This document shows, in pieces, positions 1 through 33,578 of a stretch of 33,578 nucleotides of DNA (within the stretch, counting starts at the first letter, position 1; each line of letters opens with the position of its first letter). The notes beneath the pieces are model-generated. The model did no database searches. It saw nothing but the letters and a program-made list of their open reading frames with translations, and was not told the origin of the DNA. The translations under genes and the position numbers were made by a program. The stretch is taken from assembly GCA_964546105.1 (NCBI GenBank), contig CAZJIP010000004.1, positions 3,633-37,210 of the forward strand, in the 5' to 3' direction. This stretch comes from an uncultured Methanomassiliicoccales archaeon. Its GTDB lineage: Archaea > Thermoplasmatota > Thermoplasmata > RBG-16-68-12.

Positions 1-82
1 TCGCGAGGATGGTCTTCCCGTCCTCCAAGAGGACGGCCCTCGTGCTCTTCGCGCCGACATCGATTCCCGCGGTAACCGTCAA
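1..82 (-). CDS. Partial CDS, 5' end only: second ATP-dependent activator subunit (BcrA/BcrD/BadFG ASKHA family), probably benzoyl-CoA reductase subunit D
   Basis: Not in the ORF track. TTG at 82 with GGAGG at 90-94 (minus strand). It reads MTVTAGIDVGAKSTRAVLLEDGKTILA, carrying the GIDvG phosphate-1 motif, and runs off the window edge. Confidence 0.8.
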   Translation of the reverse strand, partial: MTVTAGIDVGAKSTRAVLLEDGKTILA

Positions 83-95
83 CGCAGCGCCTCCA

Positions 96-902
96 TCAGA
101 CCACCACGGAGGCCGTCGCCTTCTCGAGGGCGAACTGGGCCGCGCCGAGGGCCCCGCAGAACATCGTGAGGGGATCGACGTTCAGCAGGACCCCGAGCTG
201 CTCCTCCAGACACCTCTTCATCCCGCGGTTGAGGGAAACGCCCCCGGTGAACGTTAGCTCCGGTTCGATGCCAACCCGCCGCACGAGCCCGATCGCCCGG
301 CTCGCGATGGCCGCGTGCACGCCGTAGAGGATGTCCTCGAGGCGGTGTCCCCAGGCGAGCTGCTCCTGGGTCTCCATTTCGGCGAAGACCGCGCAGGTGC
401 TGGAGATCTTGACCGGTTGCGTCGACTGGAGGGAGATGTCGCCTACTTCGGCGAGGCTCAGCCCCAGCGCCCGCGCCGCGCCCTCGATGAACCGCCCCGT
501 CCCCGCGGCGCACTTGTCGTTCATGCAGAAGTCCACCACGTCGCCGCGGCCATCGATCCGGATGGCCTTTGTGTCCTGCCCTCCCATGTCGAGGACCGTC
601 CGCGTCTGGGGAAAGAGGAAGTGAGCCCCCCTGGCATGACAAGCGATTTCCGTGACCTGGGCCTTACCGAACGTAATCTTGTAGCGGCCATATCCGGTGC
701 CGACGGCGAAGGCGACGTCCGCTTCCCCGAGGCCGGCCTTCTCGAGCGCGTCGGCATAGACCTTCTTCGCCGCGGCCAAGATGTTCACGCCGGTCATGTC
801 GATCGCCGTCGCGACGAGTTTTCCGTGATCGTCCACGACCGCCGCCTTCGTGTAGGTCGAGCCCGCGTCGACCCCCGCGAACCACGAACCCTGCCTGGGC
901 AT
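96..902 (-). CDS. ATP-dependent electron-activator subunit of benzoyl-CoA reductase (BcrA/BadF-like, single ASKHA module)
   Basis: Motifs GVDAGSTYTK, GTGYGR, TEIACHARGA, DMGGQDTK, MNDKCAAGTG, STCAVFAE and FTGGV. Start reassigned to the ATG at 902, which has GGAGGT upstream and lies just after the bcrB stop. Confidence 0.88.
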   Translation of the reverse strand: MPRQGSWFAGVDAGSTYTKAAVVDDHGKLVATAIDMTGVNILAAAKKVYADALEKAGLGEADVAFAVGTGYGRYKITFGKAQVTEIACHARGAHFLFPQTRTVLDMGGQDTKAIRIDGRGDVVDFCMNDKCAAGTGRFIEGAARALGLSLAEVGDISLQSTQPVKISSTCAVFAEMETQEQLAWGHRLEDILYGVHAAIASRAIGLVRRVGIEPELTFTGGVSLNRGMKRCLEEQLGVLLNVDPLTMFCGALGAAQFALEKATASVVV

Positions 903-906
903 GGCC

Positions 907-2178
907 TCAGGACCTCCCGCGCACGGAGAGCGTCTCGAAGAACGCATCCACGCGGTTCCTCGTCTGGGCCTCGCTGAAGTATCTCGGATCCACGTGGTCG
1001 GATTCGATGAGCAGGGTGGGGATGTCGCACTCCTTCGCGAGGTACTCCCGGATGTCCCCCTGGCCCATGGAGAAGGACCGGCAGCTCTTGATCGAGTGGA
1101 TCACGACACCGTCCGCGGCATAGTCCCGCACGTAGCGCTCGATGAGATGCGTCCGCAAGGGCATGTTCCAGTTGCAGTACGCATGGATCATGTACTCGGC
1201 GAGGGACTCCATCGGCCTCGCCGGATCGAGTCGGAAGGAGCCGGTGTCCACCATCCCCGCGACCTTAGGATACGTGGAGGCCACGGCCCGCGCGTTGTGT
1301 TCTCTGAAGAGACCCCAGAAGCGCTTGAAGAAGGGATAGTTGGGCACCCCTTCGAAGACGAGGCGATACCGCTCCTCCGCCGTCGGGCCCACGCCGGCCT
1401 CGGCCCGTCGCTCGAGTTCATCGAGCAGGGTGCGGTAGAAGCCGACGCATTCCTCGCTCCCCCGGGCGAATGTGATGGGCGCCATGTAGTAGATGGACTC
1501 AAAGTACGCGTCGAACGGGGTGGGCCGCCGCTTCCCCATCTCGAGGCAACGGCGCCACAATTCCCAGGCCTTGGCCGACCGCCCGATCGACTCCCTGAGT
1601 CGCTCCTCGTCCAGGCGCCGGCCCGTGAGCTTCTCGAGCCGGCCGACGAACTCCCAGAGCTGCGCGGCGACATAGTCGATGTCGTGCTTTGGAACCCCGC
1701 CCTCGTAGTCCCGCAGGTAGGGGATATCTAGCACGAAGATCGGCGCGCCCGTCCGGTAGTGGAGCTGCTCCCACCAGTGGATGTAGATCTGGCAGCCCGA
1801 GTAGGAGAGGAGGAGGACGTCGGGCTTCGGGACCGGCCCGATGACCGTCTGGACGTTATCCATAGCCGCGGCGATGCCCATCTTCACGTACCCGCAGGCA
1901 TCCGTGGAGTAGCCCGCCTCCTCCGCGAGCGCGATGAGGGGCGGGGCGCCGCCGCGGTAGGAGATGTTGAGCGAGGTGATCTCCGGATACAGCGGCAGGA
2001 TGTCGAAGGCGCTCAGGATCTCGATGGGGTTCGCCATGACGAACGCATAGCCGATCTTCCGCGAGCCACGGACCGCGGGATTGGAGAGGGATTCCATGTA
2101 GGCCTTGATGAGGTCGCCCTGGAGGTGCTTCGCCCGGTCGAACTCAGGCGGGACGGGCGCCGAGGCGGTCGCTGCCAT
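907..2178 (-). CDS. bcrB: Benzoyl-CoA reductase subunit B (2-hydroxyacyl-CoA dehydratase family, Thauera BcrB-like)
   Basis: AEEAGYSTDACGYVK, PDVLLLSYSGC, HSIKSCRSFSMGQ and IESDHVDPRYFS match BcrB signatures as I recall them. Clustered with the activators and dch/had/oah. Confidence 0.85.
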   Translation of the reverse strand: MAATASAPVPPEFDRAKHLQGDLIKAYMESLSNPAVRGSRKIGYAFVMANPIEILSAFDILPLYPEITSLNISYRGGAPPLIALAEEAGYSTDACGYVKMGIAAAMDNVQTVIGPVPKPDVLLLSYSGCQIYIHWWEQLHYRTGAPIFVLDIPYLRDYEGGVPKHDIDYVAAQLWEFVGRLEKLTGRRLDEERLRESIGRSAKAWELWRRCLEMGKRRPTPFDAYFESIYYMAPITFARGSEECVGFYRTLLDELERRAEAGVGPTAEERYRLVFEGVPNYPFFKRFWGLFREHNARAVASTYPKVAGMVDTGSFRLDPARPMESLAEYMIHAYCNWNMPLRTHLIERYVRDYAADGVVIHSIKSCRSFSMGQGDIREYLAKECDIPTLLIESDHVDPRYFSEAQTRNRVDAFFETLSVRGRS

Positions 2179-2209
2179 GGACTTCCGTCGCTTCCCTGAT
2201 CCCTATGGC

Positions 2210-2241
2210 GTCCAGGTAGACTTCTATCTTTACGTCTGGAC
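2210..2241. promoter_or_regulatory. Imperfect inverted repeat, candidate repressor operator
   Basis: GTCCAGGTA-N12-TACGTCTGGAC lies immediately downstream of the TATA box and spans the expected transcription start. Confidence 0.4.
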
Positions 2242-2257
2242 TTATATAAATCGCTTC
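2242..2257 (-). promoter_or_regulatory. Archaeal BRE/TATA promoter of the bcrB operon
   Basis: The minus strand reads GAAGCGATTTATATAA about 65 nt upstream of the bcrB ATG, an AT-rich island in GC-rich DNA. Confidence 0.7.
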
Positions 2258-2289
2258 CACCCAGCCTGGACCACGGGACCCGGCGCCCC

Positions 2290-3063
2290 TCACTTGTGCT
2301 TCCACGCCGGTTTCCGCTTCTCCAGGAAGGCGTTCAGGCCCTCAAGGGCGTCCTCCGTTCGCATGAGCTCCGTCAGGTAGCGGCGGGAGGAGGCCTTCAC
2401 CGCCTGTTCCCATCCGAGGGAGAGTCCCTTGAGAGAGGCCTGCTTCGCGAGCTGAAGCACCACCCGGCTCTTTGACGTCAAGGAATCTAGGAGGGCGCGA
2501 TGTGCGGCTCCGAGCTCCGCCTCGGCGTGCACGGAGGTCACGAAGCCCAAGGACGCGGCCTCCTCCGAGGTCAGGGTTCTCCCGGTGAGCACGAGGTCGT
2601 ACGCCCGGTGCAGCCCCACGAGGCGAGGATAGAGAGCGGCGGCGACCGGCGGGAACACGCCCACTGAGACCTCGGGCTGGCCGAAGGTCGCCTTGTCACT
2701 CGCGAGCACGAAATCGCACGCCATGGCAAGCTCCATGCCGCCGCCGAGGCACTTGCCGCGCACGACCGCCACGGTGGGCCTGGGGAACGCGAGCACCTGG
2801 AGGACGAGCCGCTCCAAGCTCCCAATGAGCCGCTCGACCGTCGCAGGCAGATGCTCCCGCACATCGGCTCCCGCGCTGAAGACGCCCTCGATACCGGATT
2901 CCAGCACGACCACTCCCACCTCGCCCTCGCCGGCCAGCTGGTCGACCCGAGCCGACAACTCCTCCATCATGGCGAGGTTGAGGATGTTCAGCGGCGGCCT
3001 CGAGAGGACGAGGGATGCCACGGCGCCTTCCCTCCGAACCTGAACGAGCTCGGTGGGGGACAT
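2290..3063 (-). CDS. dch: Cyclohexa-1,5-diene-1-carbonyl-CoA hydratase (crotonase family)
   Basis: Crotonase motifs FSAGADVREH, CLGGGMELA and GQPEVSVGVFPP, which are Dch-like. Follows had in the operon. Confidence 0.8.
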   Translation of the reverse strand: MSPTELVQVRREGAVASLVLSRPPLNILNLAMMEELSARVDQLAGEGEVGVVVLESGIEGVFSAGADVREHLPATVERLIGSLERLVLQVLAFPRPTVAVVRGKCLGGGMELAMACDFVLASDKATFGQPEVSVGVFPPVAAALYPRLVGLHRAYDLVLTGRTLTSEEAASLGFVTSVHAEAELGAAHRALLDSLTSKSRVVLQLAKQASLKGLSLGWEQAVKASSRRYLTELMRTEDALEGLNAFLEKRKPAWKHK

Positions 3064-3071
3064 GGACGCTC

Positions 3072-4091
3072 CTAGGGGATGACGAGTTGCCGGCCCATGA
3101 CGGTGCCCGCCTCGAGCCTCGCGAGAGCCTCGTTGACCTGCTCAAGCCGGAGGCGGTCTCCGACGACCGGCTCGAGCCGGATCTTCCCCGCACGCACCAT
3201 CTGTAGGATGGCGGGGTAGTCCGTCGACCGACATCCCAAGGAACCCACGACGGACATTTCCCGGAACATCACGCGGTGGACCGCGAAGTTCCATGTCTCC
3301 TCGCTGTAGCCCACCGTGACCAACGTGCCCCCGGGGCGGACGGATCCGAATGCCTGGTCCAGCACCTGCGGCTTTCCGACGATTTCGAAGGCCGTGTCGA
3401 CACCGCCTCCGGTCATCTTCCGGATCGCCTTCGGCACGTCACCTTCCTTGGGGTTGAGCGCCTCCCTCGCGCCGAGCTCCCGTGCCAGGGCCAGCTTCTT
3501 CGGATCGATATCCACCGCGATGACCGTCGCGCCAAGTGCCGCGGCAATCTGGACCGCGTTGATCCCAACGCCCCCGCAACCGAAGATCGCGACCCAATCG
3601 CCGCCCTGGACATGGCCGCGGTTCCGGACCGCGTGAAAGGGCGTCGATACGGCATCCGAGATGACGGCGCTCTCCTGAAGCGGGAGTCCCTCCGGGAGCG
3701 GGATGAGGCCGCGGGCGGGGACCTTCAGGAACTCCGCGAACCCGCCGTCCGCGTGGTTGCCCGGCATGACCATCCGATCGCAGAGGTTGTCCCGTCCCCG
3801 CCGGCAGTTCAGGCAATCCCCGCACGAGAGGACCGCAGGGACGAGCACGGTCTGTCCGGGGGCCACAGACGCGACGCCTGGGGCGACGGCCTCGACCCAT
3901 CCTGAGACCTCGTGGCCGAGGATGAGCGGCGGCTTCTTGAAGGTCGGCGTCCCGTGCAGGTAGTGCAGGTCCGTCGCGCACACCCCGCAGGCCGCCACCT
4001 TGATGAGGGCGTCTCCGGCGACGAGCGTGGGCGTCTCGACCTCCTCAATCGTCAACGGCTTCCCGGGGCCTTGAAAGACGGCCGCCTTCAA
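3072..4091 (-). CDS. had: 6-hydroxycyclohex-1-ene-1-carbonyl-CoA dehydrogenase (Zn-dependent MDR alcohol dehydrogenase)
   Basis: Motifs ACGVCATD, LGHE, CGDCLNCRRGRDNLC, MPGNHADGGFA and GCGGVG. The true start is TTG at 4091, overlapping the oah stop (TTGA). The track's 426-aa version is over-extended. Confidence 0.82.
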   Translation of the reverse strand: MKAAVFQGPGKPLTIEEVETPTLVAGDALIKVAACGVCATDLHYLHGTPTFKKPPLILGHEVSGWVEAVAPGVASVAPGQTVLVPAVLSCGDCLNCRRGRDNLCDRMVMPGNHADGGFAEFLKVPARGLIPLPEGLPLQESAVISDAVSTPFHAVRNRGHVQGGDWVAIFGCGGVGINAVQIAAALGATVIAVDIDPKKLALARELGAREALNPKEGDVPKAIRKMTGGGVDTAFEIVGKPQVLDQAFGSVRPGGTLVTVGYSEETWNFAVHRVMFREMSVVGSLGCRSTDYPAILQMVRAGKIRLEPVVGDRLRLEQVNEALARLEAGTVMGRQLVIP

Positions 4092-5155
4092 GGGCTGGCC
4101 CCCGTCAGCTTGGCCCCGCACTTCAGGCAGTACTCCGAGGATTGGGGCAAATGGGCGGCGCCGCATTTCGGGCAGCGGCCACTGTAGGGGCCGTAGGGAT
4201 ACCGCGGATCCAGACCGCGGCCGATCTCCTCGCGGACGGCGCGGTACCTGCGCGGCCGCTTCTCGAGGAACGCGGAGAGGCCCTCCACGGGCTCGATGGA
4301 CCCGAGGTTCAGGGAGAAGAACTCCTTCGCGTGCTCCCAGGTGGGCCGCCACACGATGTCACGCCACCAGTTCATGTGGACCTTGAAGTAGTGCAGGCTC
4401 GTGGGCGAGAGGTCGAGCATCGCGTCAATCATCTCGCGCACCCTCGAATCCAGAGTGTCGAGCGACACCACGTCGTTCACGATCCCCCACTCGAGGGCTT
4501 TCCTCGCATCGATCTCCTGGCTCAGCATGACCAGCTCCGCGGTCCGCTTCAGGCCCATGTGGAGGGGCAGCCACTGGGACAGCCCGCCGATCGAGGTCAT
4601 CCCGACACGAGGACCCGGGGAAAGGAACCGCGCGTGGTCCGCGGCGACTGCGAGATCCGCGGCGGCCACGAATTCCAGGCCGCCTCCGGCCACCACGCCG
4701 TTGATCCGGCAGAGGACGGGCTTGCCGCAGTGAAGGATCGAGTCCAGGAACCGCCCGTAGATCTCCCCCCACTTCCACCAGTCGCTGGGCTTCTTCCCGT
4801 ACTCGTTGGCGTACTCGTCCGCGTTTCCTCCCGTGGAGAAGGCCTTGTCCCCGCTCCCGGTGAGAACGATGAACTGGACGTCGTCGTCCCACATCGCCCC
4901 GTCGAACGCGGAGATCAACTCCTTCAGCGTCGTGAGCGTGTAGGAGTTGTGTTGCTTGGGACGATCGATCGTTACCAGCGCCGTGTGGTCGTGCCAGCCC
5001 GTCTCGTAGCGGATTTCACGATAGGGCCCAGGACCGGCCGACTCCCCGTTTCCACCCTTCGTCATGGTTTGCTTCCCCGTGGGGCGGGCGCGGTCCTCTC
5101 CGGGCGATGGCGGCGCTTGACCCACAGCCCTGGCCTCGTCCGCGGGGATGGCCAT
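4088..5155 (-). CDS. oah: 6-oxocyclohex-1-ene-1-carbonyl-CoA hydrolase (ring-opening, Oah/BamA/BzdY family)
   Basis: Motifs NSYT, GDKAFSTGGNADEYA and KPVLCRING, plus the C-terminal zinc ribbon CPKCG...YCLKCG typical of Oah. The start may instead be the ATG at 5065. Confidence 0.85.
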   Translation of the reverse strand: MAIPADEARAVGQAPPSPGEDRARPTGKQTMTKGGNGESAGPGPYREIRYETGWHDHTALVTIDRPKQHNSYTLTTLKELISAFDGAMWDDDVQFIVLTGSGDKAFSTGGNADEYANEYGKKPSDWWKWGEIYGRFLDSILHCGKPVLCRINGVVAGGGLEFVAAADLAVAADHARFLSPGPRVGMTSIGGLSQWLPLHMGLKRTAELVMLSQEIDARKALEWGIVNDVVSLDTLDSRVREMIDAMLDLSPTSLHYFKVHMNWWRDIVWRPTWEHAKEFFSLNLGSIEPVEGLSAFLEKRPRRYRAVREEIGRGLDPRYPYGPYSGRCPKCGAAHLPQSSEYCLKCGAKLTGASP

Positions 5156-5262
5156 GATGCGTATTAGTCCTTGCTCCGCTCGCCCTAGCCGTTTCCCGCT
5201 TCGCGGCGGTCTGCGCGTCGCCCGGGCATCTTATATCGACCGCAACGCGTATCCGCTCTCCT

Positions 5263-6303
5263 ATGTCGCGCCCGAGATCGCGTCAGCCGACGGTCCGCAG
5301 ACTCCAGTTCATCAAGGGAGGGAGCCGGACCGTGACCATCCCCCGATGGTGGGTGACGCGCCATGATCTCTCCAAAGGCTCCCGCCTGTTCATGGCCGAG
5401 GACGGCACGTCCCTTCGGATTGCCCCCATCGACGTCCTGCGGGAGAGGCGGAAGGTCCGCATCAACCTGGACGCCCTGGAGGACACGAAGTCCGTCAAGT
5501 ACCGCGTGTGGACCTACTACATGCAGGGTGCCGACCAGATCGAGGTGAGGTCGGAGGGGACCATCCCGGCCGACGTCAAGCGCCCCCTCCGGGAAATCCG
5601 GCTGGACCTACCGGGGTTCGAGGTGCTGGCCGAGCACGGTCAATCGATCACCTTCTGCGTCCGGGGAGCGGACGAGCGAAGGCGCCTGGACGATCTCATC
5701 GGCGACATCCAGAGGATCGCGTTGTCCGTCCATGCGGACGGCATGAAGGCGGTTACGAGCGGAGACGCCTCACTGGCCGCCGAGGTGGTCACGCGGGAGG
5801 CGGAGATCCTGCGAAGCTACCGGGCTATGATCCGGAAACTCGCGCTCTGCAGCATGAATCCCGAGGCGGCTCATGAAAGCGGCGTAAAGGACAGCCGAGA
5901 ACTCATCACCTACGCCCTCCTCGCGCGCGACCTGAACCGAACCGTCTACCACGGCATCTACATCGCGCGACACATGACTAGGTTCAAGGGGAGCATTGAG
6001 CAGGGGATCGAGCGCATGCTCCGGTCCATGTCCGACGTCGCTCAAACCATGCAGACACTCGCAGTTGAAGCCTTCCTGGGGAGGGATTATTCGAAAGCCC
6101 AGCGGGTCATGAAGCTCATGACGCGCATCCGGAACCTCGACGACACCCTGAGCCTGCGAATCCTCAATCAGGCGAAAGACGTGAGGAAAGCCGTCACCGA
6201 AATGCTCATCGCTCGGGAGATCCGCCGCATCGCGGGGTACAGCGTCGCGATGGCTGATGCGACAGCCAACCGAGTCCTCTCCTCCGACACGGACGCAGGA
6301 TGA
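5263..6303 (+). CDS. Archaeal AbrB/PhoU-domain regulator (phosphate uptake regulator family)
   Basis: N-terminal AbrB-like RRLQFIKGGSRTVTIPRWWV, then YYMQGADQIEV and two helical PhoU repeats (REIRRIAGYSVAMAD). CTTATAT lies about 27 nt upstream, suggesting a leaderless transcript. Confidence 0.85.
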   Translation: MSRPRSRQPTVRRLQFIKGGSRTVTIPRWWVTRHDLSKGSRLFMAEDGTSLRIAPIDVLRERRKVRINLDALEDTKSVKYRVWTYYMQGADQIEVRSEGTIPADVKRPLREIRLDLPGFEVLAEHGQSITFCVRGADERRRLDDLIGDIQRIALSVHADGMKAVTSGDASLAAEVVTREAEILRSYRAMIRKLALCSMNPEAAHESGVKDSRELITYALLARDLNRTVYHGIYIARHMTRFKGSIEQGIERMLRSMSDVAQTMQTLAVEAFLGRDYSKAQRVMKLMTRIRNLDDTLSLRILNQAKDVRKAVTEMLIAREIRRIAGYSVAMADATANRVLSSDTDAG

Positions 6304-6356
6304 ACAAGGAGGCTCCGCGGCCTCCCGCCCGCAAACGGAGGCAACCGAACGGGAAC

Positions 6357-7364
6357 CTATGGTGGGGACGCGGCGCGAGCTTGCCGCCACAGCTCCGTCA
6401 GCGCCAAGCGAACGTACAGATGCGCAACCCGCTTCCGGTGGTAGGGAGTGAGGTCCGTATTGTCCATGGGTTTCACGGCCTCGAAGACGGCCTTTGCCGC
6501 CCTCTCGACGAGGTTGTCGCTGAGGCGGCTCCCGACCAAGACGCGCTCCGCTTCCCCGATCTCGATGGGGGACGGCGCCACCGCGCCCACTACGATCCGG
6601 ACGAAGTCGCATCGTCCGCTCGGATCAATCCGCGCGGCGACCGCCAGCCCGAGAACCGGGAAGTCGGTCGATCCGCGACGACGGAGCTTCAGGTACGTGC
6701 TGAGGAGCCCGCCGGGCGGAGGGAGGACTACCTCTGCCAGAATCTCGTCCGCGGTCTTGTTGAGGTGCGCGATCCCGTCGTCCCGGAAGAACCCCCGCAT
6801 GGGAATCGTGCGTTCTCCTCGAACGCTCACCAGCCGCACACGTCCTCCGAGGGCAATGGCCACCGGCGCAAGGTCCGACGAGGACACGGCCCAGCATCGC
6901 GTGCTCCCGGGCGCCACACGGCAGACGTCCCCGTCCTTCTTCAGGCAGAAATCGACGGCTTGCCTCCAGAGGTAGGACTGGTCATAGTAGTTGCAGCGGG
7001 TGTCCGAGCAGAGGTTCCCGCCGACCGTGGCCATGGCGCGGATCTGCGGGGTTGCCACGAGGCCGGCCGCTTGCTTCAGGGCAGGATATCCCGCCGCGAC
7101 GGTTTGGTCCTGGATGAGCTCCTGAAGCGTCGTCATCGCGCCGATCGTGAGGCCACCGTCTCTGTTCCGCCGGATCCCGCGGAGCTCCTGGACCCTGCGG
7201 AGGCTCACGACTGCCTTGGGCTCAACGAGCTTGCGCTTCATGGACGGGTACAGGTCCGTGCCGCCGCCCACGAAGGCAGCGTGCCCTCCCGGCTCGGCGA
7301 TGAGCCGGACGGCCTCTTGGAGTGTGCGAGGCACGTGGTGGTCGAAGCCCGGGAGCCGCAGCAT
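6357..7364 (-). CDS. hcrB: 4-hydroxybenzoyl-CoA reductase beta subunit (FAD, extra 4Fe-4S)
   Basis: Starts MLRLP. Motifs GGGTDL and ATVGGNLC are followed by the HcrB-specific Cys insert RCNYYDQSYLWRQAVDFCLKKDGDVCRVAPGSTRC. TAATG overlap with hcrA. Confidence 0.88.
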   Translation of the reverse strand: MLRLPGFDHHVPRTLQEAVRLIAEPGGHAAFVGGGTDLYPSMKRKLVEPKAVVSLRRVQELRGIRRNRDGGLTIGAMTTLQELIQDQTVAAGYPALKQAAGLVATPQIRAMATVGGNLCSDTRCNYYDQSYLWRQAVDFCLKKDGDVCRVAPGSTRCWAVSSSDLAPVAIALGGRVRLVSVRGERTIPMRGFFRDDGIAHLNKTADEILAEVVLPPPGGLLSTYLKLRRRGSTDFPVLGLAVAARIDPSGRCDFVRIVVGAVAPSPIEIGEAERVLVGSRLSDNLVERAAKAVFEAVKPMDNTDLTPYHRKRVAHLYVRLALTELWRQARAASPP

Positions 7365-9760
7365 TACTCCGCCACCTCCCCAGGGATGAGGGTGTCGTCG
7401 GCAGGCGGGGCGACCTTCAGGGGCTCCTTCGTGATCGGGAGAGCCGGGAATCCTCGGGGGCCGACGCGGGGCCGCCCGTGGCCCCGCCTCTGTTCCTCGA
7501 GGGCCCGTAGAATCTTGTCCGGCGTCATGGGGACCTCGTCGACGCGCACCCCGACGGCGTCGTAGAGCGCGTTGGCCAAGGCGGGGGCCACCGGGAGGAG
7601 CGGCCCTTGGCCCACTTCTTTGGCGCCGAACGGGCCCTCTGGGTCCACAGTCTCCACGAGGATCGTGTGGATTTCGGGCATCTCCAGGATCGTAGGCACC
7701 TTCTGATCGAGGATGGAAGGGGACTTCAGGAGCCCGCCTCGGAAGGCTTGCTGCTCAAGGAGCGCTTCTCCGAGGGCCATGCACACGCTGCCCTCAATCT
7801 GGCCCTCGACGGCCCGCACGTTGATCGCGCGGCCGATGTCGTGCGCGAGCCAGATCTCGTCCGCGGCCAGGAAGCCCGTCTCCGTGTCGCATGTCGCCTC
7901 GATGACGCACGCGGAGAAGCTGTAGGCCGGCGACGGCCCGACACCGGCGCCCTTGTAGGGCCCCGCGAGCTTCGGCGGCTTGTACGACCCCCTCGCTATG
8001 ACGGGCCCGCGGCTCGCCGCCGCGGCGACCGCTTCCTCCCACACGAAGCCGTGGTGCCGGTCCGACGCGTCGCAGATGCGCCGACCCTTCGCGACCAGAC
8101 GCTCCGTCGGCACATCGAGTTTCCGGGCCACGGCCTCGAAGACGGCCTCTCTCGCCTTCGTGGCCGCCGAGAGAGCGGCATTCCCCGCCATGAACGTCAC
8201 GCGGCTCGAGTAGCTCCCGAGGTCCGTGGGCGTGCATTCCGTGTCTGCCACGACGACCTCAATCTCGGCGGGTTCGAGCCCGAGGACCTCCGCCGCAATG
8301 AAGGCGAGCATCGAGGTGGACCCCTGCCCGATGTCGCTCGCCATGGAAGACACGATGACGTGGCCCGTCGGGTCGATCCGGACTTCCACCTCGGAATGCG
8401 GGTTGTCGTTCCACCAGATCGGGAGCGCGGCGCCCGAGAGGTAGGCACTGACCGCCAGCCCGATGCCCTTCCCCCGCGGAAGATGCCCGCGCTTCTCGCG
8501 GAACTTCGACGCCTCGAGCACCCTCTCCATGCAATCCTTCAACCCGCAACTCGTGACGCGCAGGTGGTTCACGGTCATCGAGAACGGGCGCATGAGGTTG
8601 CGGAAGCGGAGTTCCGCCGGGTCGATACCGAGGTCCTCGGCGGCTTTGTCGAGGTGGGCCTCGAGGGCGAAGCGAGGCTGCGGCGTCCCGTGGCCGCGCT
8701 TCGGACCACAGGGCGGCTTGTTCGTGAACACCCGGACCCCTTCGAATTTGTATGCCGGGATCCGGTACGTGGTCGGCTGTAGCGCACCCGTGTAGTACGT
8801 CGACGCGACGCCGTAACTGCCGTAGGCGCCGCCGTCCAAGATTGACCGGAAGTGCATGGCGGTGATGCGGCCGTCCCTCGTGAACCCCGTGCGGATCTTC
8901 ATGAGCACGGGATGCCGGCCGCGGTGGAGGTAGAACACCTCTTCCCGGGAGCAGACGATCTTCACGGGCCTGCGCGTGACGATGGACAATTCCGCGGCGA
9001 CCAGCTCGTGGGGGAAGATGTCGCTCTTCCCTCCGAACCCGCCGCCGACGGGCGGTGCGATGACCCGGATCCGGTTCCTGGGGAGGCCGAGGACCTTTTC
9101 CAGGGCGCCTTGCAAGTAGAAGGGCACCTGGGTGGACGACCACACGGTGAGCTTGCCGCCCGCATCGTAGGAGGCGAGGACGGCATGCTGCTCCATGGCG
9201 ACGTGGTTGCTGCCCTCGTAGAAGAACACGTCCTCGCGGACGTGGGCCGCGCTCGCAAATCCTCCCTCCACGTCGCCGAACTCGAGGTTCACCGCCTTGT
9301 GGATGTTCGTGCTGTCCGCCTGGTCGTGGATGCGGACGGTCCGATTCTGCAGGGCCTCTTCGATCGACATGATGGCCGGCAGAGGCTCGTATTCGACGCG
9401 GATGGCCTCCAACGCCCGTTCCGCGGTCTCCTCGTCGTCCGCAGCCACGGCCGCCACAGGCTCTCCGACGTAGCGAACAACGTCCTCGGCCAGGGCCGTC
9501 TCGTCCTGGCTGACGGGCAGGATGCCGTACTTGACCGGAAGGTCGCGCCCGGTGACGACCGCACGGATTCCGGCCGTGACCTGTGCCCGACTCGTGTCGA
9601 TCCTCACGATGCGTGCATGGGGATGGGGGCTCCGAAGCAACCGGCCGAAGAGCATTTCAGGGAGAACGAGATCCTCCGCATACCGAGCCTGGCCCGTCGT
9701 CTTCCCCAGAGAATCGACCTTGGGCAAAGGTTTCCCGATGACGCTCAGGTCGCCCGACAT
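7364..9760 (-). CDS. hcrA: 4-hydroxybenzoyl-CoA reductase alpha subunit (molybdopterin-binding, xanthine oxidase family)
   Basis: Motifs VGGGFGGK, KRGHGTPQ (RGHG loop), DIGQGS, GSYSSRVTFMAGNA and GPFGAKEVG. Lies between hcrC and hcrB. Confidence 0.87.
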   Translation of the reverse strand: MSGDLSVIGKPLPKVDSLGKTTGQARYAEDLVLPEMLFGRLLRSPHPHARIVRIDTSRAQVTAGIRAVVTGRDLPVKYGILPVSQDETALAEDVVRYVGEPVAAVAADDEETAERALEAIRVEYEPLPAIMSIEEALQNRTVRIHDQADSTNIHKAVNLEFGDVEGGFASAAHVREDVFFYEGSNHVAMEQHAVLASYDAGGKLTVWSSTQVPFYLQGALEKVLGLPRNRIRVIAPPVGGGFGGKSDIFPHELVAAELSIVTRRPVKIVCSREEVFYLHRGRHPVLMKIRTGFTRDGRITAMHFRSILDGGAYGSYGVASTYYTGALQPTTYRIPAYKFEGVRVFTNKPPCGPKRGHGTPQPRFALEAHLDKAAEDLGIDPAELRFRNLMRPFSMTVNHLRVTSCGLKDCMERVLEASKFREKRGHLPRGKGIGLAVSAYLSGAALPIWWNDNPHSEVEVRIDPTGHVIVSSMASDIGQGSTSMLAFIAAEVLGLEPAEIEVVVADTECTPTDLGSYSSRVTFMAGNAALSAATKAREAVFEAVARKLDVPTERLVAKGRRICDASDRHHGFVWEEAVAAAASRGPVIARGSYKPPKLAGPYKGAGVGPSPAYSFSACVIEATCDTETGFLAADEIWLAHDIGRAINVRAVEGQIEGSVCMALGEALLEQQAFRGGLLKSPSILDQKVPTILEMPEIHTILVETVDPEGPFGAKEVGQGPLLPVAPALANALYDAVGVRVDEVPMTPDKILRALEEQRRGHGRPRVGPRGFPALPITKEPLKVAPPADDTLIPGEVAE

Positions 9761-9769
9761 GTGCCGTCC

Positions 9770-10324
9770 TCACCTCGTCCGTCTTCGACGCGCGCCGCGG
9801 ATTGCGCTCATCGGCTTCACGTTCCGGGCACCCGACCTCTGCGCCCCTTCGAGGCGCATCTCTTCGGCTGCGTCTCGGACCGCCTGGAGGATCTTCGGGT
9901 AACAGCCGCAGCGGCACACATTGCCGGAAAGGCCCCACCGGATTTCATCGTCGCTTGGCGACGGGTTGGCCCTGAGGAGGGCCAGGGAGGACATGATCAT
10001 GCCCGGGGTGCAGTAGCCGCATTGCGCGCCCCCGAGGTCCGCGAAGGCCAGCTGGAGCGGATGGGGTTCTCCGTTCGCCTGGACGATCCCCTCAATCGTC
10101 GTGATCGCCCGGCCCTCGACGTCCGCCGCGAGGGTTATGCAGGAGAGATAGGGCTCGTCATCAACGAGGACTGTGCAGGCCCCGCACTCGCCGAGCTCGC
10201 AGCCGTGCTTCGTGCCCGTGAGGCCCAGATTCTCCCTCAGGACCTCCAAGAGGGTCCGGCTTGCCGGAGCCGTGACCTCCCGGGTCTCGCCGTTGACGCG
10301 GAGGAGCATCCTCAGTGCGGCCAC
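9770..10324 (-). CDS. hcrC: 4-hydroxybenzoyl-CoA reductase gamma subunit (2x 2Fe-2S)
   Basis: Motifs GTKHGCELGECGACTV, QCGYCTPG and GNVCRCGCY. Likely start is GTG at 10324 (GAGGAG upstream) or ATG at 10309. Confidence 0.87.
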   Translation of the reverse strand: MAALRMLLRVNGETREVTAPASRTLLEVLRENLGLTGTKHGCELGECGACTVLVDDEPYLSCITLAADVEGRAITTIEGIVQANGEPHPLQLAFADLGGAQCGYCTPGMIMSSLALLRANPSPSDDEIRWGLSGNVCRCGCYPKILQAVRDAAEEMRLEGAQRSGARNVKPMSAIRGARRRRTR

Positions 10325-10762
10325 GCTTCCCGGTCTCCTCGTCCGCAATCACGTGGAGATGTCTTAGGCTTATCGAAATCTCGGTGACGCGCAAGCCGGG
10401 GTTCATTCCCTCCCGCGGCTGGGCGGAACTCCTTCCATTCCCACACGTCGACCCACCCAAGACGAGAAAGCGCTCGTTCCCGGGAGGGGTCTCGAGGGGC
10501 CGAGGGAAAGGGATGTCAGGGCGGACCTGAGACCATCGGTCCGCGAGCGGCAGGGCGGGAGGATTTCCTCCCGCGTCAGGGGCGCTGCTCAATCTATACC
10601 CCATCGACCGGCAACCATCCTTCGCTTCGCGGTAGGGACAATCATGCCACGCTCCGTGGACGGACCCTCGGGGCCCCTGACCCAACCCTGCGCAATCACG
10701 GGGAAGGGGAGGATTCAAGTCCCCCCACGACGTTGACGGTGGCCAGGGGAAGCGGGGCCGTT

Positions 10763-12073
10763 ATGGAGGACGAGCGCCTCGTCCACAACTACATTGTCGA
10801 GCGGGGCCTGGCGGCGAACTTCCCCGCAGAGGTCCTCATCTGGGACGAGACCATGCGGGATGGGGAGCAAACCCCGGGCGTGGCCTTCTCCCCGGAGGAG
10901 AAGCTCCAGATCGCGACCCTCCTGGACGAGATGGGCGTGCCTCTGATGGACGTGGGGATTCCGGTGGTGTCCAAGGAGGAGGCCCGCGGGGTGAAGACGA
11001 TCGCCCATGCCGGACTCGACGCGTCGATCATGGCCGCGGCGCGCGCGGTCCGAAAGGACGTCGAGGCATGCATCGAGTGTGAGGTGGACGAAGTCTCCGT
11101 CTTCATTGCCTGCTCCGATCTGCACCTGAAGTACAAGCTCAATATGACGCACGAGCAGGTCAAAGAGGCCGCCGTGCGGGAGACGGAATACGCGAAGGAT
11201 CACGGCCTCAAGGTGTCCTTCGTCACGGAGGACACATTCCGAGCGGACATCGACTACGTCGTCGAGCTGTACAACGCCTGCATCGAGGCCGGTGCGAGCC
11301 GCGCCGTGCTCTGCGACACCGTCGGGGTGATGACGCCCGCAGGGATTCGGTGGTTCATGGAGCAGGTCAAGCCGCGGTTCCACAAGGTCCAGCTCTCCTT
11401 CCACGGCCACAACGACTTCGGCCTCGCAGTGGCCAACAGCCTCGCCGCGATTGAGGCTGGCGTCGAAGTGCCGCACACGTGCGTGAACGGCCTTGGCGAG
11501 CGCTCCGGGAACGCCAGCTTTGAGGAGCTCGTCATGGCCCTCGAATCCCTCTACGGATACAGGACGGGCGTGGACGTGTCGCGCATGTACGAGGTCTCGA
11601 GGCTCGTTGAGAACCTCAGCGGCATCCCCGTCGGCGTGAACAAGGCCGTCGTTGGCTACAACGCCTTCAGCCACGAGTCCGGCATCCATGCGGACGGCGT
11701 GATCAAGCACACCGCGACGTACGAGCCCATTCAGCCCGAGCGGATCGGACGGACACGACAGTTCATCTATGGGAAACACACCGGCTCAGCCTCGGTCGCG
11801 GAGAGACTGAAGTCGAGGGGCGTCGAAGCGTCCAGCGAGCAAGTCCAGAACCTCGTGCAGCTCATCAAGGAATATTCGGAGGGGAAGTCCAAGATAGATG
11901 CCCAGGCGTTCATCGAGCTGTTCCGGGAGCGGGAGGAGCGCCGTCGCGGAATTACCGAGGATGAGTTCTGGGTCTTGACGAAGCGCGCCGGCATCCCTCT
12001 GCCGAAAGGGATAGAACCGGCCTTCCCGAGGTATGACCTCAGACTGCCAAAGCGCCCCGGGTCCTTGTCTTAG
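10763..12073 (+). CDS. DRE-TIM metallolyase of the homocitrate/isopropylmalate/citramalate synthase family, lacking the C-terminal regulatory domain
   Basis: Motifs DETMRDGEQTPG, LCDTVG, HGHNDFGLA, NGLGERSGNA, HESGIH and GKHTG. Start taken as the ATG at 10763. Confidence 0.88.
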   Translation: MEDERLVHNYIVERGLAANFPAEVLIWDETMRDGEQTPGVAFSPEEKLQIATLLDEMGVPLMDVGIPVVSKEEARGVKTIAHAGLDASIMAAARAVRKDVEACIECEVDEVSVFIACSDLHLKYKLNMTHEQVKEAAVRETEYAKDHGLKVSFVTEDTFRADIDYVVELYNACIEAGASRAVLCDTVGVMTPAGIRWFMEQVKPRFHKVQLSFHGHNDFGLAVANSLAAIEAGVEVPHTCVNGLGERSGNASFEELVMALESLYGYRTGVDVSRMYEVSRLVENLSGIPVGVNKAVVGYNAFSHESGIHADGVIKHTATYEPIQPERIGRTRQFIYGKHTGSASVAERLKSRGVEASSEQVQNLVQLIKEYSEGKSKIDAQAFIELFREREERRRGITEDEFWVLTKRAGIPLPKGIEPAFPRYDLRLPKRPGSLS

Positions 12074-12156
12074 ACTACGTTTGTGACCGACGGCCCCGTT
12101 CGCTTTGGGTGAGGAGCGGAAGGGGATTGTGGTCTAAATCCCACCCGGTCCCCTTC

Positions 12157-13086
12157 TCACGTCTTCCTCCCGACGCTCTCCTCGTAGTCTGCGAGGCCTT
12201 TCCGGCTCGCATACCAGACCCCATCAATCTTCACGGCCTCCAGGACCCCCTGGCGCGCCCTAAGGGACAAATATTCCTGGGAGTACGGCGAATGGCGAGC
12301 GAGCGTCCTCAAGGGGATGAGGGCCCGCTCCGGTTCCAACGCGGCCAGATACGTGACGAGGGCCTCGTCGAGTGCCCGAAGGACGAAGCCAGCGAATGGG
12401 AGGAGATTCCCTGCATCCGCCGCCTGAAGGTGGCGGTAGTAGCGCAACCGATCGGAGACGCGCAACACGATTGGAGGATAGCCTCCGCTCATCAACGCGA
12501 GATTGGCTGCGAGCCGAGCGACCCGTCCGTTTCCATCGAGGAAGGGATGGACAAAGACGAGCCGATGGTGGAGATAGATACTTCGGAGCACGACTTCTCG
12601 GACCTTGGGCAGCTCGGCGAAGAGGGCATCCAGCATGGGAACAATCTGGGCGGGCTGCGGTGGAACATACTTAGCCCCCTCGATCCAAACCTGCTCTGTC
12701 CGATACTGTCCCGCGGAGTCGAGGATTCCCCGCGTAACCATCTCATGCAAGCGGCGCATCACGGCATGATCGATTTGGAGCCCAGGCTTCGCCAGACCCA
12801 CAATCCAATCGAAAGCCTTCGCATTGTTGGTTGCCTCGAGATGGTCCCGGAGGCTCTTTCCTCCAACCGTGATGCCCTCCTGAACGACGAGCCGAGTCTC
12901 GTTCAACGTGAGCGAGTTGCCTTCGATCGCGTTGCTATTGTACGTGTGCAGGATGCGGATCTGGTCTTGCAGGCTTCGGATCGCGTCCTTGGGGAACGGC
13001 CGGTGCTCGTGGAGACTCCGAAGGTTGCGCTGAATCCTTCCCCAGACCAGCGGTGGAAGATCCGAAACTAATATCGGTATTGGCAT
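12157..13086 (-). CDS. Fic family protein (class II AMP-transferase) with C-terminal HTH-like domain
   Basis: Canonical HPFLDGNGRVAR motif and N-terminal inhibitory motif SNAIEGN. The C-terminal segment YSQEYLSLRARQGVLEAVKIDGVWY looks like an excisionase/HTH. Confidence 0.92.
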   Translation of the reverse strand: MPIPILVSDLPPLVWGRIQRNLRSLHEHRPFPKDAIRSLQDQIRILHTYNSNAIEGNSLTLNETRLVVQEGITVGGKSLRDHLEATNNAKAFDWIVGLAKPGLQIDHAVMRRLHEMVTRGILDSAGQYRTEQVWIEGAKYVPPQPAQIVPMLDALFAELPKVREVVLRSIYLHHRLVFVHPFLDGNGRVARLAANLALMSGGYPPIVLRVSDRLRYYRHLQAADAGNLLPFAGFVLRALDEALVTYLAALEPERALIPLRTLARHSPYSQEYLSLRARQGVLEAVKIDGVWYASRKGLADYEESVGRKT

Positions 13087-13155
13087 AGTTTTCCGTTATC
13101 CGATAGGCCCGCGGCCATATATATCGGTATCGGTCGAATACCCAGTGGTCCGATA
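13071..13155. repeat. Cluster of CCGATA/TATCGG boxes over the fic promoter and start
   Basis: ATATCGGTATTGG (13071-13083) and ATATCGGTATCGG (13121-13133), plus CCGATA at 13100 and 13150. Confidence 0.65.
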
Positions 13156-13462
13156 TCTATCCACTCCACATTGGGCTGCCGAGGATGGCGACTTCATCGT
13201 CGGCTTGGACACCCTCGCCTGCCTCTCCCACGGGGACAATCGGCGGCTCCGCCCCGCCCTTGAGCTTTCGAAGAAGGAGCGCCGACCCGAGGGCACCTGG
13301 GCCCTGGACAAGGTCCATCCGGACCTCCGCGCGGGAGCGGGCTACCGGTTCTGCAAGAAACCCGAGCGGTTCGCCCTGGAGACAGGGGGCCGACCCACCA
13401 AGTGGATCAGCCTGACGGCCCTCCGGGTCCTGAAACGCATCGAGGAACTTGGTCGCGCGTGA
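13145..13462 (+). pseudogene. C-terminal remnant of a prenyltransferase/squalene-cyclase-like (alpha/alpha barrel) hypothetical protein
   Basis: RLRPALEL..K.RRPEGTW and GRPTKWISLTALRVLK resemble the C-terminus of a roughly 300-aa family. There is no room for the N-terminal part, because the divergent fic gene begins 60 nt upstream. Confidence 0.55.
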
Positions 13463-13480
13463 ACCGCGGATTCCGGCCCC

Positions 13481-14974
13481 TCAGCCCTGCGGTCCGTAGA
13501 CCGTGTAGTGCCAGGGCTTCCGGGCGGCGCCCGTGAGCTCGACCCAGACGTGCTTCACGTGCGTGTACTCTTCGATGGCGTACACGCTGAGGTCCTTGCC
13601 GAACCCGGACTGCTTGTAGCCGCCGTGGGGCATTTCGGAGACGAAGGGCAAGTGGTCGTTCACCGCGACGCAACCGGCACGGATTCCTGCGGCCAGGCGG
13701 TGGGCGCGGTGCACGTCCTTGGTCCACACGCTCCCGTACAGCCCGTAGATTGTGTCGTTCGCGCGCTCCAGGGCCTCCGCCTCCGTGTCGAAGGGGACCA
13801 CGGGGAGGACGGGACCGAAGATCTCCTCGCGGACGATGGCCATGTCCTGCGCGCAGCCGCCGAACAGGGTGGGCTCCAGGAAGAACCCCTTCGCGAGCGC
13901 CGCCTCCTGGGGGCGATGGCCGCCAAAGAGGAGCTGGGCACCGTCACTCTGGCCCGACGCCACGTAGGACTCCACCTTGGCCCGCTGGGCCTCGGTGACC
14001 AACGGACCCAGATCCGTCTCGCGCCGCCGCGGCAGGCCGATCGTTACCGTGGCGAGGATCTCGCGGACGCGCTTCAGGAACCGGTCGTACAGGGGCCGCT
14101 GGACGTAGTACCGCGCGGCCTGGGTACAGTCCTGGCCGCCGTTCACGAGGGTTCCGGCGACGGCCCCTTGGGCTGCGGCCTCGAGGTCCGCATCCTCGAA
14201 GACCACGAAGGGCGCCTTGCCCCCGAGCTCGAGGTGCACGCGCTTCGTCGTGCGGGACGCCTTCTCCATGATGTGCCGTCCGACCTCCGTGGACCCCGTG
14301 ACGGAGACCATCGCTACGTAGTCGTTCGAGGCGAGCTCATCGCCTACCACCGCACCGGGCCCTGTGATCACGTTCAGCGCGCCGGGCGGCAGGCCCGCCT
14401 CGAGCGCGAGCTTGCCTAACTCCAGCGACGTGAGCGGGGTCGGCGTCGCGGGCTTCAGGACCACCGTGTTTCCCACGGCGAGGGCCGGACCGATCTTCCA
14501 GATGGCCATCTGGAACGGATAGTTCCAGGGCGTGATCGACGCGACCACGCCTATGGGCTCGCGGCGGATGAAGGACGTGCCTCCGGCGCCATACTCCATG
14601 GACGCGCGCCCCTCCAGGGTGCGGGCTGCCCCTGCGAAGAAGCGCAGGTTGTCCACGCCCAGGGGGAAATCGGAGTCCCGAGACTGTTTGATCGTCTTGC
14701 CTTGGTTGTCCACCTCCAACTCCGCCAGGCGGTCGATGTCTCGCTCGATGAGGTCTGCAAACTTGAGCAGGACGACCTGGCGCTCCGACGGCGTCTTTCG
14801 CGCCCAGGGCCCGCGCTCGAACGCCTCGCGCGCCGCATCGATGGCGGACCGCGCGTCCTCGACGCCCGATTTGGGCACCCGATCGAGGACCTCGCCCGTG
14901 GCCGGGTTGACCACCGTGTACGTCTCGCCGTTCGCCGCTCCGATCCACGATCCGCCAATGAGTTGCTGACCCAT
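13481..14974 (-). CDS. NAD-dependent aldehyde dehydrogenase (aminobutyraldehyde/betaine aldehyde dehydrogenase-like)
   Basis: Motifs ITPWNYP, GSTEVG, LELGGKAP, catalytic NGGQDC, EEIFGPV and SEMPHGGYKQSGFGKDLS. Start taken as the ATG at 14974. Confidence 0.92.
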   Translation of the reverse strand: MGQQLIGGSWIGAANGETYTVVNPATGEVLDRVPKSGVEDARSAIDAAREAFERGPWARKTPSERQVVLLKFADLIERDIDRLAELEVDNQGKTIKQSRDSDFPLGVDNLRFFAGAARTLEGRASMEYGAGGTSFIRREPIGVVASITPWNYPFQMAIWKIGPALAVGNTVVLKPATPTPLTSLELGKLALEAGLPPGALNVITGPGAVVGDELASNDYVAMVSVTGSTEVGRHIMEKASRTTKRVHLELGGKAPFVVFEDADLEAAAQGAVAGTLVNGGQDCTQAARYYVQRPLYDRFLKRVREILATVTIGLPRRRETDLGPLVTEAQRAKVESYVASGQSDGAQLLFGGHRPQEAALAKGFFLEPTLFGGCAQDMAIVREEIFGPVLPVVPFDTEAEALERANDTIYGLYGSVWTKDVHRAHRLAAGIRAGCVAVNDHLPFVSEMPHGGYKQSGFGKDLSVYAIEEYTHVKHVWVELTGAARKPWHYTVYGPQG

Positions 14975-15047
14975 GGTCTGATCGACCGGGCCGATGGCGG
15001 GTCTCGTAATGAAGCCTGCGGCCGGCCCTGGCCGCACCCGAATCGAA

Positions 15048-15932
15048 TCAGAGAGGGGAGCGGCCGCGCCGCACGAAGGTCCCGTTCTGAAACTCCTCGA
15101 CCGCGGTCTCCAGCTCGCGCCGGTTGTTCATGACGATCGGGCCCCACCAGGCCACGGGTTCATGGAGCGGTTTGCCGGAGACCAGAAGGAACCGGAGCGC
15201 CTGGTCCATGGCCTCGATCCGGACCCGGCCCCCATCCTTGAACAGGATCAGATTCTCCGAATCCACGATTTCCCCGCTCTCCTCGTCGAAGCGACCGCGT
15301 CCGCCGAGCACGTAGGCGAAGGCGCGGTGGCCCTTCTTCACCGGATGCTCGAAGCGCGCATGGGGGGCGATCTGCACGTCGAGGTACTCGGGCTCCACGA
15401 CGATGTCCCGGACGGGGCCGTGGACGTCGCCGACCTGCCCCGCGATGACCCGGACGGTCACGCCTTTCGCGGCCTCGAACTGGGGGATTGTCGCGCTCTG
15501 GACCTCCTGGTAGCGGGGATCCATCATCTTGTGGTCCGCGGGGAGGTTCACCCAGAGCTGGAAGCCGCCCATCTTGCCGTCGTCCAGATGCTTGGGCATC
15601 TCCTGGTGGATGATCCCGCTTCCCGCGGTCATCCACTGGACGTCCCCGGAGCGTATGACACCTTTGTTTCCGATGCTGTCCTCGTGCTGGACGAAGCCGT
15701 CGAGCATGTAGGTGACCGTCTCGATGCCGCGGTGGGGGTGCCAGGGGAAGCCCGCCACGAACTCCGCGGGGTTCTGGGACCGGAAGTCGTCCAGGAGGAG
15801 AAAGGGGTCCAGCTTGGGGACCTCGTAGTATCCGAAGGCGCGCCGCAGGTGAACGCCCGCGCCCTCGATCGTCTCGCGGCTGGGCAGGATGGCCTCGAGC
15901 CCTCGGGCCCGGTCAGCGTTCGTTTCCACCAT
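15048..15932 (-). CDS. Pirin family protein
   Basis: Motifs DPFLLLD, GFPWHPHRGIETVTY, QWMTAGSGIIHQE, FQLWVNLP and GPIVMN. TTATATATAT lies just upstream (15953-15962, minus strand). Confidence 0.95.
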   Translation of the reverse strand: MVETNADRARGLEAILPSRETIEGAGVHLRRAFGYYEVPKLDPFLLLDDFRSQNPAEFVAGFPWHPHRGIETVTYMLDGFVQHEDSIGNKGVIRSGDVQWMTAGSGIIHQEMPKHLDDGKMGGFQLWVNLPADHKMMDPRYQEVQSATIPQFEAAKGVTVRVIAGQVGDVHGPVRDIVVEPEYLDVQIAPHARFEHPVKKGHRAFAYVLGGRGRFDEESGEIVDSENLILFKDGGRVRIEAMDQALRFLLVSGKPLHEPVAWWGPIVMNNRRELETAVEEFQNGTFVRRGRSPL

Positions 15933-16067
15933 GGGGAAGGCTAGGGCGCGGCGATATATAAGGGGCCTCTACGAAACCCCGTAGCCATGGAAGCCCGCGG
16001 AATTAGGGCGGCCTAACTCGGAGCACGGAATCCCGCGGGCGCGAAGCATGTCCATGGAACTGAGGCC

Positions 16068-16445
16068 TCATTGCAGCAACTCAATCCAGATCCCATCGGG
16101 GTCCTTGACGTAGACCTCCGTGTCCTTGGAGTCCGCCGGACTCACCGCGACGTCCACGCCCTTCCGGGTCAGTTCGCGATAGGCCTTCCGCACGTCGTCC
16201 ACGACGAAGGCCAGGTGGTCCATCTCCTCTCCGACCCGGTAGGGTGTGTAGAACCGGCTGCTCTCCGGGTACCAGTTCAACTCGAGCCGCTGCTGAGAAC
16301 CGGGGGTGCGCAGATGCACGTACCGGCCTCCATGAGGCATGGTCCCCTCGCCGATGACCCGCATGCCTAATACGTCCGTGTAGAAAGCCCGGGAGCGTTC
16401 CAAGTCGCGGACCCGGATTCCCGTATAGTGGGACTTGGCTCGCAT
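16068..16445 (-). CDS. VOC/glyoxalase family protein
   Basis: Motifs IRVRDLERSRAFYTDVLGM, LELNWY, DHLAFVVDDV and VKDPDGIWIEL. Start reassigned to the ATG at 16445. Confidence 0.9.
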   Translation of the reverse strand: MRAKSHYTGIRVRDLERSRAFYTDVLGMRVIGEGTMPHGGRYVHLRTPGSQQRLELNWYPESSRFYTPYRVGEEMDHLAFVVDDVRKAYRELTRKGVDVAVSPADSKDTEVYVKDPDGIWIELLQ

Positions 16446-16507
16446 GGAGCCGCCATGGGGGTACCCCACGATAGCCGAGATGCCGCCGAAGGACGGGGAA
16501 GCAGGGT

Positions 16508-17116
16508 TCAGGCCTTCGCGGACGCGGCGATGGGCTCCTCGAGGACGGAGCGCAACGCCTTGCGGAGCTCGCGGTAGCACTTCAGGAAGTTCTCGAACTC
16601 CTTGTCCGAGATCGTCATGAGATGGACGTACTCTAGGAGTTCCTGCTTGGCCAGGTAGCTCACATCCTCGAGCTCGTTGATGCGCTCGGTCCAGGGAGAA
16701 TGCGCGTCGGGTTCCTTCATGCGCTTGATGAGGTCGACGACCTGGGAGACCACGCCCGAGTCAACCTTCGCCTTGAAGCCCAGCTTGGTGAGCGCGCCGA
16801 GCGCTTCGCGGACCTCTTCCTCCAGGACCTTCGCGCCGCCCGACTCGCCGTGCGCGAGGTGGAACATCTCCGCCGTCGCCTGGTAGTACGTCTCGATGAA
16901 GTGATCCACGCGCTCCTCCCGCGCAATCTCCACCATGTCGGCGTCCTTCAGCTTCCGGATGTGGTGGTAGATGGCCTGAGGTGTCAGCTTGAGTTCCTCC
17001 GCAATCTGCGCGACGGTCATCTCCCGAGCCCGGAGGAGGTAGATGATTCGCCGGCGCGTCTCGTCTGCGAGGAGCTGGAAGGCCTCCGGGTCCTTGATTA
17101 CCTTGAACGACCGCAT
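16508..17116 (-). CDS. ArsR-family winged-HTH transcription regulator (archaeal type)
   Basis: IKDPEAFQLLADETRRRII...EMTVAQIAEELKLTPQAIYHHIRKL. Confidence 0.9.
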   Translation of the reverse strand: MRSFKVIKDPEAFQLLADETRRRIIYLLRAREMTVAQIAEELKLTPQAIYHHIRKLKDADMVEIAREERVDHFIETYYQATAEMFHLAHGESGGAKVLEEEVREALGALTKLGFKAKVDSGVVSQVVDLIKRMKEPDAHSPWTERINELEDVSYLAKQELLEYVHLMTISDKEFENFLKCYRELRKALRSVLEEPIAASAKA

Positions 17117-17127
17117 GCCATGTCCAC

Positions 17128-17214
17128 CTACTCAATAGATATTGTAGCTCTACATATAAGTGTTTGGGTTGGACAATCGATGGTTTTAATAACGCGTGTG
17201 CGCATTGCCCAAAC
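17128..17214. promoter_or_regulatory. Divergent archaeal promoters with candidate operators
   Basis: Minus strand AAACACTTATAT (about 17154-17165) and plus strand TTTTAATA (17184-17191). Imperfect inverted repeat CTACTCAATA-GA-TATTGTAG (17128-17147) and a GTTTGGG...CCCAAAC pair (17162/17208). Confidence 0.55.
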
Positions 17215-17235
17215 CGCCATTGGGGTGACAAAAAC

Positions 17236-17334
17236 ATGCATAACATCAGCGCAAAGGACCGCGTGAATCGTGGTCAGAAGGACCTGAAGCAGATCTCCCT
17301 GGAGATCCTGCTGCTCCGGAGGGGAATCCGATGA
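17236..17334 (+). CDS. Small hypothetical protein, 32 aa (MHNISAKDRVNRGQKDLKQISLEILLLRRGIR)
   Basis: Not in the ORF track. Strong archaeal RBS GGGGTGA at 17222-17228, a TATA box upstream and an ATGA overlap with the next ORF. Confidence 0.5.
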   Translation: MHNISAKDRVNRGQKDLKQISLEILLLRRGIR

Positions 17335-17717
17335 TCGGACCGTGCGACCTGAACCGGATTCCGCGGTGGACGCCCGAGCGATCCTCGGAAGATCTTCATC
17401 GCTATGCAAGGCTCGAACTCGGCGGCGAGGCCCTCGGATTGCGGACGACGGTGCGATCCTCCCAGGCGGTCCGAGGTCTCCGTGCGTGGCTGACCTCTCG
17501 CCTCCTCCCGGCCCGCGCGAGCGCGGACCGAATGCCAAGTGATTCGCTGCTTACCGCCGTGGGTGCGGTCCACTTTGACGGCGAGATGGATCGCCAATCT
17601 CGGATGCGGAACGCGCGGCCCGAGAGGCCCGCGGCGGCCTTCGCGACGCCGGCCATGGCGTTCACGGTGCCTGCGAAGGACGACGGCTCCGCCGACCTCT
17701 GCACCTGCGACCTCTAG
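17331..17717 (+). CDS. Hypothetical protein, 128 aa
   Basis: GGAGGGG RBS, ATGA coupling to the 32-aa ORF, and a downstream hairpin plus T tract. It fills an otherwise empty gap; no family recognised. Confidence 0.45.
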   Translation: MIGPCDLNRIPRWTPERSSEDLHRYARLELGGEALGLRTTVRSSQAVRGLRAWLTSRLLPARASADRMPSDSLLTAVGAVHFDGEMDRQSRMRNARPERPAAAFATPAMAFTVPAKDDGSADLCTCDL

Positions 17718-17721
17718 CGGA

Positions 17722-17766
17722 GAGCCTCGGCCCGGCGCCGGGGCCGACTCCTCACCCCTCCTTTTC
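17722..17766 (+). terminator. Hairpin plus pyrimidine/T tract, candidate terminator
   Basis: TCGGCCC-N7-GGGCCGA (17727-17747) followed by CTCCTCACCCCTCCTTTT. Confidence 0.45.
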
Positions 17767-17841
17767 GTCACTTGTTCCCGTGAACGTGCCCATGCCACCT
17801 TCGGAAAGGCTTGAATCCTCCTCGGGCCCTTCCCGTCCCCG

Positions 17842-17937
17842 ATGCCCAAGAGATCCACTCGGAAGAAGGGCGGCAAGAAGGCCGCCAAGAAGAAGGCCTA
17901 CTACTACGGCCGCAAGGAGAAGCGCGCGAAGAAGTGA
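17842..17937 (+). CDS. Very basic 31-aa peptide (MPKRSTRKKGGKKAAKKKAYYYGRKEKRAKK)
   Basis: Not in the ORF track. All 12 Lys codons are AAG. GAAAGGCTTGAAT, a BRE/TATA-like box, lies about 26 nt upstream. Its stop abuts the convergent priS-like stop (TGA|TCA). Confidence 0.65.
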   Translation: MPKRSTRKKGGKKAAKKKAYYYGRKEKRAKK

Positions 17938-18753
17938 TCAGGGTCTCGCGAACGCCGGAGTCGCCCTCGGATTCCCGTACGAGAAATCCTCGAGGTCCCT
18001 CCGGGGGACAGGGGCCACGATCCGCGACACCATCCCATGCAGGGAGTACGGGAGGCGAATGAGCCGCATCTCCCCCGACGTGACCCATTCGTCCAAGGCA
18101 AACCGCTTCCCGTACCGCCGCGCGATCCGCGTCCGCTCGCCCTTGGTCAGGGCGTAGGCATCCGCATCGAGCACGTGCACGTGGAAACCGCGACCCGAGT
18201 AGACCACGGACAGCTGGGACCACTCGCGCGACAGGAGATCGTGGAGTTCGGCGGCCTGTCGCCGCGTCTCCTCGAACTCCCAATCGCAGAAGGACAGCCC
18301 CTGATGGCGGCGCATCTTCTCCTCAATGTCCCCGTGGATCGGGCAGTCCAGGTTCTCGGGATCCAGATCGAAGGCGAGCTCCTGCCCCCGGAGCCACCGA
18401 CTGCGCCAGGGATGAGCGTAGTCCAGGCCGGCCCGCCGTGCCTGCTCGACCGACGCGTACGCGTTCCGGTCGTAGTAGACGCCCTCGGGCAGGTACTTCA
18501 GCAGATAGGGCCGGAGGTCCCGGACGGTCCGGGCGTCCTCGACGAGGAGGGAGATGTTCTTCAACGAGCGATACCGGCGGGGATAGATGCCCGAGTGGCG
18601 GCCGAGGATGAGGGCGAAGATCCGCTCGCCCGGAAAGGAAGCGAACCATCGCTCCGCGGCCTCATAGTCCATGAGCCGTGCGTAGAACCGCCGCCGCTGC
18701 GCGAGGTTGGAAGCCCGAAGGCCGTCGGGAAGTTCGTATCGGACCCGGACCAC
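17938..18753 (-). CDS. Archaeo-eukaryotic primase small-subunit-like protein (PriS-like AEP), stand-alone
   Basis: AEP motifs QELAFDLD (I), VYSGRGFHVHV (II) and RLIRLPYSLHG, with a CPIH...SFC putative zinc knuckle. Only 271 aa, with no priL adjacent. Confidence 0.82.
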   Translation of the reverse strand: MVRVRYELPDGLRASNLAQRRRFYARLMDYEAAERWFASFPGERIFALILGRHSGIYPRRYRSLKNISLLVEDARTVRDLRPYLLKYLPEGVYYDRNAYASVEQARRAGLDYAHPWRSRWLRGQELAFDLDPENLDCPIHGDIEEKMRRHQGLSFCDWEFEETRRQAAELHDLLSREWSQLSVVYSGRGFHVHVLDADAYALTKGERTRIARRYGKRFALDEWVTSGEMRLIRLPYSLHGMVSRIVAPVPRRDLEDFSYGNPRATPAFARP

Positions 18754-18898
18754 GGCCGGTCATGGGGTCCCCGGGATAAGGAATGCGCCGCGCGGGGGCT
18801 TCGGTCCGTAGCGGTTTGGGATCGCCGCGAACCCTAGACTCATACGCGATAGCATTGACCCAGATCATAAGTCGATTGGGCCGAACATGTGACGCCGC

Positions 18899-19333
18899 AT
18901 GGGATTGCCCGGCTTCGTGGCCTCCGTGGTATCCGGCATTACCGCCGCGGCGGGCTGGGTCTCCCATCGCATCCATTCCTTCAGCGTCACCCCACGCACA
19001 TGGACCTGCCTCGAGTGCCAAGTCCCCAACGAGCTCGATCGGGACACGTGCTGGAGCTGCGGCGCCGGCTACGGGGAAGATCCCCTCTATCCGAGCCACA
19101 TCCCTTTGAACCGCCGCTGGATCTGCCCGTCCTGCGCGGTGTGGAACGGGATCGCCCGAACGGACTGCTGGCGCTGCGGAAGCCTCCGAACAGACCCGCT
19201 TTTGCCATGTCCCCCTAGTGCAGCTCAGGTGCCTCTTCCAGGAAGTCCCGTTCCCGCAGCTCGCGGCGCTTCCAGCCCTCGAGCTCCCCCACGAAGTAGG
19301 GAAGGAGCCGCAACGAGACGTAGGAATTCATGA
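18899..19333 (+). CDS. Protein with two RanBP2-type (NZF) zinc fingers
   Basis: WTCLECQVPNELDRDTCWSC and WICPSCAVWNGIARTDCWRC both fit W-x-C-x2-C-x3-N-x6-C-x2-C exactly. The 3' end overlaps the convergent gene by 119 nt. Confidence 0.75.
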   Translation: MGLPGFVASVVSGITAAAGWVSHRIHSFSVTPRTWTCLECQVPNELDRDTCWSCGAGYGEDPLYPSHIPLNRRWICPSCAVWNGIARTDCWRCGSLRTDPLLPCPPSAAQVPLPGSPVPAARGASSPRAPPRSREGAATRRRNS

Positions 19334-19484
19334 GTGGGATTCCGAGCTGCTCCGAGAAGACGAGGAGATTGACCGCATCGTTGTACCGGAACCGGAGCTT
19401 CATCTGCTCCGAGTAGATGTCGTAGAAGAACAGGCCCCAGAATGATTCCTTCAAGATCCGGACCACCTGTCCCCAGCGGTTCAC
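19215..19484 (-). CDS. Small CstA/ArsA-associated protein ('cory-CC-star'-like), paralog 2, 89 aa
   Basis: GTG start at 19484 with a GAGGGGG RBS and AAACCTTTAT upstream. LLVFSEQLGIP..SYVSLRLLPY...WKRR..RERDF aligns without gaps to the ORF at 22743. Confidence 0.8.
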   Translation of the reverse strand: MNRWGQVVRILKESFWGLFFYDIYSEQMKLRFRYNDAVNLLVFSEQLGIPLMNSYVSLRLLPYFVGELEGWKRRELRERDFLEEAPELH

Positions 19485-19581
19485 AGGCCCCCTCGCACCG
19501 CCATGGGGTCGCGGCGCCGGATAAAGGTTTGGGCCGGCCGGGAAGCGAGCCTTTAGAGGGGGTTCCGGCTGTTCCGGGAAC

Positions 19582-20217
19582 GTGGTTGCCGTCGACCCCG
19601 ACCTCCTAGCTGTATTCGTCGTCGCGGGGGTCCTCATCGCCTGGTACCTCGTCGGCAGCATACGGAACCGACGTCTGGCTCGGCGAATCGCCAACGAGAT
19701 GCGGGACAGCCTGCTGGCCCTCGGCGGCACGTCGAAGGTTCATCCGTTCGGCACGACCGCGTTCCGGATGACGACGCAGGATGCGAAACCGCCCTTCCGC
19801 GACATCTCGGTCGTCGTGACCCTGCTGCCGCGGGAAATGCCCTTCAACTGGGCTATCGGGATCGCGCAGGGCCGCCGCGACACGGCGGTCGTGGAAGCCT
19901 CCCTCCGCCGATCGCCCCGGGCCGGATTCGAACTCGTGGACCCTGGGAGTCGCGTCGGCCGGAGGCGCAAGCGGGCGGTTTCCACTTGGTCCGCCATCAC
20001 CGTCGCGGGACTGGAGCGTCTCCTGCGCGCCAAGGACGAGAGGACCGCGAAGGCCCTGCTCGAGGCCCTCGAGCCGAGCGCCCTAGCGGCCATTTCGGCT
20101 CTCCATGTGACCGCAGGGAGCGAGCCCGGCATCGCGGCTTCCCTCGCCCTCGAGCAGGGCAACGTCTCGATGCTGATGTCGGCCATCCAGGGCCTCGCCG
20201 AACGCATGGCCGTCTAG
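19582..20217 (+). CDS. N-terminally membrane-anchored hypothetical protein, possible remote DUF1682/CCDC47 homolog
   Basis: TM segment LLAVFVVAGVLIAWYLVG followed by SIRNRRLARRI, then an alpha/beta domain with VVVTLLPREMPFNWAIGIAQGRRDTAVV. Confidence 0.8.
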   Translation: MVAVDPDLLAVFVVAGVLIAWYLVGSIRNRRLARRIANEMRDSLLALGGTSKVHPFGTTAFRMTTQDAKPPFRDISVVVTLLPREMPFNWAIGIAQGRRDTAVVEASLRRSPRAGFELVDPGSRVGRRRKRAVSTWSAITVAGLERLLRAKDERTAKALLEALEPSALAAISALHVTAGSEPGIAASLALEQGNVSMLMSAIQGLAERMAV

Positions 20218-20702
20218 TGACAACGGCTTCCCGCCAGCGCAGGGGGGAGCTCATCGAGCCCCGACGCATCCCCGCTGGCCATGAACTTCATCGTCAAGTT
20301 GCGCTGGGTCTCCTCGCAGCGATACGCAACATAGACCACCCGGAGGTGCTTGTTCCGGAAGAGGCCCGCCCGCATCCCGCCGTGGAGGAGAGAGCCGGGA
20401 TGACCGCCGACCTTGAAGGAGCTCTCCCGGGCGCCCTCGAGGAGGGGAGGACGGAGGGCTCCCCTCGCCGCGCGCACGTCGAACTCCATCGCGCGCTTCG
20501 CACTCTCGTCGATGAGGAACGCCGTGGCTTGCCCCTGCTGGGCCCACCGCACGCCGTTGTACGCGATCGTGTAGTCGATCTCGGTGGGGTTGCGTCCGAT
20601 GCGCACGTCCCAGTTCCCGGGAAGGCGGAGCACGAGGAAGTTGGTTGGCCCCAGGACGAAATGGGTGGCCGCCAGGAGGTGGTCCCGAACGGCCTCCGTC
20701 AT
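20214..20702 (-). CDS. Conserved-looking hypothetical soluble protein, 162 aa
   Basis: True start is the ATG at 20702 (MTEAVRDH), in ATGA overlap with the ATPase stop. Beta-rich pattern, YRCEET motif and C-terminal RCH. Confidence 0.78.
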   Translation of the reverse strand: MTEAVRDHLLAATHFVLGPTNFLVLRLPGNWDVRIGRNPTEIDYTIAYNGVRWAQQGQATAFLIDESAKRAMEFDVRAARGALRPPLLEGARESSFKVGGHPGSLLHGGMRAGLFRNKHLRVVYVAYRCEETQRNLTMKFMASGDASGLDELPPALAGSRCH

Positions 20703-21733
20703 GCCACAGCCGCCGGCGCCGGGGCGAAGGCCGGCACGTAGTCCATCATGTCGTGCGACACCCGGGCCACCATGTCGGTACCGGTGACCTCGGAGGGGTA
20801 CAGGGGGATGTAGGCCGCTACGAGGGGGCCGAGGTCTCGATAGAGCAGCTGCATGTACCCGAGCTGTTCCTGGTACTTGTTCGCCAGGTACTCTCCCGCC
20901 CCCTCCATCTGCGCGACCTCCGGACGGAGGATCTCGTTCACAATCACGCCGCCGACCGGGATGTTGAACTTCCCGACCATCCCGATGAATCGGCGGACGA
21001 CCGCAATCGGCAAGCCCAGGGGGAGGGTCACGAAGAAGAACGCCGTGCGTTCGGGGTCGATCAGGATCTCCTTCGCCTTCATGAACCGCTCGTTCATAGA
21101 GATCAGGTCGGCCATGAGCGGGTCCTTCTTGACCTCCTCCATCATCCGTTCCTTGCGGAACGAGAGCTGGACCCGGAGGGAGAGGGCCTCCCGGCGCGAA
21201 TCGATCATCCGGTTGAGCCAGAGCCCGTAAATCTTGCTCAGCCCGATCAGTCGGACGGCGTTCGCGACCGCGGCGGTGTCGAAGATCACGCGGTCGTACG
21301 ACTCCCCCTCCGCGAGGATGTAGTCCACCATCCGATCGAACATGGCGCTTTCTTCGAAGGCGGGGTTCGTCGTCGCGATCTCGATGAAGGGTCGGGCATC
21401 CAGGGGGATGTCCGCCCACTTGAGGAACTCCTTCACGCGGCCCTTGATGGAGTCGCGATACTTCTCGACGACCTCGGTCGTCTCCACCTCGACCGCGTGG
21501 ACGCCGTTCGCCCCCTTCACGGGACGGACCCGGCCGCCGGAGAGGTCCTGGCCGAACAGGCTCGACAGCGAGTGGACCGGATTCAGCGATGCCAGGAGGA
21601 CCTTCTCCCCGCTCGACGCGTAGTGGTAGGCGAGGCCTGCTGCGGAGACCGTCTTGCCGACGCCCCCCTTGCCGCCCGTGAAGATGTACCGCAACTTCGG
21701 CCGTTCGCGCAACAGGTCGGTTAGCTTAGTCAT
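20699..21733 (-). CDS. Get3/TRC40/ArsA-family ATPase 2 (degenerate switch motifs)
   Basis: Deviant Walker A GKGGVGKT, switch I SLNPVHSL, switch II FDTAAVAN and VIVN. Start ATG at 21733 with a GAGGTG RBS. Confidence 0.9.
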   Translation of the reverse strand: MTKLTDLLRERPKLRYIFTGGKGGVGKTVSAAGLAYHYASSGEKVLLASLNPVHSLSSLFGQDLSGGRVRPVKGANGVHAVEVETTEVVEKYRDSIKGRVKEFLKWADIPLDARPFIEIATTNPAFEESAMFDRMVDYILAEGESYDRVIFDTAAVANAVRLIGLSKIYGLWLNRMIDSRREALSLRVQLSFRKERMMEEVKKDPLMADLISMNERFMKAKEILIDPERTAFFFVTLPLGLPIAVVRRFIGMVGKFNIPVGGVIVNEILRPEVAQMEGAGEYLANKYQEQLGYMQLLYRDLGPLVAAYIPLYPSEVTGTDMVARVSHDMMDYVPAFAPAPAAVA

Positions 21734-21744
21734 GCTCCCCCACC

Positions 21745-22734
21745 TCACAGGCCCGGACCGTGCATGAGGTCCTCGGAGACGCGGGCGATCATGTCGAGGC
21801 CACGTGGCTCCCGGGGGTACATCGGGAGGACGGCCACCACCTTGGAACCGAATTTGGACTTGATCACGTCCATGTACTTCTGCTGCATCTCGGCGCGGTT
21901 CCGGAGAAACGCCGCGGCCTCGCCCTTCGCCGCGAGGAGTTCTGGCGGGTAGACCTGGTTCACGATGAGACCGGCCATTTGCAGGCCGAGGGAATCGAAC
22001 ATCTGCAGGGCGCGCTCCGTGTCCAAGATGGCCATCCTCTCGGGGATCAGGACCATGAAGAACGCGGTGCGCTTCTGGTCGACCATGAGGTCCGTGAAGC
22101 GGGTGATCTTGCTCTGGATGTCGCCGAGCTCCCGCAGCACCTCGTCCTCGGAGACCTTCTGCCCCTTGAGGGTGGCGGCCACGGCCTCATACTCCTGCGC
22201 CTTCTCGCGCGCCTCGGTGATTTTGCCGACCCACTTGCTGAGGATCTCCGCCATGGCGATCATCCGGACGCCGTGGCCGAACGGCGGCATGTCGAAGACG
22301 TAGAGGTCATGGCCGCTCGTTGACACGAGGTCCGCCATCGCGTCGTAGGTGGCCGACTCGTACATCGCTGGCTCCGCGGACGTGGAGTCGATGTATTCCT
22401 CGATCTCCGGCGGCAGCTCCGAGAGGCCGTACATCGTGAGGATCTTCTGCTTGACCTCAGCCTGGTAGTCTGCGACCCGCTTGTCCGCATCGATCTCGAC
22501 CACGTCGAGGTTCGGGATCACGGTCACCTGTCCCTTGCCGAAGATGTCCCGGTCGAAGATGTCGCTCAGGCTCGCCTGCGGGTCCGTCGAGAAGCAGAGG
22601 ACCTTCTGATGCCGCTTGGCGGCCATGTAGTGGCTCAGCCCGGCGCTGCAGGTCGTCTTGCCGAGCCCTCCTTTTCCGGCGAAGATGACGATGCCCTTGT
22701 CTCCCTTCTTCTCGAAGTAGGATGCGAGGCCCAT
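21745..22734 (-). CDS. Get3/TRC40/ArsA-family ATPase 1
   Basis: Motifs GKGGLGKTT, STDPQASLSD, FDMPPFGH, VLIPERMA and LIVNQV. Met-rich. Start ATG at 22734. Confidence 0.92.
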   Translation of the reverse strand: MGLASYFEKKGDKGIVIFAGKGGLGKTTCSAGLSHYMAAKRHQKVLCFSTDPQASLSDIFDRDIFGKGQVTVIPNLDVVEIDADKRVADYQAEVKQKILTMYGLSELPPEIEEYIDSTSAEPAMYESATYDAMADLVSTSGHDLYVFDMPPFGHGVRMIAMAEILSKWVGKITEAREKAQEYEAVAATLKGQKVSEDEVLRELGDIQSKITRFTDLMVDQKRTAFFMVLIPERMAILDTERALQMFDSLGLQMAGLIVNQVYPPELLAAKGEAAAFLRNRAEMQQKYMDVIKSKFGSKVVAVLPMYPREPRGLDMIARVSEDLMHGPGL

Positions 22735-22742
22735 CGACTCCC

Positions 22743-23033
22743 TCAAAAGACCTGGTCCGTGAAGTCCCGCTCGCGGAACACGCGCTGCTTCCAGCTCTTG
22801 ATGTTCGGCACCGCGTACGGCAGGATCCGGAGCGAGTAGTACGGCGGGATGACGGGGACGCCGAGCATGTCGCCGAGGGTGATGAACATGAAGAGGTGCT
22901 CCAGGTACATTCGGGTTCTCAGTGCTGCGGTTACGTGGCCGTGGGCCGCCATTCCGTACAGCACACCCTTCGCGGCGGTCGCGACCTTCCGACCCCGACC
23001 CTTCGACCTGCCGCGCCCCTTCGAATCAGACAT
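22743..23033 (-). CDS. Small CstA/ArsA-associated protein ('cory-CC-star'-like), paralog 1
   Basis: EHLFMFITLGDMLGVPVIPPYYSLRILPY...WKQRVFRERDF. Lies between cstA and the ATPases. Alternative start at 23054. A GAAAGCTTTTT promoter-like box is at about 23073-23083 (minus strand). Confidence 0.82.
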   Translation of the reverse strand: MSDSKGRGRSKGRGRKVATAAKGVLYGMAAHGHVTAALRTRMYLEHLFMFITLGDMLGVPVIPPYYSLRILPYAVPNIKSWKQRVFRERDFTDQVF

Positions 23034-23096
23034 CTGGCGACCGCTCCCTGTCATGGGATGCGTGCCTGGCTCAAAAAGCTTTCAGGCAGACGCTGA

Positions 23097-24902
23097 CTAC
23101 TTCTCCGGCGTGCCTCCGTCCGCTGCCGCCGGCGCCTTCGCCCGGGCCGCCGCCAAGCTCGTGCGGTAGCTCTGGAACAGGCGGAACGCCATCAACAGCC
23201 CGATCAAGAACAGGATCGCGCCAACGGCGACGAACACCGCGTTGACCGTCAGAGCGGCCCATGCGTAGGCCGAGACGTTGATCGGGGCCCGTACGTTGCG
23301 CAAGATCCAGTTGACCGGATCCGGCCTCGCCGCGGAGAACCGGACGCCCCCGAGGTAGTTCGCCACCGAATAGAGGAATGAGTACGTCTGCCAGAGCAAC
23401 GCCGCGAGGGTCGTCACGATCATGAAGATGGCTGGGATCAGCGAGTACCGCGAGGGAGCACGCGCCCGCGTGAGGTGAATCGTGATCAGCATGATCGCAA
23501 GGCCTGCGAGGAGCTGATTCGCTCCGCCGAAGTACAACCACAGGGCCCACCAGCTACCCGAGATCGCGAAGAGCCAGGGCACCACGAGCCCTACGATCGT
23601 GGACGTGTGCTTGTTCGCAAGGATGCGGAACCGGCCCTCGCTCCAAGTTTCCTGGGCGACCAATCGGAAGAAACGGGTGACCAACGCCTGGACGGTGATC
23701 GCGTAGATCACGAGGACGAGCCCGAAGAACGTCGTCAGCACGGCATTCGTCAAGCCGCCAAGGAAAGGGCTGGTGAGCGCCACGGCGCCGTTGACCCAGG
23801 AGAAGAAGTTCGCCCTCGCCGGGTCCAACACGAAGCTCGGAGCGAGCACCATGTAGGCGGCCAGGGAGGCCAGCGCGAGGAGGCCCTCGGAGAGCATGGC
23901 TCCACCGCCGACGGGCAAGGCATCGGTTTCGATGTCGAGCTGCTTCGACGACGAGGAGCTGCTGACCAGACTGTGCCAGCCCGAGATCGAGCCGCAGGCG
24001 ATGGCGACGAAGAGGATGGGCCACAGGGGTCCGATCGTGCTGTCGAAGAACGTCGTGAAGGCGGGCAACTGAACCGTCAGGTTGGTGAACGGCGACACGA
24101 GGGCACCGATCAAGATGAAGATAATGGCCGCGTACGCCGGGTAGAACGCGAGGTAGTTCGTCGGCTGGATGAAGCTCGGCGTTGGGAGGACGGCGGCCAA
24201 GTACAGGAACCCGAGGACGACCGCGGCCCAAATCGCGACGTTCCAAGCGCCGTAGGAGAGCGAAACCGGGAACAGGACACCCAAGTAGATGCTGAGTACC
24301 ACGAGGAGCAGCCCGATCCCCGTCACGGCGAAGACGTTCACCTTGTAGCGGTAGAGGAGCTGGCCACAGAGCACACCGGCCGCGAAGATCCCGAGCGTGG
24401 CGACGAACGTGCCAGGGAAGAGGTTCCAGAATGTGGCAATCAGCGCGATGAAGGTGGCCGAGATGATGATGAGGTAGAACAGGACGAAAGCGAGCAGGTT
24501 CCGTCGGCCCGAGGCCCCCGTGAACTCGTAGGTGATGGGGCCGAAGGAGCGACCCTCGTTGCGCACCGACAGCATCATCGCACCGTAGTCCTGCATCCAC
24601 CCGATGAAGAAATTCCCGCCAATGATCCACAGGAGCGCGGGAAGCCAACCGAACGTGACCCCAATGAACGGTCCAAGGATCGGGCCCAAAGCCGCGACGC
24701 TCTTGAACTGGTATCCCCAGAGCACGTAGCGACTCACCGGGAAGAACTCCACCCCATCCATGTACATGTGCGCGGGAGTCGCCCGCTTCGCGTCGCTCTT
24801 CCACACATGGCGGTCAACCCACTTGCCGTAGCCCATGTACGCGATCAGGTAGGCCACGATCGTGACGACAACCCACAGAAACGGCGTGTCCAGTAGGCCC
24901 AT
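23097..24902 (-). CDS. cstA: Carbon starvation CstA family membrane transporter (divergent)
   Basis: Motifs TPAHMYMDGVEFFP, GPILGP, FGWLPALLWI, PLWPILFVAIACGSISGWHSL, GGAMLSEG and FGGANQLLA, with many TM helices. Start ATG at 24902 with a GGGAGG RBS. Confidence 0.92.
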   Translation of the reverse strand: MGLLDTPFLWVVVTIVAYLIAYMGYGKWVDRHVWKSDAKRATPAHMYMDGVEFFPVSRYVLWGYQFKSVAALGPILGPFIGVTFGWLPALLWIIGGNFFIGWMQDYGAMMLSVRNEGRSFGPITYEFTGASGRRNLLAFVLFYLIIISATFIALIATFWNLFPGTFVATLGIFAAGVLCGQLLYRYKVNVFAVTGIGLLLVVLSIYLGVLFPVSLSYGAWNVAIWAAVVLGFLYLAAVLPTPSFIQPTNYLAFYPAYAAIIFILIGALVSPFTNLTVQLPAFTTFFDSTIGPLWPILFVAIACGSISGWHSLVSSSSSSKQLDIETDALPVGGGAMLSEGLLALASLAAYMVLAPSFVLDPARANFFSWVNGAVALTSPFLGGLTNAVLTTFFGLVLVIYAITVQALVTRFFRLVAQETWSEGRFRILANKHTSTIVGLVVPWLFAISGSWWALWLYFGGANQLLAGLAIMLITIHLTRARAPSRYSLIPAIFMIVTTLAALLWQTYSFLYSVANYLGGVRFSAARPDPVNWILRNVRAPINVSAYAWAALTVNAVFVAVGAILFLIGLLMAFRLFQSYRTSLAAARAKAPAAADGGTPEK

Positions 24903-25036
24903 CTTTCGCCTCCCCAATCCCGGCGAGACATCCCTGCCAGGACCCGCCGGGGTATGTCGTGTCAGGCGCTTAAATCTGTGGGGTGTGATTTACCGCGAAC
25001 GAAATCCGTATGGCGCGAGACCGCCTTGGAGGCTAC

Positions 25037-25432
25037 GTGAACCCCGAACCGGTGAGGGTGCAAATGCTCGGCCTCCTGCCCGCCGTCCTCAAGCCTTGCG
25101 GACCGGCCTGCGCCCAGCCGTTCATGCAGCGGCCCGTGGAGCGACTCTCCTCGGAGGAGATAGAAGAGACCCCGTCCTTCGTCCGGGAGAACGGCGAAAG
25201 GGCCCACGCCTTCGCGGAGCGGCTCGTCCGAGACTTCGGAGCGGGGGTGCGGATCGAAGTCGTGGGCCTGGACTCCCCGCGCGGGGTCTGGCTCGGGGCG
25301 CGGCACCGGATCGGAAGGGGTTTCGCCGTCATCGTCGACGGACGGACGGTCGTCCGCAATCCTCAGGAGTACGAAACCCTCCGGGTCGCCGTGGAGAAGG
25401 CCCTTCAAAGCTCGATAACGGGATCAGGATGA
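25037..25432 (+). CDS. Hypothetical thioredoxin-fold-like protein with CxxxC motif
   Basis: GTG start after GGAGG. CGPAC near the N-terminus, then L..DFG..VRIEVVGLDSPRG and AVIVDGR. Divergent from cstA. Confidence 0.72.
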   Translation: MNPEPVRVQMLGLLPAVLKPCGPACAQPFMQRPVERLSSEEIEETPSFVRENGERAHAFAERLVRDFGAGVRIEVVGLDSPRGVWLGARHRIGRGFAVIVDGRTVVRNPQEYETLRVAVEKALQSSITGSG

Positions 25433-25469
25433 ACCCCGCGAGATGTCGCACCTCATACGCGAGGCGTCA

Positions 25470-25517
25470 GAAAGAGGGGAGTGGGGCGTGCCTTGAGGCA
25501 TCGGCTGCCTCACTCCC
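25470..25517 (-). terminator. Hairpin between convergent genes, candidate terminator
   Basis: GGGAGTG (25477)/CACTCCC (25511) and TGAGGCA (25494)/TGCCTCA (25506). The minus strand continues CTCTTTC. Confidence 0.4.
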
Positions 25518-25550
25518 GTGAGTGGGAAAGGGGTTCGAAGAGGGCCCGCT

Positions 25551-26183
25551 TCAGGCGCCTACCACGGTGACCGTACCCATCATGAAGCCCGGGGTGGACA
25601 TCGCCGCGGCGTCACACTGGGCCATGCAGTGCCAGACGTACTGCCCCGTAGACGTGAAGACCACGGTGAAGCTCACCACGCTGGGCGTCTGGCCCACCGC
25701 GGCCGGGATCGGGACGTTGATGTTGTACGGCGCCGCGTCCAGGGTGAACGTGTGGGCCACCTGGTCTGCCGGCACGGAGGTCAGCGACCGTCCGCTCACC
25801 GTGGCGTTCGTGAGGGTCTCCGTCCCGCCCACGGTCCCAGTCACCTGGTTGAACCCGGAGGGGATCGCGTTCGAGCCGTTGTCGTAGTTCGTGATCGTGA
25901 TGATCACGGGGACGTTCGCGGGGACGGTGAAGTTCGCCGGAAAGTATTGGTCCAGGCCCGTGTACGGGTCGAACGCGACGGTCAGATACAGATGCTCCGT
26001 GCCCGAGGTCGTCACCACGGGCGGGGCCGTCACGTGGCCGAGAATCCCGCCGGCGAGCAGCCCGAAGACGAGGAGGACTGCTCCCATCATCACGACCGCG
26101 CCTGACCGCATGGGCCGTCGTCCCTTGGCTCGCCGGCCCAGCACCGCTTCCCTTGTTGTTGTCTCGCTTCCTACTGCGCTCAT
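25551..26183 (-). CDS. Membrane-anchored cupredoxin-domain protein (atypical copper site)
   Basis: Basic N-terminus plus TM, PANFTVPANVPVIITITNYD, AHTFT and GQYVWHCMAQCDAAAMSTPGFMMGTVTV. Alternative start at 26111. Confidence 0.78.
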   Translation of the reverse strand: MSAVGSETTTREAVLGRRAKGRRPMRSGAVVMMGAVLLVFGLLAGGILGHVTAPPVVTTSGTEHLYLTVAFDPYTGLDQYFPANFTVPANVPVIITITNYDNGSNAIPSGFNQVTGTVGGTETLTNATVSGRSLTSVPADQVAHTFTLDAAPYNINVPIPAAVGQTPSVVSFTVVFTSTGQYVWHCMAQCDAAAMSTPGFMMGTVTVVGA

Positions 26184-26353
26184 GCCGATGCCTCTTAGGG
26201 CGACCTAAAGACCGGATAAATATCAACCGCCGGGCGGCATGGTACCTATTGTGCGAATTTCGGAGAGCCCAAATCCGAACGCCCTAGAGAGGGCTCGGTC
26301 ACAGCGGGAGTCGGGAAGGCGTAAGAGCCACCCCATCGTTCCCGGGAGGCGCC

Positions 26354-27220
26354 ATGGGCGACGGGTACGGATGCCAGGACATGGTCGGACGCCTGCGGCG
26401 CGTCATTGTCCGGCGTCCGGACGCGAGCTTCGCCCAAGCCGATCCGCGGCTGTGGCACTACACGGCGCGTCCGCGCCTCGCCGCGGCGCGGCGTGAACAC
26501 GAGCTCTTCGTCGAGATCCTCCGGAAATCCGGCGCCGAGATCCTCGAACACGACGTGCCCCAGCCCGGGCGTGCCGATGCGGTGTTCGTCCACGATCCGG
26601 CCCTCGTCACGGACGAGGGCGCGGTCCTGCTCCGGATGGGGAAGGCGCTCCGCCGAGGAGAAGAAGACAGCCTGGGGGCCGCATTTGAGCGATTCGGCGT
26701 CCCCATCCTCGGCCACCTGACGGGCGAGGCCACCGCCGAGGGAGGCGATCTCCTGTGGCTCGACCACGACACGCTCGCGGTAGGGCAGGGATTCCGCACC
26801 AATGCGGAGGGCTCCGCCCAGTTGGAGCGCATCCTGCGGCCGCTGGGAGTTCGCCTCGTCCCCGTGTCCCTCCCGTACTTCGAGGGACCCGAGGCCTGCC
26901 TCCACCTCATGTCCTTAATCAGTCTCTTCGACCGCGACCTCGCCGTGGTGTATCCGCGCTTCCTGCCCGTCCCGTTCTCCCGGGAGCTGCGGGAGCGGGG
27001 CATCGATTGGATCGAGGTCCCCGATGCGGAGTTCGCGACCATGGGTCCGAACGTGCTGGCCCTCGCCCCGCGCGACGTCGTGGCCCTACGCGGGAATCCG
27101 GTCACGAAACGCCGCCTGGCGGCCATGGGGTGCCGCGTCCAGACGTATCGCGGGGAGGAAATCTCCCTGAAGGCCGAAGGCGGCCCGACGTGCCTGACGC
27201 GCCCCGTGCTCCGCAGATGA
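26354..27220 (+). CDS. Amidinotransferase / dimethylargininase / arginine deiminase (pentein) family protein
   Basis: Motifs DAVFVHD, RRGEE, AEGGD, RTN, LHL and C-terminal GGPTCLTRP with the catalytic Cys. Confidence 0.9.
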   Translation: MGDGYGCQDMVGRLRRVIVRRPDASFAQADPRLWHYTARPRLAAARREHELFVEILRKSGAEILEHDVPQPGRADAVFVHDPALVTDEGAVLLRMGKALRRGEEDSLGAAFERFGVPILGHLTGEATAEGGDLLWLDHDTLAVGQGFRTNAEGSAQLERILRPLGVRLVPVSLPYFEGPEACLHLMSLISLFDRDLAVVYPRFLPVPFSRELRERGIDWIEVPDAEFATMGPNVLALAPRDVVALRGNPVTKRRLAAMGCRVQTYRGEEISLKAEGGPTCLTRPVLRR

Positions 27221-27227
27221 GTCGGAG

Positions 27228-27689
27228 TCACGACGCGACGACGGACGCCTTCGTGATGACCACGTCCTTCAGCGGGCGGTCCTGGCGGTTCCGGGGCGCT
27301 CGGCTGATTGCGTCCGCGACGTCCATTCCCGCGACGACCTTGCCGAACACGGGATGCTTCGGGTCCAGGCGTCCGTTGTCCACCACGTTGATGAAGAACT
27401 GGCTCCCGCCCGTGTTGGGACCCGCGTTGGCCATGGAGATCGTCCCGCGGCCGTTGTGGTTCGTCGGGGTGAACTCGTCCTTGATCGTGTATCCCGGCCC
27501 GCCCATGCCCGTCCCCGTCGGGTCGCCTCCCTGGATCATAAAGCTCGGAATGATCCGGTGGAAGACCACGCCGTTGTAGAAGCCCTTCTCCACGAGCCTG
27601 CGGAAGTTGCCTGCGGTGATAGGCATGGTGTCCTCGAACAGCTGGATGCGGATGTCGCCCAGGGTGGTCTGGAGCAGAATCTCGCTCAT
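27228..27689 (-). CDS. Cyclophilin-type peptidyl-prolyl isomerase
   Basis: Motifs FYNGVVFHRIIPSFMIQGGDPTGTG, SMANAGPNTGGSQFFI and HPVFGKV. Confidence 0.96.
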   Translation of the reverse strand: MSEILLQTTLGDIRIQLFEDTMPITAGNFRRLVEKGFYNGVVFHRIIPSFMIQGGDPTGTGMGGPGYTIKDEFTPTNHNGRGTISMANAGPNTGGSQFFINVVDNGRLDPKHPVFGKVVAGMDVADAISRAPRNRQDRPLKDVVITKASVVAS

Positions 27690-27801
27690 GCTTCCCGCAT
27701 CGCGGTCGCCCTCTTAACCCATCGCCTCTAGGAAAGCCGTCCCTACTGGGTTGTACATCCACGACCAAAACGTGAAATAGGCCTCCCTAACTCGACGCGC
27801 C

Positions 27802-28689
27802 GTGCACCCGAAGCTTCGCGTGGCCGCCCTGTCCATCGGATCCAACGCAAGCCTCGTCGCCGTGGAGCTGACCCTCGCCTGGGTCACGGGGAGCCTCGCG
27901 GTCCTCGCGGACGCGTTTCACTCCGGGGTCGACCTCACGGGCTCCCTGGTCGCTCTGTCCGGGATCCTGCTGGCCCTCCGGGGCGCGGATGCGAACCACG
28001 GCTACGGCTACTCCCGGTACGAGAACGCCGCGGCCCTCGTCCAGATGATCCTCATCGCAATCATCGGGGTCACGGTCATCGAGGAAGCGGTGCGCCGCCT
28101 CCTGGAGGGATTCACGGTCCACGTCACACTCCTCGCCTTGGTCGCCGTCTTGGCCACCCTGGTCTTTGACGTGGTCCTGTTCCGCTACATCTCCCGTCGC
28201 GGCAGCGTGCTCGGGAGCTCGGCCCTCGAGGCGGACGCCTACCACTTCGGCACGGACGCGGTCGGGAAGGTCGGCGTCCTCTTCGGGATCGGGATGGCCT
28301 ACCTGGGATATCCCGTGATGGACGTCGTGGGCGCGCTGATCATCGCGGGCGTCTTCCTCCTCACCGCGTTCCGCATGGGCCGCAAAAACCTCCAGGTTCT
28401 CGTCGACGCGTCTCCGCCCGCGGACCTCCTGGCTCAAGTGCGGATGGCTGCCGAGCAGGTGGCTGGCGTGGCAGAGGTCCACAGCCTCCGGGGCCGGATG
28501 TCGGGCCGGCTCGTCTTCGTGGACCTGGCCGTCCACGTGGCGCCCGGCGCCACCCTGGAATCTGCCCACGGCATCGCGCATACGATCGAGCGGACCGTAC
28601 AACAACAGGTGCCCAACGTGGCGGAGGTTGTGGTCCACGTCGAGCCGGACCGCCACGAGCCTGCCCTGGACGAGGCACATCCCGCCTGA
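27802..28689 (+). CDS. Cation diffusion facilitator (FieF-like) transporter
   Basis: Motifs GSLAVLADAFHSGVD, HGYGYSRYE, ADAYHFGTD and a C-terminal dimerisation domain (VHVEP). Confidence 0.94.
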   Translation: MHPKLRVAALSIGSNASLVAVELTLAWVTGSLAVLADAFHSGVDLTGSLVALSGILLALRGADANHGYGYSRYENAAALVQMILIAIIGVTVIEEAVRRLLEGFTVHVTLLALVAVLATLVFDVVLFRYISRRGSVLGSSALEADAYHFGTDAVGKVGVLFGIGMAYLGYPVMDVVGALIIAGVFLLTAFRMGRKNLQVLVDASPPADLLAQVRMAAEQVAGVAEVHSLRGRMSGRLVFVDLAVHVAPGATLESAHGIAHTIERTVQQQVPNVAEVVVHVEPDRHEPALDEAHPA

Positions 28690-28785
28690 GAGCGGTGGCC
28701 CTCCATGGGCCCTTGCGTGCGACGTTAGGCTGCGACCTGACAAAGAAGGGCCCTTGAAGTAACTCCCCTCCCCTGCCCATACCGT

Positions 28786-30780
28786 ATGTGGACCCGCCGC
28801 CAAATCGCCGTTGTCCTCGCCGTTGTGGCAGTGACCCTCTCCACCGCGACCATCGTGCTCGTCGCGAGCCAGCCGCCCGCGTCCGGATTGATCCCCTTCC
28901 GGAGCTACTCCGAGCTCTCCGGCTACCTTAGCGGTGCCCAGTCGTCGTACGGCTCGGCGCAGCTTAGCAGTGGATTCGGACCCGCCTTCCGGTCGCCTGC
29001 GATGGGCGCGCCCGCAGCAGGCACATCGGGTCCCTCCGCCCCCGCGTATTCCTCGACGAACGTCCAGGTGGCCGGCGTGGACGAACTGGACATGGTCAAG
29101 ACGGACGGGACGTACCTCTACGTCGCGTCCGGGAACGAGGTGGTCACGTTCCTCGCGTATCCCGCTTCGGACCTGCAGGTCGTTGGCCGCATCGCCCTGG
29201 CGAACCTCTCCGTGACCCCGGCCCTCTCCGCGTGGGATCAGGTCGCAGGGCTCTTCCTGGCCGGCCATGAGCTCGTGGTGGTCGCGAACTCCGCGGCGAA
29301 CTATGGCGGGCCCGTGCCCATGCCCCTAGGCTCGGTCTCGAGCTCGGACGGAATCGCGGCACCCGTCCTCGTGGCGCTGGAGAGGACCACGGTCCTCCTC
29401 TTCGATGTATCCGATCCAACGAACCCCGTGCTCGACCACACCCTCTCCATCACGGGAATGGCCTCCACAGGGCGGTTGGTCGGCTCTACGGTCTACCTGG
29501 TCGCGACCCAGTGGATCATGCAGGTCAATGGCACCTACGTGCTCCCCGAGACATGCGTAGACGGCGCGTGCCAGAGCCTGGCCCTGGACCGAATCTACCG
29601 CGATCCGCAGTCCGCGGACGCGTGGGACTACACGAACCTGCTCGCCGTGGACGTGACGTCGGGCGCGAGCTCGGCCATGGCTATCATCACGGGAGGGATG
29701 TCCCTTCTATTCATGTCGCCCACGGCGATGTACCTCGCCTTCTTCAAATGGCAGATGACGCCCGCGGGCGTCGAGAGCCCGCTCATGCCCGTGCGCATCG
29801 GCTCGACCTGGACGACGATTTACAAGCTCCGCGCGGACGGTCTCGACATCCAAGCAGTCGGCTCCGCGGACGTCCCCGGATCCGTCCGCGACCAGTACTC
29901 CCTGGACGAATGGCAGGGCTACCTCCGCGTGGCGACCACGGTGCGCGACTTCAGCGGGAACGCGTCCTCCGTCCGCAACGACCTCTACGTGTTCAACGGA
30001 GCCCTGGACCTCGTGGGATCCGTGACGGGCCTCGCTACCGGCGAGAGCATCTTCGCCGTGCGGTTCCTGGAGGGCCGCGCGTACGTGGTCACCTTCCGGA
30101 AGATCGATCCGCTCTTCGTGATCGACCTGACCGACCCGACTGACCCGCGCGTGAGCGGGTTCCTCGAGATGCCGGGGTTCTCCGAGTACCTCTACCCGCT
30201 CGACGCAAGCCACCTGATCGGTGTCGGGAAGGACGCCGTCCCGGCCGAGGAGGGCAACTGGTCCTGGTACCAGGGCCTCAAGCTCGCCCTCTACGACGTG
30301 ACGAACGGATCGGCGCCCGCGGAACTCGCCAACGTGACCATCGGGGACCGCGGCACGGACTCCGAGGTCTTGCGGGACCCGCACGCCTTCCTCTACGTGC
30401 CCGGGGCGCAACTGGTCGTCCTCCCCGTGGACCTAGCCATCATCAACGCGAGCCAGTACCCCTACGGCGTGCCCGATTGGGCCTGGGGCGATGTGGTCTG
30501 GCAGGGCGCTTACGTGTACCGGGTCAGCGAGACATCGGGTTTCCAGTACGTGGGCCGCATCGCCCACGGGAACGGGACCGTGAACACGACGTACGGCTGG
30601 TACGACTCCCCAATCCAGATCCGGCGGTCCGTGTACATCGGCGATGTGCTGTACACGATCTCGGAGACCGAGGTCCTCGCGAGTTCCTTGGCCGACCTGT
30701 CCGAGATCCGCTCCGTGGTGTACGCATCGCCCTCGACGACCTGCCCGTACTGCTACCCGGGCGGCATCGTCGTGACGTGA
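28786..30780 (+). CDS. Secreted/membrane-anchored beta-propeller domain protein (Beta_propel family)
   Basis: Signal anchor, YSSTNVQVAGVDELDMVKTDG, QYSLDEWQGYLRVATT, GESIFAVRF, VTFRKIDPLFVIDL and PGFSEYLYP. Confidence 0.9.
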   Translation: MWTRRQIAVVLAVVAVTLSTATIVLVASQPPASGLIPFRSYSELSGYLSGAQSSYGSAQLSSGFGPAFRSPAMGAPAAGTSGPSAPAYSSTNVQVAGVDELDMVKTDGTYLYVASGNEVVTFLAYPASDLQVVGRIALANLSVTPALSAWDQVAGLFLAGHELVVVANSAANYGGPVPMPLGSVSSSDGIAAPVLVALERTTVLLFDVSDPTNPVLDHTLSITGMASTGRLVGSTVYLVATQWIMQVNGTYVLPETCVDGACQSLALDRIYRDPQSADAWDYTNLLAVDVTSGASSAMAIITGGMSLLFMSPTAMYLAFFKWQMTPAGVESPLMPVRIGSTWTTIYKLRADGLDIQAVGSADVPGSVRDQYSLDEWQGYLRVATTVRDFSGNASSVRNDLYVFNGALDLVGSVTGLATGESIFAVRFLEGRAYVVTFRKIDPLFVIDLTDPTDPRVSGFLEMPGFSEYLYPLDASHLIGVGKDAVPAEEGNWSWYQGLKLALYDVTNGSAPAELANVTIGDRGTDSEVLRDPHAFLYVPGAQLVVLPVDLAIINASQYPYGVPDWAWGDVVWQGAYVYRVSETSGFQYVGRIAHGNGTVNTTYGWYDSPIQIRRSVYIGDVLYTISETEVLASSLADLSEIRSVVYASPSTTCPYCYPGGIVVT

Positions 30781-30838
30781 CCGGACCGAGCGGCCTCCAG
30801 TCAACAAAGCCCGGGGACGCGTAGAAGCACCCGAGACC

Positions 30839-31774
30839 ATGATCTCGGACCTGGAGTCGGCCTACACGGCGGCCGTTGAGAAGGCAGGGGCCAGCACAGT
30901 GAGCATCAGCGTGGCGGGCGCGTTCCACGGGGCACCCTTCCGACCCTATCCGCGCCGGGGCGTCGGCTCCGGCGTCGTGATGGACCGGGAGGGTCGCATC
31001 CTGACGAACGCCCACACGGTGGATGGGGCGGAACGGATCCTCGTGGGCCTGGGGGACGGCCGCGTCCTCGGCGGTTCGGTCCTCGGCGCGGACGAGGATA
31101 CGGACATCGCGGTCGTGAAGGTCGACGGAGACCACCTCCAGCCCGCGGAGTTCGGCGACTCGGACCGGCTCAAGGTCGGGCAGCCCGTCCTGGCCATCGG
31201 GAACCCGCTCGGGCTGCCCGGCGGGCCTACGGTGACATCGGGCGTCGTGAGCTCCCTCCATCGGAACATCCGGCTCGGAGACGGCGACGGGCTCCCAGTG
31301 ATCCAGACGGATGCCGCGGTGAACCCGGGGAACAGCGGGGGACCCCTCGTGGATCTGCAGGGTCGCGTGATCGCGCTGAACGCCGCGACGATTCCGTACG
31401 CGGAGGGCATCGGATTCGCGGTCCCCATCAACGTGGCCCTCGACGTCGCTCGGCAAATCGTCGAACACGGACGCGCCCAACGGCCTTGGCTCGGCGTGGT
31501 CGGCTACGATGTGGACCGGCGCGTGGCGCACTACTACGGCCTCGGGGTGACCCAGGGCGTCTTCCTGGTCGAGCTCTCCGAAGGAGGACCCGCGGCGGCT
31601 GCTGGGCTGCGCGTGGGCGACGTGATCACGTCCGTGGATGGTCGGGCACTCGCCGGAGTCTCGGACCTCGTCGAAGCACTCCGCGGCAAGAAGATTGGGG
31701 AGAGCGTCGAGGTGGGCTTCGAGCGCCAGGGAGCCCGGAAGCTCCGGATCACCCTGGGCACGCGGCCCTTCTGA
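30839..31774 (+). CDS. HtrA/DegP-like trypsin serine protease with one PDZ domain, no signal peptide
   Basis: Motifs GSGVV, LTNAH, DIAV, IGNPLG and IQTDAAVNPGNSGGPL, then a PDZ domain (GPAAAAGLRVGDVI). Confidence 0.94.
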   Translation: MISDLESAYTAAVEKAGASTVSISVAGAFHGAPFRPYPRRGVGSGVVMDREGRILTNAHTVDGAERILVGLGDGRVLGGSVLGADEDTDIAVVKVDGDHLQPAEFGDSDRLKVGQPVLAIGNPLGLPGGPTVTSGVVSSLHRNIRLGDGDGLPVIQTDAAVNPGNSGGPLVDLQGRVIALNAATIPYAEGIGFAVPINVALDVARQIVEHGRAQRPWLGVVGYDVDRRVAHYYGLGVTQGVFLVELSEGGPAAAAGLRVGDVITSVDGRALAGVSDLVEALRGKKIGESVEVGFERQGARKLRITLGTRPF

Positions 31775-31817
31775 CGCGGTCTGCCAACGAAAGGAAAGGG
31801 GAGAAGAGGCGGTCGAT

Positions 31818-32405
31818 CTAGGCCTTCGCCTTCTCGATTGCCTCGACGTTCAGGGTCACCTTGACCTTGTCGCCGACGAGCACGCCGCCGGCGTCGAGGA
31901 CCACGTTCCACGTCATCCCGAAGTCCTTGCGGTTGAGGGTCGTCTCTGCGGTGTACCCGCGGCGGCGGTTGCCCCAGGGGTCCTTGACCTCGCCGAGGTA
32001 GCTCACGTCGAGCGTGACGGGCTTCGTGACTCCGCGGATTCTGAGCTCGCCGTGCATCTTGCCCGAATCCGCGCCGTCCAGCTCGATGCCCGTGCTGCGG
32101 AAGGTGAGTTTCGGGAACTTCTGTACGTCGAAGAAGTCCGCCGAACGTAGGTGCGTGTCGCGGTCCGCCACGCCCGTGTCGATGGACGCGGCGTCAATCT
32201 CGGCCTCGACCCGCGAGGCTTCCGGATGGGCCTCATCGTAGACGACACTCCCCGAGAGCGTCTTGAAGTTGCCCTTCACGGTGGAGACCATCATGTGCCG
32301 TACGGCGAACTCCGCGGAGGAGTGGGCGGGATCGAGCTGCCATACGGACGCGGTCCGCTTCTCCATTTCTGGCGTTTCATTGGGGGTGAGACTTTGGGTC
32401 ACCAT
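31818..32405 (-). CDS. YceI family protein
   Basis: WQLDPAHSSAEFAVRHMMVSTVKGNF, RDTHLRSADFFD and LNRKDFG. Start is the ATG at 32405 (AAGTATAT about 26 nt upstream) or at 32366. Confidence 0.94.
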   Translation of the reverse strand: MVTQSLTPNETPEMEKRTASVWQLDPAHSSAEFAVRHMMVSTVKGNFKTLSGSVVYDEAHPEASRVEAEIDAASIDTGVADRDTHLRSADFFDVQKFPKLTFRSTGIELDGADSGKMHGELRIRGVTKPVTLDVSYLGEVKDPWGNRRRGYTAETTLNRKDFGMTWNVVLDAGGVLVGDKVKVTLNVEAIEKAKA

Positions 32406-32416
32406 ACGCGCGGCTA

Positions 32417-32492
32417 CACGTTCGATAGTGATATACTTCCCACTTCGTAGTGTTGAAGCCACTCCTGGACTTCGAAGTGAAAAGCATTTATA
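32417..32492. promoter_or_regulatory. Divergent yceI/hxlR promoters with three related palindromic boxes
   Basis: CACGTTCGATAGTG (32417), CACTTCGTAGTG (32441) and GACTTCGAAGTG (32468). Plus-strand BRE/TATA GAAAAGCATTTATA at 32479-32492. Confidence 0.6.
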
Positions 32493-32514
32493 CTATGGAT
32501 TCCGTAGCGATGCC

Positions 32515-32934
32515 GTGGCCAGCGAGCATGCGCACGGCGGAAGGCCCCGCAAGCCGCGGGACGTCTCGACAGGGGTCCGCGGCGGATGCCGGATCACGGA
32601 GCTCTTCCAAGTCCTTGGCAAGGCGCATATGCTCGACATCCTGCATATCTTCCAGTCGGAGCCCACGCCCCACCGGTTCGTGGACATCCAGGAGCGGCTC
32701 CATCTCTCGCCGAACACGCTGTCCGAGCGCCTGCGGGAGCTCGTCAAGGCGGGCCTCCTGACCCGGACCGCATACAACGAGATCCCACCGCGGGTCGACT
32801 ACATGGCCACGGAGAAAGCCCTCGCCTTGGCCCCCGTCTTCGAGAGCCTGACCACGTGGGCGACGGCGCACGACCTGCGGCCAATCCCTGCGCGTCCCTC
32901 GGCGGCGGTCCAGCCACGGGCCGCGCAACTATAA
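32515..32934 (+). CDS. HxlR family winged-HTH regulator
   Basis: Motifs GCRIT..FQVLGK, SPNTLSERLRELVKAGLL and EIPPRVDY. Start reassigned to the GTG at 32515, about 23 nt after the TATA box. Confidence 0.9.
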   Translation: MASEHAHGGRPRKPRDVSTGVRGGCRITELFQVLGKAHMLDILHIFQSEPTPHRFVDIQERLHLSPNTLSERLRELVKAGLLTRTAYNEIPPRVDYMATEKALALAPVFESLTTWATAHDLRPIPARPSAAVQPRAAQL

Positions 32935-32962
32935 GGCGGAAAGACGGCTTCTTGCGAGCCGC

Positions 32963-33578
32963 ATGCTTGTGGACGCCTTCGGGCGTGAGGTTACCGATAT
33001 CCGCATCAGCGTGACGAAGCGCTGCAACTTCGGATGCATCTACTGCCATGACGAAGGGCTGGGACCCATCCTCCGGCCGCGGATGCCGCACGACGACGAG
33101 GCGACTCCAGACGAGATCGAGCGGATCGTCCGCGTGGCGCGCGAGTTCGACATCCGGACGGTGAAGTTCACGGGCGGCGAGCCGCTCGTCCGCCGGGACA
33201 TGGAGGACATCGTGGACCGGACCGTGCGGCAGATCGATGACGTTTCCATGACCACGAACGGATCCATGCTCGCCAAGCGCGCGGAGGCGCTGCGGGACGC
33301 GGGCCTCAAGCGCGTGAATGTCTCCGTGGACTCTCTGGATTCCAAGGCGTTCGAGGACATCCGAAAGGGCGACCTCCGCCCCGTCTTGCTCGGTATCCAG
33401 GAGGCCCTGCGAGTCGGGCTGAAGCCCGTGAAACTCAACCTGGTGGTCTTCCGCCGGACGCTCCCCTTCATCCCCGCGATGATCGACTACATCGGCCACG
33501 GGGACGGCCTCAAGCTTCAGCTCATCCAGTTCATGCCCGAGCTCGTGGACCACAACGACTGGATGGTGGACATCGACG
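32963..33578 (+). CDS. moaA: GTP 3',8-cyclase (molybdenum cofactor biosynthesis radical SAM), partial
   Basis: Not in the ORF track because it runs off the edge. MLVDAFGREVTDIRISVTKRCNFGCIYCHDEG carries CxxxCxxC; also KFTGGEPL, SMTTNG, AGLKRVNVSVDSL and PVKLN. Confidence 0.93.
   Translation, partial: MLVDAFGREVTDIRISVTKRCNFGCIYCHDEGLGPILRPRMPHDDEATPDEIERIVRVAREFDIRTVKFTGGEPLVRRDMEDIVDRTVRQIDDVSMTTNGSMLAKRAEALRDAGLKRVNVSVDSLDSKAFEDIRKGDLRPVLLGIQEALRVGLKPVKLNLVVFRRTLPFIPAMIDYIGHGDGLKLQLIQFMPELVDHNDWMVDID

Follow-up and report, generated by a model that had tools for sequence, protein, structure and literature searches.

Among archaea, Ferroglobus placidus is the experimentally studied case, with an ATP-dependent class I reductase, Dch, Had and Oah, and a 4-hydroxybenzoyl-CoA reductase; its class I reductase is of the Azoarcus bzd type. 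F. placidus grows on aromatics (PMC8163825), and class I bcr genes, sometimes with dch/had/oah, have been predicted in uncultured archaeal genomes (PMC9239135, PMC8163825), including bcrABCD in metagenomes of the Thermoplasmatota 'Ca. Yaplasmales' (PMC9239135) and in Hermodarchaeota, Bathyarchaeota and Thermoplasmata (PMC8163825). These two papers put bcr genes of Thermoplasmatota on record, so that Ferroglobus is not the sole archaeal context; the first-pass annotation of the DNA described here had named it as the main experimentally documented one. The word stem 'hydroxybenzo' is absent from the main text of the Yaplasmales paper (PMC9239135), and relative to that text four features could be new: the hcr linkage, the B-A-D-C version of the bcr genes, the regulator and the promoter elements.

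We analyzed a window of 33,578 nucleotides from the metagenome-assembled genome (MAG) of an uncultured Thermoplasmata archaeon (66.7% GC; 82.6% completeness, 5% contamination, 290 contigs). Homology and conserved gene order, from which every step of the pathway is predicted, suggest that an island lying mostly in this window probably lets the archaeon strip the hydroxyl group from 4-hydroxybenzoyl-CoA and then, without oxygen, reduce the aromatic ring and open it. The island resembles the Thauera aromatica system (BcrCBAD, Dch, Had, Oah and HcrCAB; PDB 1RM6/1SB3) in its enzyme families and in the subunit composition of both complex enzymes. It differs from Thauera in bcr gene order (B-A-D-C versus C-B-A-D), in scores below the equivalog cut-offs, in a short A subunit, in a shorter, divergent crotonase in place of Oah, in having no linked ferredoxin or 2-oxoglutarate:ferredoxin oxidoreductase, and in its archaeal host, promoter elements and regulator. 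Compared with Ferroglobus, the host is a mesophile-like, GC-rich member of the Thermoplasmata with oxidase genes.

Organization of the island

The island covers about 12.4 kb, from bcrC (contig C4, position 1594) to hcrC (window position 10348). Within window positions 1-10,348 the minus strand carries hcrC-hcrA-hcrB, then oah-had-dch-bcrB-bcrA and the first 27 codons of bcrD, and a divergent AbrB/PhoU regulator lies between the hcr block and the oah-bcr block. To the left of the window, bcrD and then bcrC continue on contig C4, so the bcrC gene for which a genome search had been proposed is found next door. The 100-N scaffold gap just left of the window conceals a 55-nt overlap, identical at both contig ends, indicating that bcrB-A-D-C is contiguous; the bcrA 3' end, bcrD and bcrC are also uninterrupted on contig C164 of a related genome, G013. 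The best Pfam and NCBIfam matches of the nine enzyme genes are benzoyl-CoA pathway families (NCBIfam equivalogs), and none of the nine reaches the curated cut-off of its equivalog. The pathway assigned in the first-pass annotation thus survives as a complete-looking upper benzoyl-CoA pathway plus an Hcr-like enzyme, tempered by scores that are all below cut-off and by an unorthodox 'oah'. Two plus-strand ORFs, at 6300-7565 and 8852-10387, were rejected as genes, being antisense shadows without family matches.

Benzoyl-CoA reductase-like genes

BcrBADC is predicted to be a class I reductase of the Thauera/Mbd type, built from four subunits and driven by ATP, that would convert the ring to a cyclic dienoyl-CoA. 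The bcrB-like gene (907-2178, minus strand) encodes an HGD-D family subunit (PF06050, 244.9 bits) that scores 316.9 bits on TIGR02260 (cut-off 486.55), compared to 179.4 for HadB and 110.5 for BzdO. BcrB and BcrC match the Thauera-type models TIGR02260 and TIGR02263 best, and the scores for the bzd type, to which the Ferroglobus reductase belongs (BzdO as above, BzdN 104.2), fall far below the Thauera-type scores, a comparison made through family models. In an unrooted tree of 87 rows, BcrB lies within a 24-row clade (SH-aLRT 100) that includes two cluster representatives at 630 and 815 bits on TIGR02260, while HadB-like proteins and 30%-identical paralogues from sister families lie outside it. 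The BcrB phylogeny suggested at first pass therefore places the protein with enzymes over the BcrB cut-off and away from dehydratases; within the clade, the window's sub-clade stands apart from the rows over the cut-off, on a backbone without resolution. No HGD-D genes other than bcrB and bcrC are present in the genome.

Among solved enzymes, the reductase subunits come closest to those of MbdONQP, the 3-methylbenzoyl-CoA reductase (PDB 9g87, 9gai), which is bacterial and has a methylated substrate; identity is moderate, and the likeness is one of sequence. BcrB reaches 215.7 bits against MbdO (9g87_A). The bcrA-like gene (96-947, minus strand; probable true start at the ATG at 902) encodes an ATPase subunit of the BcrAD_BadFG family (PF01869, 213 bits), whose best solved match is MbdQ (9gai_D), the alpha subunit of the 3-methylbenzoyl-CoA reductase, at 310.9 bits, versus 215.5 for the activator HgdC. 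Both cysteines in the NDKCAAGTGRF and SSTC motifs are kept. BcrA scores 249.6 bits on TIGR00241, over the cut-off, and 213.6 on the BcrA model TIGR02259 (cut-off 578); it is short, at 283 aa or less, and aligns with the BcrA model, which has 432 positions, over 217-432 only. The 5' end of bcrD (1..82, minus strand; 27 codons at 2-82, with a TTG start at 82) translates as LTVTAGIDVGAKSTRAVLLEDGKTILA, and its final residues reappear as the first residues of the BcrD-like ORF across the gap to the left, where the gene runs on into contig C4. The 10-kb block reported at first pass, with hcrCAB, oah-had-dch, bcrB and two activators, is present at approximately those positions, with the correction that the 'activators' are bcrA and bcrD, ATPase subunits of the reductase rather than free-standing proteins.

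Predicted ring-opening and dehydroxylation genes

Downstream of the reductase step, Dch would hydrate the dienoyl-CoA, Had would oxidize the hydrated product, and a short, non-canonical Oah-like crotonase may open the ring to 3-hydroxypimeloyl-CoA. The dch-like enoyl-CoA hydratase gene (2290-3063, minus strand; PF00378) has TIGR03189 as its best NCBIfam match (174.7 bits, cut-off 292.5), followed by a generic hydratase at 160.2, and dch adjoins had and bcr in relatives. The had-like gene (3072-4091, minus strand; ORF open to 4352, with homology from about residue 88) encodes a Zn-dependent alcohol dehydrogenase (PF00107/PF08240) scoring 249.2 bits on TIGR03201 (cut-off 338.65) and 196.5 on AdhP. 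The oah-like gene (4088-5155, minus strand) encodes a crotonase of the MenB/BadI/Oah type; its homologues are 310-325 aa long, suggesting that the true start is probably some 30-40 codons downstream of 5155. Although it is the best TIGR03200 match in the genome, it scores 145.9 bits against a cut-off of 464.45 and aligns over the N-terminal half only (model positions 38-212 of 360). Other models score similarly (DpgD 137.4, two MenB models 131.8-132.0, BadI 116.4), its best solved relative in a PDB search is MenB (116.5 bits), and none of its homologues is named Oah in any source. Thus, this gene is not an orthodox oah. It shares a crotonase sub-group with BadI (2-ketocyclohexanecarboxyl-CoA hydrolase) and MenB; it shares 36% identity with plasmid genes that PGAP names BadI, and one JGI homologue is named BadI. 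However, it falls far short of the cut-offs for BadI and MenB, and its context is bcr-dch-had rather than the bad genes of Rhodopseudomonas or menaquinone genes.

HcrCAB, a predicted three-subunit molybdenum enzyme, would remove the para-hydroxyl of 4-hydroxybenzoyl-CoA to give benzoyl-CoA. The hcrC-like gene for the 2x[2Fe-2S] subunit (9770-10309, minus strand, with an ATG at 10309 and the ORF open to a TTG at 10348; PF01799/PF00111) scores 185.5 bits on TIGR03193 (cut-off 257.8). The hcrA-like gene for the molybdenum subunit (7364-9760, minus strand; PF02738/PF20256/PF01315) scores 869 bits on TIGR03194 (cut-off 994.55), and its product reaches 648 bits against the solved Thauera enzyme (1RM6_A), compared to 309.9 for the next solved enzyme. 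The hcrB-like gene for the FAD subunit (6357-7364, minus strand) scores 277.3 bits on TIGR03195 (cut-off 404.55); HcrB aligns end to end with 1RM6_B in a single stretch (198.2 bits), retaining its four-cysteine loop (residues ~119-157). This loop is absent from other family members, and its cysteines are kept in 74 of 74 HcrB homologues. In the Thauera structure the loop reportedly holds an additional [4Fe-4S] cluster, through which electrons can pass in the direction of the molybdenum.

Genes elsewhere in the genome, none of them specifically identifiable, would have to activate the substrate (through a CoA ligase or transferase), supply the electron donor and encode the lower pathway. As stated at first pass, the window lacks a CoA ligase and a ferredoxin: the window's ORFs have no AMP-binding matches (Pfam, NCBIfam), the contig has no ferredoxin gene, and the motif CxxCxxCxxxCP occurs in no frame of contig C4. 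The genome search proposed at first pass turned up neither a dedicated CoA ligase for aromatics nor a glutaryl-CoA dehydrogenase, with the benzoate-CoA ligase cut-off reached by none of six AMP-forming ligases (best 269.1 versus 375.25) and a glutaryl-CoA dehydrogenase cut-off by none of six acyl-CoA dehydrogenases (best 347.8 versus 470). CoA transferases and five 2-oxoacid:ferredoxin oxidoreductase alpha-type genes are present in the genome.

Regulator and promoter-like elements

Two archaeal TATA elements, one ahead of bcrB and the other in the divergent spacer, probably set where transcription starts, and the island is probably controlled by its own AbrB/PhoU regulator. The element ATTTATATAA (2242-2251, minus strand) lies in the spacer of 111 nt between dch and bcrB, 64 nt ahead of the bcrB ATG, and is a candidate internal promoter of bcrBADC. 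TTATAT (5231-5236, plus strand) is a putative promoter of near-leaderless layout, 26 nt upstream of the ATG of the regulator gene; no other A/T-rich element occurs in the divergent spacer, which is 107 nt long. Stretches of six A/T are rarer than expected (28 positions in 33.6 kb versus ~52 from composition), and two of the only three sites in 1-10.4 kb are these intergenic elements. The divergently transcribed regulator (5263-6303, plus strand) has a SpoVT/AbrB N-terminal domain (PF04014, 22.9 bits, slightly below the cut-off of 24.7) and two PhoU domains (PF01895, 66.6 bits in two stretches). Close copies (88-92% identity) are confined to G013 and a second genome, G014, where they sit next to the cluster; other matching genomes of the order carry 1-4 paralogues at 20-33% identity. 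With two TATA-like elements and a regulator family expanded in this lineage, the archaeal transcription signals proposed at first pass are supported.

Distribution and origin

The island is patchy: of 37 other species of the genus, two were found to carry it. Sister families of the order have hcr and bcr on separate contigs. The island differs from the sister-family version in gene order and tree position, so a lateral gain by a sub-lineage of the genus is most likely. A bacterial source, as claimed at first pass, does not follow: the nearest BcrB is in a MAG labelled archaeal, HcrA has a mixed set of nearest sequences, and none of the trees is rooted. Parts of the neighbourhood recur elsewhere. 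G034 has bcr, dch, had and the Oah-like gene together; in G039 the Oah-like gene directly adjoins bcrCBAD, on a contig that stops just past bcrD; and G038 has bcrCBAD-dch-had together with no Oah-like gene on its 9.3-kb contig. The bacterial locus L011 has the order hcrCAB-oah-dch-had-bcrCBAD, and locus L006 has bcrBADC near hcrCAB.

Substrate range and assembly

It is unlikely that these enzyme types act on other substrates, such as substituted (methyl-, hydroxy-, halo-) benzoyl-CoA, other para-hydroxylated aryl-CoA or partly reduced bicyclic CoA esters, which would make '4-hydroxybenzoate/benzoate' the wrong label. The missed equivalog cut-offs, the separate BcrB sub-clade and solved neighbours from 3-methylbenzoyl-CoA reductase, not benzoyl-CoA reductase proper, all speak for such substrates. 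The hcrCAB-like family is also widespread in soil bacteria, and two of five sampled hcr-bearing genomes have no BcrB-like match, suggesting that the family may act on other substrates. However, the dch-had-oah-like trio suits the unsubstituted dienoyl-CoA route and is kept beside bcr in several lineages, and HcrA and HcrB resemble the solved 4-hydroxybenzoyl-CoA reductase far more closely than they do any other family member with a solved structure. Since class I reductases are known for their promiscuity, turnover of benzoyl-CoA would still be probable. The same two genomes, together with sub-cut-off Hcr scores, the separate contigs in sister families and the presence of bcr genes inside the fetched flank in only 2 of 80 hcr-like loci (many flanks being short), could also fit an unrelated molybdenum hydroxylase (e.g. 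oxidative, aldehyde/heterocycle) that merely neighbours the reductase cluster. We regard this as improbable given the conserved four-cysteine loop, the adjacency of hcr and bcr in the window's genus and in two further, separate lineages (L006 and L011), oah-dch-had directly after hcrCAB in L011, and a BcrB-like gene elsewhere in the genome in the other three of five sampled genomes.

That bacterial DNA entered an archaeal bin by mis-assembly or mis-binning is very improbable, despite the bin's contamination and fragmentation, the scaffold gap within the cluster and bacterial MAGs among the nearest HcrA relatives outside the genus. The hcrC-leuA junction between island and housekeeping genes recurs in G013 contig C85 and is spanned by run-level contigs (X1 record 6, X3 record 22). 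HcrA-like and LeuA-like proteins are both recorded from public contigs of 21,773 and 31,454 nt, one of them labelled Thermoplasmata archaeon. The window is free of N, the gap is the 55-nt overlap, GC differs little between island and flank (0.62-0.68), and the TATA-like elements and the several regulator paralogues in most genomes of the order also point to an archaeal context. The contig is thus archaeal (Thermoplasmata) and not chimeric, which settles the taxonomy check proposed at first pass in favour of an archaeon. The window's first 20 kb is matched in all 24 sampled same-genus genomes (E <= 0.001), the matches listed having 66-87% nucleotide identity and lying mostly in the flanking housekeeping part, not the island. 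A TBP gene is found in the genome, as are haem-copper oxidase genes; given the latter, the host should be called facultative at most rather than an 'anaerobic archaeon'. Named relatives of the flanking LeuA-like protein are all archaeal. One relative of this gene, at 74% identity, is labelled RBG_16_68_13, which seems to echo RBG-16-68-12, the name of a group in the published Thermoplasmatota bcr predictions.

Organization of the hcr-bcr island

The genome that carries the island (G000) is a 2.39-Mb MAG in 290 contigs, with 66.7% GC, 82.6% completeness and 5% contamination. The window, taken from its contig C4 (positions 3633-37210), has an even GC content (0.62-0.68) and contains no N. Pfam and NCBIfam searches assigned two blocks of genes on the minus strand. 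The left block consists of bcrA-like (96-947), bcrB-like (907-2178), dch-like (2290-3063), had-like (3072-4091; ORF open to 4352, with homology starting at about residue 88) and oah-like (4088-5155) genes, and the right block of hcrB-like (6357-7364), hcrA-like (7364-9760) and hcrC-like (9770-10309; ORF open to 10348) genes. A regulator gene (5263-6303, plus strand) lies between them. Plus-strand ORFs at 6300-7565 and 8852-10387 had no family matches and were discarded as antisense shadows, which are usual in GC-rich DNA.

At its left edge the window ends inside bcrD, and positions 2-82 (minus strand) encode the BcrD N-terminus, LTVTAGIDVGAKSTRAVLLEDGKTILA. A 100-N scaffold gap immediately before the window (C4 3533-3632) splits bcrD in the record. 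The window opens with the same 55 nt that precede the gap (G000:C4:3478-3632), indicating that two overlapping contig ends were left unmerged and that no sequence is missing. Left of the gap are the gap-cut BcrD-like ORF, which starts with the final residues of the 2-82 translation, a BcrC-like gene (minus strand, C4 1594-2757) and, on the opposite strand, purF. By arithmetic across the overlap, the whole bcrD would have ~266 codons. In the independent assembly of a same-genus genome (G013, contig C164) the bcrA 3' end, bcrD (85% identity) and bcrC (82%) are contiguous. The overlap and the G013 contig together indicate that bcrB-bcrA-bcrD-bcrC is contiguous, so that the layout in transcription order is oah-had-dch, a 111-nt spacer and bcrB-bcrA-bcrD-bcrC. 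The first-pass annotation, which proposed an archaeal 4-hydroxybenzoate/benzoyl-CoA pathway, had made that reading depend on a bcrC gene, and bcrC is thus found just left of the window. The same annotation listed two activators; both genes are present, but they encode the reductase's two ATPase subunits.

The island enzymes are divergent relatives of benzoyl-CoA-pathway families

For every island enzyme the best NCBIfam match was a benzoyl-CoA-pathway equivalog, and every one scored below the curated cut-off of that equivalog. The scores were 869 bits against a cut-off of 994.55 for HcrA (TIGR03194), 277.3 against 404.55 for HcrB (TIGR03195), 185.5 against 257.8 for HcrC (TIGR03193), 316.9 against 486.55 for BcrB (TIGR02260), 304.4 against 421.15 for BcrC (TIGR02263), 213.6 against 578 for BcrA (TIGR02259) and 163.5 against 312.85 for the truncated BcrD ORF (range TIGR02259-02263). 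Dch reached 174.7 against 292.5 (TIGR03189), Had 249.2 against 338.65 (TIGR03201) and Oah 145.9 against 464.45 (TIGR03200). Judged by sequence, the island enzymes are divergent relatives of the benzoyl-CoA-pathway families.

The four Bcr subunits are encoded together, two of the HGD-D family (bcrB and bcrC, the only HGD-D genes in the genome) and two ATPases of the BcrAD/BadFG family (bcrA and bcrD). Azoarcus bzd-type models scored far lower than Thauera-type models (BzdO 110.5, BzdN 104.2). The nearest solved chains are those of 3-methylbenzoyl-CoA reductase: BcrB matched MbdO with 215.7 bits (HadB 148.1, BzdO 105.9), and BcrA matched MbdQ with 310.9 bits as compared to 215.5 for the dehydratase activator HgdC. 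In printed alignments of the BcrA-like subunit, both Cys-containing motifs are common to this protein, MbdQ and HgdC; in HgdC the cysteine pair ligates the bridging [4Fe-4S] cluster.

A plasmid collection searched as a source of tree references yielded no true BcrB or Oah; its BcrB-type matches were dehydratase-family genes of <30% identity only, and those on the Oah side were BadI/MenB-like (36%). We therefore used cluster representatives labelled by NCBIfam score. BcrB was searched against 1.84 billion representatives, and among the 119 full-length matches labelled in this way two exceeded the BcrB cut-off (P0245, 630 bits, 45% identity; P0246, 815 bits, 41%), one was sub-threshold (P0254) and three were HadB-like. 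The unrooted tree (IQ-TREE quick, LG+G4; BcrB only) had 87 rows, comprising the window protein, 10 from the fetched loci and 76 representatives with lengths of 380-460 aa, with fragments left out; like the HcrA tree described below, it was built without named Thauera, Rhodopseudomonas or Ferroglobus sequences. Window BcrB falls in a 24-row clade (SH-aLRT 100, stem length 0.45) that also holds P0245, P0246, the same-order orthologues and the protein of a bacterial locus (L011). HadB-like rows and 30%-identical paralogues of sister families are outside, and the tree does not resolve the backbone within the clade. The first-pass annotation had named a grouping with non-aromatic paralogues as evidence against its reading; BcrB groups instead with rows over the BcrB cut-off. 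In four genomes from other families of the order (G037, G032, G026 and G027; loci L092-L095) we observed paired HGD-D and activator-like genes that are ~30% identical to BcrB and fall outside the reductase clade.

The three Hcr subunits are also encoded together, and Pfam identifies 2x[2Fe-2S] (9770-10348), molybdopterin-binding (7364-9760) and FAD-binding (6357-7364) proteins. Among solved structures HcrA best matched the alpha subunit of Thauera 4-hydroxybenzoyl-CoA reductase (1RM6_A, 648 bits), followed by quinoline 2-oxidoreductase (309.9). HcrB aligned with 1RM6_B in a single stretch (198.2 bits) that includes its cysteine-rich insertion, CSDTRC...FC...VC...RC, and matches every cysteine of the loop. 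CO dehydrogenase, nicotinate dehydrogenase and other solved FAD subunits gave two-stretch alignments that skip HcrB residues about 121-161. At least four loop cysteines are found in all 74 HcrB homologues spanning the loop (four in 38, five in 32 and six in 4). In the Thauera structure this loop is reported to bind an extra [4Fe-4S] cluster, the feature that marks out the reductive enzyme.

The hcrCAB-like genes make up a large family. Many MAGs from soil and sediment carry members with 57-68% identity to window HcrA; they belong to Pyrinomonadaceae, Gemmatimonadales, Dormiibacterota, Chloroflexi, Armatimonadota and some archaea. Bacterial members from these habitats that have the four-cysteine loop (loci L004-L083, e.g. 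L025, L033 and L016) are usually without nearby bcr genes. The fetched flanks, several of them short, contain bcr genes in 2 of 80 hcr-like loci (L006 and L011). When five hcr-bearing genomes were searched whole, a BcrB-like gene was detected elsewhere in three (369.7, 297.6 and 211.6 bits, all below cut-off) and not found in two. The few loci with bcr and the two genomes in which BcrB was not found suggest that a link to ring reduction may not hold for the whole family; in the window, the link between hcr and ring reduction rests on adjacency.

A short crotonase as the candidate ring-opening hydrolase

The Oah-like protein is the weakest assignment of the island. Its TIGR03200 match covers only model positions 38-212 of 360, and other models score near its Oah score (DpgD 137.4, MenB 131.8-132.0 with two models, BadI 116.4 bits). 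The best solved relative is MenB, and an ESM Atlas look-up returned only a generic enoyl-CoA hydratase cluster. Homologues are 310-325 aa long and occur in archaeal MAGs (Thermoplasmata, Nitrososphaerota-labelled, Bathyarchaeia, MSBL1 and 'Caldarchaeum') as well as in Ardenticatenia, Acidobacteriota and others; none is called Oah by any source, and one carries the JGI name BadI. Given the partial model cover, the score of 145.9 against 464.45 and the short homologues, we rejected filing the protein as Oah/BamA. At the same time it is the best match to the Oah model in the genome (144.4 bits, with 81.2 for the next), and an orthodox Oah was not found when the genome was searched with this model.

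Gene position provides the argument for function. In two genomes from other families of the order (G034 and G039) a 46%-identical copy lies divergently beside bcrC-B-A-D; in G034 this cluster is followed by dch and had, as are the bcrCBAD genes on a 9.3-kb contig of a third genome (G038). In the bacterial locus L011 the Oah-like gene is located between hcrB and dch. Based on this conserved position beside bcr, dch and had, we infer that the crotonase works like Oah, i.e. in ring opening. A broader proposal, which we put forward tentatively and at somewhat less than an even chance, is that the 310-325-aa crotonases are a separate ring-opening hydrolase family replacing Oah/BamA in a widespread 'short-Oah' class I pathway (spread over Thermoplasmata, further archaeal MAGs and several phyla of bacteria), and that the present genome represents a facultatively aerobic archaeon that acquired a complete hcr-bcr island laterally and uses it for dearomatisation driven by ATP. 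If this is true, surveys based on bamA/oah markers or equivalog models would miss 'short-Oah' degraders.

Host, contig integrity and origin of the island

Several findings argue against a bacterial or chimeric contig, which was a further concern of the first-pass annotation. The genome encodes TBP, and all 24 sampled same-genus genomes match the first 20 kb of the window (E <= 0.001); among the matches listed, these lie mainly in the housekeeping part, with 66-87% nucleotide identity. Contig C85 of G013 has the same arrangement, in which the regulator 3' end is followed by hcrB-A-C, the LeuA-like gene and then other genes. The hcrC-leuA junction is bridged by run-level contigs (X1 record 6, 9630-11846; X3 record 22, 9620-10891), from runs of one sample of one study that are possibly the source of the assembly. 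The named relatives of the LeuA-like protein are all archaeal (Thermoplasmata archaeon, <=89%; 'Euryarchaeota archaeon RBG_16_68_13', 74%; Methanobacteriota archaeon), and an HcrA-like and a LeuA-like protein appear to lie together on each of two public contigs, of 21,773 and 31,454 nt, as judged from equal nucleotide sizes. The bin yielded no archaeal SSU rRNA, and searches of the window found neither a tRNA nor an Rfam match. A haloarchaeal host was rejected on the basis of ordinary predicted pI values.

The island is patchily distributed. A BcrB orthologue was detected in 2 of 37 other species of the genus (G013, 90%; G014, 94% over a partial gene) and, at E <= 1e-80, in 17 of 79 genomes of the order with G000 counted; these counts are from incomplete genomes, in which a missing match does not equal absence. 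Sister families have the order bcrC-B-A-D, with BcrB 46-54% identical and hcr on a separate contig, and thus two differing pathway versions are present within one archaeal order. The closest version to the B-A-D-C order of the window is L006, a locus from a MAG labelled Nitrososphaerales, which has the same order (BcrB 73%, BcrA 77% identical) and a much lower third-position GC (0.42-0.54). In the HcrA tree (FastTree, 80 sequences, unrooted) the window and G013 group with L006, two Acidimicrobiia, a Streptosporangiaceae MAG and two unclassified bacteria (8 rows, support 97), apart from the same-order archaeal HcrA sequences, which form another clade (support 100). The patchy spread and the differences in gene order and tree position relative to the sister families suggest that a sub-lineage of the genus likely gained the island laterally. 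The further claim that the genes are bacterially derived was not borne out: the trees are unrooted, the HcrA neighbours are mixed and the nearest BcrB, that of L006, is labelled archaeal. No empty insertion site could be defined, the LeuA-like gene having other neighbours (no PurF, Fic or ALDH) in four island-free same-genus genomes, and no flanking direct repeats were found at the island borders.

Locus L006 has additional features. Genes for 2-oxoacid:ferredoxin oxidoreductase alpha and beta subunits directly precede bcrB (L006:316-2507), an adjacency that recalls the Thauera arrangement. A 904-aa molybdopterin oxidoreductase is encoded between bcrC and hcrC, and MoeA, MobB and MobA-like cofactor genes follow hcrB (L006:13530-15925).

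Promoter-like elements and the regulator

Runs of six A/T are rare in the window (28 positions, with about 52 expected from composition), and only three sites are found in 1-10.4 kb, two of them intergenic. A TATA-like element, ATTTATATAA (2242-2251, minus strand), lies 64 nt upstream of the bcrB ATG. A second, TTATAT (5231-5236), is 26 nt upstream of the regulator ATG, a spacing that fits a leaderless or near-leaderless archaeal transcript. An archaeal TATA box is expected some 25-30 nt ahead of the point where transcription begins. As TTATAT is the only A/T-rich element of the 107-nt divergent spacer, this candidate element may also drive the oah operon. The hcrC gene is preceded only by a weaker A/T-rich patch. 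The non-coding stretch between hcrC and the LeuA-like gene (10349-10732) is unusually long (about 380-450 nt) and has no Rfam match and no strong A/T-rich element.

The regulator has an SpoVT/AbrB-like N-terminus (22.9 bits, cut-off 24.7) and two PhoU domains, and matches to it were found in 37 of 41 sampled genomes of the order, G000 counted. Its non-island paralogues, 1-4 per genome, are 20-33% identical; copies of 88-92% identity are found only in G013 and G014, adjoining the cluster. Related clusters have other regulators: the bacterial locus L011 carries an IclR protein and G034 an HTH_10 protein. The order-wide paralogues, the close copies restricted to the cluster and the different regulators of related clusters fit local recruitment of a native regulator.

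Remaining pathway steps and lifestyle

Absences are provisional in a genome that is 82.6% complete. None of its six AMP-forming ligases reaches the benzoate-CoA ligase cut-off (best 269.1, cut-off 375.25), and their best matches are all fatty-acid or acetate ligases. Similarly, none of six acyl-CoA dehydrogenases reaches a glutaryl-CoA dehydrogenase cut-off (best 347.8, cut-off 470). CoA transferases are represented by three family III matches and a two-subunit family I enzyme on contig C9. This two-subunit enzyme shares 41-43% identity with the transferase beside hcrC in L011, a weak lead towards activation by CoA transfer. Five 2-oxoacid:ferredoxin oxidoreductase alpha-type (POR_N) genes are located elsewhere in the genome, and no ferredoxin motif was found on contig C4. 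Neither a low-potential ferredoxin nor an oxidoreductase to regenerate it is linked to the bcr genes. The single UbiD-family gene is uninformative on carboxylation of phenol or 4-hydroxybenzoate.

Two haem-copper oxidase subunit I genes score over cut-off (G000:C206:2-715 and G000:C26:15690-17168). Their presence in the same bin as an oxygen-sensitive reductase points to either a facultative lifestyle or contaminant contigs; unless the oxidase contigs are contaminants, the organism would not be a strict anaerobe. Class I reductases are typical of facultative anaerobes, with which the oxidase genes fit. DNA of the archaeon is present in runs labelled mine drainage metagenome. The runs listed were four DNA runs of the same sample of the same study, with no RNA runs among them.

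Relation to previous work and significance

The earlier observation is confirmed, and homology, a single diagnostic structural feature, a single tree and conserved gene order give good support to the predicted pathway. Experiments have demonstrated archaeal degradation of aromatic rings without oxygen in very few organisms, but metagenomes increasingly predict it. Genes bcrABCD are reported in MAGs of 'Ca. Yaplasmales' (PMC9239135), in a paper whose main text does not contain 'hydroxybenzo', and together with dch, had and oah in Hermodarchaeota (PMC8163825); the latter paper also mentions that bcr had been found before in MAGs of Thermoplasmata and Bathyarchaeota. The hcr-bcr island, its B-A-D-C version and the short Oah-like family were not described in the open-access papers and preprints searched.

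The finding leaves known chemistry unchanged. It adds a clean and nearly complete predicted case, with both complex enzymes, the downstream trio, a regulator of its own and archaeal promoter-like elements on one contig, and offers specific candidates to express and assay. Annotation blind spots are exposed as well, since all island enzyme genes are under curated cut-offs and the ring-opening candidate is not an orthodox Oah. Details of note are this non-canonical candidate for the ring hydrolase, the breadth of the hcr-like family and the presence of two pathway versions in one order.

Other genes in the window

Immediately right of the LeuA-like gene that borders the island is a gene (12157-13086, minus strand) for a Fic-domain protein that is similar to 'mobile mystery protein B' (58.2 bits, under the cut-off) and weakly matches a XopAC/AvrAC-family model. 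An aldehyde dehydrogenase gene (13481-15037) and pirin and glyoxalase/dioxygenase-superfamily genes (15048-16580, minus strand) follow within a few kb of the island. A 271-aa basic protein (17938-18753, minus strand) has a partial, weak match to PriS, the archaeal primase small subunit (60 bits, below cut-off), and its gene is kept across the genus at 69-80% nucleotide identity. Two tandem Get3/ArsA-family ATPase genes are found at 20699-22746 (minus strand; 177 and 211 bits on TIGR00345). Finally, a 664-aa acidic (pI 4.4) beta-propeller protein (28786-30780, plus strand; PF09826, 436 bits) is probably secreted or surface-located.

Follow-up and report, generated by a model that had tools for sequence, protein, structure and literature searches.

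Organisation of the locus

The analysed window is a stretch of 33,578 nucleotides, in which a block of eight genes contains one for a CstA-family permease (cstA, 23097..24917 on the reverse strand, 606 aa; Pfam CstA, PF02554, E 1.1e-101). This is followed on the same strand by small protein 1 (22743..23054, 103 aa), which is CstX-like and carries Pfam DUF7990/PF25952, by ATPase 1 (21745..22746, likely start ATG 22734), a catalytically complete P-loop ATPase of the Get3/ArsA class, by its paralogue ATPase 2 (20699..21748, likely start ATG 21733), with an intact P-loop and degenerate switch I and switch II, and by p162 (20214..20702), a cytosolic all-beta protein of 162 aa with a predicted Mog1/PsbP-like fold and a Cys-His end. 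These five genes are separated by gaps of 8-42 nt or joined by an ATGA overlap. The likely ATPase 1 ATG, with GAGGGAG upstream, is separated by 8 nt from the small protein 1 stop, and the likely ATPase 2 ATG, with GGTGGGGGAG upstream, by 11 nt from that of ATPase 1; the ATPase 2 stop and the p162 start share the ATGA. On the forward strand p211 (19582..20217, 211 aa; one N-terminal TM helix and a cytosolic alpha/beta domain with a predicted CCDC47/TtfA-like fold) converges on p162, the two 3′ ends overlapping by 4 nt. Small protein 2 (19215..19484, reverse strand; 89 aa from the GTG at 19484, chosen as its start) is a diverged paralogue of small protein 1. Across a spacer of 92 nt, X (25010..25432, forward strand), a 140-aa Cys-motif protein, diverges from cstA. 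A preliminary description of the locus had listed the same genes, and all of them were found where it had placed them. The cstA match is the only one in the source assembly, which also holds no further Get3/ArsA gene.

Linkage and distribution of the genes

The arrangement was seen again in six loci of relatives and across 80 loci from two domains, and this recurrence excludes a chance arrangement. Linkage was counted in 26 related loci having at least 5 kb of flank on each side, from Thermoplasmata, Bathyarchaeia, Asgard archaea, Bacillota, Chloroflexota and others. We found cstA, at least two small proteins, both ATPases, p162 and p211 together in 25 of the 26, which bears out the earlier reading of the block as one unit and the co-occurrence of p162, p211 and the small proteins with cstA and the ATPases across archaea and bacteria. 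X was present in only 13 of the 26 (Thermoplasmata, Chloroflexota, Bacillota and one unclassified bacterial MAG) and none was seen in the Bathyarchaeia or Asgard loci of this set. Therefore, of the eight-gene system first proposed, seven genes form the conserved unit and X is a frequent, non-universal eighth. In a Terriglobia locus (L040) small protein 1, ATPase 1, ATPase 2 and small protein 2 are present without cstA, p162 or p211 in the ~7.9 kb upstream and ~1 kb beyond small protein 2.

The module occurs in 12 of 24 genomes of the source genus and in none of 400 genomes sampled elsewhere in the phylum. Get3-family genes (E<=1e-20) were found in 15 of 41 related genomes of the order of the source organism, namely the very 14 that carry small protein 1 and one with a different, lone Get3-family gene. 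In a quick tree the Thermoplasmata copies are nested with bacterial ones (SH-aLRT 99-100), and the set, patchy in its distribution, behaves as a transferable unit. Such transfer between domains, clear from the tree, would also suit conserved neighbours that have no common function and hitch-hike on a mobile island. We consider this very improbable, as the seven genes stay together despite gene order and strands being reshuffled among Thermoplasmata, Bacillota, Chloroflexota, Bathyarchaeia and Asgard loci, the ATPase 1 and ATPase 2 trees are parallel in topology, and no integrase or transposase cluster was seen among the recurrent neighbours. Other genes seen at the loci include a DUF2148/Fe-S protein (9 loci) and a CPSC-motif protein (9 Asgard loci); in the source genus an ArsR-family regulator lies ~2 kb from the module.

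The ATPase pair

Both ATPases score above the cut-off of the Get3/ArsA model TIGR00345 (211 bits for ATPase 1 and 177 for ATPase 2, cut-off 135), and the two share 28% identity over 304 aa. Motifs were counted over the residue-bearing rows of an 80-row alignment. ATPase 1 keeps GKGGLGKTT (77/77), STDPQAS (78/78) and DMPPFGHG (77-78/78). In ATPase 2 the P-loop GKGGVGK is present in 69/69, but the SLNPVHS motif has Asn in place of the catalytic Asp in 68 of 69 rows (Asp in the other one), and DTAAVANA is found in 66/66, the Gly-His of switch II being lost. The switch I Asp with the catalytic role is D57 in yeast Get3 (PMC10248533). Judged by its motifs, ATPase 2 is a conserved degenerate partner of ATPase 1, which is new here. 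No Cys occurs in the invariant-column list of either ATPase, and both the zinc CXXC of Get3 and the ArsA-type Cys site are unconserved. Among solved structures ATPase 1 comes closest to 3zq6 and 3ug6 (E ~1e-51), archaeal proteins deposited as arsenical pump-driving ATPases, which we take to be Get3 homologues.

Get3/TRC40, the ATPase of tail-anchor targeting, shares with both ATPases the TIGR00345 family, and with ATPase 1 the deviant Walker A motif, the switch I Asp and these nearest structures. The pair differs from it in being an obligate-looking heterodimer with one degenerate site, in having no CXXC, in being tied to a single permease gene, and in that no Get1/2-like receptor was recognised. 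BagA/BagB of Mycobacterium tuberculosis, adjacent Get3-like ATPases thought to be a prokaryotic heterodimer, resemble the pair in this respect, but the similarity to their models is N-terminal only (39-40 bits, where the cut-offs are 400 and 521) and their gene context is unlike that of the module. As in the module, ArsA-ArsB has an ArsA/Get3-class ATPase with two non-equivalent nucleotide sites that is linked genetically to a secondary carrier, and through such an ATPase the carrier could become ATP-coupled. However, ArsA is one fused chain of ~590 aa whereas the module has two separate proteins of ~340 aa, which give 79 and 76 bits with TIGR04291 (cut-off 650) and have no invariant Cys; also the carrier is CstA, neither ArsB nor Acr3, and there are four or five extra subunits. 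Since ArsA is not known to need accessory proteins for its work with ArsB, the analogy leaves the five extra subunits unexplained.

The permease and the small proteins

CstA stands well apart from the E. coli equivalog (NF011590 gives 175 bits, cut-off 1188) and has no solved relative by sequence. The two small proteins are paralogous (29% identity over 83 aa, E 6e-15), so that the proposed '2+2' composition of two ATPases and two paralogous small proteins is correct. Small protein 1 has an extremely conserved core of ~75 aa, with 45 columns invariant across 11 sequences from archaea and bacteria, and a hydrophobic stretch that is borderline as a TM helix (KD19 1.51). PF25952 (Atlas name DUF7990) was found on all 120 listed of its 596 relatives. 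In most of 80 loci its gene lies directly upstream of ATPase 1; in L056, L067 and L070 the two are separated by X and a second small gene. The location of small protein 2 differs between phyla. His-rich N-terminal runs are seen on it in several Bacillota loci and a C-terminal His on most copies outside Asgard and TACK loci, the His-rich tails being restricted to some bacterial copies. The preliminary description had also pointed to a known CstA/'cory-CC-star'/ArsA-like triad; for the small proteins the 'cory-CC-star' type is not supported, as NF041419 gives just 33 bits against a cut-off of 80 and the terminal CC is missing. YbdD of E. coli is presumably a DUF466 member; no Pfam match to DUF466 was found for small protein 2 homologues (E<=5) or small protein 1 (E<=0.01). 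E. coli CstA requires the small protein YbdD for pyruvate uptake (PMC5847655), a pairing which, like the module, has a CstA-family permease with an adjoining small protein, but no ATPase.

The membrane-anchored protein p211

The p211 model has a pLDDT of 94.8, and the TM helix (KD19 maximum 2.41) covers residues 9-27. Foldseek matched it to 7tm3_4 (E 6.8e-8, TMq 0.72), which aligns by VIA over 205 of 211 residues (Z 18.2, rmsd 2.5), and three multipass-translocon entries match the whole of p211 including the TM helix (Z 18.2, 15.6 and 11.5 by VIA). From residue range and topology we infer that the matched chains (4 or 7) are CCDC47. Thus p211 is predicted to fold like a putative CCDC47 translocon chain, which is new here and agrees with the earlier label of 'CCDC47-like anchor'. 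At rank 4 is TtfA (6t84, Z 10.4 by VIA), a trehalose monomycolate transport factor by the title of its PDB entry. CCDC47, which belongs to the PAT complex in the ER multipass translocon, and TtfA of mycobacteria both share the predicted topology and fold of p211, but p211 has neither the luminal acidic region nor the C-terminal coiled coil. The Pfam CCDC47 model matches 10 of 33 p211 family members weakly (best E 0.0023; 12.9 bits against a cut-off of 27.7), and its single candidate match in a whole-genome search is at p211 (E 0.27). At E<=1e-3, p211 has 715 representative relatives; no sequence-level link to longer proteins was found.

These matches suit the main rival explanation, a dedicated membrane-protein chaperone or assembly machine. 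In it the many-helix CstA, or else the small proteins, would be held, inserted or assembled by the Get3-like heterodimer, p211 and p162. Such a system would correspond in prokaryotes to the GET and PAT factors of eukaryotes, with CstA as client and not partner. The presumed Get3 homologues nearest to ATPase 1 also fit, as do SciW and EagT6 among the p162 fold matches, and the borderline TM stretch of small protein 1 might fit a chaperoned helix. We hold this to be rather unlikely, though credible: the module is optional and six genes would be costly for one non-essential permease, the zinc-hinge Cys of Get3 is unconserved, charged residues are abundant, by eye, in the ATPase 1 and ATPase 2 segments taken as the Get3 client groove, every Pfam CCDC47 match is under the gathering score, an Asterix-like three-TM partner was not seen, and p211 is without the C-terminal coiled coil that extends from CCDC47 to the ribosome tunnel (PMC7505659).

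The accessory proteins p162 and X

The p162 model (pLDDT 95.1) matches BT_1490, Mog1, PsbP, SciW and LpqN by VIA (Z 9.6-8.6), with EagT6 also among the fold matches. SciW and EagT6 are chaperones that hold transmembrane helices. His101, Cys129 and Cys161-His162 are invariant in 32/32 sequences. There is no Pfam or NCBIfam match to p162, and in its 61 relatives, the named ones all being 'hypothetical protein', a Pfam domain was found in none but one 215-aa row (PF02374). By its model p162 is a Mog1/PsbP-like protein with an invariant His/Cys/Cys-His set and no family, also new here. Across 37 homologues of X a Cys and a SPRG..WL..RHRL motif are conserved; the CxxxC noted earlier is kept only in part, one Cys in at least 90% of them and the second in at least 60%. 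Ten members searched at E<=5 gave no Pfam match save a chance-level EspF (E 0.12).

The invariant p162 residues, the conserved Cys pair region of X and the His residues of small protein 2 may instead indicate a metal, metalloid or redox system, as may the DUF2148/Fe-S, CPSC-motif and ArsR-family neighbours. The ATPase pair would then be a metallochaperone-type NTPase, like ArsA-ArsD, CooC, HypB or UreG, and a metal or thiol-reactive species, moved by CstA or controlling it, would be bound or delivered by p162, X and the His-rich small protein 2. This is improbable in our view. Neither ATPase has an invariant Cys or a His-rich site, no ars, hyp, ure or coo genes stood out when the loci were looked over, small proteins with four Cys/His ligands mostly use them for structural zinc, the His-rich tails are restricted as noted above, and characterised CstA-family members carry pyruvate (PMC7730263, PMC5847655).

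A possible ATP-coupled CstA transporter

Operons of cstA, cstX and an arsA homologue, with or without cstY, were reported by Castillo & Saier 2010 (PMC2963123), so the core is not 'undescribed' as the preliminary description had it; of its overall interpretation the single unit, the CCDC47-like anchor and the 2+2 composition stand, and novelty and the cory-CC-star type are not supported. CstX is given there as ~90 aa, CstY as ~210 aa with one TMS and the ArsA homologues as single-domain proteins of ~330 aa, with adjacent ATPase pairs noted in two organisms, P. arsenaticum and S. thermophilum; an ATP-energised CstA was proposed from co-evolution trees, and CstX was put forward as coupler. These operons have in common with the module CstA, the ~90-aa protein, paired ArsA homologues and the ~210-aa one-TMS protein, and going by that description p211 is probably CstY. 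The account of the operons in that paper does not report p162, X, a constant second small paralogue or the degenerate state of the second ATPase. It also confines CstY to five archaea and says that the paired-ATPase cluster works without CstY, whereas here a p211 homologue is present in bacterial loci too, including a Symbiobacterium thermophilum-labelled MAG locus (L049).

Our preferred reading, held tentatively at a probability of roughly 45%, is that CstA belongs to a multi-subunit permease which an asymmetric heterodimer of ArsA/Get3-class ATPases drives or gates. It takes the gene content, linkage, motif states, folds and distribution as observed, and would add to them how the proteins touch, what is transported and which way the coupling runs. 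The self-contained, horizontally mobile seven-gene module would build a transporter with CstA in the membrane beside the single-pass p211 (CstY), and with the heterodimer cycling with ATP at the cytosolic face, where ATPase 1 would hydrolyse and ATPase 2, without the catalytic Asp, would bind nucleotide. The two DUF7990 small proteins (CstX-type) may relay this cycle to the permease, and p162 may be a further subunit of the ATPase pair that regulates it or binds a cofactor. In this way the permease would take up a small carbon substrate, with ATP driving or gating the uptake, as ArsA acts with ArsB. An optional, transferable trait with a transporter as its one obvious effector argues for such a transporter-centred job. 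Also in favour are the seven-gene linkage together with Get3-family genes confined mainly to genomes with small protein 1, the catalytic motifs kept in ATPase 1 while ATPase 2 is degenerate, the tight junctions from small protein 1 through p162, the lack of invariant Cys in either ATPase, and the precedents of CstA-YbdD, TtfA and the Castillo & Saier proposal. Against the ATP-coupled transporter are the distance of CstA from its E. coli equivalog, the five extra subunits for which the ArsA analogy has no place, the best p211 match being a membrane-protein biogenesis factor and not a transporter subunit, the p162 fold being also that of SciW and EagT6, the Cys/His sites of p162 and X with the His-rich small protein 2 of Bacillota, which hint at metal or redox chemistry foreign to this model, and L040, with ATPases and small proteins but no cstA nearby. 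Beyond the operons of PMC2963123, what this locus adds to the family is the degenerate ATPase 2, the predicted folds of p211 and of p162 with its Cys/His set, and the behaviour of the whole as a patchy, transferable module.

Organization of the gene cluster

The block at 19215-25432, which lies on a contig with a G+C content of 65%, was found to contain every gene that the preliminary description had placed in it. The minus strand carries a tight five-gene run in the order cstA (23097-24917; E 1.1e-101 to the Pfam CstA family, PF02554), small protein 1 (22743-23054, 103 aa, 42 nt downstream of cstA), ATPase 1 (21745-22746, 333 aa), ATPase 2 (20699-21748, 349 aa) and p162, a protein of 162 aa (20214-20702). 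Both ATPases match PF02374 and TIGR00345. The likely ATG start of ATPase 1 (22734) is 8 nt from the stop codon of small protein 1, with GAGGGAG upstream of it, that of ATPase 2 (21733) is 11 nt from the stop of ATPase 1, and the sequence ATGA is common to the stop of ATPase 2 and the start of p162. The membrane-anchored p211 (19582-20217, plus strand) is convergent with p162, the two stop codons overlapping by 4 nt, and small protein 2 (19215-19484, minus strand) is divergent from it. These seven genes are taken as the core; a frequent eighth gene, X (25010-25432, plus strand), is divergent from cstA. The claimed paralogy within the two pairs holds, with 29% identity over 83 aa between the small proteins (E 6e-15) and 28% over 304 aa between the ATPases (E 1e-42). 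Both small proteins belong to the Pfam family DUF7990 (PF25952), and three of the seven core proteins (p162, p211 and the DUF7990 proteins) are without any functional annotation.

Among the flanking genes, those for a glyoxalase-family protein (16068-16580), a primase small-subunit-like protein (17938-18753, a weak match at E 1.9e-7), an arginine deiminase/DDAH-like protein (26354-27220), a cyclophilin (27228-27689) and a CDF cation-efflux protein (27802-28689) appear to have no relation to the module. A 210-aa ORF at 25551-26183 has no Pfam match. Also present is an ArsR-family HTH regulator with a long C-terminal extension (16508-17116, minus strand; PF01022 at E 5.9e-15), which five loci of the genus share at 55-75% identity, 1-2 kb away from small protein 2; it may be noted that the absence of arsR from cst operons is emphasized in PMC2963123. 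The protein encoded at 18899-19333 (plus strand) has a hydrophobic N-terminus and two RanBP2-type zinc ribbons (PF00641 at E 7.9e-6, below the cut-off), and the 3′ end of its gene overlaps that of small protein 2 on the opposite strand by about 119 nt. This zinc-ribbon gene adjoins the cluster in the genus and is found upstream of X in L018, a locus from another family of the order.

Linkage and distribution of the module

One genome per species was scanned, which gave 112 relatives of small protein 1, and the best 80 loci of the 112 were kept; ORFs were called in these 80 loci and searched with profiles made from the window's proteins. Loci were considered well-flanked (26 loci) if small protein 1 had 5 kb or more on its left and 5.5 kb or more on its right. 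In 25 of these the two ATPases, cstA, p162 and p211 occur together with two or more small proteins, a count that covers the subfamily of small protein 1, by similarity to which the loci were picked, and not all CstA clusters. The exception is L052, which has a lone small gene. X is present in 13 of the 26, and a zinc-ribbon gene adjoins small protein 2 in 2. The proposal that the block is one functional unit is therefore strongly supported by the gene neighbourhoods. Six loci from relatives have the same genes in the same order, except for L018, in which all eight genes are found and small protein 2 lies between ATPase 2 and p162. In most of the 80 loci small protein 1 is immediately upstream of ATPase 1 and ATPase 2; three others (L056, L067 and L070) have X and a second small gene between small protein 1 and ATPase 1. 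L040, from Terriglobia, has a small-ATPase-ATPase-small core, with no cstA, p162 or p211 in the approximately 7.9 kb upstream and the approximately 1 kb beyond small protein 2. As gene order and strand vary between phyla, the linkage seems to be kept by selection and not by inherited order.

The module is found in Asgard archaea, other archaea and bacteria. The archaeal loci are labelled Thermoplasmata, Methanomassiliicoccales, Geothermarchaeales, Bathyarchaeia, Korarchaeota-type and other Thermoproteota, and Thor-, Hermod- and Promethearchaeota, and the bacterial loci Bacillota (Symbiobacterium, Thermaerobacter), Chloroflexota, Thermodesulfobacteriota and Terriglobia; MAGs with related loci are labelled Thermoplasmata or 'Methanobacteriota archaeon'. 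Within the order, small protein 1 occurs in 14 of 41 genomes, including the window's genome and 12 of the 24 other genomes of the genus, and most of the 14 have a second, weaker match (small protein 2) about 3.5 kb off. A search of 400 more genomes from the phylum, each at least 80% complete, found small protein 1 in none (E<=1e-10). Get3-family genes (E<=1e-20) occur in 15 of the 41, that is, in the 14 genomes with small protein 1 and in the relative G039, and the window's genome (82.6% complete) has no further Get3/ArsA-family gene and no further cstA. A housekeeping Get pathway was considered for the module and ruled out, the module being optional and rare in the phylum. The single gene in G039 (L099 on C11, 2518-3615, minus strand, truncated at the contig end) is of another type, with canonical STDPAHS and DTAPTG motifs and, by eye, an alpha-crystallin-like C-terminal extension; no other relative lacking the module has a Get3-family gene.

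A quick maximum-likelihood tree was built from 107 ATPase sequences, 14 near-identical loci of the genus being left out. ATPase 1 and ATPase 2 fall into separate clades (SH-aLRT 100) whose internal branching is parallel, which suggests that the ATPase duplication is older than the spread of the module. In both clades Thermoplasmata and Methanomassiliicoccales group with bacteria (99-100), away from Bathyarchaeia, Asgard and other Thermoproteota, and these groupings point to seven genes that travel as a module, between domains too. The module is also found in L055, from a MAG labelled Mycobacterium leprae; its ATPases fall with Symbiobacteriaceae in the tree, and the label or the binning looks wrong.

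The ATPase pair

Against the Get3/ArsA model TIGR00345 (cut-off 135 bits), ATPase 1 and ATPase 2 score 211 and 177 bits. Motifs were counted over the residue-bearing rows within an 80-row alignment. In ATPase 1 all the catalytic motifs are intact (GKGGLGKTT in 77 of 77, STDPQAS in 78 of 78 and DMPPFGHG in 77-78 of 78), including the switch I Asp (78 of 78), the equivalent of D57 of yeast Get3, the residue that holds the attacking water in position (PMC10248533). In ATPase 2 the P-loop is intact (69 of 69); in its SLNPVHS motif Asn replaces the catalytic Asp in 68 of 69, and its switch II reads DTAAVANA instead of the DTAPTGH type in 66 of 66. With ATPase 2 lacking the catalytic Asp and ATPase 1 complete, the pair looks, from these motifs, like an asymmetric heterodimer with a single hydrolytic site.

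On comparing the pair with the known members of the family, differences were found on both sides. Cys is absent from the invariant and nearly invariant columns of ATPase 1 and ATPase 2, so that neither the zinc CXXC of the Get3 dimer interface nor a counterpart of the metalloid-binding cysteines of ArsA is conserved in either; some true Get3s likewise are without the zinc CXXC (PMC10248533). ArsA is a fused two-domain chain, whereas ATPase 1 and ATPase 2 are each single-domain, and they score 79 and 76 bits against the ArsA equivalog TIGR04291 (cut-off 650) and 125 and 98 bits against NF041417 (cut-off 800). The nearest solved relatives of ATPase 1, 3zq6 and 3ug6 (E ~1e-51), are deposited as arsenical pump-driving ATPases. 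We take both to be archaeal Get3 homologues, which would speak for the main rival to a transporter role, namely that the module serves CstA as a dedicated chaperone or assembly machine (with putative contacts).

Predicted folds of p211 and p162

The predicted fold of p211 (pLDDT 94.8) has a 40-residue N-terminal helix, of which the first 20 or so residues are a TM segment (KD19 2.41), followed by an alpha/beta domain. Its top three Foldseek matches are chains of ER multipass translocons, 7tm3_4 (E 6.8e-8, TMq 0.72), 9i78_4 and 6w6l_7. Against residues 135-395 of 7tm3_4 the VIA Z is 18.2 with an rmsd of 2.5 over 205 of the 211 residues; the other translocon-chain matches have Z values of 15.6 and 11.5, and the next are TtfA (Z 10.4) and type III secretion chaperones (Z 7-8). 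From residue range and topology we infer the matched chains to be CCDC47, a translocon component described as having a large globular domain in the cytosol after its one TM segment (PMC7505659). This protein is prominent in the papers of all three translocons. With the chains so assigned, p211 has both the TM helix and the globular alpha/beta domain of CCDC47, and differs in lacking the C-terminal coiled coil that reaches the ribosome exit tunnel (PMC7505659), as its chain closes with a single 17-residue helix and stops at residue 211.

The sequence support for this link is weak. Pfam CCDC47 (PF07946) gave weak matches in 10 of 33 members of the p211 family (best E 0.0023), on p211 itself it scores 12.9 bits against a gathering score of 27.7 and in the TM region only, and when the whole genome was scanned in six frames the sole candidate fell within p211 (E 0.27). 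A p211 profile found no match among PDB sequences at E<=10, and p211 none among longer proteins at E<=0.001. An exhaustive profile search gave 715 relatives of p211, of which the 150 listed have 152-329 aa, with no link among them to the eukaryotic CCDC47 of about 480 aa. Homologues of p211 are found in bacterial loci too, L049 of Symbiobacterium among them. Also no Asterix-like partner was seen among the Pfam matches of small protein 1 (E<=0.01) or of the small protein 2 homologues (E<=5), the latter having chance-level matches only, and no literature treating TtfA together with CCDC47 was found. The candidate role of the small proteins as Asterix-like three-TM subunits was rejected, their hydropathy being too low for three TM helices (top 19-residue windows of 1.51 and 1.09, which are borderline or below for a TM helix).

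For p162 no Pfam or NCBIfam match was obtained; its named relatives, among 61, are all 'hypothetical protein', and a Pfam domain (PF02374) is present in one of them only, of 215 aa. The model from a 32-sequence alignment (pLDDT 95) is an antiparallel sheet with one helix. Its best VIA matches (Z 9.6-8.6, where unmatched models typically reach 7-8) are all of the Mog1/PsbP type (BT_1490, Mog1, PsbP, SciW and LpqN), with Foldseek E values of 1.5e-3 or weaker, so a Mog1/PsbP-like fold is plausible but not strong. This candidate fold is common to SciW and EagT6, which we take to be chaperones that hold transmembrane helices. This likeness, the match of p211 to a presumed CCDC47 and the nearest solved relatives of ATPase 1 are what the chaperone or assembly machine would have in its favour; we consider it rather unlikely. 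His101, Cys129, Cys161 and His162 of p162 are invariant, Cys-His being C-terminal in 32 of 32 sequences, a pattern that suits a putative metal site.

Small proteins, X and neighbouring Cys-containing proteins

Small protein 1 is exceptionally conserved. It has 596 relatives, with PF25952 in all of the 120 listed; the identity of bacterial copies to the archaeal one is 70-85%, and an alignment of 11 diverse sequences has 45 invariant columns out of about 100. Small protein 2 is much less conserved. In several Bacillota loci (L044, L045, L046, L050, L062 and L066) it has His-rich N-terminal runs with alternating His, and, Asgard and TACK loci apart, most copies have a terminal His. The cory-CC-star model NF041419 gives the two small proteins 33.7 and 33.0 bits, below its cut-off of 80. 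Going by its name, that family presumably ends in Cys-Cys, whereas the C-termini here are ...DQVF and ...PELH. As for the control genomes, Haloferax volcanii has matches to NF041419 (below cut-off), TIGR00345 (above cut-off) and PF02554, so this genetically tractable archaeon may hold a related cluster, and Corynebacterium glutamicum has no match to the cory-CC-star model. Some Asgard loci have three small paralogues per cluster; L091, L093, L096 and L098 have two small-2-type genes and small protein 1 upstream of the ATPases, and some 5 kb further downstream, on the other strand, an extra small-1-type gene.

X carries an SPRG..WL..RHRL motif and a Cys that is nearly invariant, and a second Cys is shared by at least 60% of 37 homologues; ten homologues searched against Pfam at E<=5 gave no family and one chance-level match. 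A 127-aa protein without a Pfam match, encoded after ATPase 2 in L086 (10514-10897), carries a CPSC motif at its C-terminus; its homologues lie near the cluster in eight more Asgard-type loci (Thor-, Hermod- and Promethearchaeota), and it may functionally replace X. A DUF2148/Fe-S protein (PF09918 at E 1.4e-33) is encoded directly downstream of ATPase 2 in L094 (3701-4333) and is no more than 4 kb away from the cluster in nine loci, 2 of Anaerolineae and 7 of Asgard (L094, L067, L070, L086, L091, L093, L095, L096 and L098). A metal or redox role would draw on the Cys/His sets, on the His-rich tails and on these neighbours, which are found in some loci; we consider it unlikely.

Discussion

The preliminary description considered the system undescribed, which stands only in part, as its core was reported by Castillo & Saier in 2010 (PMC2963123). 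They list 26 cases of cstA with an ArsA homologue, 24 of them with an approximately 90-aa 'CstX', an approximately 210-aa 'CstY' with a single TMS in five archaea, and neighbouring ATPase pairs in Pyrobaculum arsenaticum and Symbiobacterium thermophilum, and they propose that CstA is energized by the ArsA homologue with CstX as coupler (PMC2963123). The CstA permease and the single-domain ArsA homologues of about 330 aa that define their class are both present here. Small protein 1, by its size and its place next to cstA, is likened to CstX, and p211, by its length and one TM helix, is probably CstY, both by description only; the paired-ATPase group is said there to function without CstY (PMC2963123). 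No later work was found on CstX, CstY/DUF7990/PF25952, cory-CC-star or CstA with ArsA/Get3 in a search outside which most subscription journals lie, and nothing useful on BagA/BagB with Get3. What is new is the constant seven-gene composition across two domains and the conserved degenerate ATPase 2, together with the predicted CCDC47-like fold of p211, the possible Mog1/PsbP-like fold of the Cys/His protein p162 and the evidence of modular transfer between domains.

We favour an ATP-linked CstA permease complex (with putative contacts), at a probability of roughly 0.45, in which the ATPase pair would work with CstA as ArsA does with ArsB. This is because the module is optional, mobile and self-contained with one obvious effector, CstA, because the ATPases combine one live and one dead site, because the junctions from small protein 1 through the ATPases to p162 are tight, because the fold of p211 is also that of TtfA, deposited as a trehalose monomycolate transport factor, and because a small partner is already known to be needed by CstA-family permeases: in E. 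coli, CstA and the adjacent small YbdD are epistatic and both needed for constitutive pyruvate uptake (PMC5847655). The window's CstA differs from that pyruvate/H+ symporter type (175 bits against 1188 for NF011590) and belongs to the wider Pfam CstA family; no solved relative of it was found by sequence.

A further idea sees in the module a prokaryotic forerunner or relative of two systems that serve membrane-protein biogenesis in the eukaryotic ER and would here act jointly; the CCDC47-like anchor, the asymmetric Get3-like pair and a helix-holding beta-sheet protein would then make up an ATP-driven chaperone or insertase that works within the membrane on a multipass client. We regard this as improbable; if true, it would overturn the published claim that prokaryotes lack PAT components (PMC9630114; Sundaram et al.), and CCDC47 would gain a pre-eukaryotic history. 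In any case p211 is a full-length structural match to a presumed CCDC47, operon-linked to Get3-like ATPases in Asgard and other prokaryotes, and through it the origin of the eukaryotic PAT complex may now be approached by experiment. ATPase 2, naturally 'trapped' by its Asp to Asn change, may likewise offer a clean system for asymmetric Get3/ArsA dimers. CstA-family permeases are widespread, starvation-induced transporters, and the module suggests that some of them may act as large ATP-linked complexes, which, if true, would add to ArsAB a second case in which a secondary carrier is coupled to an ArsA-class ATPase.

Follow-up and report, generated by a model that had tools for sequence, protein, structure and literature searches.

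The window analysed here is a stretch of 33,578 nucleotides from the genome of a soil archaeon. It contains a group of closely packed genes built around a transporter of the CstA family, which we refer to as the CstA module:

19215..19469, minus strand: small CstX-like protein A, about 84 aa, its start uncertain by about 10 codons
19582..20217, plus strand: CCDC47-like (CstY-type) protein, 211 aa, with a GTG start
20214..20702, minus strand: p166, 162 aa, no family match
20699..21748, minus strand: Get3/ArsA-type ATPase 1, 349 aa (PF02374, E 4e-50; TIGR00345, 177.1 bits)
21745..22746, minus strand: Get3/ArsA-type ATPase 2, 333 aa (PF02374, E 1.6e-66; TIGR00345, 211.3 bits)
22743..23054, minus strand: small CstX-like protein B, 103 aa, paralogous to protein A
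23097..24917, minus strand: CstA-family transporter, 606 aa (PF02554, E 1.1e-101)

The order in the window is thus CstA, small protein B, ATPase 2, ATPase 1 and p166, all on the minus strand, then the CCDC47-like gene on the plus strand and small protein A on the minus strand. From small protein B to p166, consecutive minus-strand genes overlap by 4 bases; p166 also overlaps the end of the convergent CCDC47-like gene by 4 bases, and small protein A is transcribed divergently from the latter. The transporter at 23097-24917 is the only CstA found in the window's genome and the only multipass protein of the module. Its gene shows a strong AT skew (0.20-0.25, window 23000-25000), which probably reflects the codon bias that a minus-strand gene for a very hydrophobic protein brings with it. 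Upstream of the module lie genes for a DNA primase small-subunit-like protein (17938-18753, minus), a protein with two RanBP-type zinc ribbons (18899-19333, plus) and an ArsR-family regulator (16508-17116, minus). The last two recur in most loci of the window's genus, probably as local synteny only; according to Castillo and Saier (2010), such cstA-arsA clusters are without arsR (PMC2963123).

The reading frame at 19582-20217, for which the original prediction had quoted two sequence stretches, is a real gene. Its translation contains both stretches. A protein search returned 198 proteins at E <= 0.01, and the 119 relatives listed (own gene left out) are 53-67% identical to the window protein and mostly 211 aa long. 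A profile built from 34 relatives extended the family to 385 clusters at the 50% identity level (E <= 0.001), with 167 of them at E <= 1e-10 and a length of about 200-250 aa in most of the 150 clusters listed. W21, R30 and R31 are invariant across the 34 sequences, and the N-terminal helix is conserved in the relatives. No Pfam or NCBIfam family scores above threshold. The public gene call, P0001, has 172 aa and covers 82% of the frame; it appears to start at an internal Met, so that the conserved membrane helix (window 19582-19699) is missed, and such a helix-less call may be one reason why the family has gone unrecognised.

The neighbouring genes had been described as Get3-like ATPases, and they score as such. 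Both lie above the curated TIGR00345 cut-off of 135 bits, within the Get3/ArsA family, and the window's genome yielded no other full ArsA/Get3 gene. Their nearest PDB entries are 3zq6 and 3ug6 (177 and 157 bits), which we take to be archaeal Get3 homologues; scores in the PDB are 93-99 bits against E. coli ArsA and 47-105 bits against eukaryotic Get3. The small proteins A and B match the NCBIfam family 'cory-CC-star' below its cut-off, with a match of protein A to NF041419 at E 2.5e-8, also below cut-off. Common to both is a hydrophobic core, rich in Pro and strongly conserved, with W-K-R-R and R-E-R-D after it; the hydrophobic stretch contains Asp, Arg and several Pro. A relationship of these small proteins to E. 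coli YbdD (PF04328) was not detectable, with an hhalign probability of 0.24% and no Pfam match at E <= 10. The remaining partner, p166, always ends in Cys-His, has a second conserved Cys and sits directly downstream of ATPase 1; an HMM built from the window's p166 and its 16 archaeal relatives finds it in all 16 archaeal loci but not in any of the 80 bacterial ones.

Linkage across genomes and the CstY gene

The CCDC47-like family is mostly bacterial and patchy in archaea. Scanning one genome per species with a narrower alignment (A3) gave 165 relatives; the 80 retained for analysis belong to Acidobacteriota, Chloroflexota, Gemmatimonadota, Actinomycetota, Armatimonadota and others. Among 401 genomes sampled from the window's phylum, two have a match, one of them being the window's own genome. 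The family also includes a Geothermarchaeales archaeon, and a search started from this member returned two proteins, one of which was the query.

Wherever the protein is found, its partners are nearly always found as well. The module is complete in all 16 loci from related archaeal genomes. In bacteria, where partners were counted by targeted searches in GC-rich DNA full of spurious overlapping frames, CstA is present in 79 of the 80 loci, the small proteins in 75 and the two ATPases in 69 and 68, all partner types being found together in 67/80. When only the loci flanked by 4 kb or more upstream and 3 kb or more downstream are taken, all partners are present in 52 of 53, and the exception (L048) is without the ATPases. 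The same association is seen when whole genomes are compared. In the window's order (79 genomes), 24 genomes encode the protein, 23 the ATPase-1 orthologue and 22 both, and the three mismatches are at contig ends or on very short contigs. In 151 genomes of a bacterial class the protein is present in all seven with an ATPase-1 orthologue, and an eighth genome has the protein together with a fragment resembling ATPase 2. This joint presence and absence of the protein and ATPase 1 indicates that the module is gained and lost as a unit. The linkage to Get3-type ATPases that had been noticed in the window is therefore conserved across bacterial phyla and in archaea.

Several loci depart from the common plan. 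Three divergent relatives in Acidobacteriota (L130, 6740-7639; L131; L132, 6992-7669) match the family profile at E of about 1e-35 and stand outside any CstA or ATPase cluster; those of L130 and L132 adjoin genes for prephenate dehydratase and Lon protease. The existence of such divergent paralogues without the module means that the fold family is wider than the module. Six further genomes match the C-terminal half of the family profile only. Just upstream of CstA, 26 of the 80 bacterial loci encode a Cys-x2-Cys protein of about 141 aa (for example at 10694-11119, minus strand, of locus L120), which may belong to the module as an additional, lineage-specific component. One archaeal genome, G419, has the whole module twice, on different contigs (L036 and L037), and in its genus a third CstX-like paralogue lies between ATPase 1 and p166.

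The gene linkage itself is not new, since cstA-cstX-cstY-arsA clusters were described by Castillo and Saier (2010). The available text of that study reports 26 cases of CstA with single-domain ArsA homologues of about 330 aa, a CstX of about 90 aa, and a CstY of about 210 aa with a single membrane segment, the latter in five archaea; the trees of CstA, CstX, CstY and the ArsA homologues match (PMC2963123). Our protein answers to this description of CstY, with its 211 aa, its one helix and its place in the module in the 16 archaeal and 52 of the 53 well-flanked bacterial loci, and matched by description only it is probably the same protein. The two accounts differ in that CstY is given there for five archaea only, whereas the family is mainly bacterial here, and the fold of CstY is not discussed in the available text (PMC2963123).

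The authors of that study proposed that the ATPases energise CstA and that CstY is possibly a non-essential auxiliary (PMC2963123). Extended to our data, the protein would be an auxiliary subunit of an ATP-driven CstA transporter with a purely stabilising role, the ATPases energising CstA as ArsA does for ArsB. The co-clustering and matching trees behind the 2010 proposal speak for it, and our linkage counts agree. A non-essential auxiliary of five archaea contrasts, however, with a protein whose full loci hold the whole module in all but one case, and which is never missing beside an ATPase-1 orthologue in the bacterial class mentioned above. We regard this explanation as the most serious competitor to the one that we favour below, and still as somewhat unlikely.

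Predicted fold and match to CCDC47

The single N-terminal membrane helix of the original prediction is found both in the sequence and in the structural model, and it is conserved in the relatives. The protein has a short outside N-terminus, a membrane helix at about residues 8-27, a juxtamembrane helix up to residue 45 and then an alpha/beta domain extending to the C-terminus. An AlphaFold2 model made from the archaeal alignment is confident (pLDDT 90.9, pTM 0.83) and shows a 40-residue helix (6-45) followed by strands and helices to residue 210. The stretch directly after the membrane helix is rich in Arg, and a bacterial family member has the same layout of helix plus domain. The modelled architecture, with one membrane helix, the N-terminus outside and a cytosolic globular alpha/beta domain, would be that of CCDC47. 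In the family alignment the sequence of the membrane helix is variable, except for a conserved cytosolic end, W-Y-x2-G-x3-N-R-R; the other conserved positions, such as E-P-R-E/D, W90, G-R-R-D and P112, are in the cytosolic domain. A variable helix with a conserved cytosolic end and domain suggests an anchor joined to a cytosolic interaction platform. The predicted fold class of this domain is that of peptide-binding chaperones.

Structural comparison of the models places the protein next to chains that are probably CCDC47. Foldseek returned three PDB matches at E <= 0.001 (7tm3_4, 9.4e-8; 9i78_4, 1.9e-6; 6w6l_7, 2.6e-4), the next match being at 7.6e-3. With 7TUT (chain 4), four entries were matched, all of them ribosome-translocon structures containing CCDC47, and Sec61 and CCDC47 are the sole non-ribosomal components that the available texts name for all four (PMC7505659, PMC12572126, PMC9816642, PMC11169918). 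From this composition and the residue numbering we infer that the matched chains are CCDC47, and not Sec61, because they have 290-371 modelled residues and an N-terminal helix starting near residue 135. For each of two independent models these chains rank first, with a lead of 5-7 Z units over the runner-up. In the superpositions, which compare predicted models with the inferred CCDC47 chains, 205-211 residues would align at 2.7-3.3 A with both helix and domain covered, at an identity of about 10-12%, and the match ends at residue 395-396 of the CCDC47 chain. A structural comparison covering helix and domain was one of the tests that had been proposed for the CCDC47 resemblance, and its outcome is favourable.

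The sequence evidence is weak and points in the same direction. Among Pfam families, PF07946 (CCDC47) matches the window protein best, at 12.9 bits and E 0.059, over residues 11-43 only and short of the Pfam gathering threshold of 27.7 bits. It is matched by 12 of 105 family members at E <= 1 and by two at E <= 0.01 (best E 0.0056), the next-commonest Pfam family being matched by five. Run against the window's own genome, PF07946 hits the CCDC47-like gene at E 0.27, and sub-threshold matches also occur in 3 of 14 control genomes. Among 30 language-model neighbours, no named family other than CCDC47 appears (rank 24, score 0.79). When the PDB sequences were searched with profiles from A1, A2 and A3, no CCDC47 came up at E <= 10, and the A2 search among proteins of 441-2000 aa gave no longer, fused or eukaryotic form at the same limit. 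The claim that this is a relative of CCDC47 thus stands on its structural side, while on the sequence side PF07946 stays below its cut-off and CCDC47 is absent from the PDB profile searches.

Could a membrane helix and a common chaperone-type alpha/beta fold have come together separately, with no ancestry shared with CCDC47? We think such convergence unlikely. The inferred CCDC47 chains stand well apart from every other match in both models, with nearly all residues aligned, including the helix, and the only recurring Pfam signal is that of CCDC47, on the matching helix and juxtamembrane stretch. Taken together, it is likely that the window protein is a remote homologue of the CCDC47 core.

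Function, origin and known parallels

We lean towards reading the protein as a CstY-type, membrane-tethered adaptor of the CstA module and a remote relative of the CCDC47 core, with partners and function deduced from its context; any specific function has an even chance at best. Through the helix, a chaperone-like platform would be tethered at the cytosolic side of the membrane, where it could hold or position the ATPase pair and CstX, or one of the two, beside CstA. The role is modelled by analogy on TtfA, which serves the transporter MmpL3 in a comparable way. We favour an adaptor because the domain has the predicted fold class of peptide-binding chaperones and because TtfA is found in complex with a multipass transporter. 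A complex prediction for the two ATPases and the CCDC47-like protein scored 0.00 against a mark of 0.32, in a run without controls, and so speaks neither for nor against binding.

The kinship with CCDC47 could also be taken at face value, in that the protein would be a PAT-like assembly chaperone that guards or guides CstA during its synthesis, with energy or holdase activity coming from the Get3-type ATPases. The available text of PMC9816642 places CCDC47 in a chaperone that serves multipass proteins, CstA is the sole protein of this kind in the module, and the linkage is tight. Against this, the PAT subunit that binds substrates is Asterix (PMC9816642, available text), and Asterix (PF03669), the obligate partner of CCDC47, is without a match at E <= 10 in the 82.6%-complete genome of the window; the membrane helix is variable in sequence save for its cytosolic end, and the coiled coil that binds the ribosome and Sec61 is absent. 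An assembly chaperone of this sort seems to us improbable. A Get1/Get2-like receptor, at which the ATPase pair would deliver the CstX-like proteins or another client to the membrane, is equally improbable, for although the ATPases are closer in the PDB to 3zq6 and 3ug6 than to E. coli ArsA, no other full ArsA/Get3 gene was found in the genome and the pair co-occurs with two CstX paralogues, the hydrophobic stretch of CstX, with its Asp, Arg and several Pro, is unlike a tail anchor and a single helix is incapable of insertase activity.

A tentative possibility, which we would not bet on, is that the CCDC47 of eukaryotes goes back to a CstY-type protein of prokaryotes, one already active at the membrane with Get3-type ATPases and a multipass protein alongside it. 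Were this true, one subunit of the multipass machinery of the ER would have a prokaryotic root once tied to the ancestors of the GET pathway, and the CstA module would offer a tractable way of studying the globular domain of CCDC47, which is still unexplained. As the family is mostly bacterial, its bearing on the origin of the ER is something that we infer. A widespread prokaryotic family with the helix-plus-domain core of CCDC47 would give the latter a testable origin, and the function of its domain a simple genetic system. For the CstA/Get3-like ATPase module, the predicted models would give a structural identity to the 'CstY' partner, whose function has been open since 2010. There are hints here of a prokaryotic root for part of the machinery that assembles membrane proteins.

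In eukaryotes, CCDC47 (PF07946, formerly DUF1682) belongs to the PAT complex of the multipass translocon. It shares with the window protein an outside N-terminus, a cytosolic domain and the same succession of membrane helix, continuous juxtamembrane helix and alpha/beta domain, together with a weak likeness in sequence on the helix and juxtamembrane stretch. The window protein differs in having no lumenal acidic domain, since only about 5 residues precede its helix, and no C-terminal coiled coil, as it ends at residue 211, just after the last helix of the domain; in CCDC47 this coiled coil contacts the ribosome and Sec61 (PMC7505659, available text). The partners differ accordingly, being CstA, CstX and Get3-type ATPases here and the ribosome and Sec61 for CCDC47. 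In the available texts CCDC47 and the PAT complex are described for eukaryotes only (PMC7505659, PMC12572126, PMC9816642), and we found no mention of a prokaryotic relative of CCDC47 in the titles, abstract openings and available texts on CCDC47, the PAT complex or CstX/CstY. Unlike the gene linkage, the CCDC47 likeness of the CstY-type protein is one that we did not find in print.

Among prokaryotic structures the nearest is TtfA, the mycobacterial trehalose monomycolate transport factor A (PDB 6t84), an accessory protein in complex with a multipass transporter (PMC6593404, available text). TtfA has no sequence match to the window protein in the PDB profile searches, none of the papers listed in the search treats both TtfA and CCDC47, and it differs in its transporter (MmpL3) and in its gene neighbourhood. 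Type III secretion chaperones and YbjN-type peptide-binding chaperones (TY-Chap) are soluble proteins of about 130 aa without a membrane helix, and the likeness to them is one of fold class only. The membrane receptor of Get3, Get1/Get2 (WRB/CAML), has several membrane helices and insertase activity. Its fold is unrelated to that of the CCDC47-like protein, and the parallel would be a functional one, in that a membrane protein is here encoded beside Get3-type ATPases.

Follow-up and report, generated by a model that had tools for sequence, protein, structure and literature searches.

What is the task of two adjacent ATPases of the Get3/ArsA fold in an uncultured Methanomassiliicoccales archaeon, if one of them carries a complete nucleotide site and the other an asparagine at the position of the catalytic aspartate? 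The two genes reside in a window of 33,578 nucleotides, by which the whole stretch of DNA under analysis is meant. An earlier, sequence-only reading had proposed a heterodimer with a single hydrolytic site, binding hydrophobic helices rather than arsenite. The answer favored here, and considered probable, is a heterodimeric Get3/ArsA-fold ATPase with one working ATP site, which would form the nucleotide-driven part of a CstA module and act on a CstX-like protein and on CstA. From the motifs, their conservation, the gene linkage, the co-divergence of the two ATPases and the predicted folds we infer that the two form a heterodimer, that one of its sites has lost hydrolysis, that it binds CstX and that it is coupled to CstA.

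Genes, Motifs, and Family Membership

The features of the locus are compiled in Table 1. Both ATPases belong to the ArsA_ATPase family (PF02374, cut-off 24.3), with E 1.6e-66 and 225 bits for ATPase 1, and E 4e-50 and 171 bits for ATPase 2. With the TRC40/GET3/ArsA model TIGR00345 they score 211.3 and 177.1 bits, above the curated cut-off of 135, and both show the deviant Walker A motif GKGGxGK[ST] of this family with its two lysines. The closest solved relatives are archaeal Get3 proteins (3ug6, E 1.1e-44; 3zq6, E 3.1e-38). The ArsA equivalogs lie far away: TIGR04291 gives 79.4 and 76.3 bits for ATPase 1 and ATPase 2 versus a cut-off of 650, NF041417 gives 125 and 98.5 bits versus 800, and each protein is single-domain instead of a fused two-domain ArsA chain. 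The BagA/BagB models NF053622 and NF053621 yield 25.5-39.9 bits, confined to the N-terminal region, versus cut-offs of 400 and 521.

Table 1. Features of the locus (positions in the window, lengths in amino acids)
Feature	Position	Strand	Length	Description
S2	19215..19484	minus	89 (from GTG at 19484)	second CstX-like paralogue
CstY-like protein	19582..20217	plus	211	N-terminal membrane helix; convergent with Y
Y	20214..20702	minus	162	all-beta Mog1/PsbP-like fold (predicted)
ATPase 2	20699-21748	minus	349 (from GTG)	Get3/ArsA-fold paralogue, degenerate site
ATPase 2 motifs				GKGGVGKT at residue 26; SLNP (SLNPVHS) at 54; DTAAVAN at 157
ATPase 1	21745-22746	minus	333 (from TTG)	Get3/ArsA-fold ATPase, complete site
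ATPase 1 motifs				P-loop GKGGLGKT at residue 24; STDP (STDPQAS) at 53; DMPPFGH at 152
S1	22743..23054	minus		small CstX-like protein; possible starts 23054, 23033 or 22964
CstA-family permease	23097..24917	minus	606	directly upstream of S1; PF02554, E 1.1e-101
T	25010..25432	plus	140	thioredoxin-fold protein; divergent from CstA

The genes are tightly packed: the TTG start of ATPase 1 shares bases with the stop of S1, the GTG start of ATPase 2 with the stop of ATPase 1, and the ATG start of Y with the stop of ATPase 2 (ATGA). The likely start of ATPase 1 is the ATG at 22734 (329 aa), which is also the end coordinate of the sequence-only reading; that of ATPase 2 is the ATG at 21733 (344 aa). 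Over 304 columns the two proteins are 28% identical.

The catalytic switch I aspartate, D57 in yeast Get3, is present in ATPase 1 (Asp51) and replaced by asparagine in ATPase 2. In the alignment with archaeal Get3 (3ug6) this asparagine falls under the aspartate of STDPAHS, and DTAAVAN under DTAPTGH. The motifs named by the sequence-only reading were all recovered, namely STDPQ and DMPPFGH in ATPase 1, and an intact P-loop, SLNPVH and DTAAVAN in ATPase 2. It was equally correct with respect to composition. ATPase 2 contains no cysteine and hence no CxxC, the two cysteines of ATPase 1 (33 and 51) do not form one, and the region of the CxxC zinc site in the M. jannaschii protein aligns to a cysteine-free stretch. 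Methionine accounts for 5.5% of ATPase 1 and 4.4% of ATPase 2, about twice the content of the neighbors (13 further genes in the window range over 0.6-3.9%); the helical subdomain of the pair is Met-rich.

Conservation of the Asymmetry

The sequence-only reading had asked for an orthologue alignment with regard to the asparagine, which turns out to be neither unique to this genome nor a chance feature. Among the 120 best homologues of ATPase 2, SLNP[VI]H occurs in 118/118 proteins bearing a P-loop, the remaining 2 being devoid of the N-terminus, and DTAAVAN in 120/120. A second set consisted of 41 loci (21 plus 20 from Chloroflexota), covering Thermoplasmata, Chloroflexota and two other archaeal lineages. 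Here asparagine was found in all 39 ATPase 2 orthologues that were read, and aspartate in all 37 ATPase 1 orthologues containing a P-loop. Within 27 aligned orthologues of each protein, the P-loop, Asp51 and the switch II pattern D..P.GH are invariant in ATPase 1; in ATPase 2 the invariant features are the asparagine and DTA..AN, with the Gly-His of switch II lost, and likewise the P-loop, the adenine-binding asparagine (VN) and the A-loop. The deviations are complementary across the pair, DPQAS versus NPVHS and GH versus AN.

The two genes are adjacent in every one of the 41 loci (21/21 and 20/20). In a midpoint-rooted tree of 60 rows, ATPase 1 and ATPase 2 form sister clades (support 100/98), each with the same two subclades. 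Taken together, conservation, adjacency and sister clades support, by inference from the sequences, a constant pairing of a complete with a degenerate nucleotide site. This part of the earlier interpretation thus gains support; the accompanying notion of a free-standing tail-anchor factor does not. According to excerpts of two studies, D57 of yeast Get3 is catalytic, and the D57N variant binds ATP without hydrolysis (PMC12506534, PMC10248533), forming stable ATP-bound dimers and tetramers (PMC12506534, excerpts). An asparagine at this position may nevertheless permit slow hydrolysis in ATPase 2.

Cysteine is conserved in neither protein: ATPase 2 has none, and both residues of ATPase 1 are missing in the distant subclade. 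An ArsA-type metalloid site is therefore unlikely, in line with the previous rejection of arsenite as ligand.

Fused ArsA-like proteins were considered as Rosetta-stone support for the heterodimer. Among 83 long representatives, P0147, P0180, P0184 and P0240 have one half without the aspartate. With either ATPase, P0147 has no more than 25-29% identity. In the tree, from whose rows P0240 is missing, P0147, P0180 and P0184 cluster with other fused proteins. The four are a parallel to this pair rather than fused forms of it.

The CstA Gene Cluster

The pair belongs to a conserved cluster with a permease of the CstA family, one to three CstX-like small proteins, a CstY-like membrane protein, a thioredoxin-fold protein and a protein of the Mog1/PsbP fold. 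CstA is part of the cluster in 18/20 Chloroflexota loci and in the loci of Thermoplasmata and Pyrodictiaceae; none was found within 8 kb at locus L072, and at L067 the contig ends. The CstY-like protein, kept in the related loci, has its helix at residues 9-27 (hydropathy 2.41) and shows a weak match to the CCDC47 family of Pfam (E 0.059). Protein Y, for which no match was obtained in Pfam or NCBIfam, has Cys129 and a C-terminal Cys-His as invariant residues, and its fold resembles that of a Mog1 entry titled Ran-binding protein.

Protein T carries a cysteine pair after its first strand, one cysteine being invariant and the second lying nearby, and it occupies three different positions within the cluster in three lineages. 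Seven of the 21 members of its family match Thioredoxin_3 of Pfam, and in Foldseek the top rows for T belong to thioredoxins, at weak scores (E >= 6e-3). A role of T as an ArsD-like metallochaperone found no support, with Pfam ArsD matched by 0/21 members (E <= 1) and the Foldseek rows being thioredoxins. A regulator of the ArsR family is encoded 2 kb away, with a homologue downstream of the cluster in 10/21 loci, some of which are shortened by contig ends. ArsB, Acr3, ArsC and ArsD were not among the Pfam matches of the 54 open reading frames scanned in the window.

CstX-Like Small Proteins and Their Predicted Binding Site

Small proteins of 70-116 residues are encoded in the expected place at every locus that reaches far enough, including 20/20 Chloroflexota loci, their likeness to CstX being one of size and position. 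For S2, a longer reading frame extending to 19730 would overlap a gene on the opposite strand. All 36 aligned small proteins match NF041419 (cory-CC-star) below its cut-off of 80 bits (best E 2.9e-11; 34.5 bits for the window's own small protein), and the C-terminal Cys-Cys occurs in none of the aligned sequences. By their sequences they are relatives of the cory-CC-star family, not members of it. The label DUF7990 for these proteins comes from the Atlas only, and the literature search returned no papers on either name. Homology to E. coli YbdD (DUF466, YbdD/YjiX), suggested by a 'FRER' motif, was discarded, with an hhalign probability of 0.6% over 18 columns. The hydrophobic segment is borderline, with a median 19-residue hydropathy of 1.59 and values >= 1.6 in 15/36 proteins, and it includes a conserved Gly-Asp and several prolines, a profile that fits neither an unambiguous membrane helix nor the usual client of Get3.

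In the predicted ternary model, S1 sits in a groove formed by ATPase 1 and ATPase 2, with an ipSAE of 0.67 compared with 0.30 for the best control; the benchmark mark was reached by 116/157 solved complexes and 2/215 mismatched pairs, a calibration that holds only roughly because own alignments were used. The score fell from 0.67 to 0.30 once an unrelated protein stood in for ATPase 2, and it covers the contact of the small protein only, not that between ATPase 1 and ATPase 2. At least 89% of the contacts are common to the runs, and the partner pLDDT is 63 or higher. Residues 12-58 of the modelled S1 touch ATPase 1 at 90-131, 154-179 and 195-210, and S1 contacts ATPase 2 at 96-129, 158-179 and 210-217; the interface columns are conserved above average (0.86 versus 0.70; 0.85 versus 0.68). 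Part of the model's success may reflect memorised likeness, because solved Get3-client complexes exist. The hydrophobic-helix binding proposed earlier is consistent with this model, in which a small hydrophobic protein is placed in a groove common to both ATPases.

Comparison with Known Systems

Clusters of the type cstA-cstX-(cstY)-arsA-homologue were described by Castillo and Saier in 2010 from comparative genomics only, together with the proposal that CstX connects CstA with the ArsA homologue (PMC2963123, available excerpts). In the SxD motif, that paper states, the aspartate 'can be substituted only by N', a remark left uninterpreted, and cluster 15 contains adjacent pairs of single-domain ArsA homologues of ~330 residues, 25-31% identical, in two organisms and free of ars genes. 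The present locus shares with the 2010 clusters CstA and ArsA homologues of ~330 residues, and it has candidate counterparts of their small protein of ~90 residues and of their archaeal single-helix protein of ~210 residues. It also conforms to cluster 15 in having two adjacent ATPases (333 and 349 aa, 28% identical). The match to the CstX and CstY of 2010 rests on size, position and membrane helix, the CstY-like protein here having 211 residues and one N-terminal helix. Both the cluster and the D-to-N substitution were thus already on record; an interpretation of the asparagine, a description of one complete and one degenerate site, and the genes for the thioredoxin-fold and Mog1/PsbP-fold proteins do not appear in the available excerpts (PMC2963123).

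The pair resembles Get3/TRC40 in its fold, in its deviant Walker A motif, in having switch I and II as well as the A-loop, and in its helical Met-rich subdomain, and the asparagine of ATPase 2 corresponds to that of the engineered, hydrolysis-deficient yeast Get3 D57N. Get3, however, forms symmetric homodimers that have a CxxC zinc site and many tail-anchored clients, whereas here the two subunits have diverged, lack CxxC and are asymmetric by nature; their distribution is patchy and accessory, and their linkage to CstA and CstX is fixed. ArsA is similar in that two homologous halves make up one enzyme thought to energise a secondary carrier, with the DTAP of switch II as signal path. In contrast to the separate genes, the lack of conserved cysteine and the single asparagine site found here, ArsA is one fused chain with three essential cysteines and two sites bearing aspartate. 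BagA/BagB (Rv3679/Rv3680) of Mycobacterium tuberculosis are likewise adjacent paralogues of the Get3/ArsA fold, united in one crystal entry (6bs3-6bs5), but their likeness to the pair is at the level of the P-loop only, and no link of BagAB to CstA was found in the literature searched. A search on prokaryotic Get3/ArsA heterodimers returned plant reviews only.

Proposed Mechanism and Alternatives

In the favored heterodimer, ATP would be hydrolysed at the complete site of ATPase 1, to which ATPase 2 would supply the signature lysine in trans. The site based on ATPase 2 would bind nucleotide and hydrolyse it poorly or not at all, because of the asparagine in place of the catalytic aspartate and the Ala-Asn in place of the switch II Gly-His; its role might be to hold or to time the closed dimer. 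Heterodimeric ABC transporters provide an analogy, as one of their sites hydrolyses ATP and the degenerate one binds ATP and holds the dimer. The parallel is one of mechanism only, fold and architecture being unrelated. The helical subdomains of both subunits would build one hydrophobic, Met-rich groove, holding the conserved hydrophobic core of the CstX-like protein in contact with the final residue of switch II in both subunits. The ATPase cycle would then be linked with CstA through CstX, which might be a coupling subunit or, alternatively, a client delivered to the permease.

A more specific version of this scheme is put forward tentatively, and we regard it as possible rather than likely: the pair would be a dedicated single-site motor, with the CstX-like protein serving at once as its ligand and as its transmission element, and a secondary carrier would thereby become gated or driven by ATP. 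The hydrophobic, Pro-rich core of CstX, seated in the composite Get3-type groove, would touch the histidine of the active half and the asparagine of the silent half, ATP at the silent site would keep the dimer closed, and hydrolysis at the live site would release CstX or re-position it on CstA. The literature searched contained no biochemical work on the CstA-CstX-ATPase module or any relative.

Among the other explanations, an ArsA-ArsB-ArsD-style pump for a soft metal, a metalloid or a thiol-reactive solute, with T handing the ligand to the pair and the pair energising CstA, appears unlikely. ArsA energises the secondary carrier ArsB, and the same was proposed for CstA by Castillo and Saier (PMC2963123, excerpts). 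The invariant and the nearby second cysteine of T, which stays in the cluster despite its changing position, the invariant Cys129 and Cys-His of Y, and the nearby ArsR-family regulator with its downstream homologues all point in this direction. They are opposed by the lack of conserved cysteine in either ATPase, by the Thioredoxin_3 instead of ArsD matches in the family of T, and by the failure to find ArsB, Acr3 or ArsC among the scanned reading frames; moreover, E. coli relatives of CstA import pyruvate (PMC5847655, excerpts).

A free-standing Get3-like targeting factor or holdase, which captures tail-anchored or other hydrophobic membrane proteins generally and delivers them to the membrane, is quite improbable, although the best relatives of solved structure are Get3 proteins from archaea, the helical subdomain is rich in methionine, and conserved cysteine is lacking. 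In addition, no further PF02374 member was found in the organism's own genome (83% complete) except for a P-loop-only match. The distribution, however, is patchy. Of 79 genomes from the same order, 48 gave no TIGR00345 match (E <= 1e-20), some of them >93% complete; the pair occurs in 19/37 other genomes of the genus, and an ATPase 2 orthologue (E <= 1e-60) in 0/400 other sampled genomes of the phylum; the order- and phylum-wide searches used a single protein or a single family model on incomplete genomes, where not found does not equal absent. Such patchiness within order and genus argues against a housekeeping targeting role, and the pair is always accompanied by CstX-like genes and nearly always by CstA, the cluster that the sequence-only reading had overlooked.

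Least probable are two independent homodimeric ATPases in one operon, ATPase 2 being a ParA/MinD-type ATP-locked switch with a partner of its own, e.g. Y: the stable ATP-bound dimers and tetramers of Get3 D57N (PMC12506534, excerpts) and the Mog1 fold of Y would fit, but the strictly adjacent, co-diverging genes, the drop in the S1 score upon replacement of ATPase 2, the complementary deviations, and the precedents of fused ArsA and of the Rv3679-Rv3680 co-crystal entries speak against it.

Implications

Two roles of the Get3/ArsA fold are known, that of a pump energiser (ArsA) and that of a chaperone for hydrophobic tails (Get3), and the module described here may join both. ATPase 2 is a natural counterpart of the laboratory variant D57N, which archaea and bacteria alike have fixed in one of two paired subunits. 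The single-site motor, if true, would take a natural intermediate place between ArsA as energiser of a pump and Get3 as chaperone of hydrophobic segments. For this genome, the gain in annotation is that the pair is read neither as an arsenic pump nor as a general tail-anchor factor. We know of no mechanism for the small partners of the CstA family, such as YbdD. If it is true that the heterodimeric pair drives or gates the CstA carrier via a small protein bound in its groove, this would explain the cluster predicted in 2010 and provide a testable model for the CstA family.

Gene Organization of the Cluster

The two ATPases, adjacent proteins of the Get3/ArsA fold, belong to a compact minus-strand cluster in the order CstA-family permease, S1 (a small CstX-like protein of the S family), ATPase 1, ATPase 2 and Y, with stops and starts that overlap or nearly touch; the start ATG of Y overlaps the stop of ATPase 2. 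An ArsR/HTH_5-family regulator lies 2 kb from S2, and 10 of 21 genome-collection loci have a homologue downstream of the cluster. No arsenic genes were found among the genes of window positions 1-16000, which are included in the table.

Features of the locus and its surroundings (window positions)
Feature	Position	Strand	Remarks
2-Hydroxyacyl-CoA dehydratase and activator	within 1-16000		HGD-D, BcrAD_BadFG
Enoyl-CoA hydratases	within 1-16000		two genes
Zinc alcohol dehydrogenase	within 1-16000		
Molybdopterin dehydrogenase	within 1-16000		three-subunit; MoCoBD, FAD_binding_5, Fer2_2
Homocitrate/HMGL-like synthase	within 1-16000		
Fic protein	within 1-16000		
Aldehyde dehydrogenase	within 1-16000		
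Pirin	within 1-16000		
Glyoxalase	within 1-16000		
ArsR/HTH_5-family regulator	16508-17116	-	long C-terminal domain; E 5.9e-15
S2	19215-19484		second small S-family paralogue; likely GTG start
CstY-like protein	19582-20217	+	211 aa; N-terminal membrane helix; convergent with Y
Y	20214-20702	-	162 aa; not listed in the sequence-only reading
ATPase 2	20699-21748	-	
ATPase 1	21745-22746	-	
S1	22743-23054	-	small protein
CstA-family permease	23097-24917	-	PF02554, E 1.1e-101
T	25010-25432	+	140 aa; divergent from CstA

Asymmetry of the ATPase Pair

Over their full length, ATPase 1 and ATPase 2 belong to PF02374 and TIGR00345; they share 28% identity, and their nearest solved structures are archaeal Get3 (3ug6, E 1.1e-44). 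The motifs named for them in the sequence-only reading were all found where claimed. ATPase 1 carries GKGGLGKT, STDP and DMPPFGH, and ATPase 2 carries GKGGVGKT, SLNP and DTAAVAN. The reading's statements that neither protein has a CxxC (two Cys in ATPase 1, none in ATPase 2) and that both are Met-rich (5.5% and 4.4%, versus 0.6-3.9% in 13 other window genes) proved equally correct. In the alignment to 3ug6, the Asn of ATPase 2 lies beneath the Asp of STDPAHS, and DTAAVAN beneath DTAPTGH.

The Asn is no peculiarity of this genome. Among the best 120 homologues of ATPase 2 (64-100% identical, with source names including Thermoplasmata, Anaerolineae and Ktedonobacteraceae), SLNP[VI]H is present in all 118 that bear a P-loop, DTAAVAN occurs in 120/120, and 104/120 are Cys-free. 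In the DNA of 41 loci, switch I carries Asn in 39/39 ATPase 2 orthologues and Asp in 37/37 P-loop-bearing ATPase 1 orthologues. Within a library of 50%-identity representatives, full-length relatives at 44-49% identity read STNPVHS, STNPIHS, SLNPDHA or STNAVHN, with a switch II of the DTAPTAN type, and one of them (P0123) has Ser; the canonical STDPAHS and DTAPTGH reappear under ≈ 35% identity. In ATPase 2 the switch I Asn and the switch II Ala-Asn are invariant, as are the P-loop, the VN-motif Asn that binds adenine and the A-loop Pro; in ATPase 1 the switch I Asp and the switch II D..P.GH are invariant. Yeast Get3 uses its catalytic switch I Asp, D57, to prime the attacking water (PMC10248533), and the D57N variant binds ATP without hydrolysis and remains a closed dimer (PMC12506534). 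Judged by its residues, the ATPase 2 site shows the conservation pattern of a site that would retain nucleotide binding but not hydrolysis.

The Get3/ArsA fold seems to have lost one catalytic Asp on more than one occasion. Among 83 long fused ArsA-like representatives, four lack the switch I Asp in one half, where Asn (P0147 and P0184), Ser (P0180) or Pro (P0240) replaces it; P0147, P0180 and P0184 cluster with other fused proteins in the tree, and P0240 is not among its rows.

Pairing and Co-divergence

ATPase 1 directly precedes ATPase 2 in 21/21 genome-collection loci (mostly soil Thermoplasmata plus one each from Anaerolineae, Pyrodictiaceae and Geoarchaeota, some ending at contig ends) and in 20/20 Chloroflexota loci. 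Throughout the genus, genomes either have their family-model matches in adjacent pairs or have none, barring fragments at contig ends. Two irregular gene calls were noted: at L009 (992-1878) the ATPase 1 orthologue is broken into two overlapping frames, which indicates a frameshift or an assembly error, and at L015 (3908-4957) the long ATPase 2 ORF call reads through a stop near its start.

In a maximum-likelihood tree of 60 rows, the ATPase 1 clade, at whose base the canonical single-domain protein P0145 is placed, is sister to the ATPase 2 clade (support 100/98), and each divides into the same two subclades. The departures from the canonical motifs are complementary, with DPQAS in ATPase 1 versus NPVHS in ATPase 2, and GH versus AN. 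The picture is of one old duplication and subsequent co-divergence of the two ATPases, the order of events not being proven by a tree sampled via an ATPase 2 search and rooted at the midpoint.

Predicted Assembly with S1

When ATPase 1, ATPase 2 and S1 were co-folded and S1 alone was scored, leaving the ATPase 1-ATPase 2 contact outside the score, S1 attained an ipSAE of 0.67 (median of three runs), against 0.30 for the best control (ATPase 2 swapped for an unrelated protein) and 0.00 for both controls that used an unrelated small protein; the mark was attained by 116/157 solved complexes versus 2/215 mismatched pairs, a calibration that is only rough given our own alignments and the three chains, and the model may remember solved Get3-client complexes. 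Contacts agreed between runs to at least 89%, with a partner pLDDT of at least 63. Residues 12-58 of S1 are predicted to contact residues 90-131, 154-179 and 195-210 of ATPase 1 and 96-129, 158-179 and 210-217 of ATPase 2, regions corresponding to the helical subdomains that build the client groove in Get3. Among the predicted contacts is the final switch II residue of both subunits, His 154 in ATPase 1 and Asn 158 in ATPase 2. Column conservation at the two interfaces exceeds the average (0.86 vs 0.70 and 0.85 vs 0.68), and the ATPase 2 interface is mostly hydrophobic (21/29 residues). The model supports rather than demonstrates binding of S1 by the ATPase pair.

Partner Proteins

The S family accompanies the ATPase pair, in one to three copies, in every locus reaching far enough. 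Its core of ≈ 70 residues reads ...YGM..H....EHLF.L.T.GD.LG.P.LPPYYSLRLLPY.VP.I..WKRR.LRE.D, its hydrophobic segment is borderline as a membrane helix, and its label in the protein Atlas is DUF7990 (score 0.95). The model NF041419 ('cory-CC-star') was matched by 36/36 aligned S members, with a best E of 2.9e-11 and all under the 80-bit cut-off. As a control, the same model gave a below-cut-off match in Haloferax volcanii and none in Corynebacterium glutamicum; its accession number is close to that of the haloarchaeal ArsA model NF041417. A haloarchaeal small protein beside a fused ArsA might represent a related system.

T has a predicted thioredoxin-like fold (mean pLDDT 88.8) with a single invariant Cys after the first strand; Thioredoxin_3 was matched by 7/21 family members and ArsD by 0/21. 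Its place varies: in Thermoplasmata it diverges from CstA, in L017 it is flanked by the small genes, and in L018 it follows ATPase 2. These three different positions favor a functional tie over chance neighborhood. Y, which occurs only in Thermoplasmata and the closer Chloroflexota subgroup, gave no family match. Its predicted all-beta fold (mean pLDDT 90.5) is Mog1/PsbP-like, and its VIA-align comparisons with 2xb3_A (Z 9.5, rmsd 3.2 over 126 residues), Mog1 1jhs_A (Z 9.3, rmsd 3.8 over 133 residues) and the Eag-type chaperone SciW (Z 8.4; another SciW entry, 6xrr, has a bound transmembrane domain) indicate at most a shared fold, not function. Cys 129 and a C-terminal Cys-His are invariant. 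The CstY-like protein, with relatives in most loci, has a weak Pfam match to CCDC47, a PAT complex subunit (E 0.059, residues 11-43).

Relation to Known Clusters and Distribution

CstA is part of the cluster in the Thermoplasmata loci, the Pyrodictiaceae locus and 18/20 Chloroflexota loci; of the remaining two, one is at a contig end and the other lacks CstA within 8 kb. Clusters of this kind, cstA-cstX-(cstY)-arsA homologue, were described by Castillo and Saier in 2010 (PMC2963123), with a CstX of ≈ 90 aa, a CstY of ≈ 210 aa and single-domain ATPases of ≈ 330 aa, including adjacent pairs, 25-31% identical, in two organisms ('cluster 15'). It was proposed that the ArsA homologue energizes CstA, with CstX as linker; the paper states that arsR is absent from such clusters. 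Of the SxD motif it says that its D 'can be substituted only by N', a remark from which no conclusion is drawn there. Our locus is another member of this CstA-linked cluster, known since 2010 by comparative genomics. No other paper naming CstX together with CstA was found, most subscription journals lying outside the search. None of the papers searched contains the reading with one live site, the model of CstX bound in the groove, or the partners with thioredoxin and Mog1/PsbP folds, all of which are predictions. In E. coli, CstA is joined by an unrelated small protein, YbdD, in a pyruvate uptake system (PMC5847655); similarity of the S family to YbdD was not found. The other known two-gene Get3-like system, mycobacterial BagAB (PDB 6bs3-6bs5), matches the ATPase pair only at the P-loop level.

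The sequence-only reading of an asymmetric pair with no arsenic site holds up, but its free-standing tail-anchor factor does not: the CstA/S-family cluster had been overlooked, and the spread is patchy. The pair is the only Get3/ArsA family representation in the host genome (83% complete). In searches with one query over incomplete genomes, where 'not found' does not equal absent, an ATPase 2 orthologue was detected in 19/37 other genomes of the genus, in 23/79 of the order (8/24 among those of high quality) and, at E <= 1e-60, in none of 400 other sampled genomes of the phylum; a Get3/ArsA-family match at E <= 1e-20 was not found in 48/79 genomes of the order, and 36/401 Chloroflexota genomes (400 sampled from the phylum plus the center genome G479) carry an ATPase 2-clade protein. 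Such a patchy distribution is easier to reconcile with an accessory module shared by lateral transfer than with a targeting factor that has a housekeeping role.
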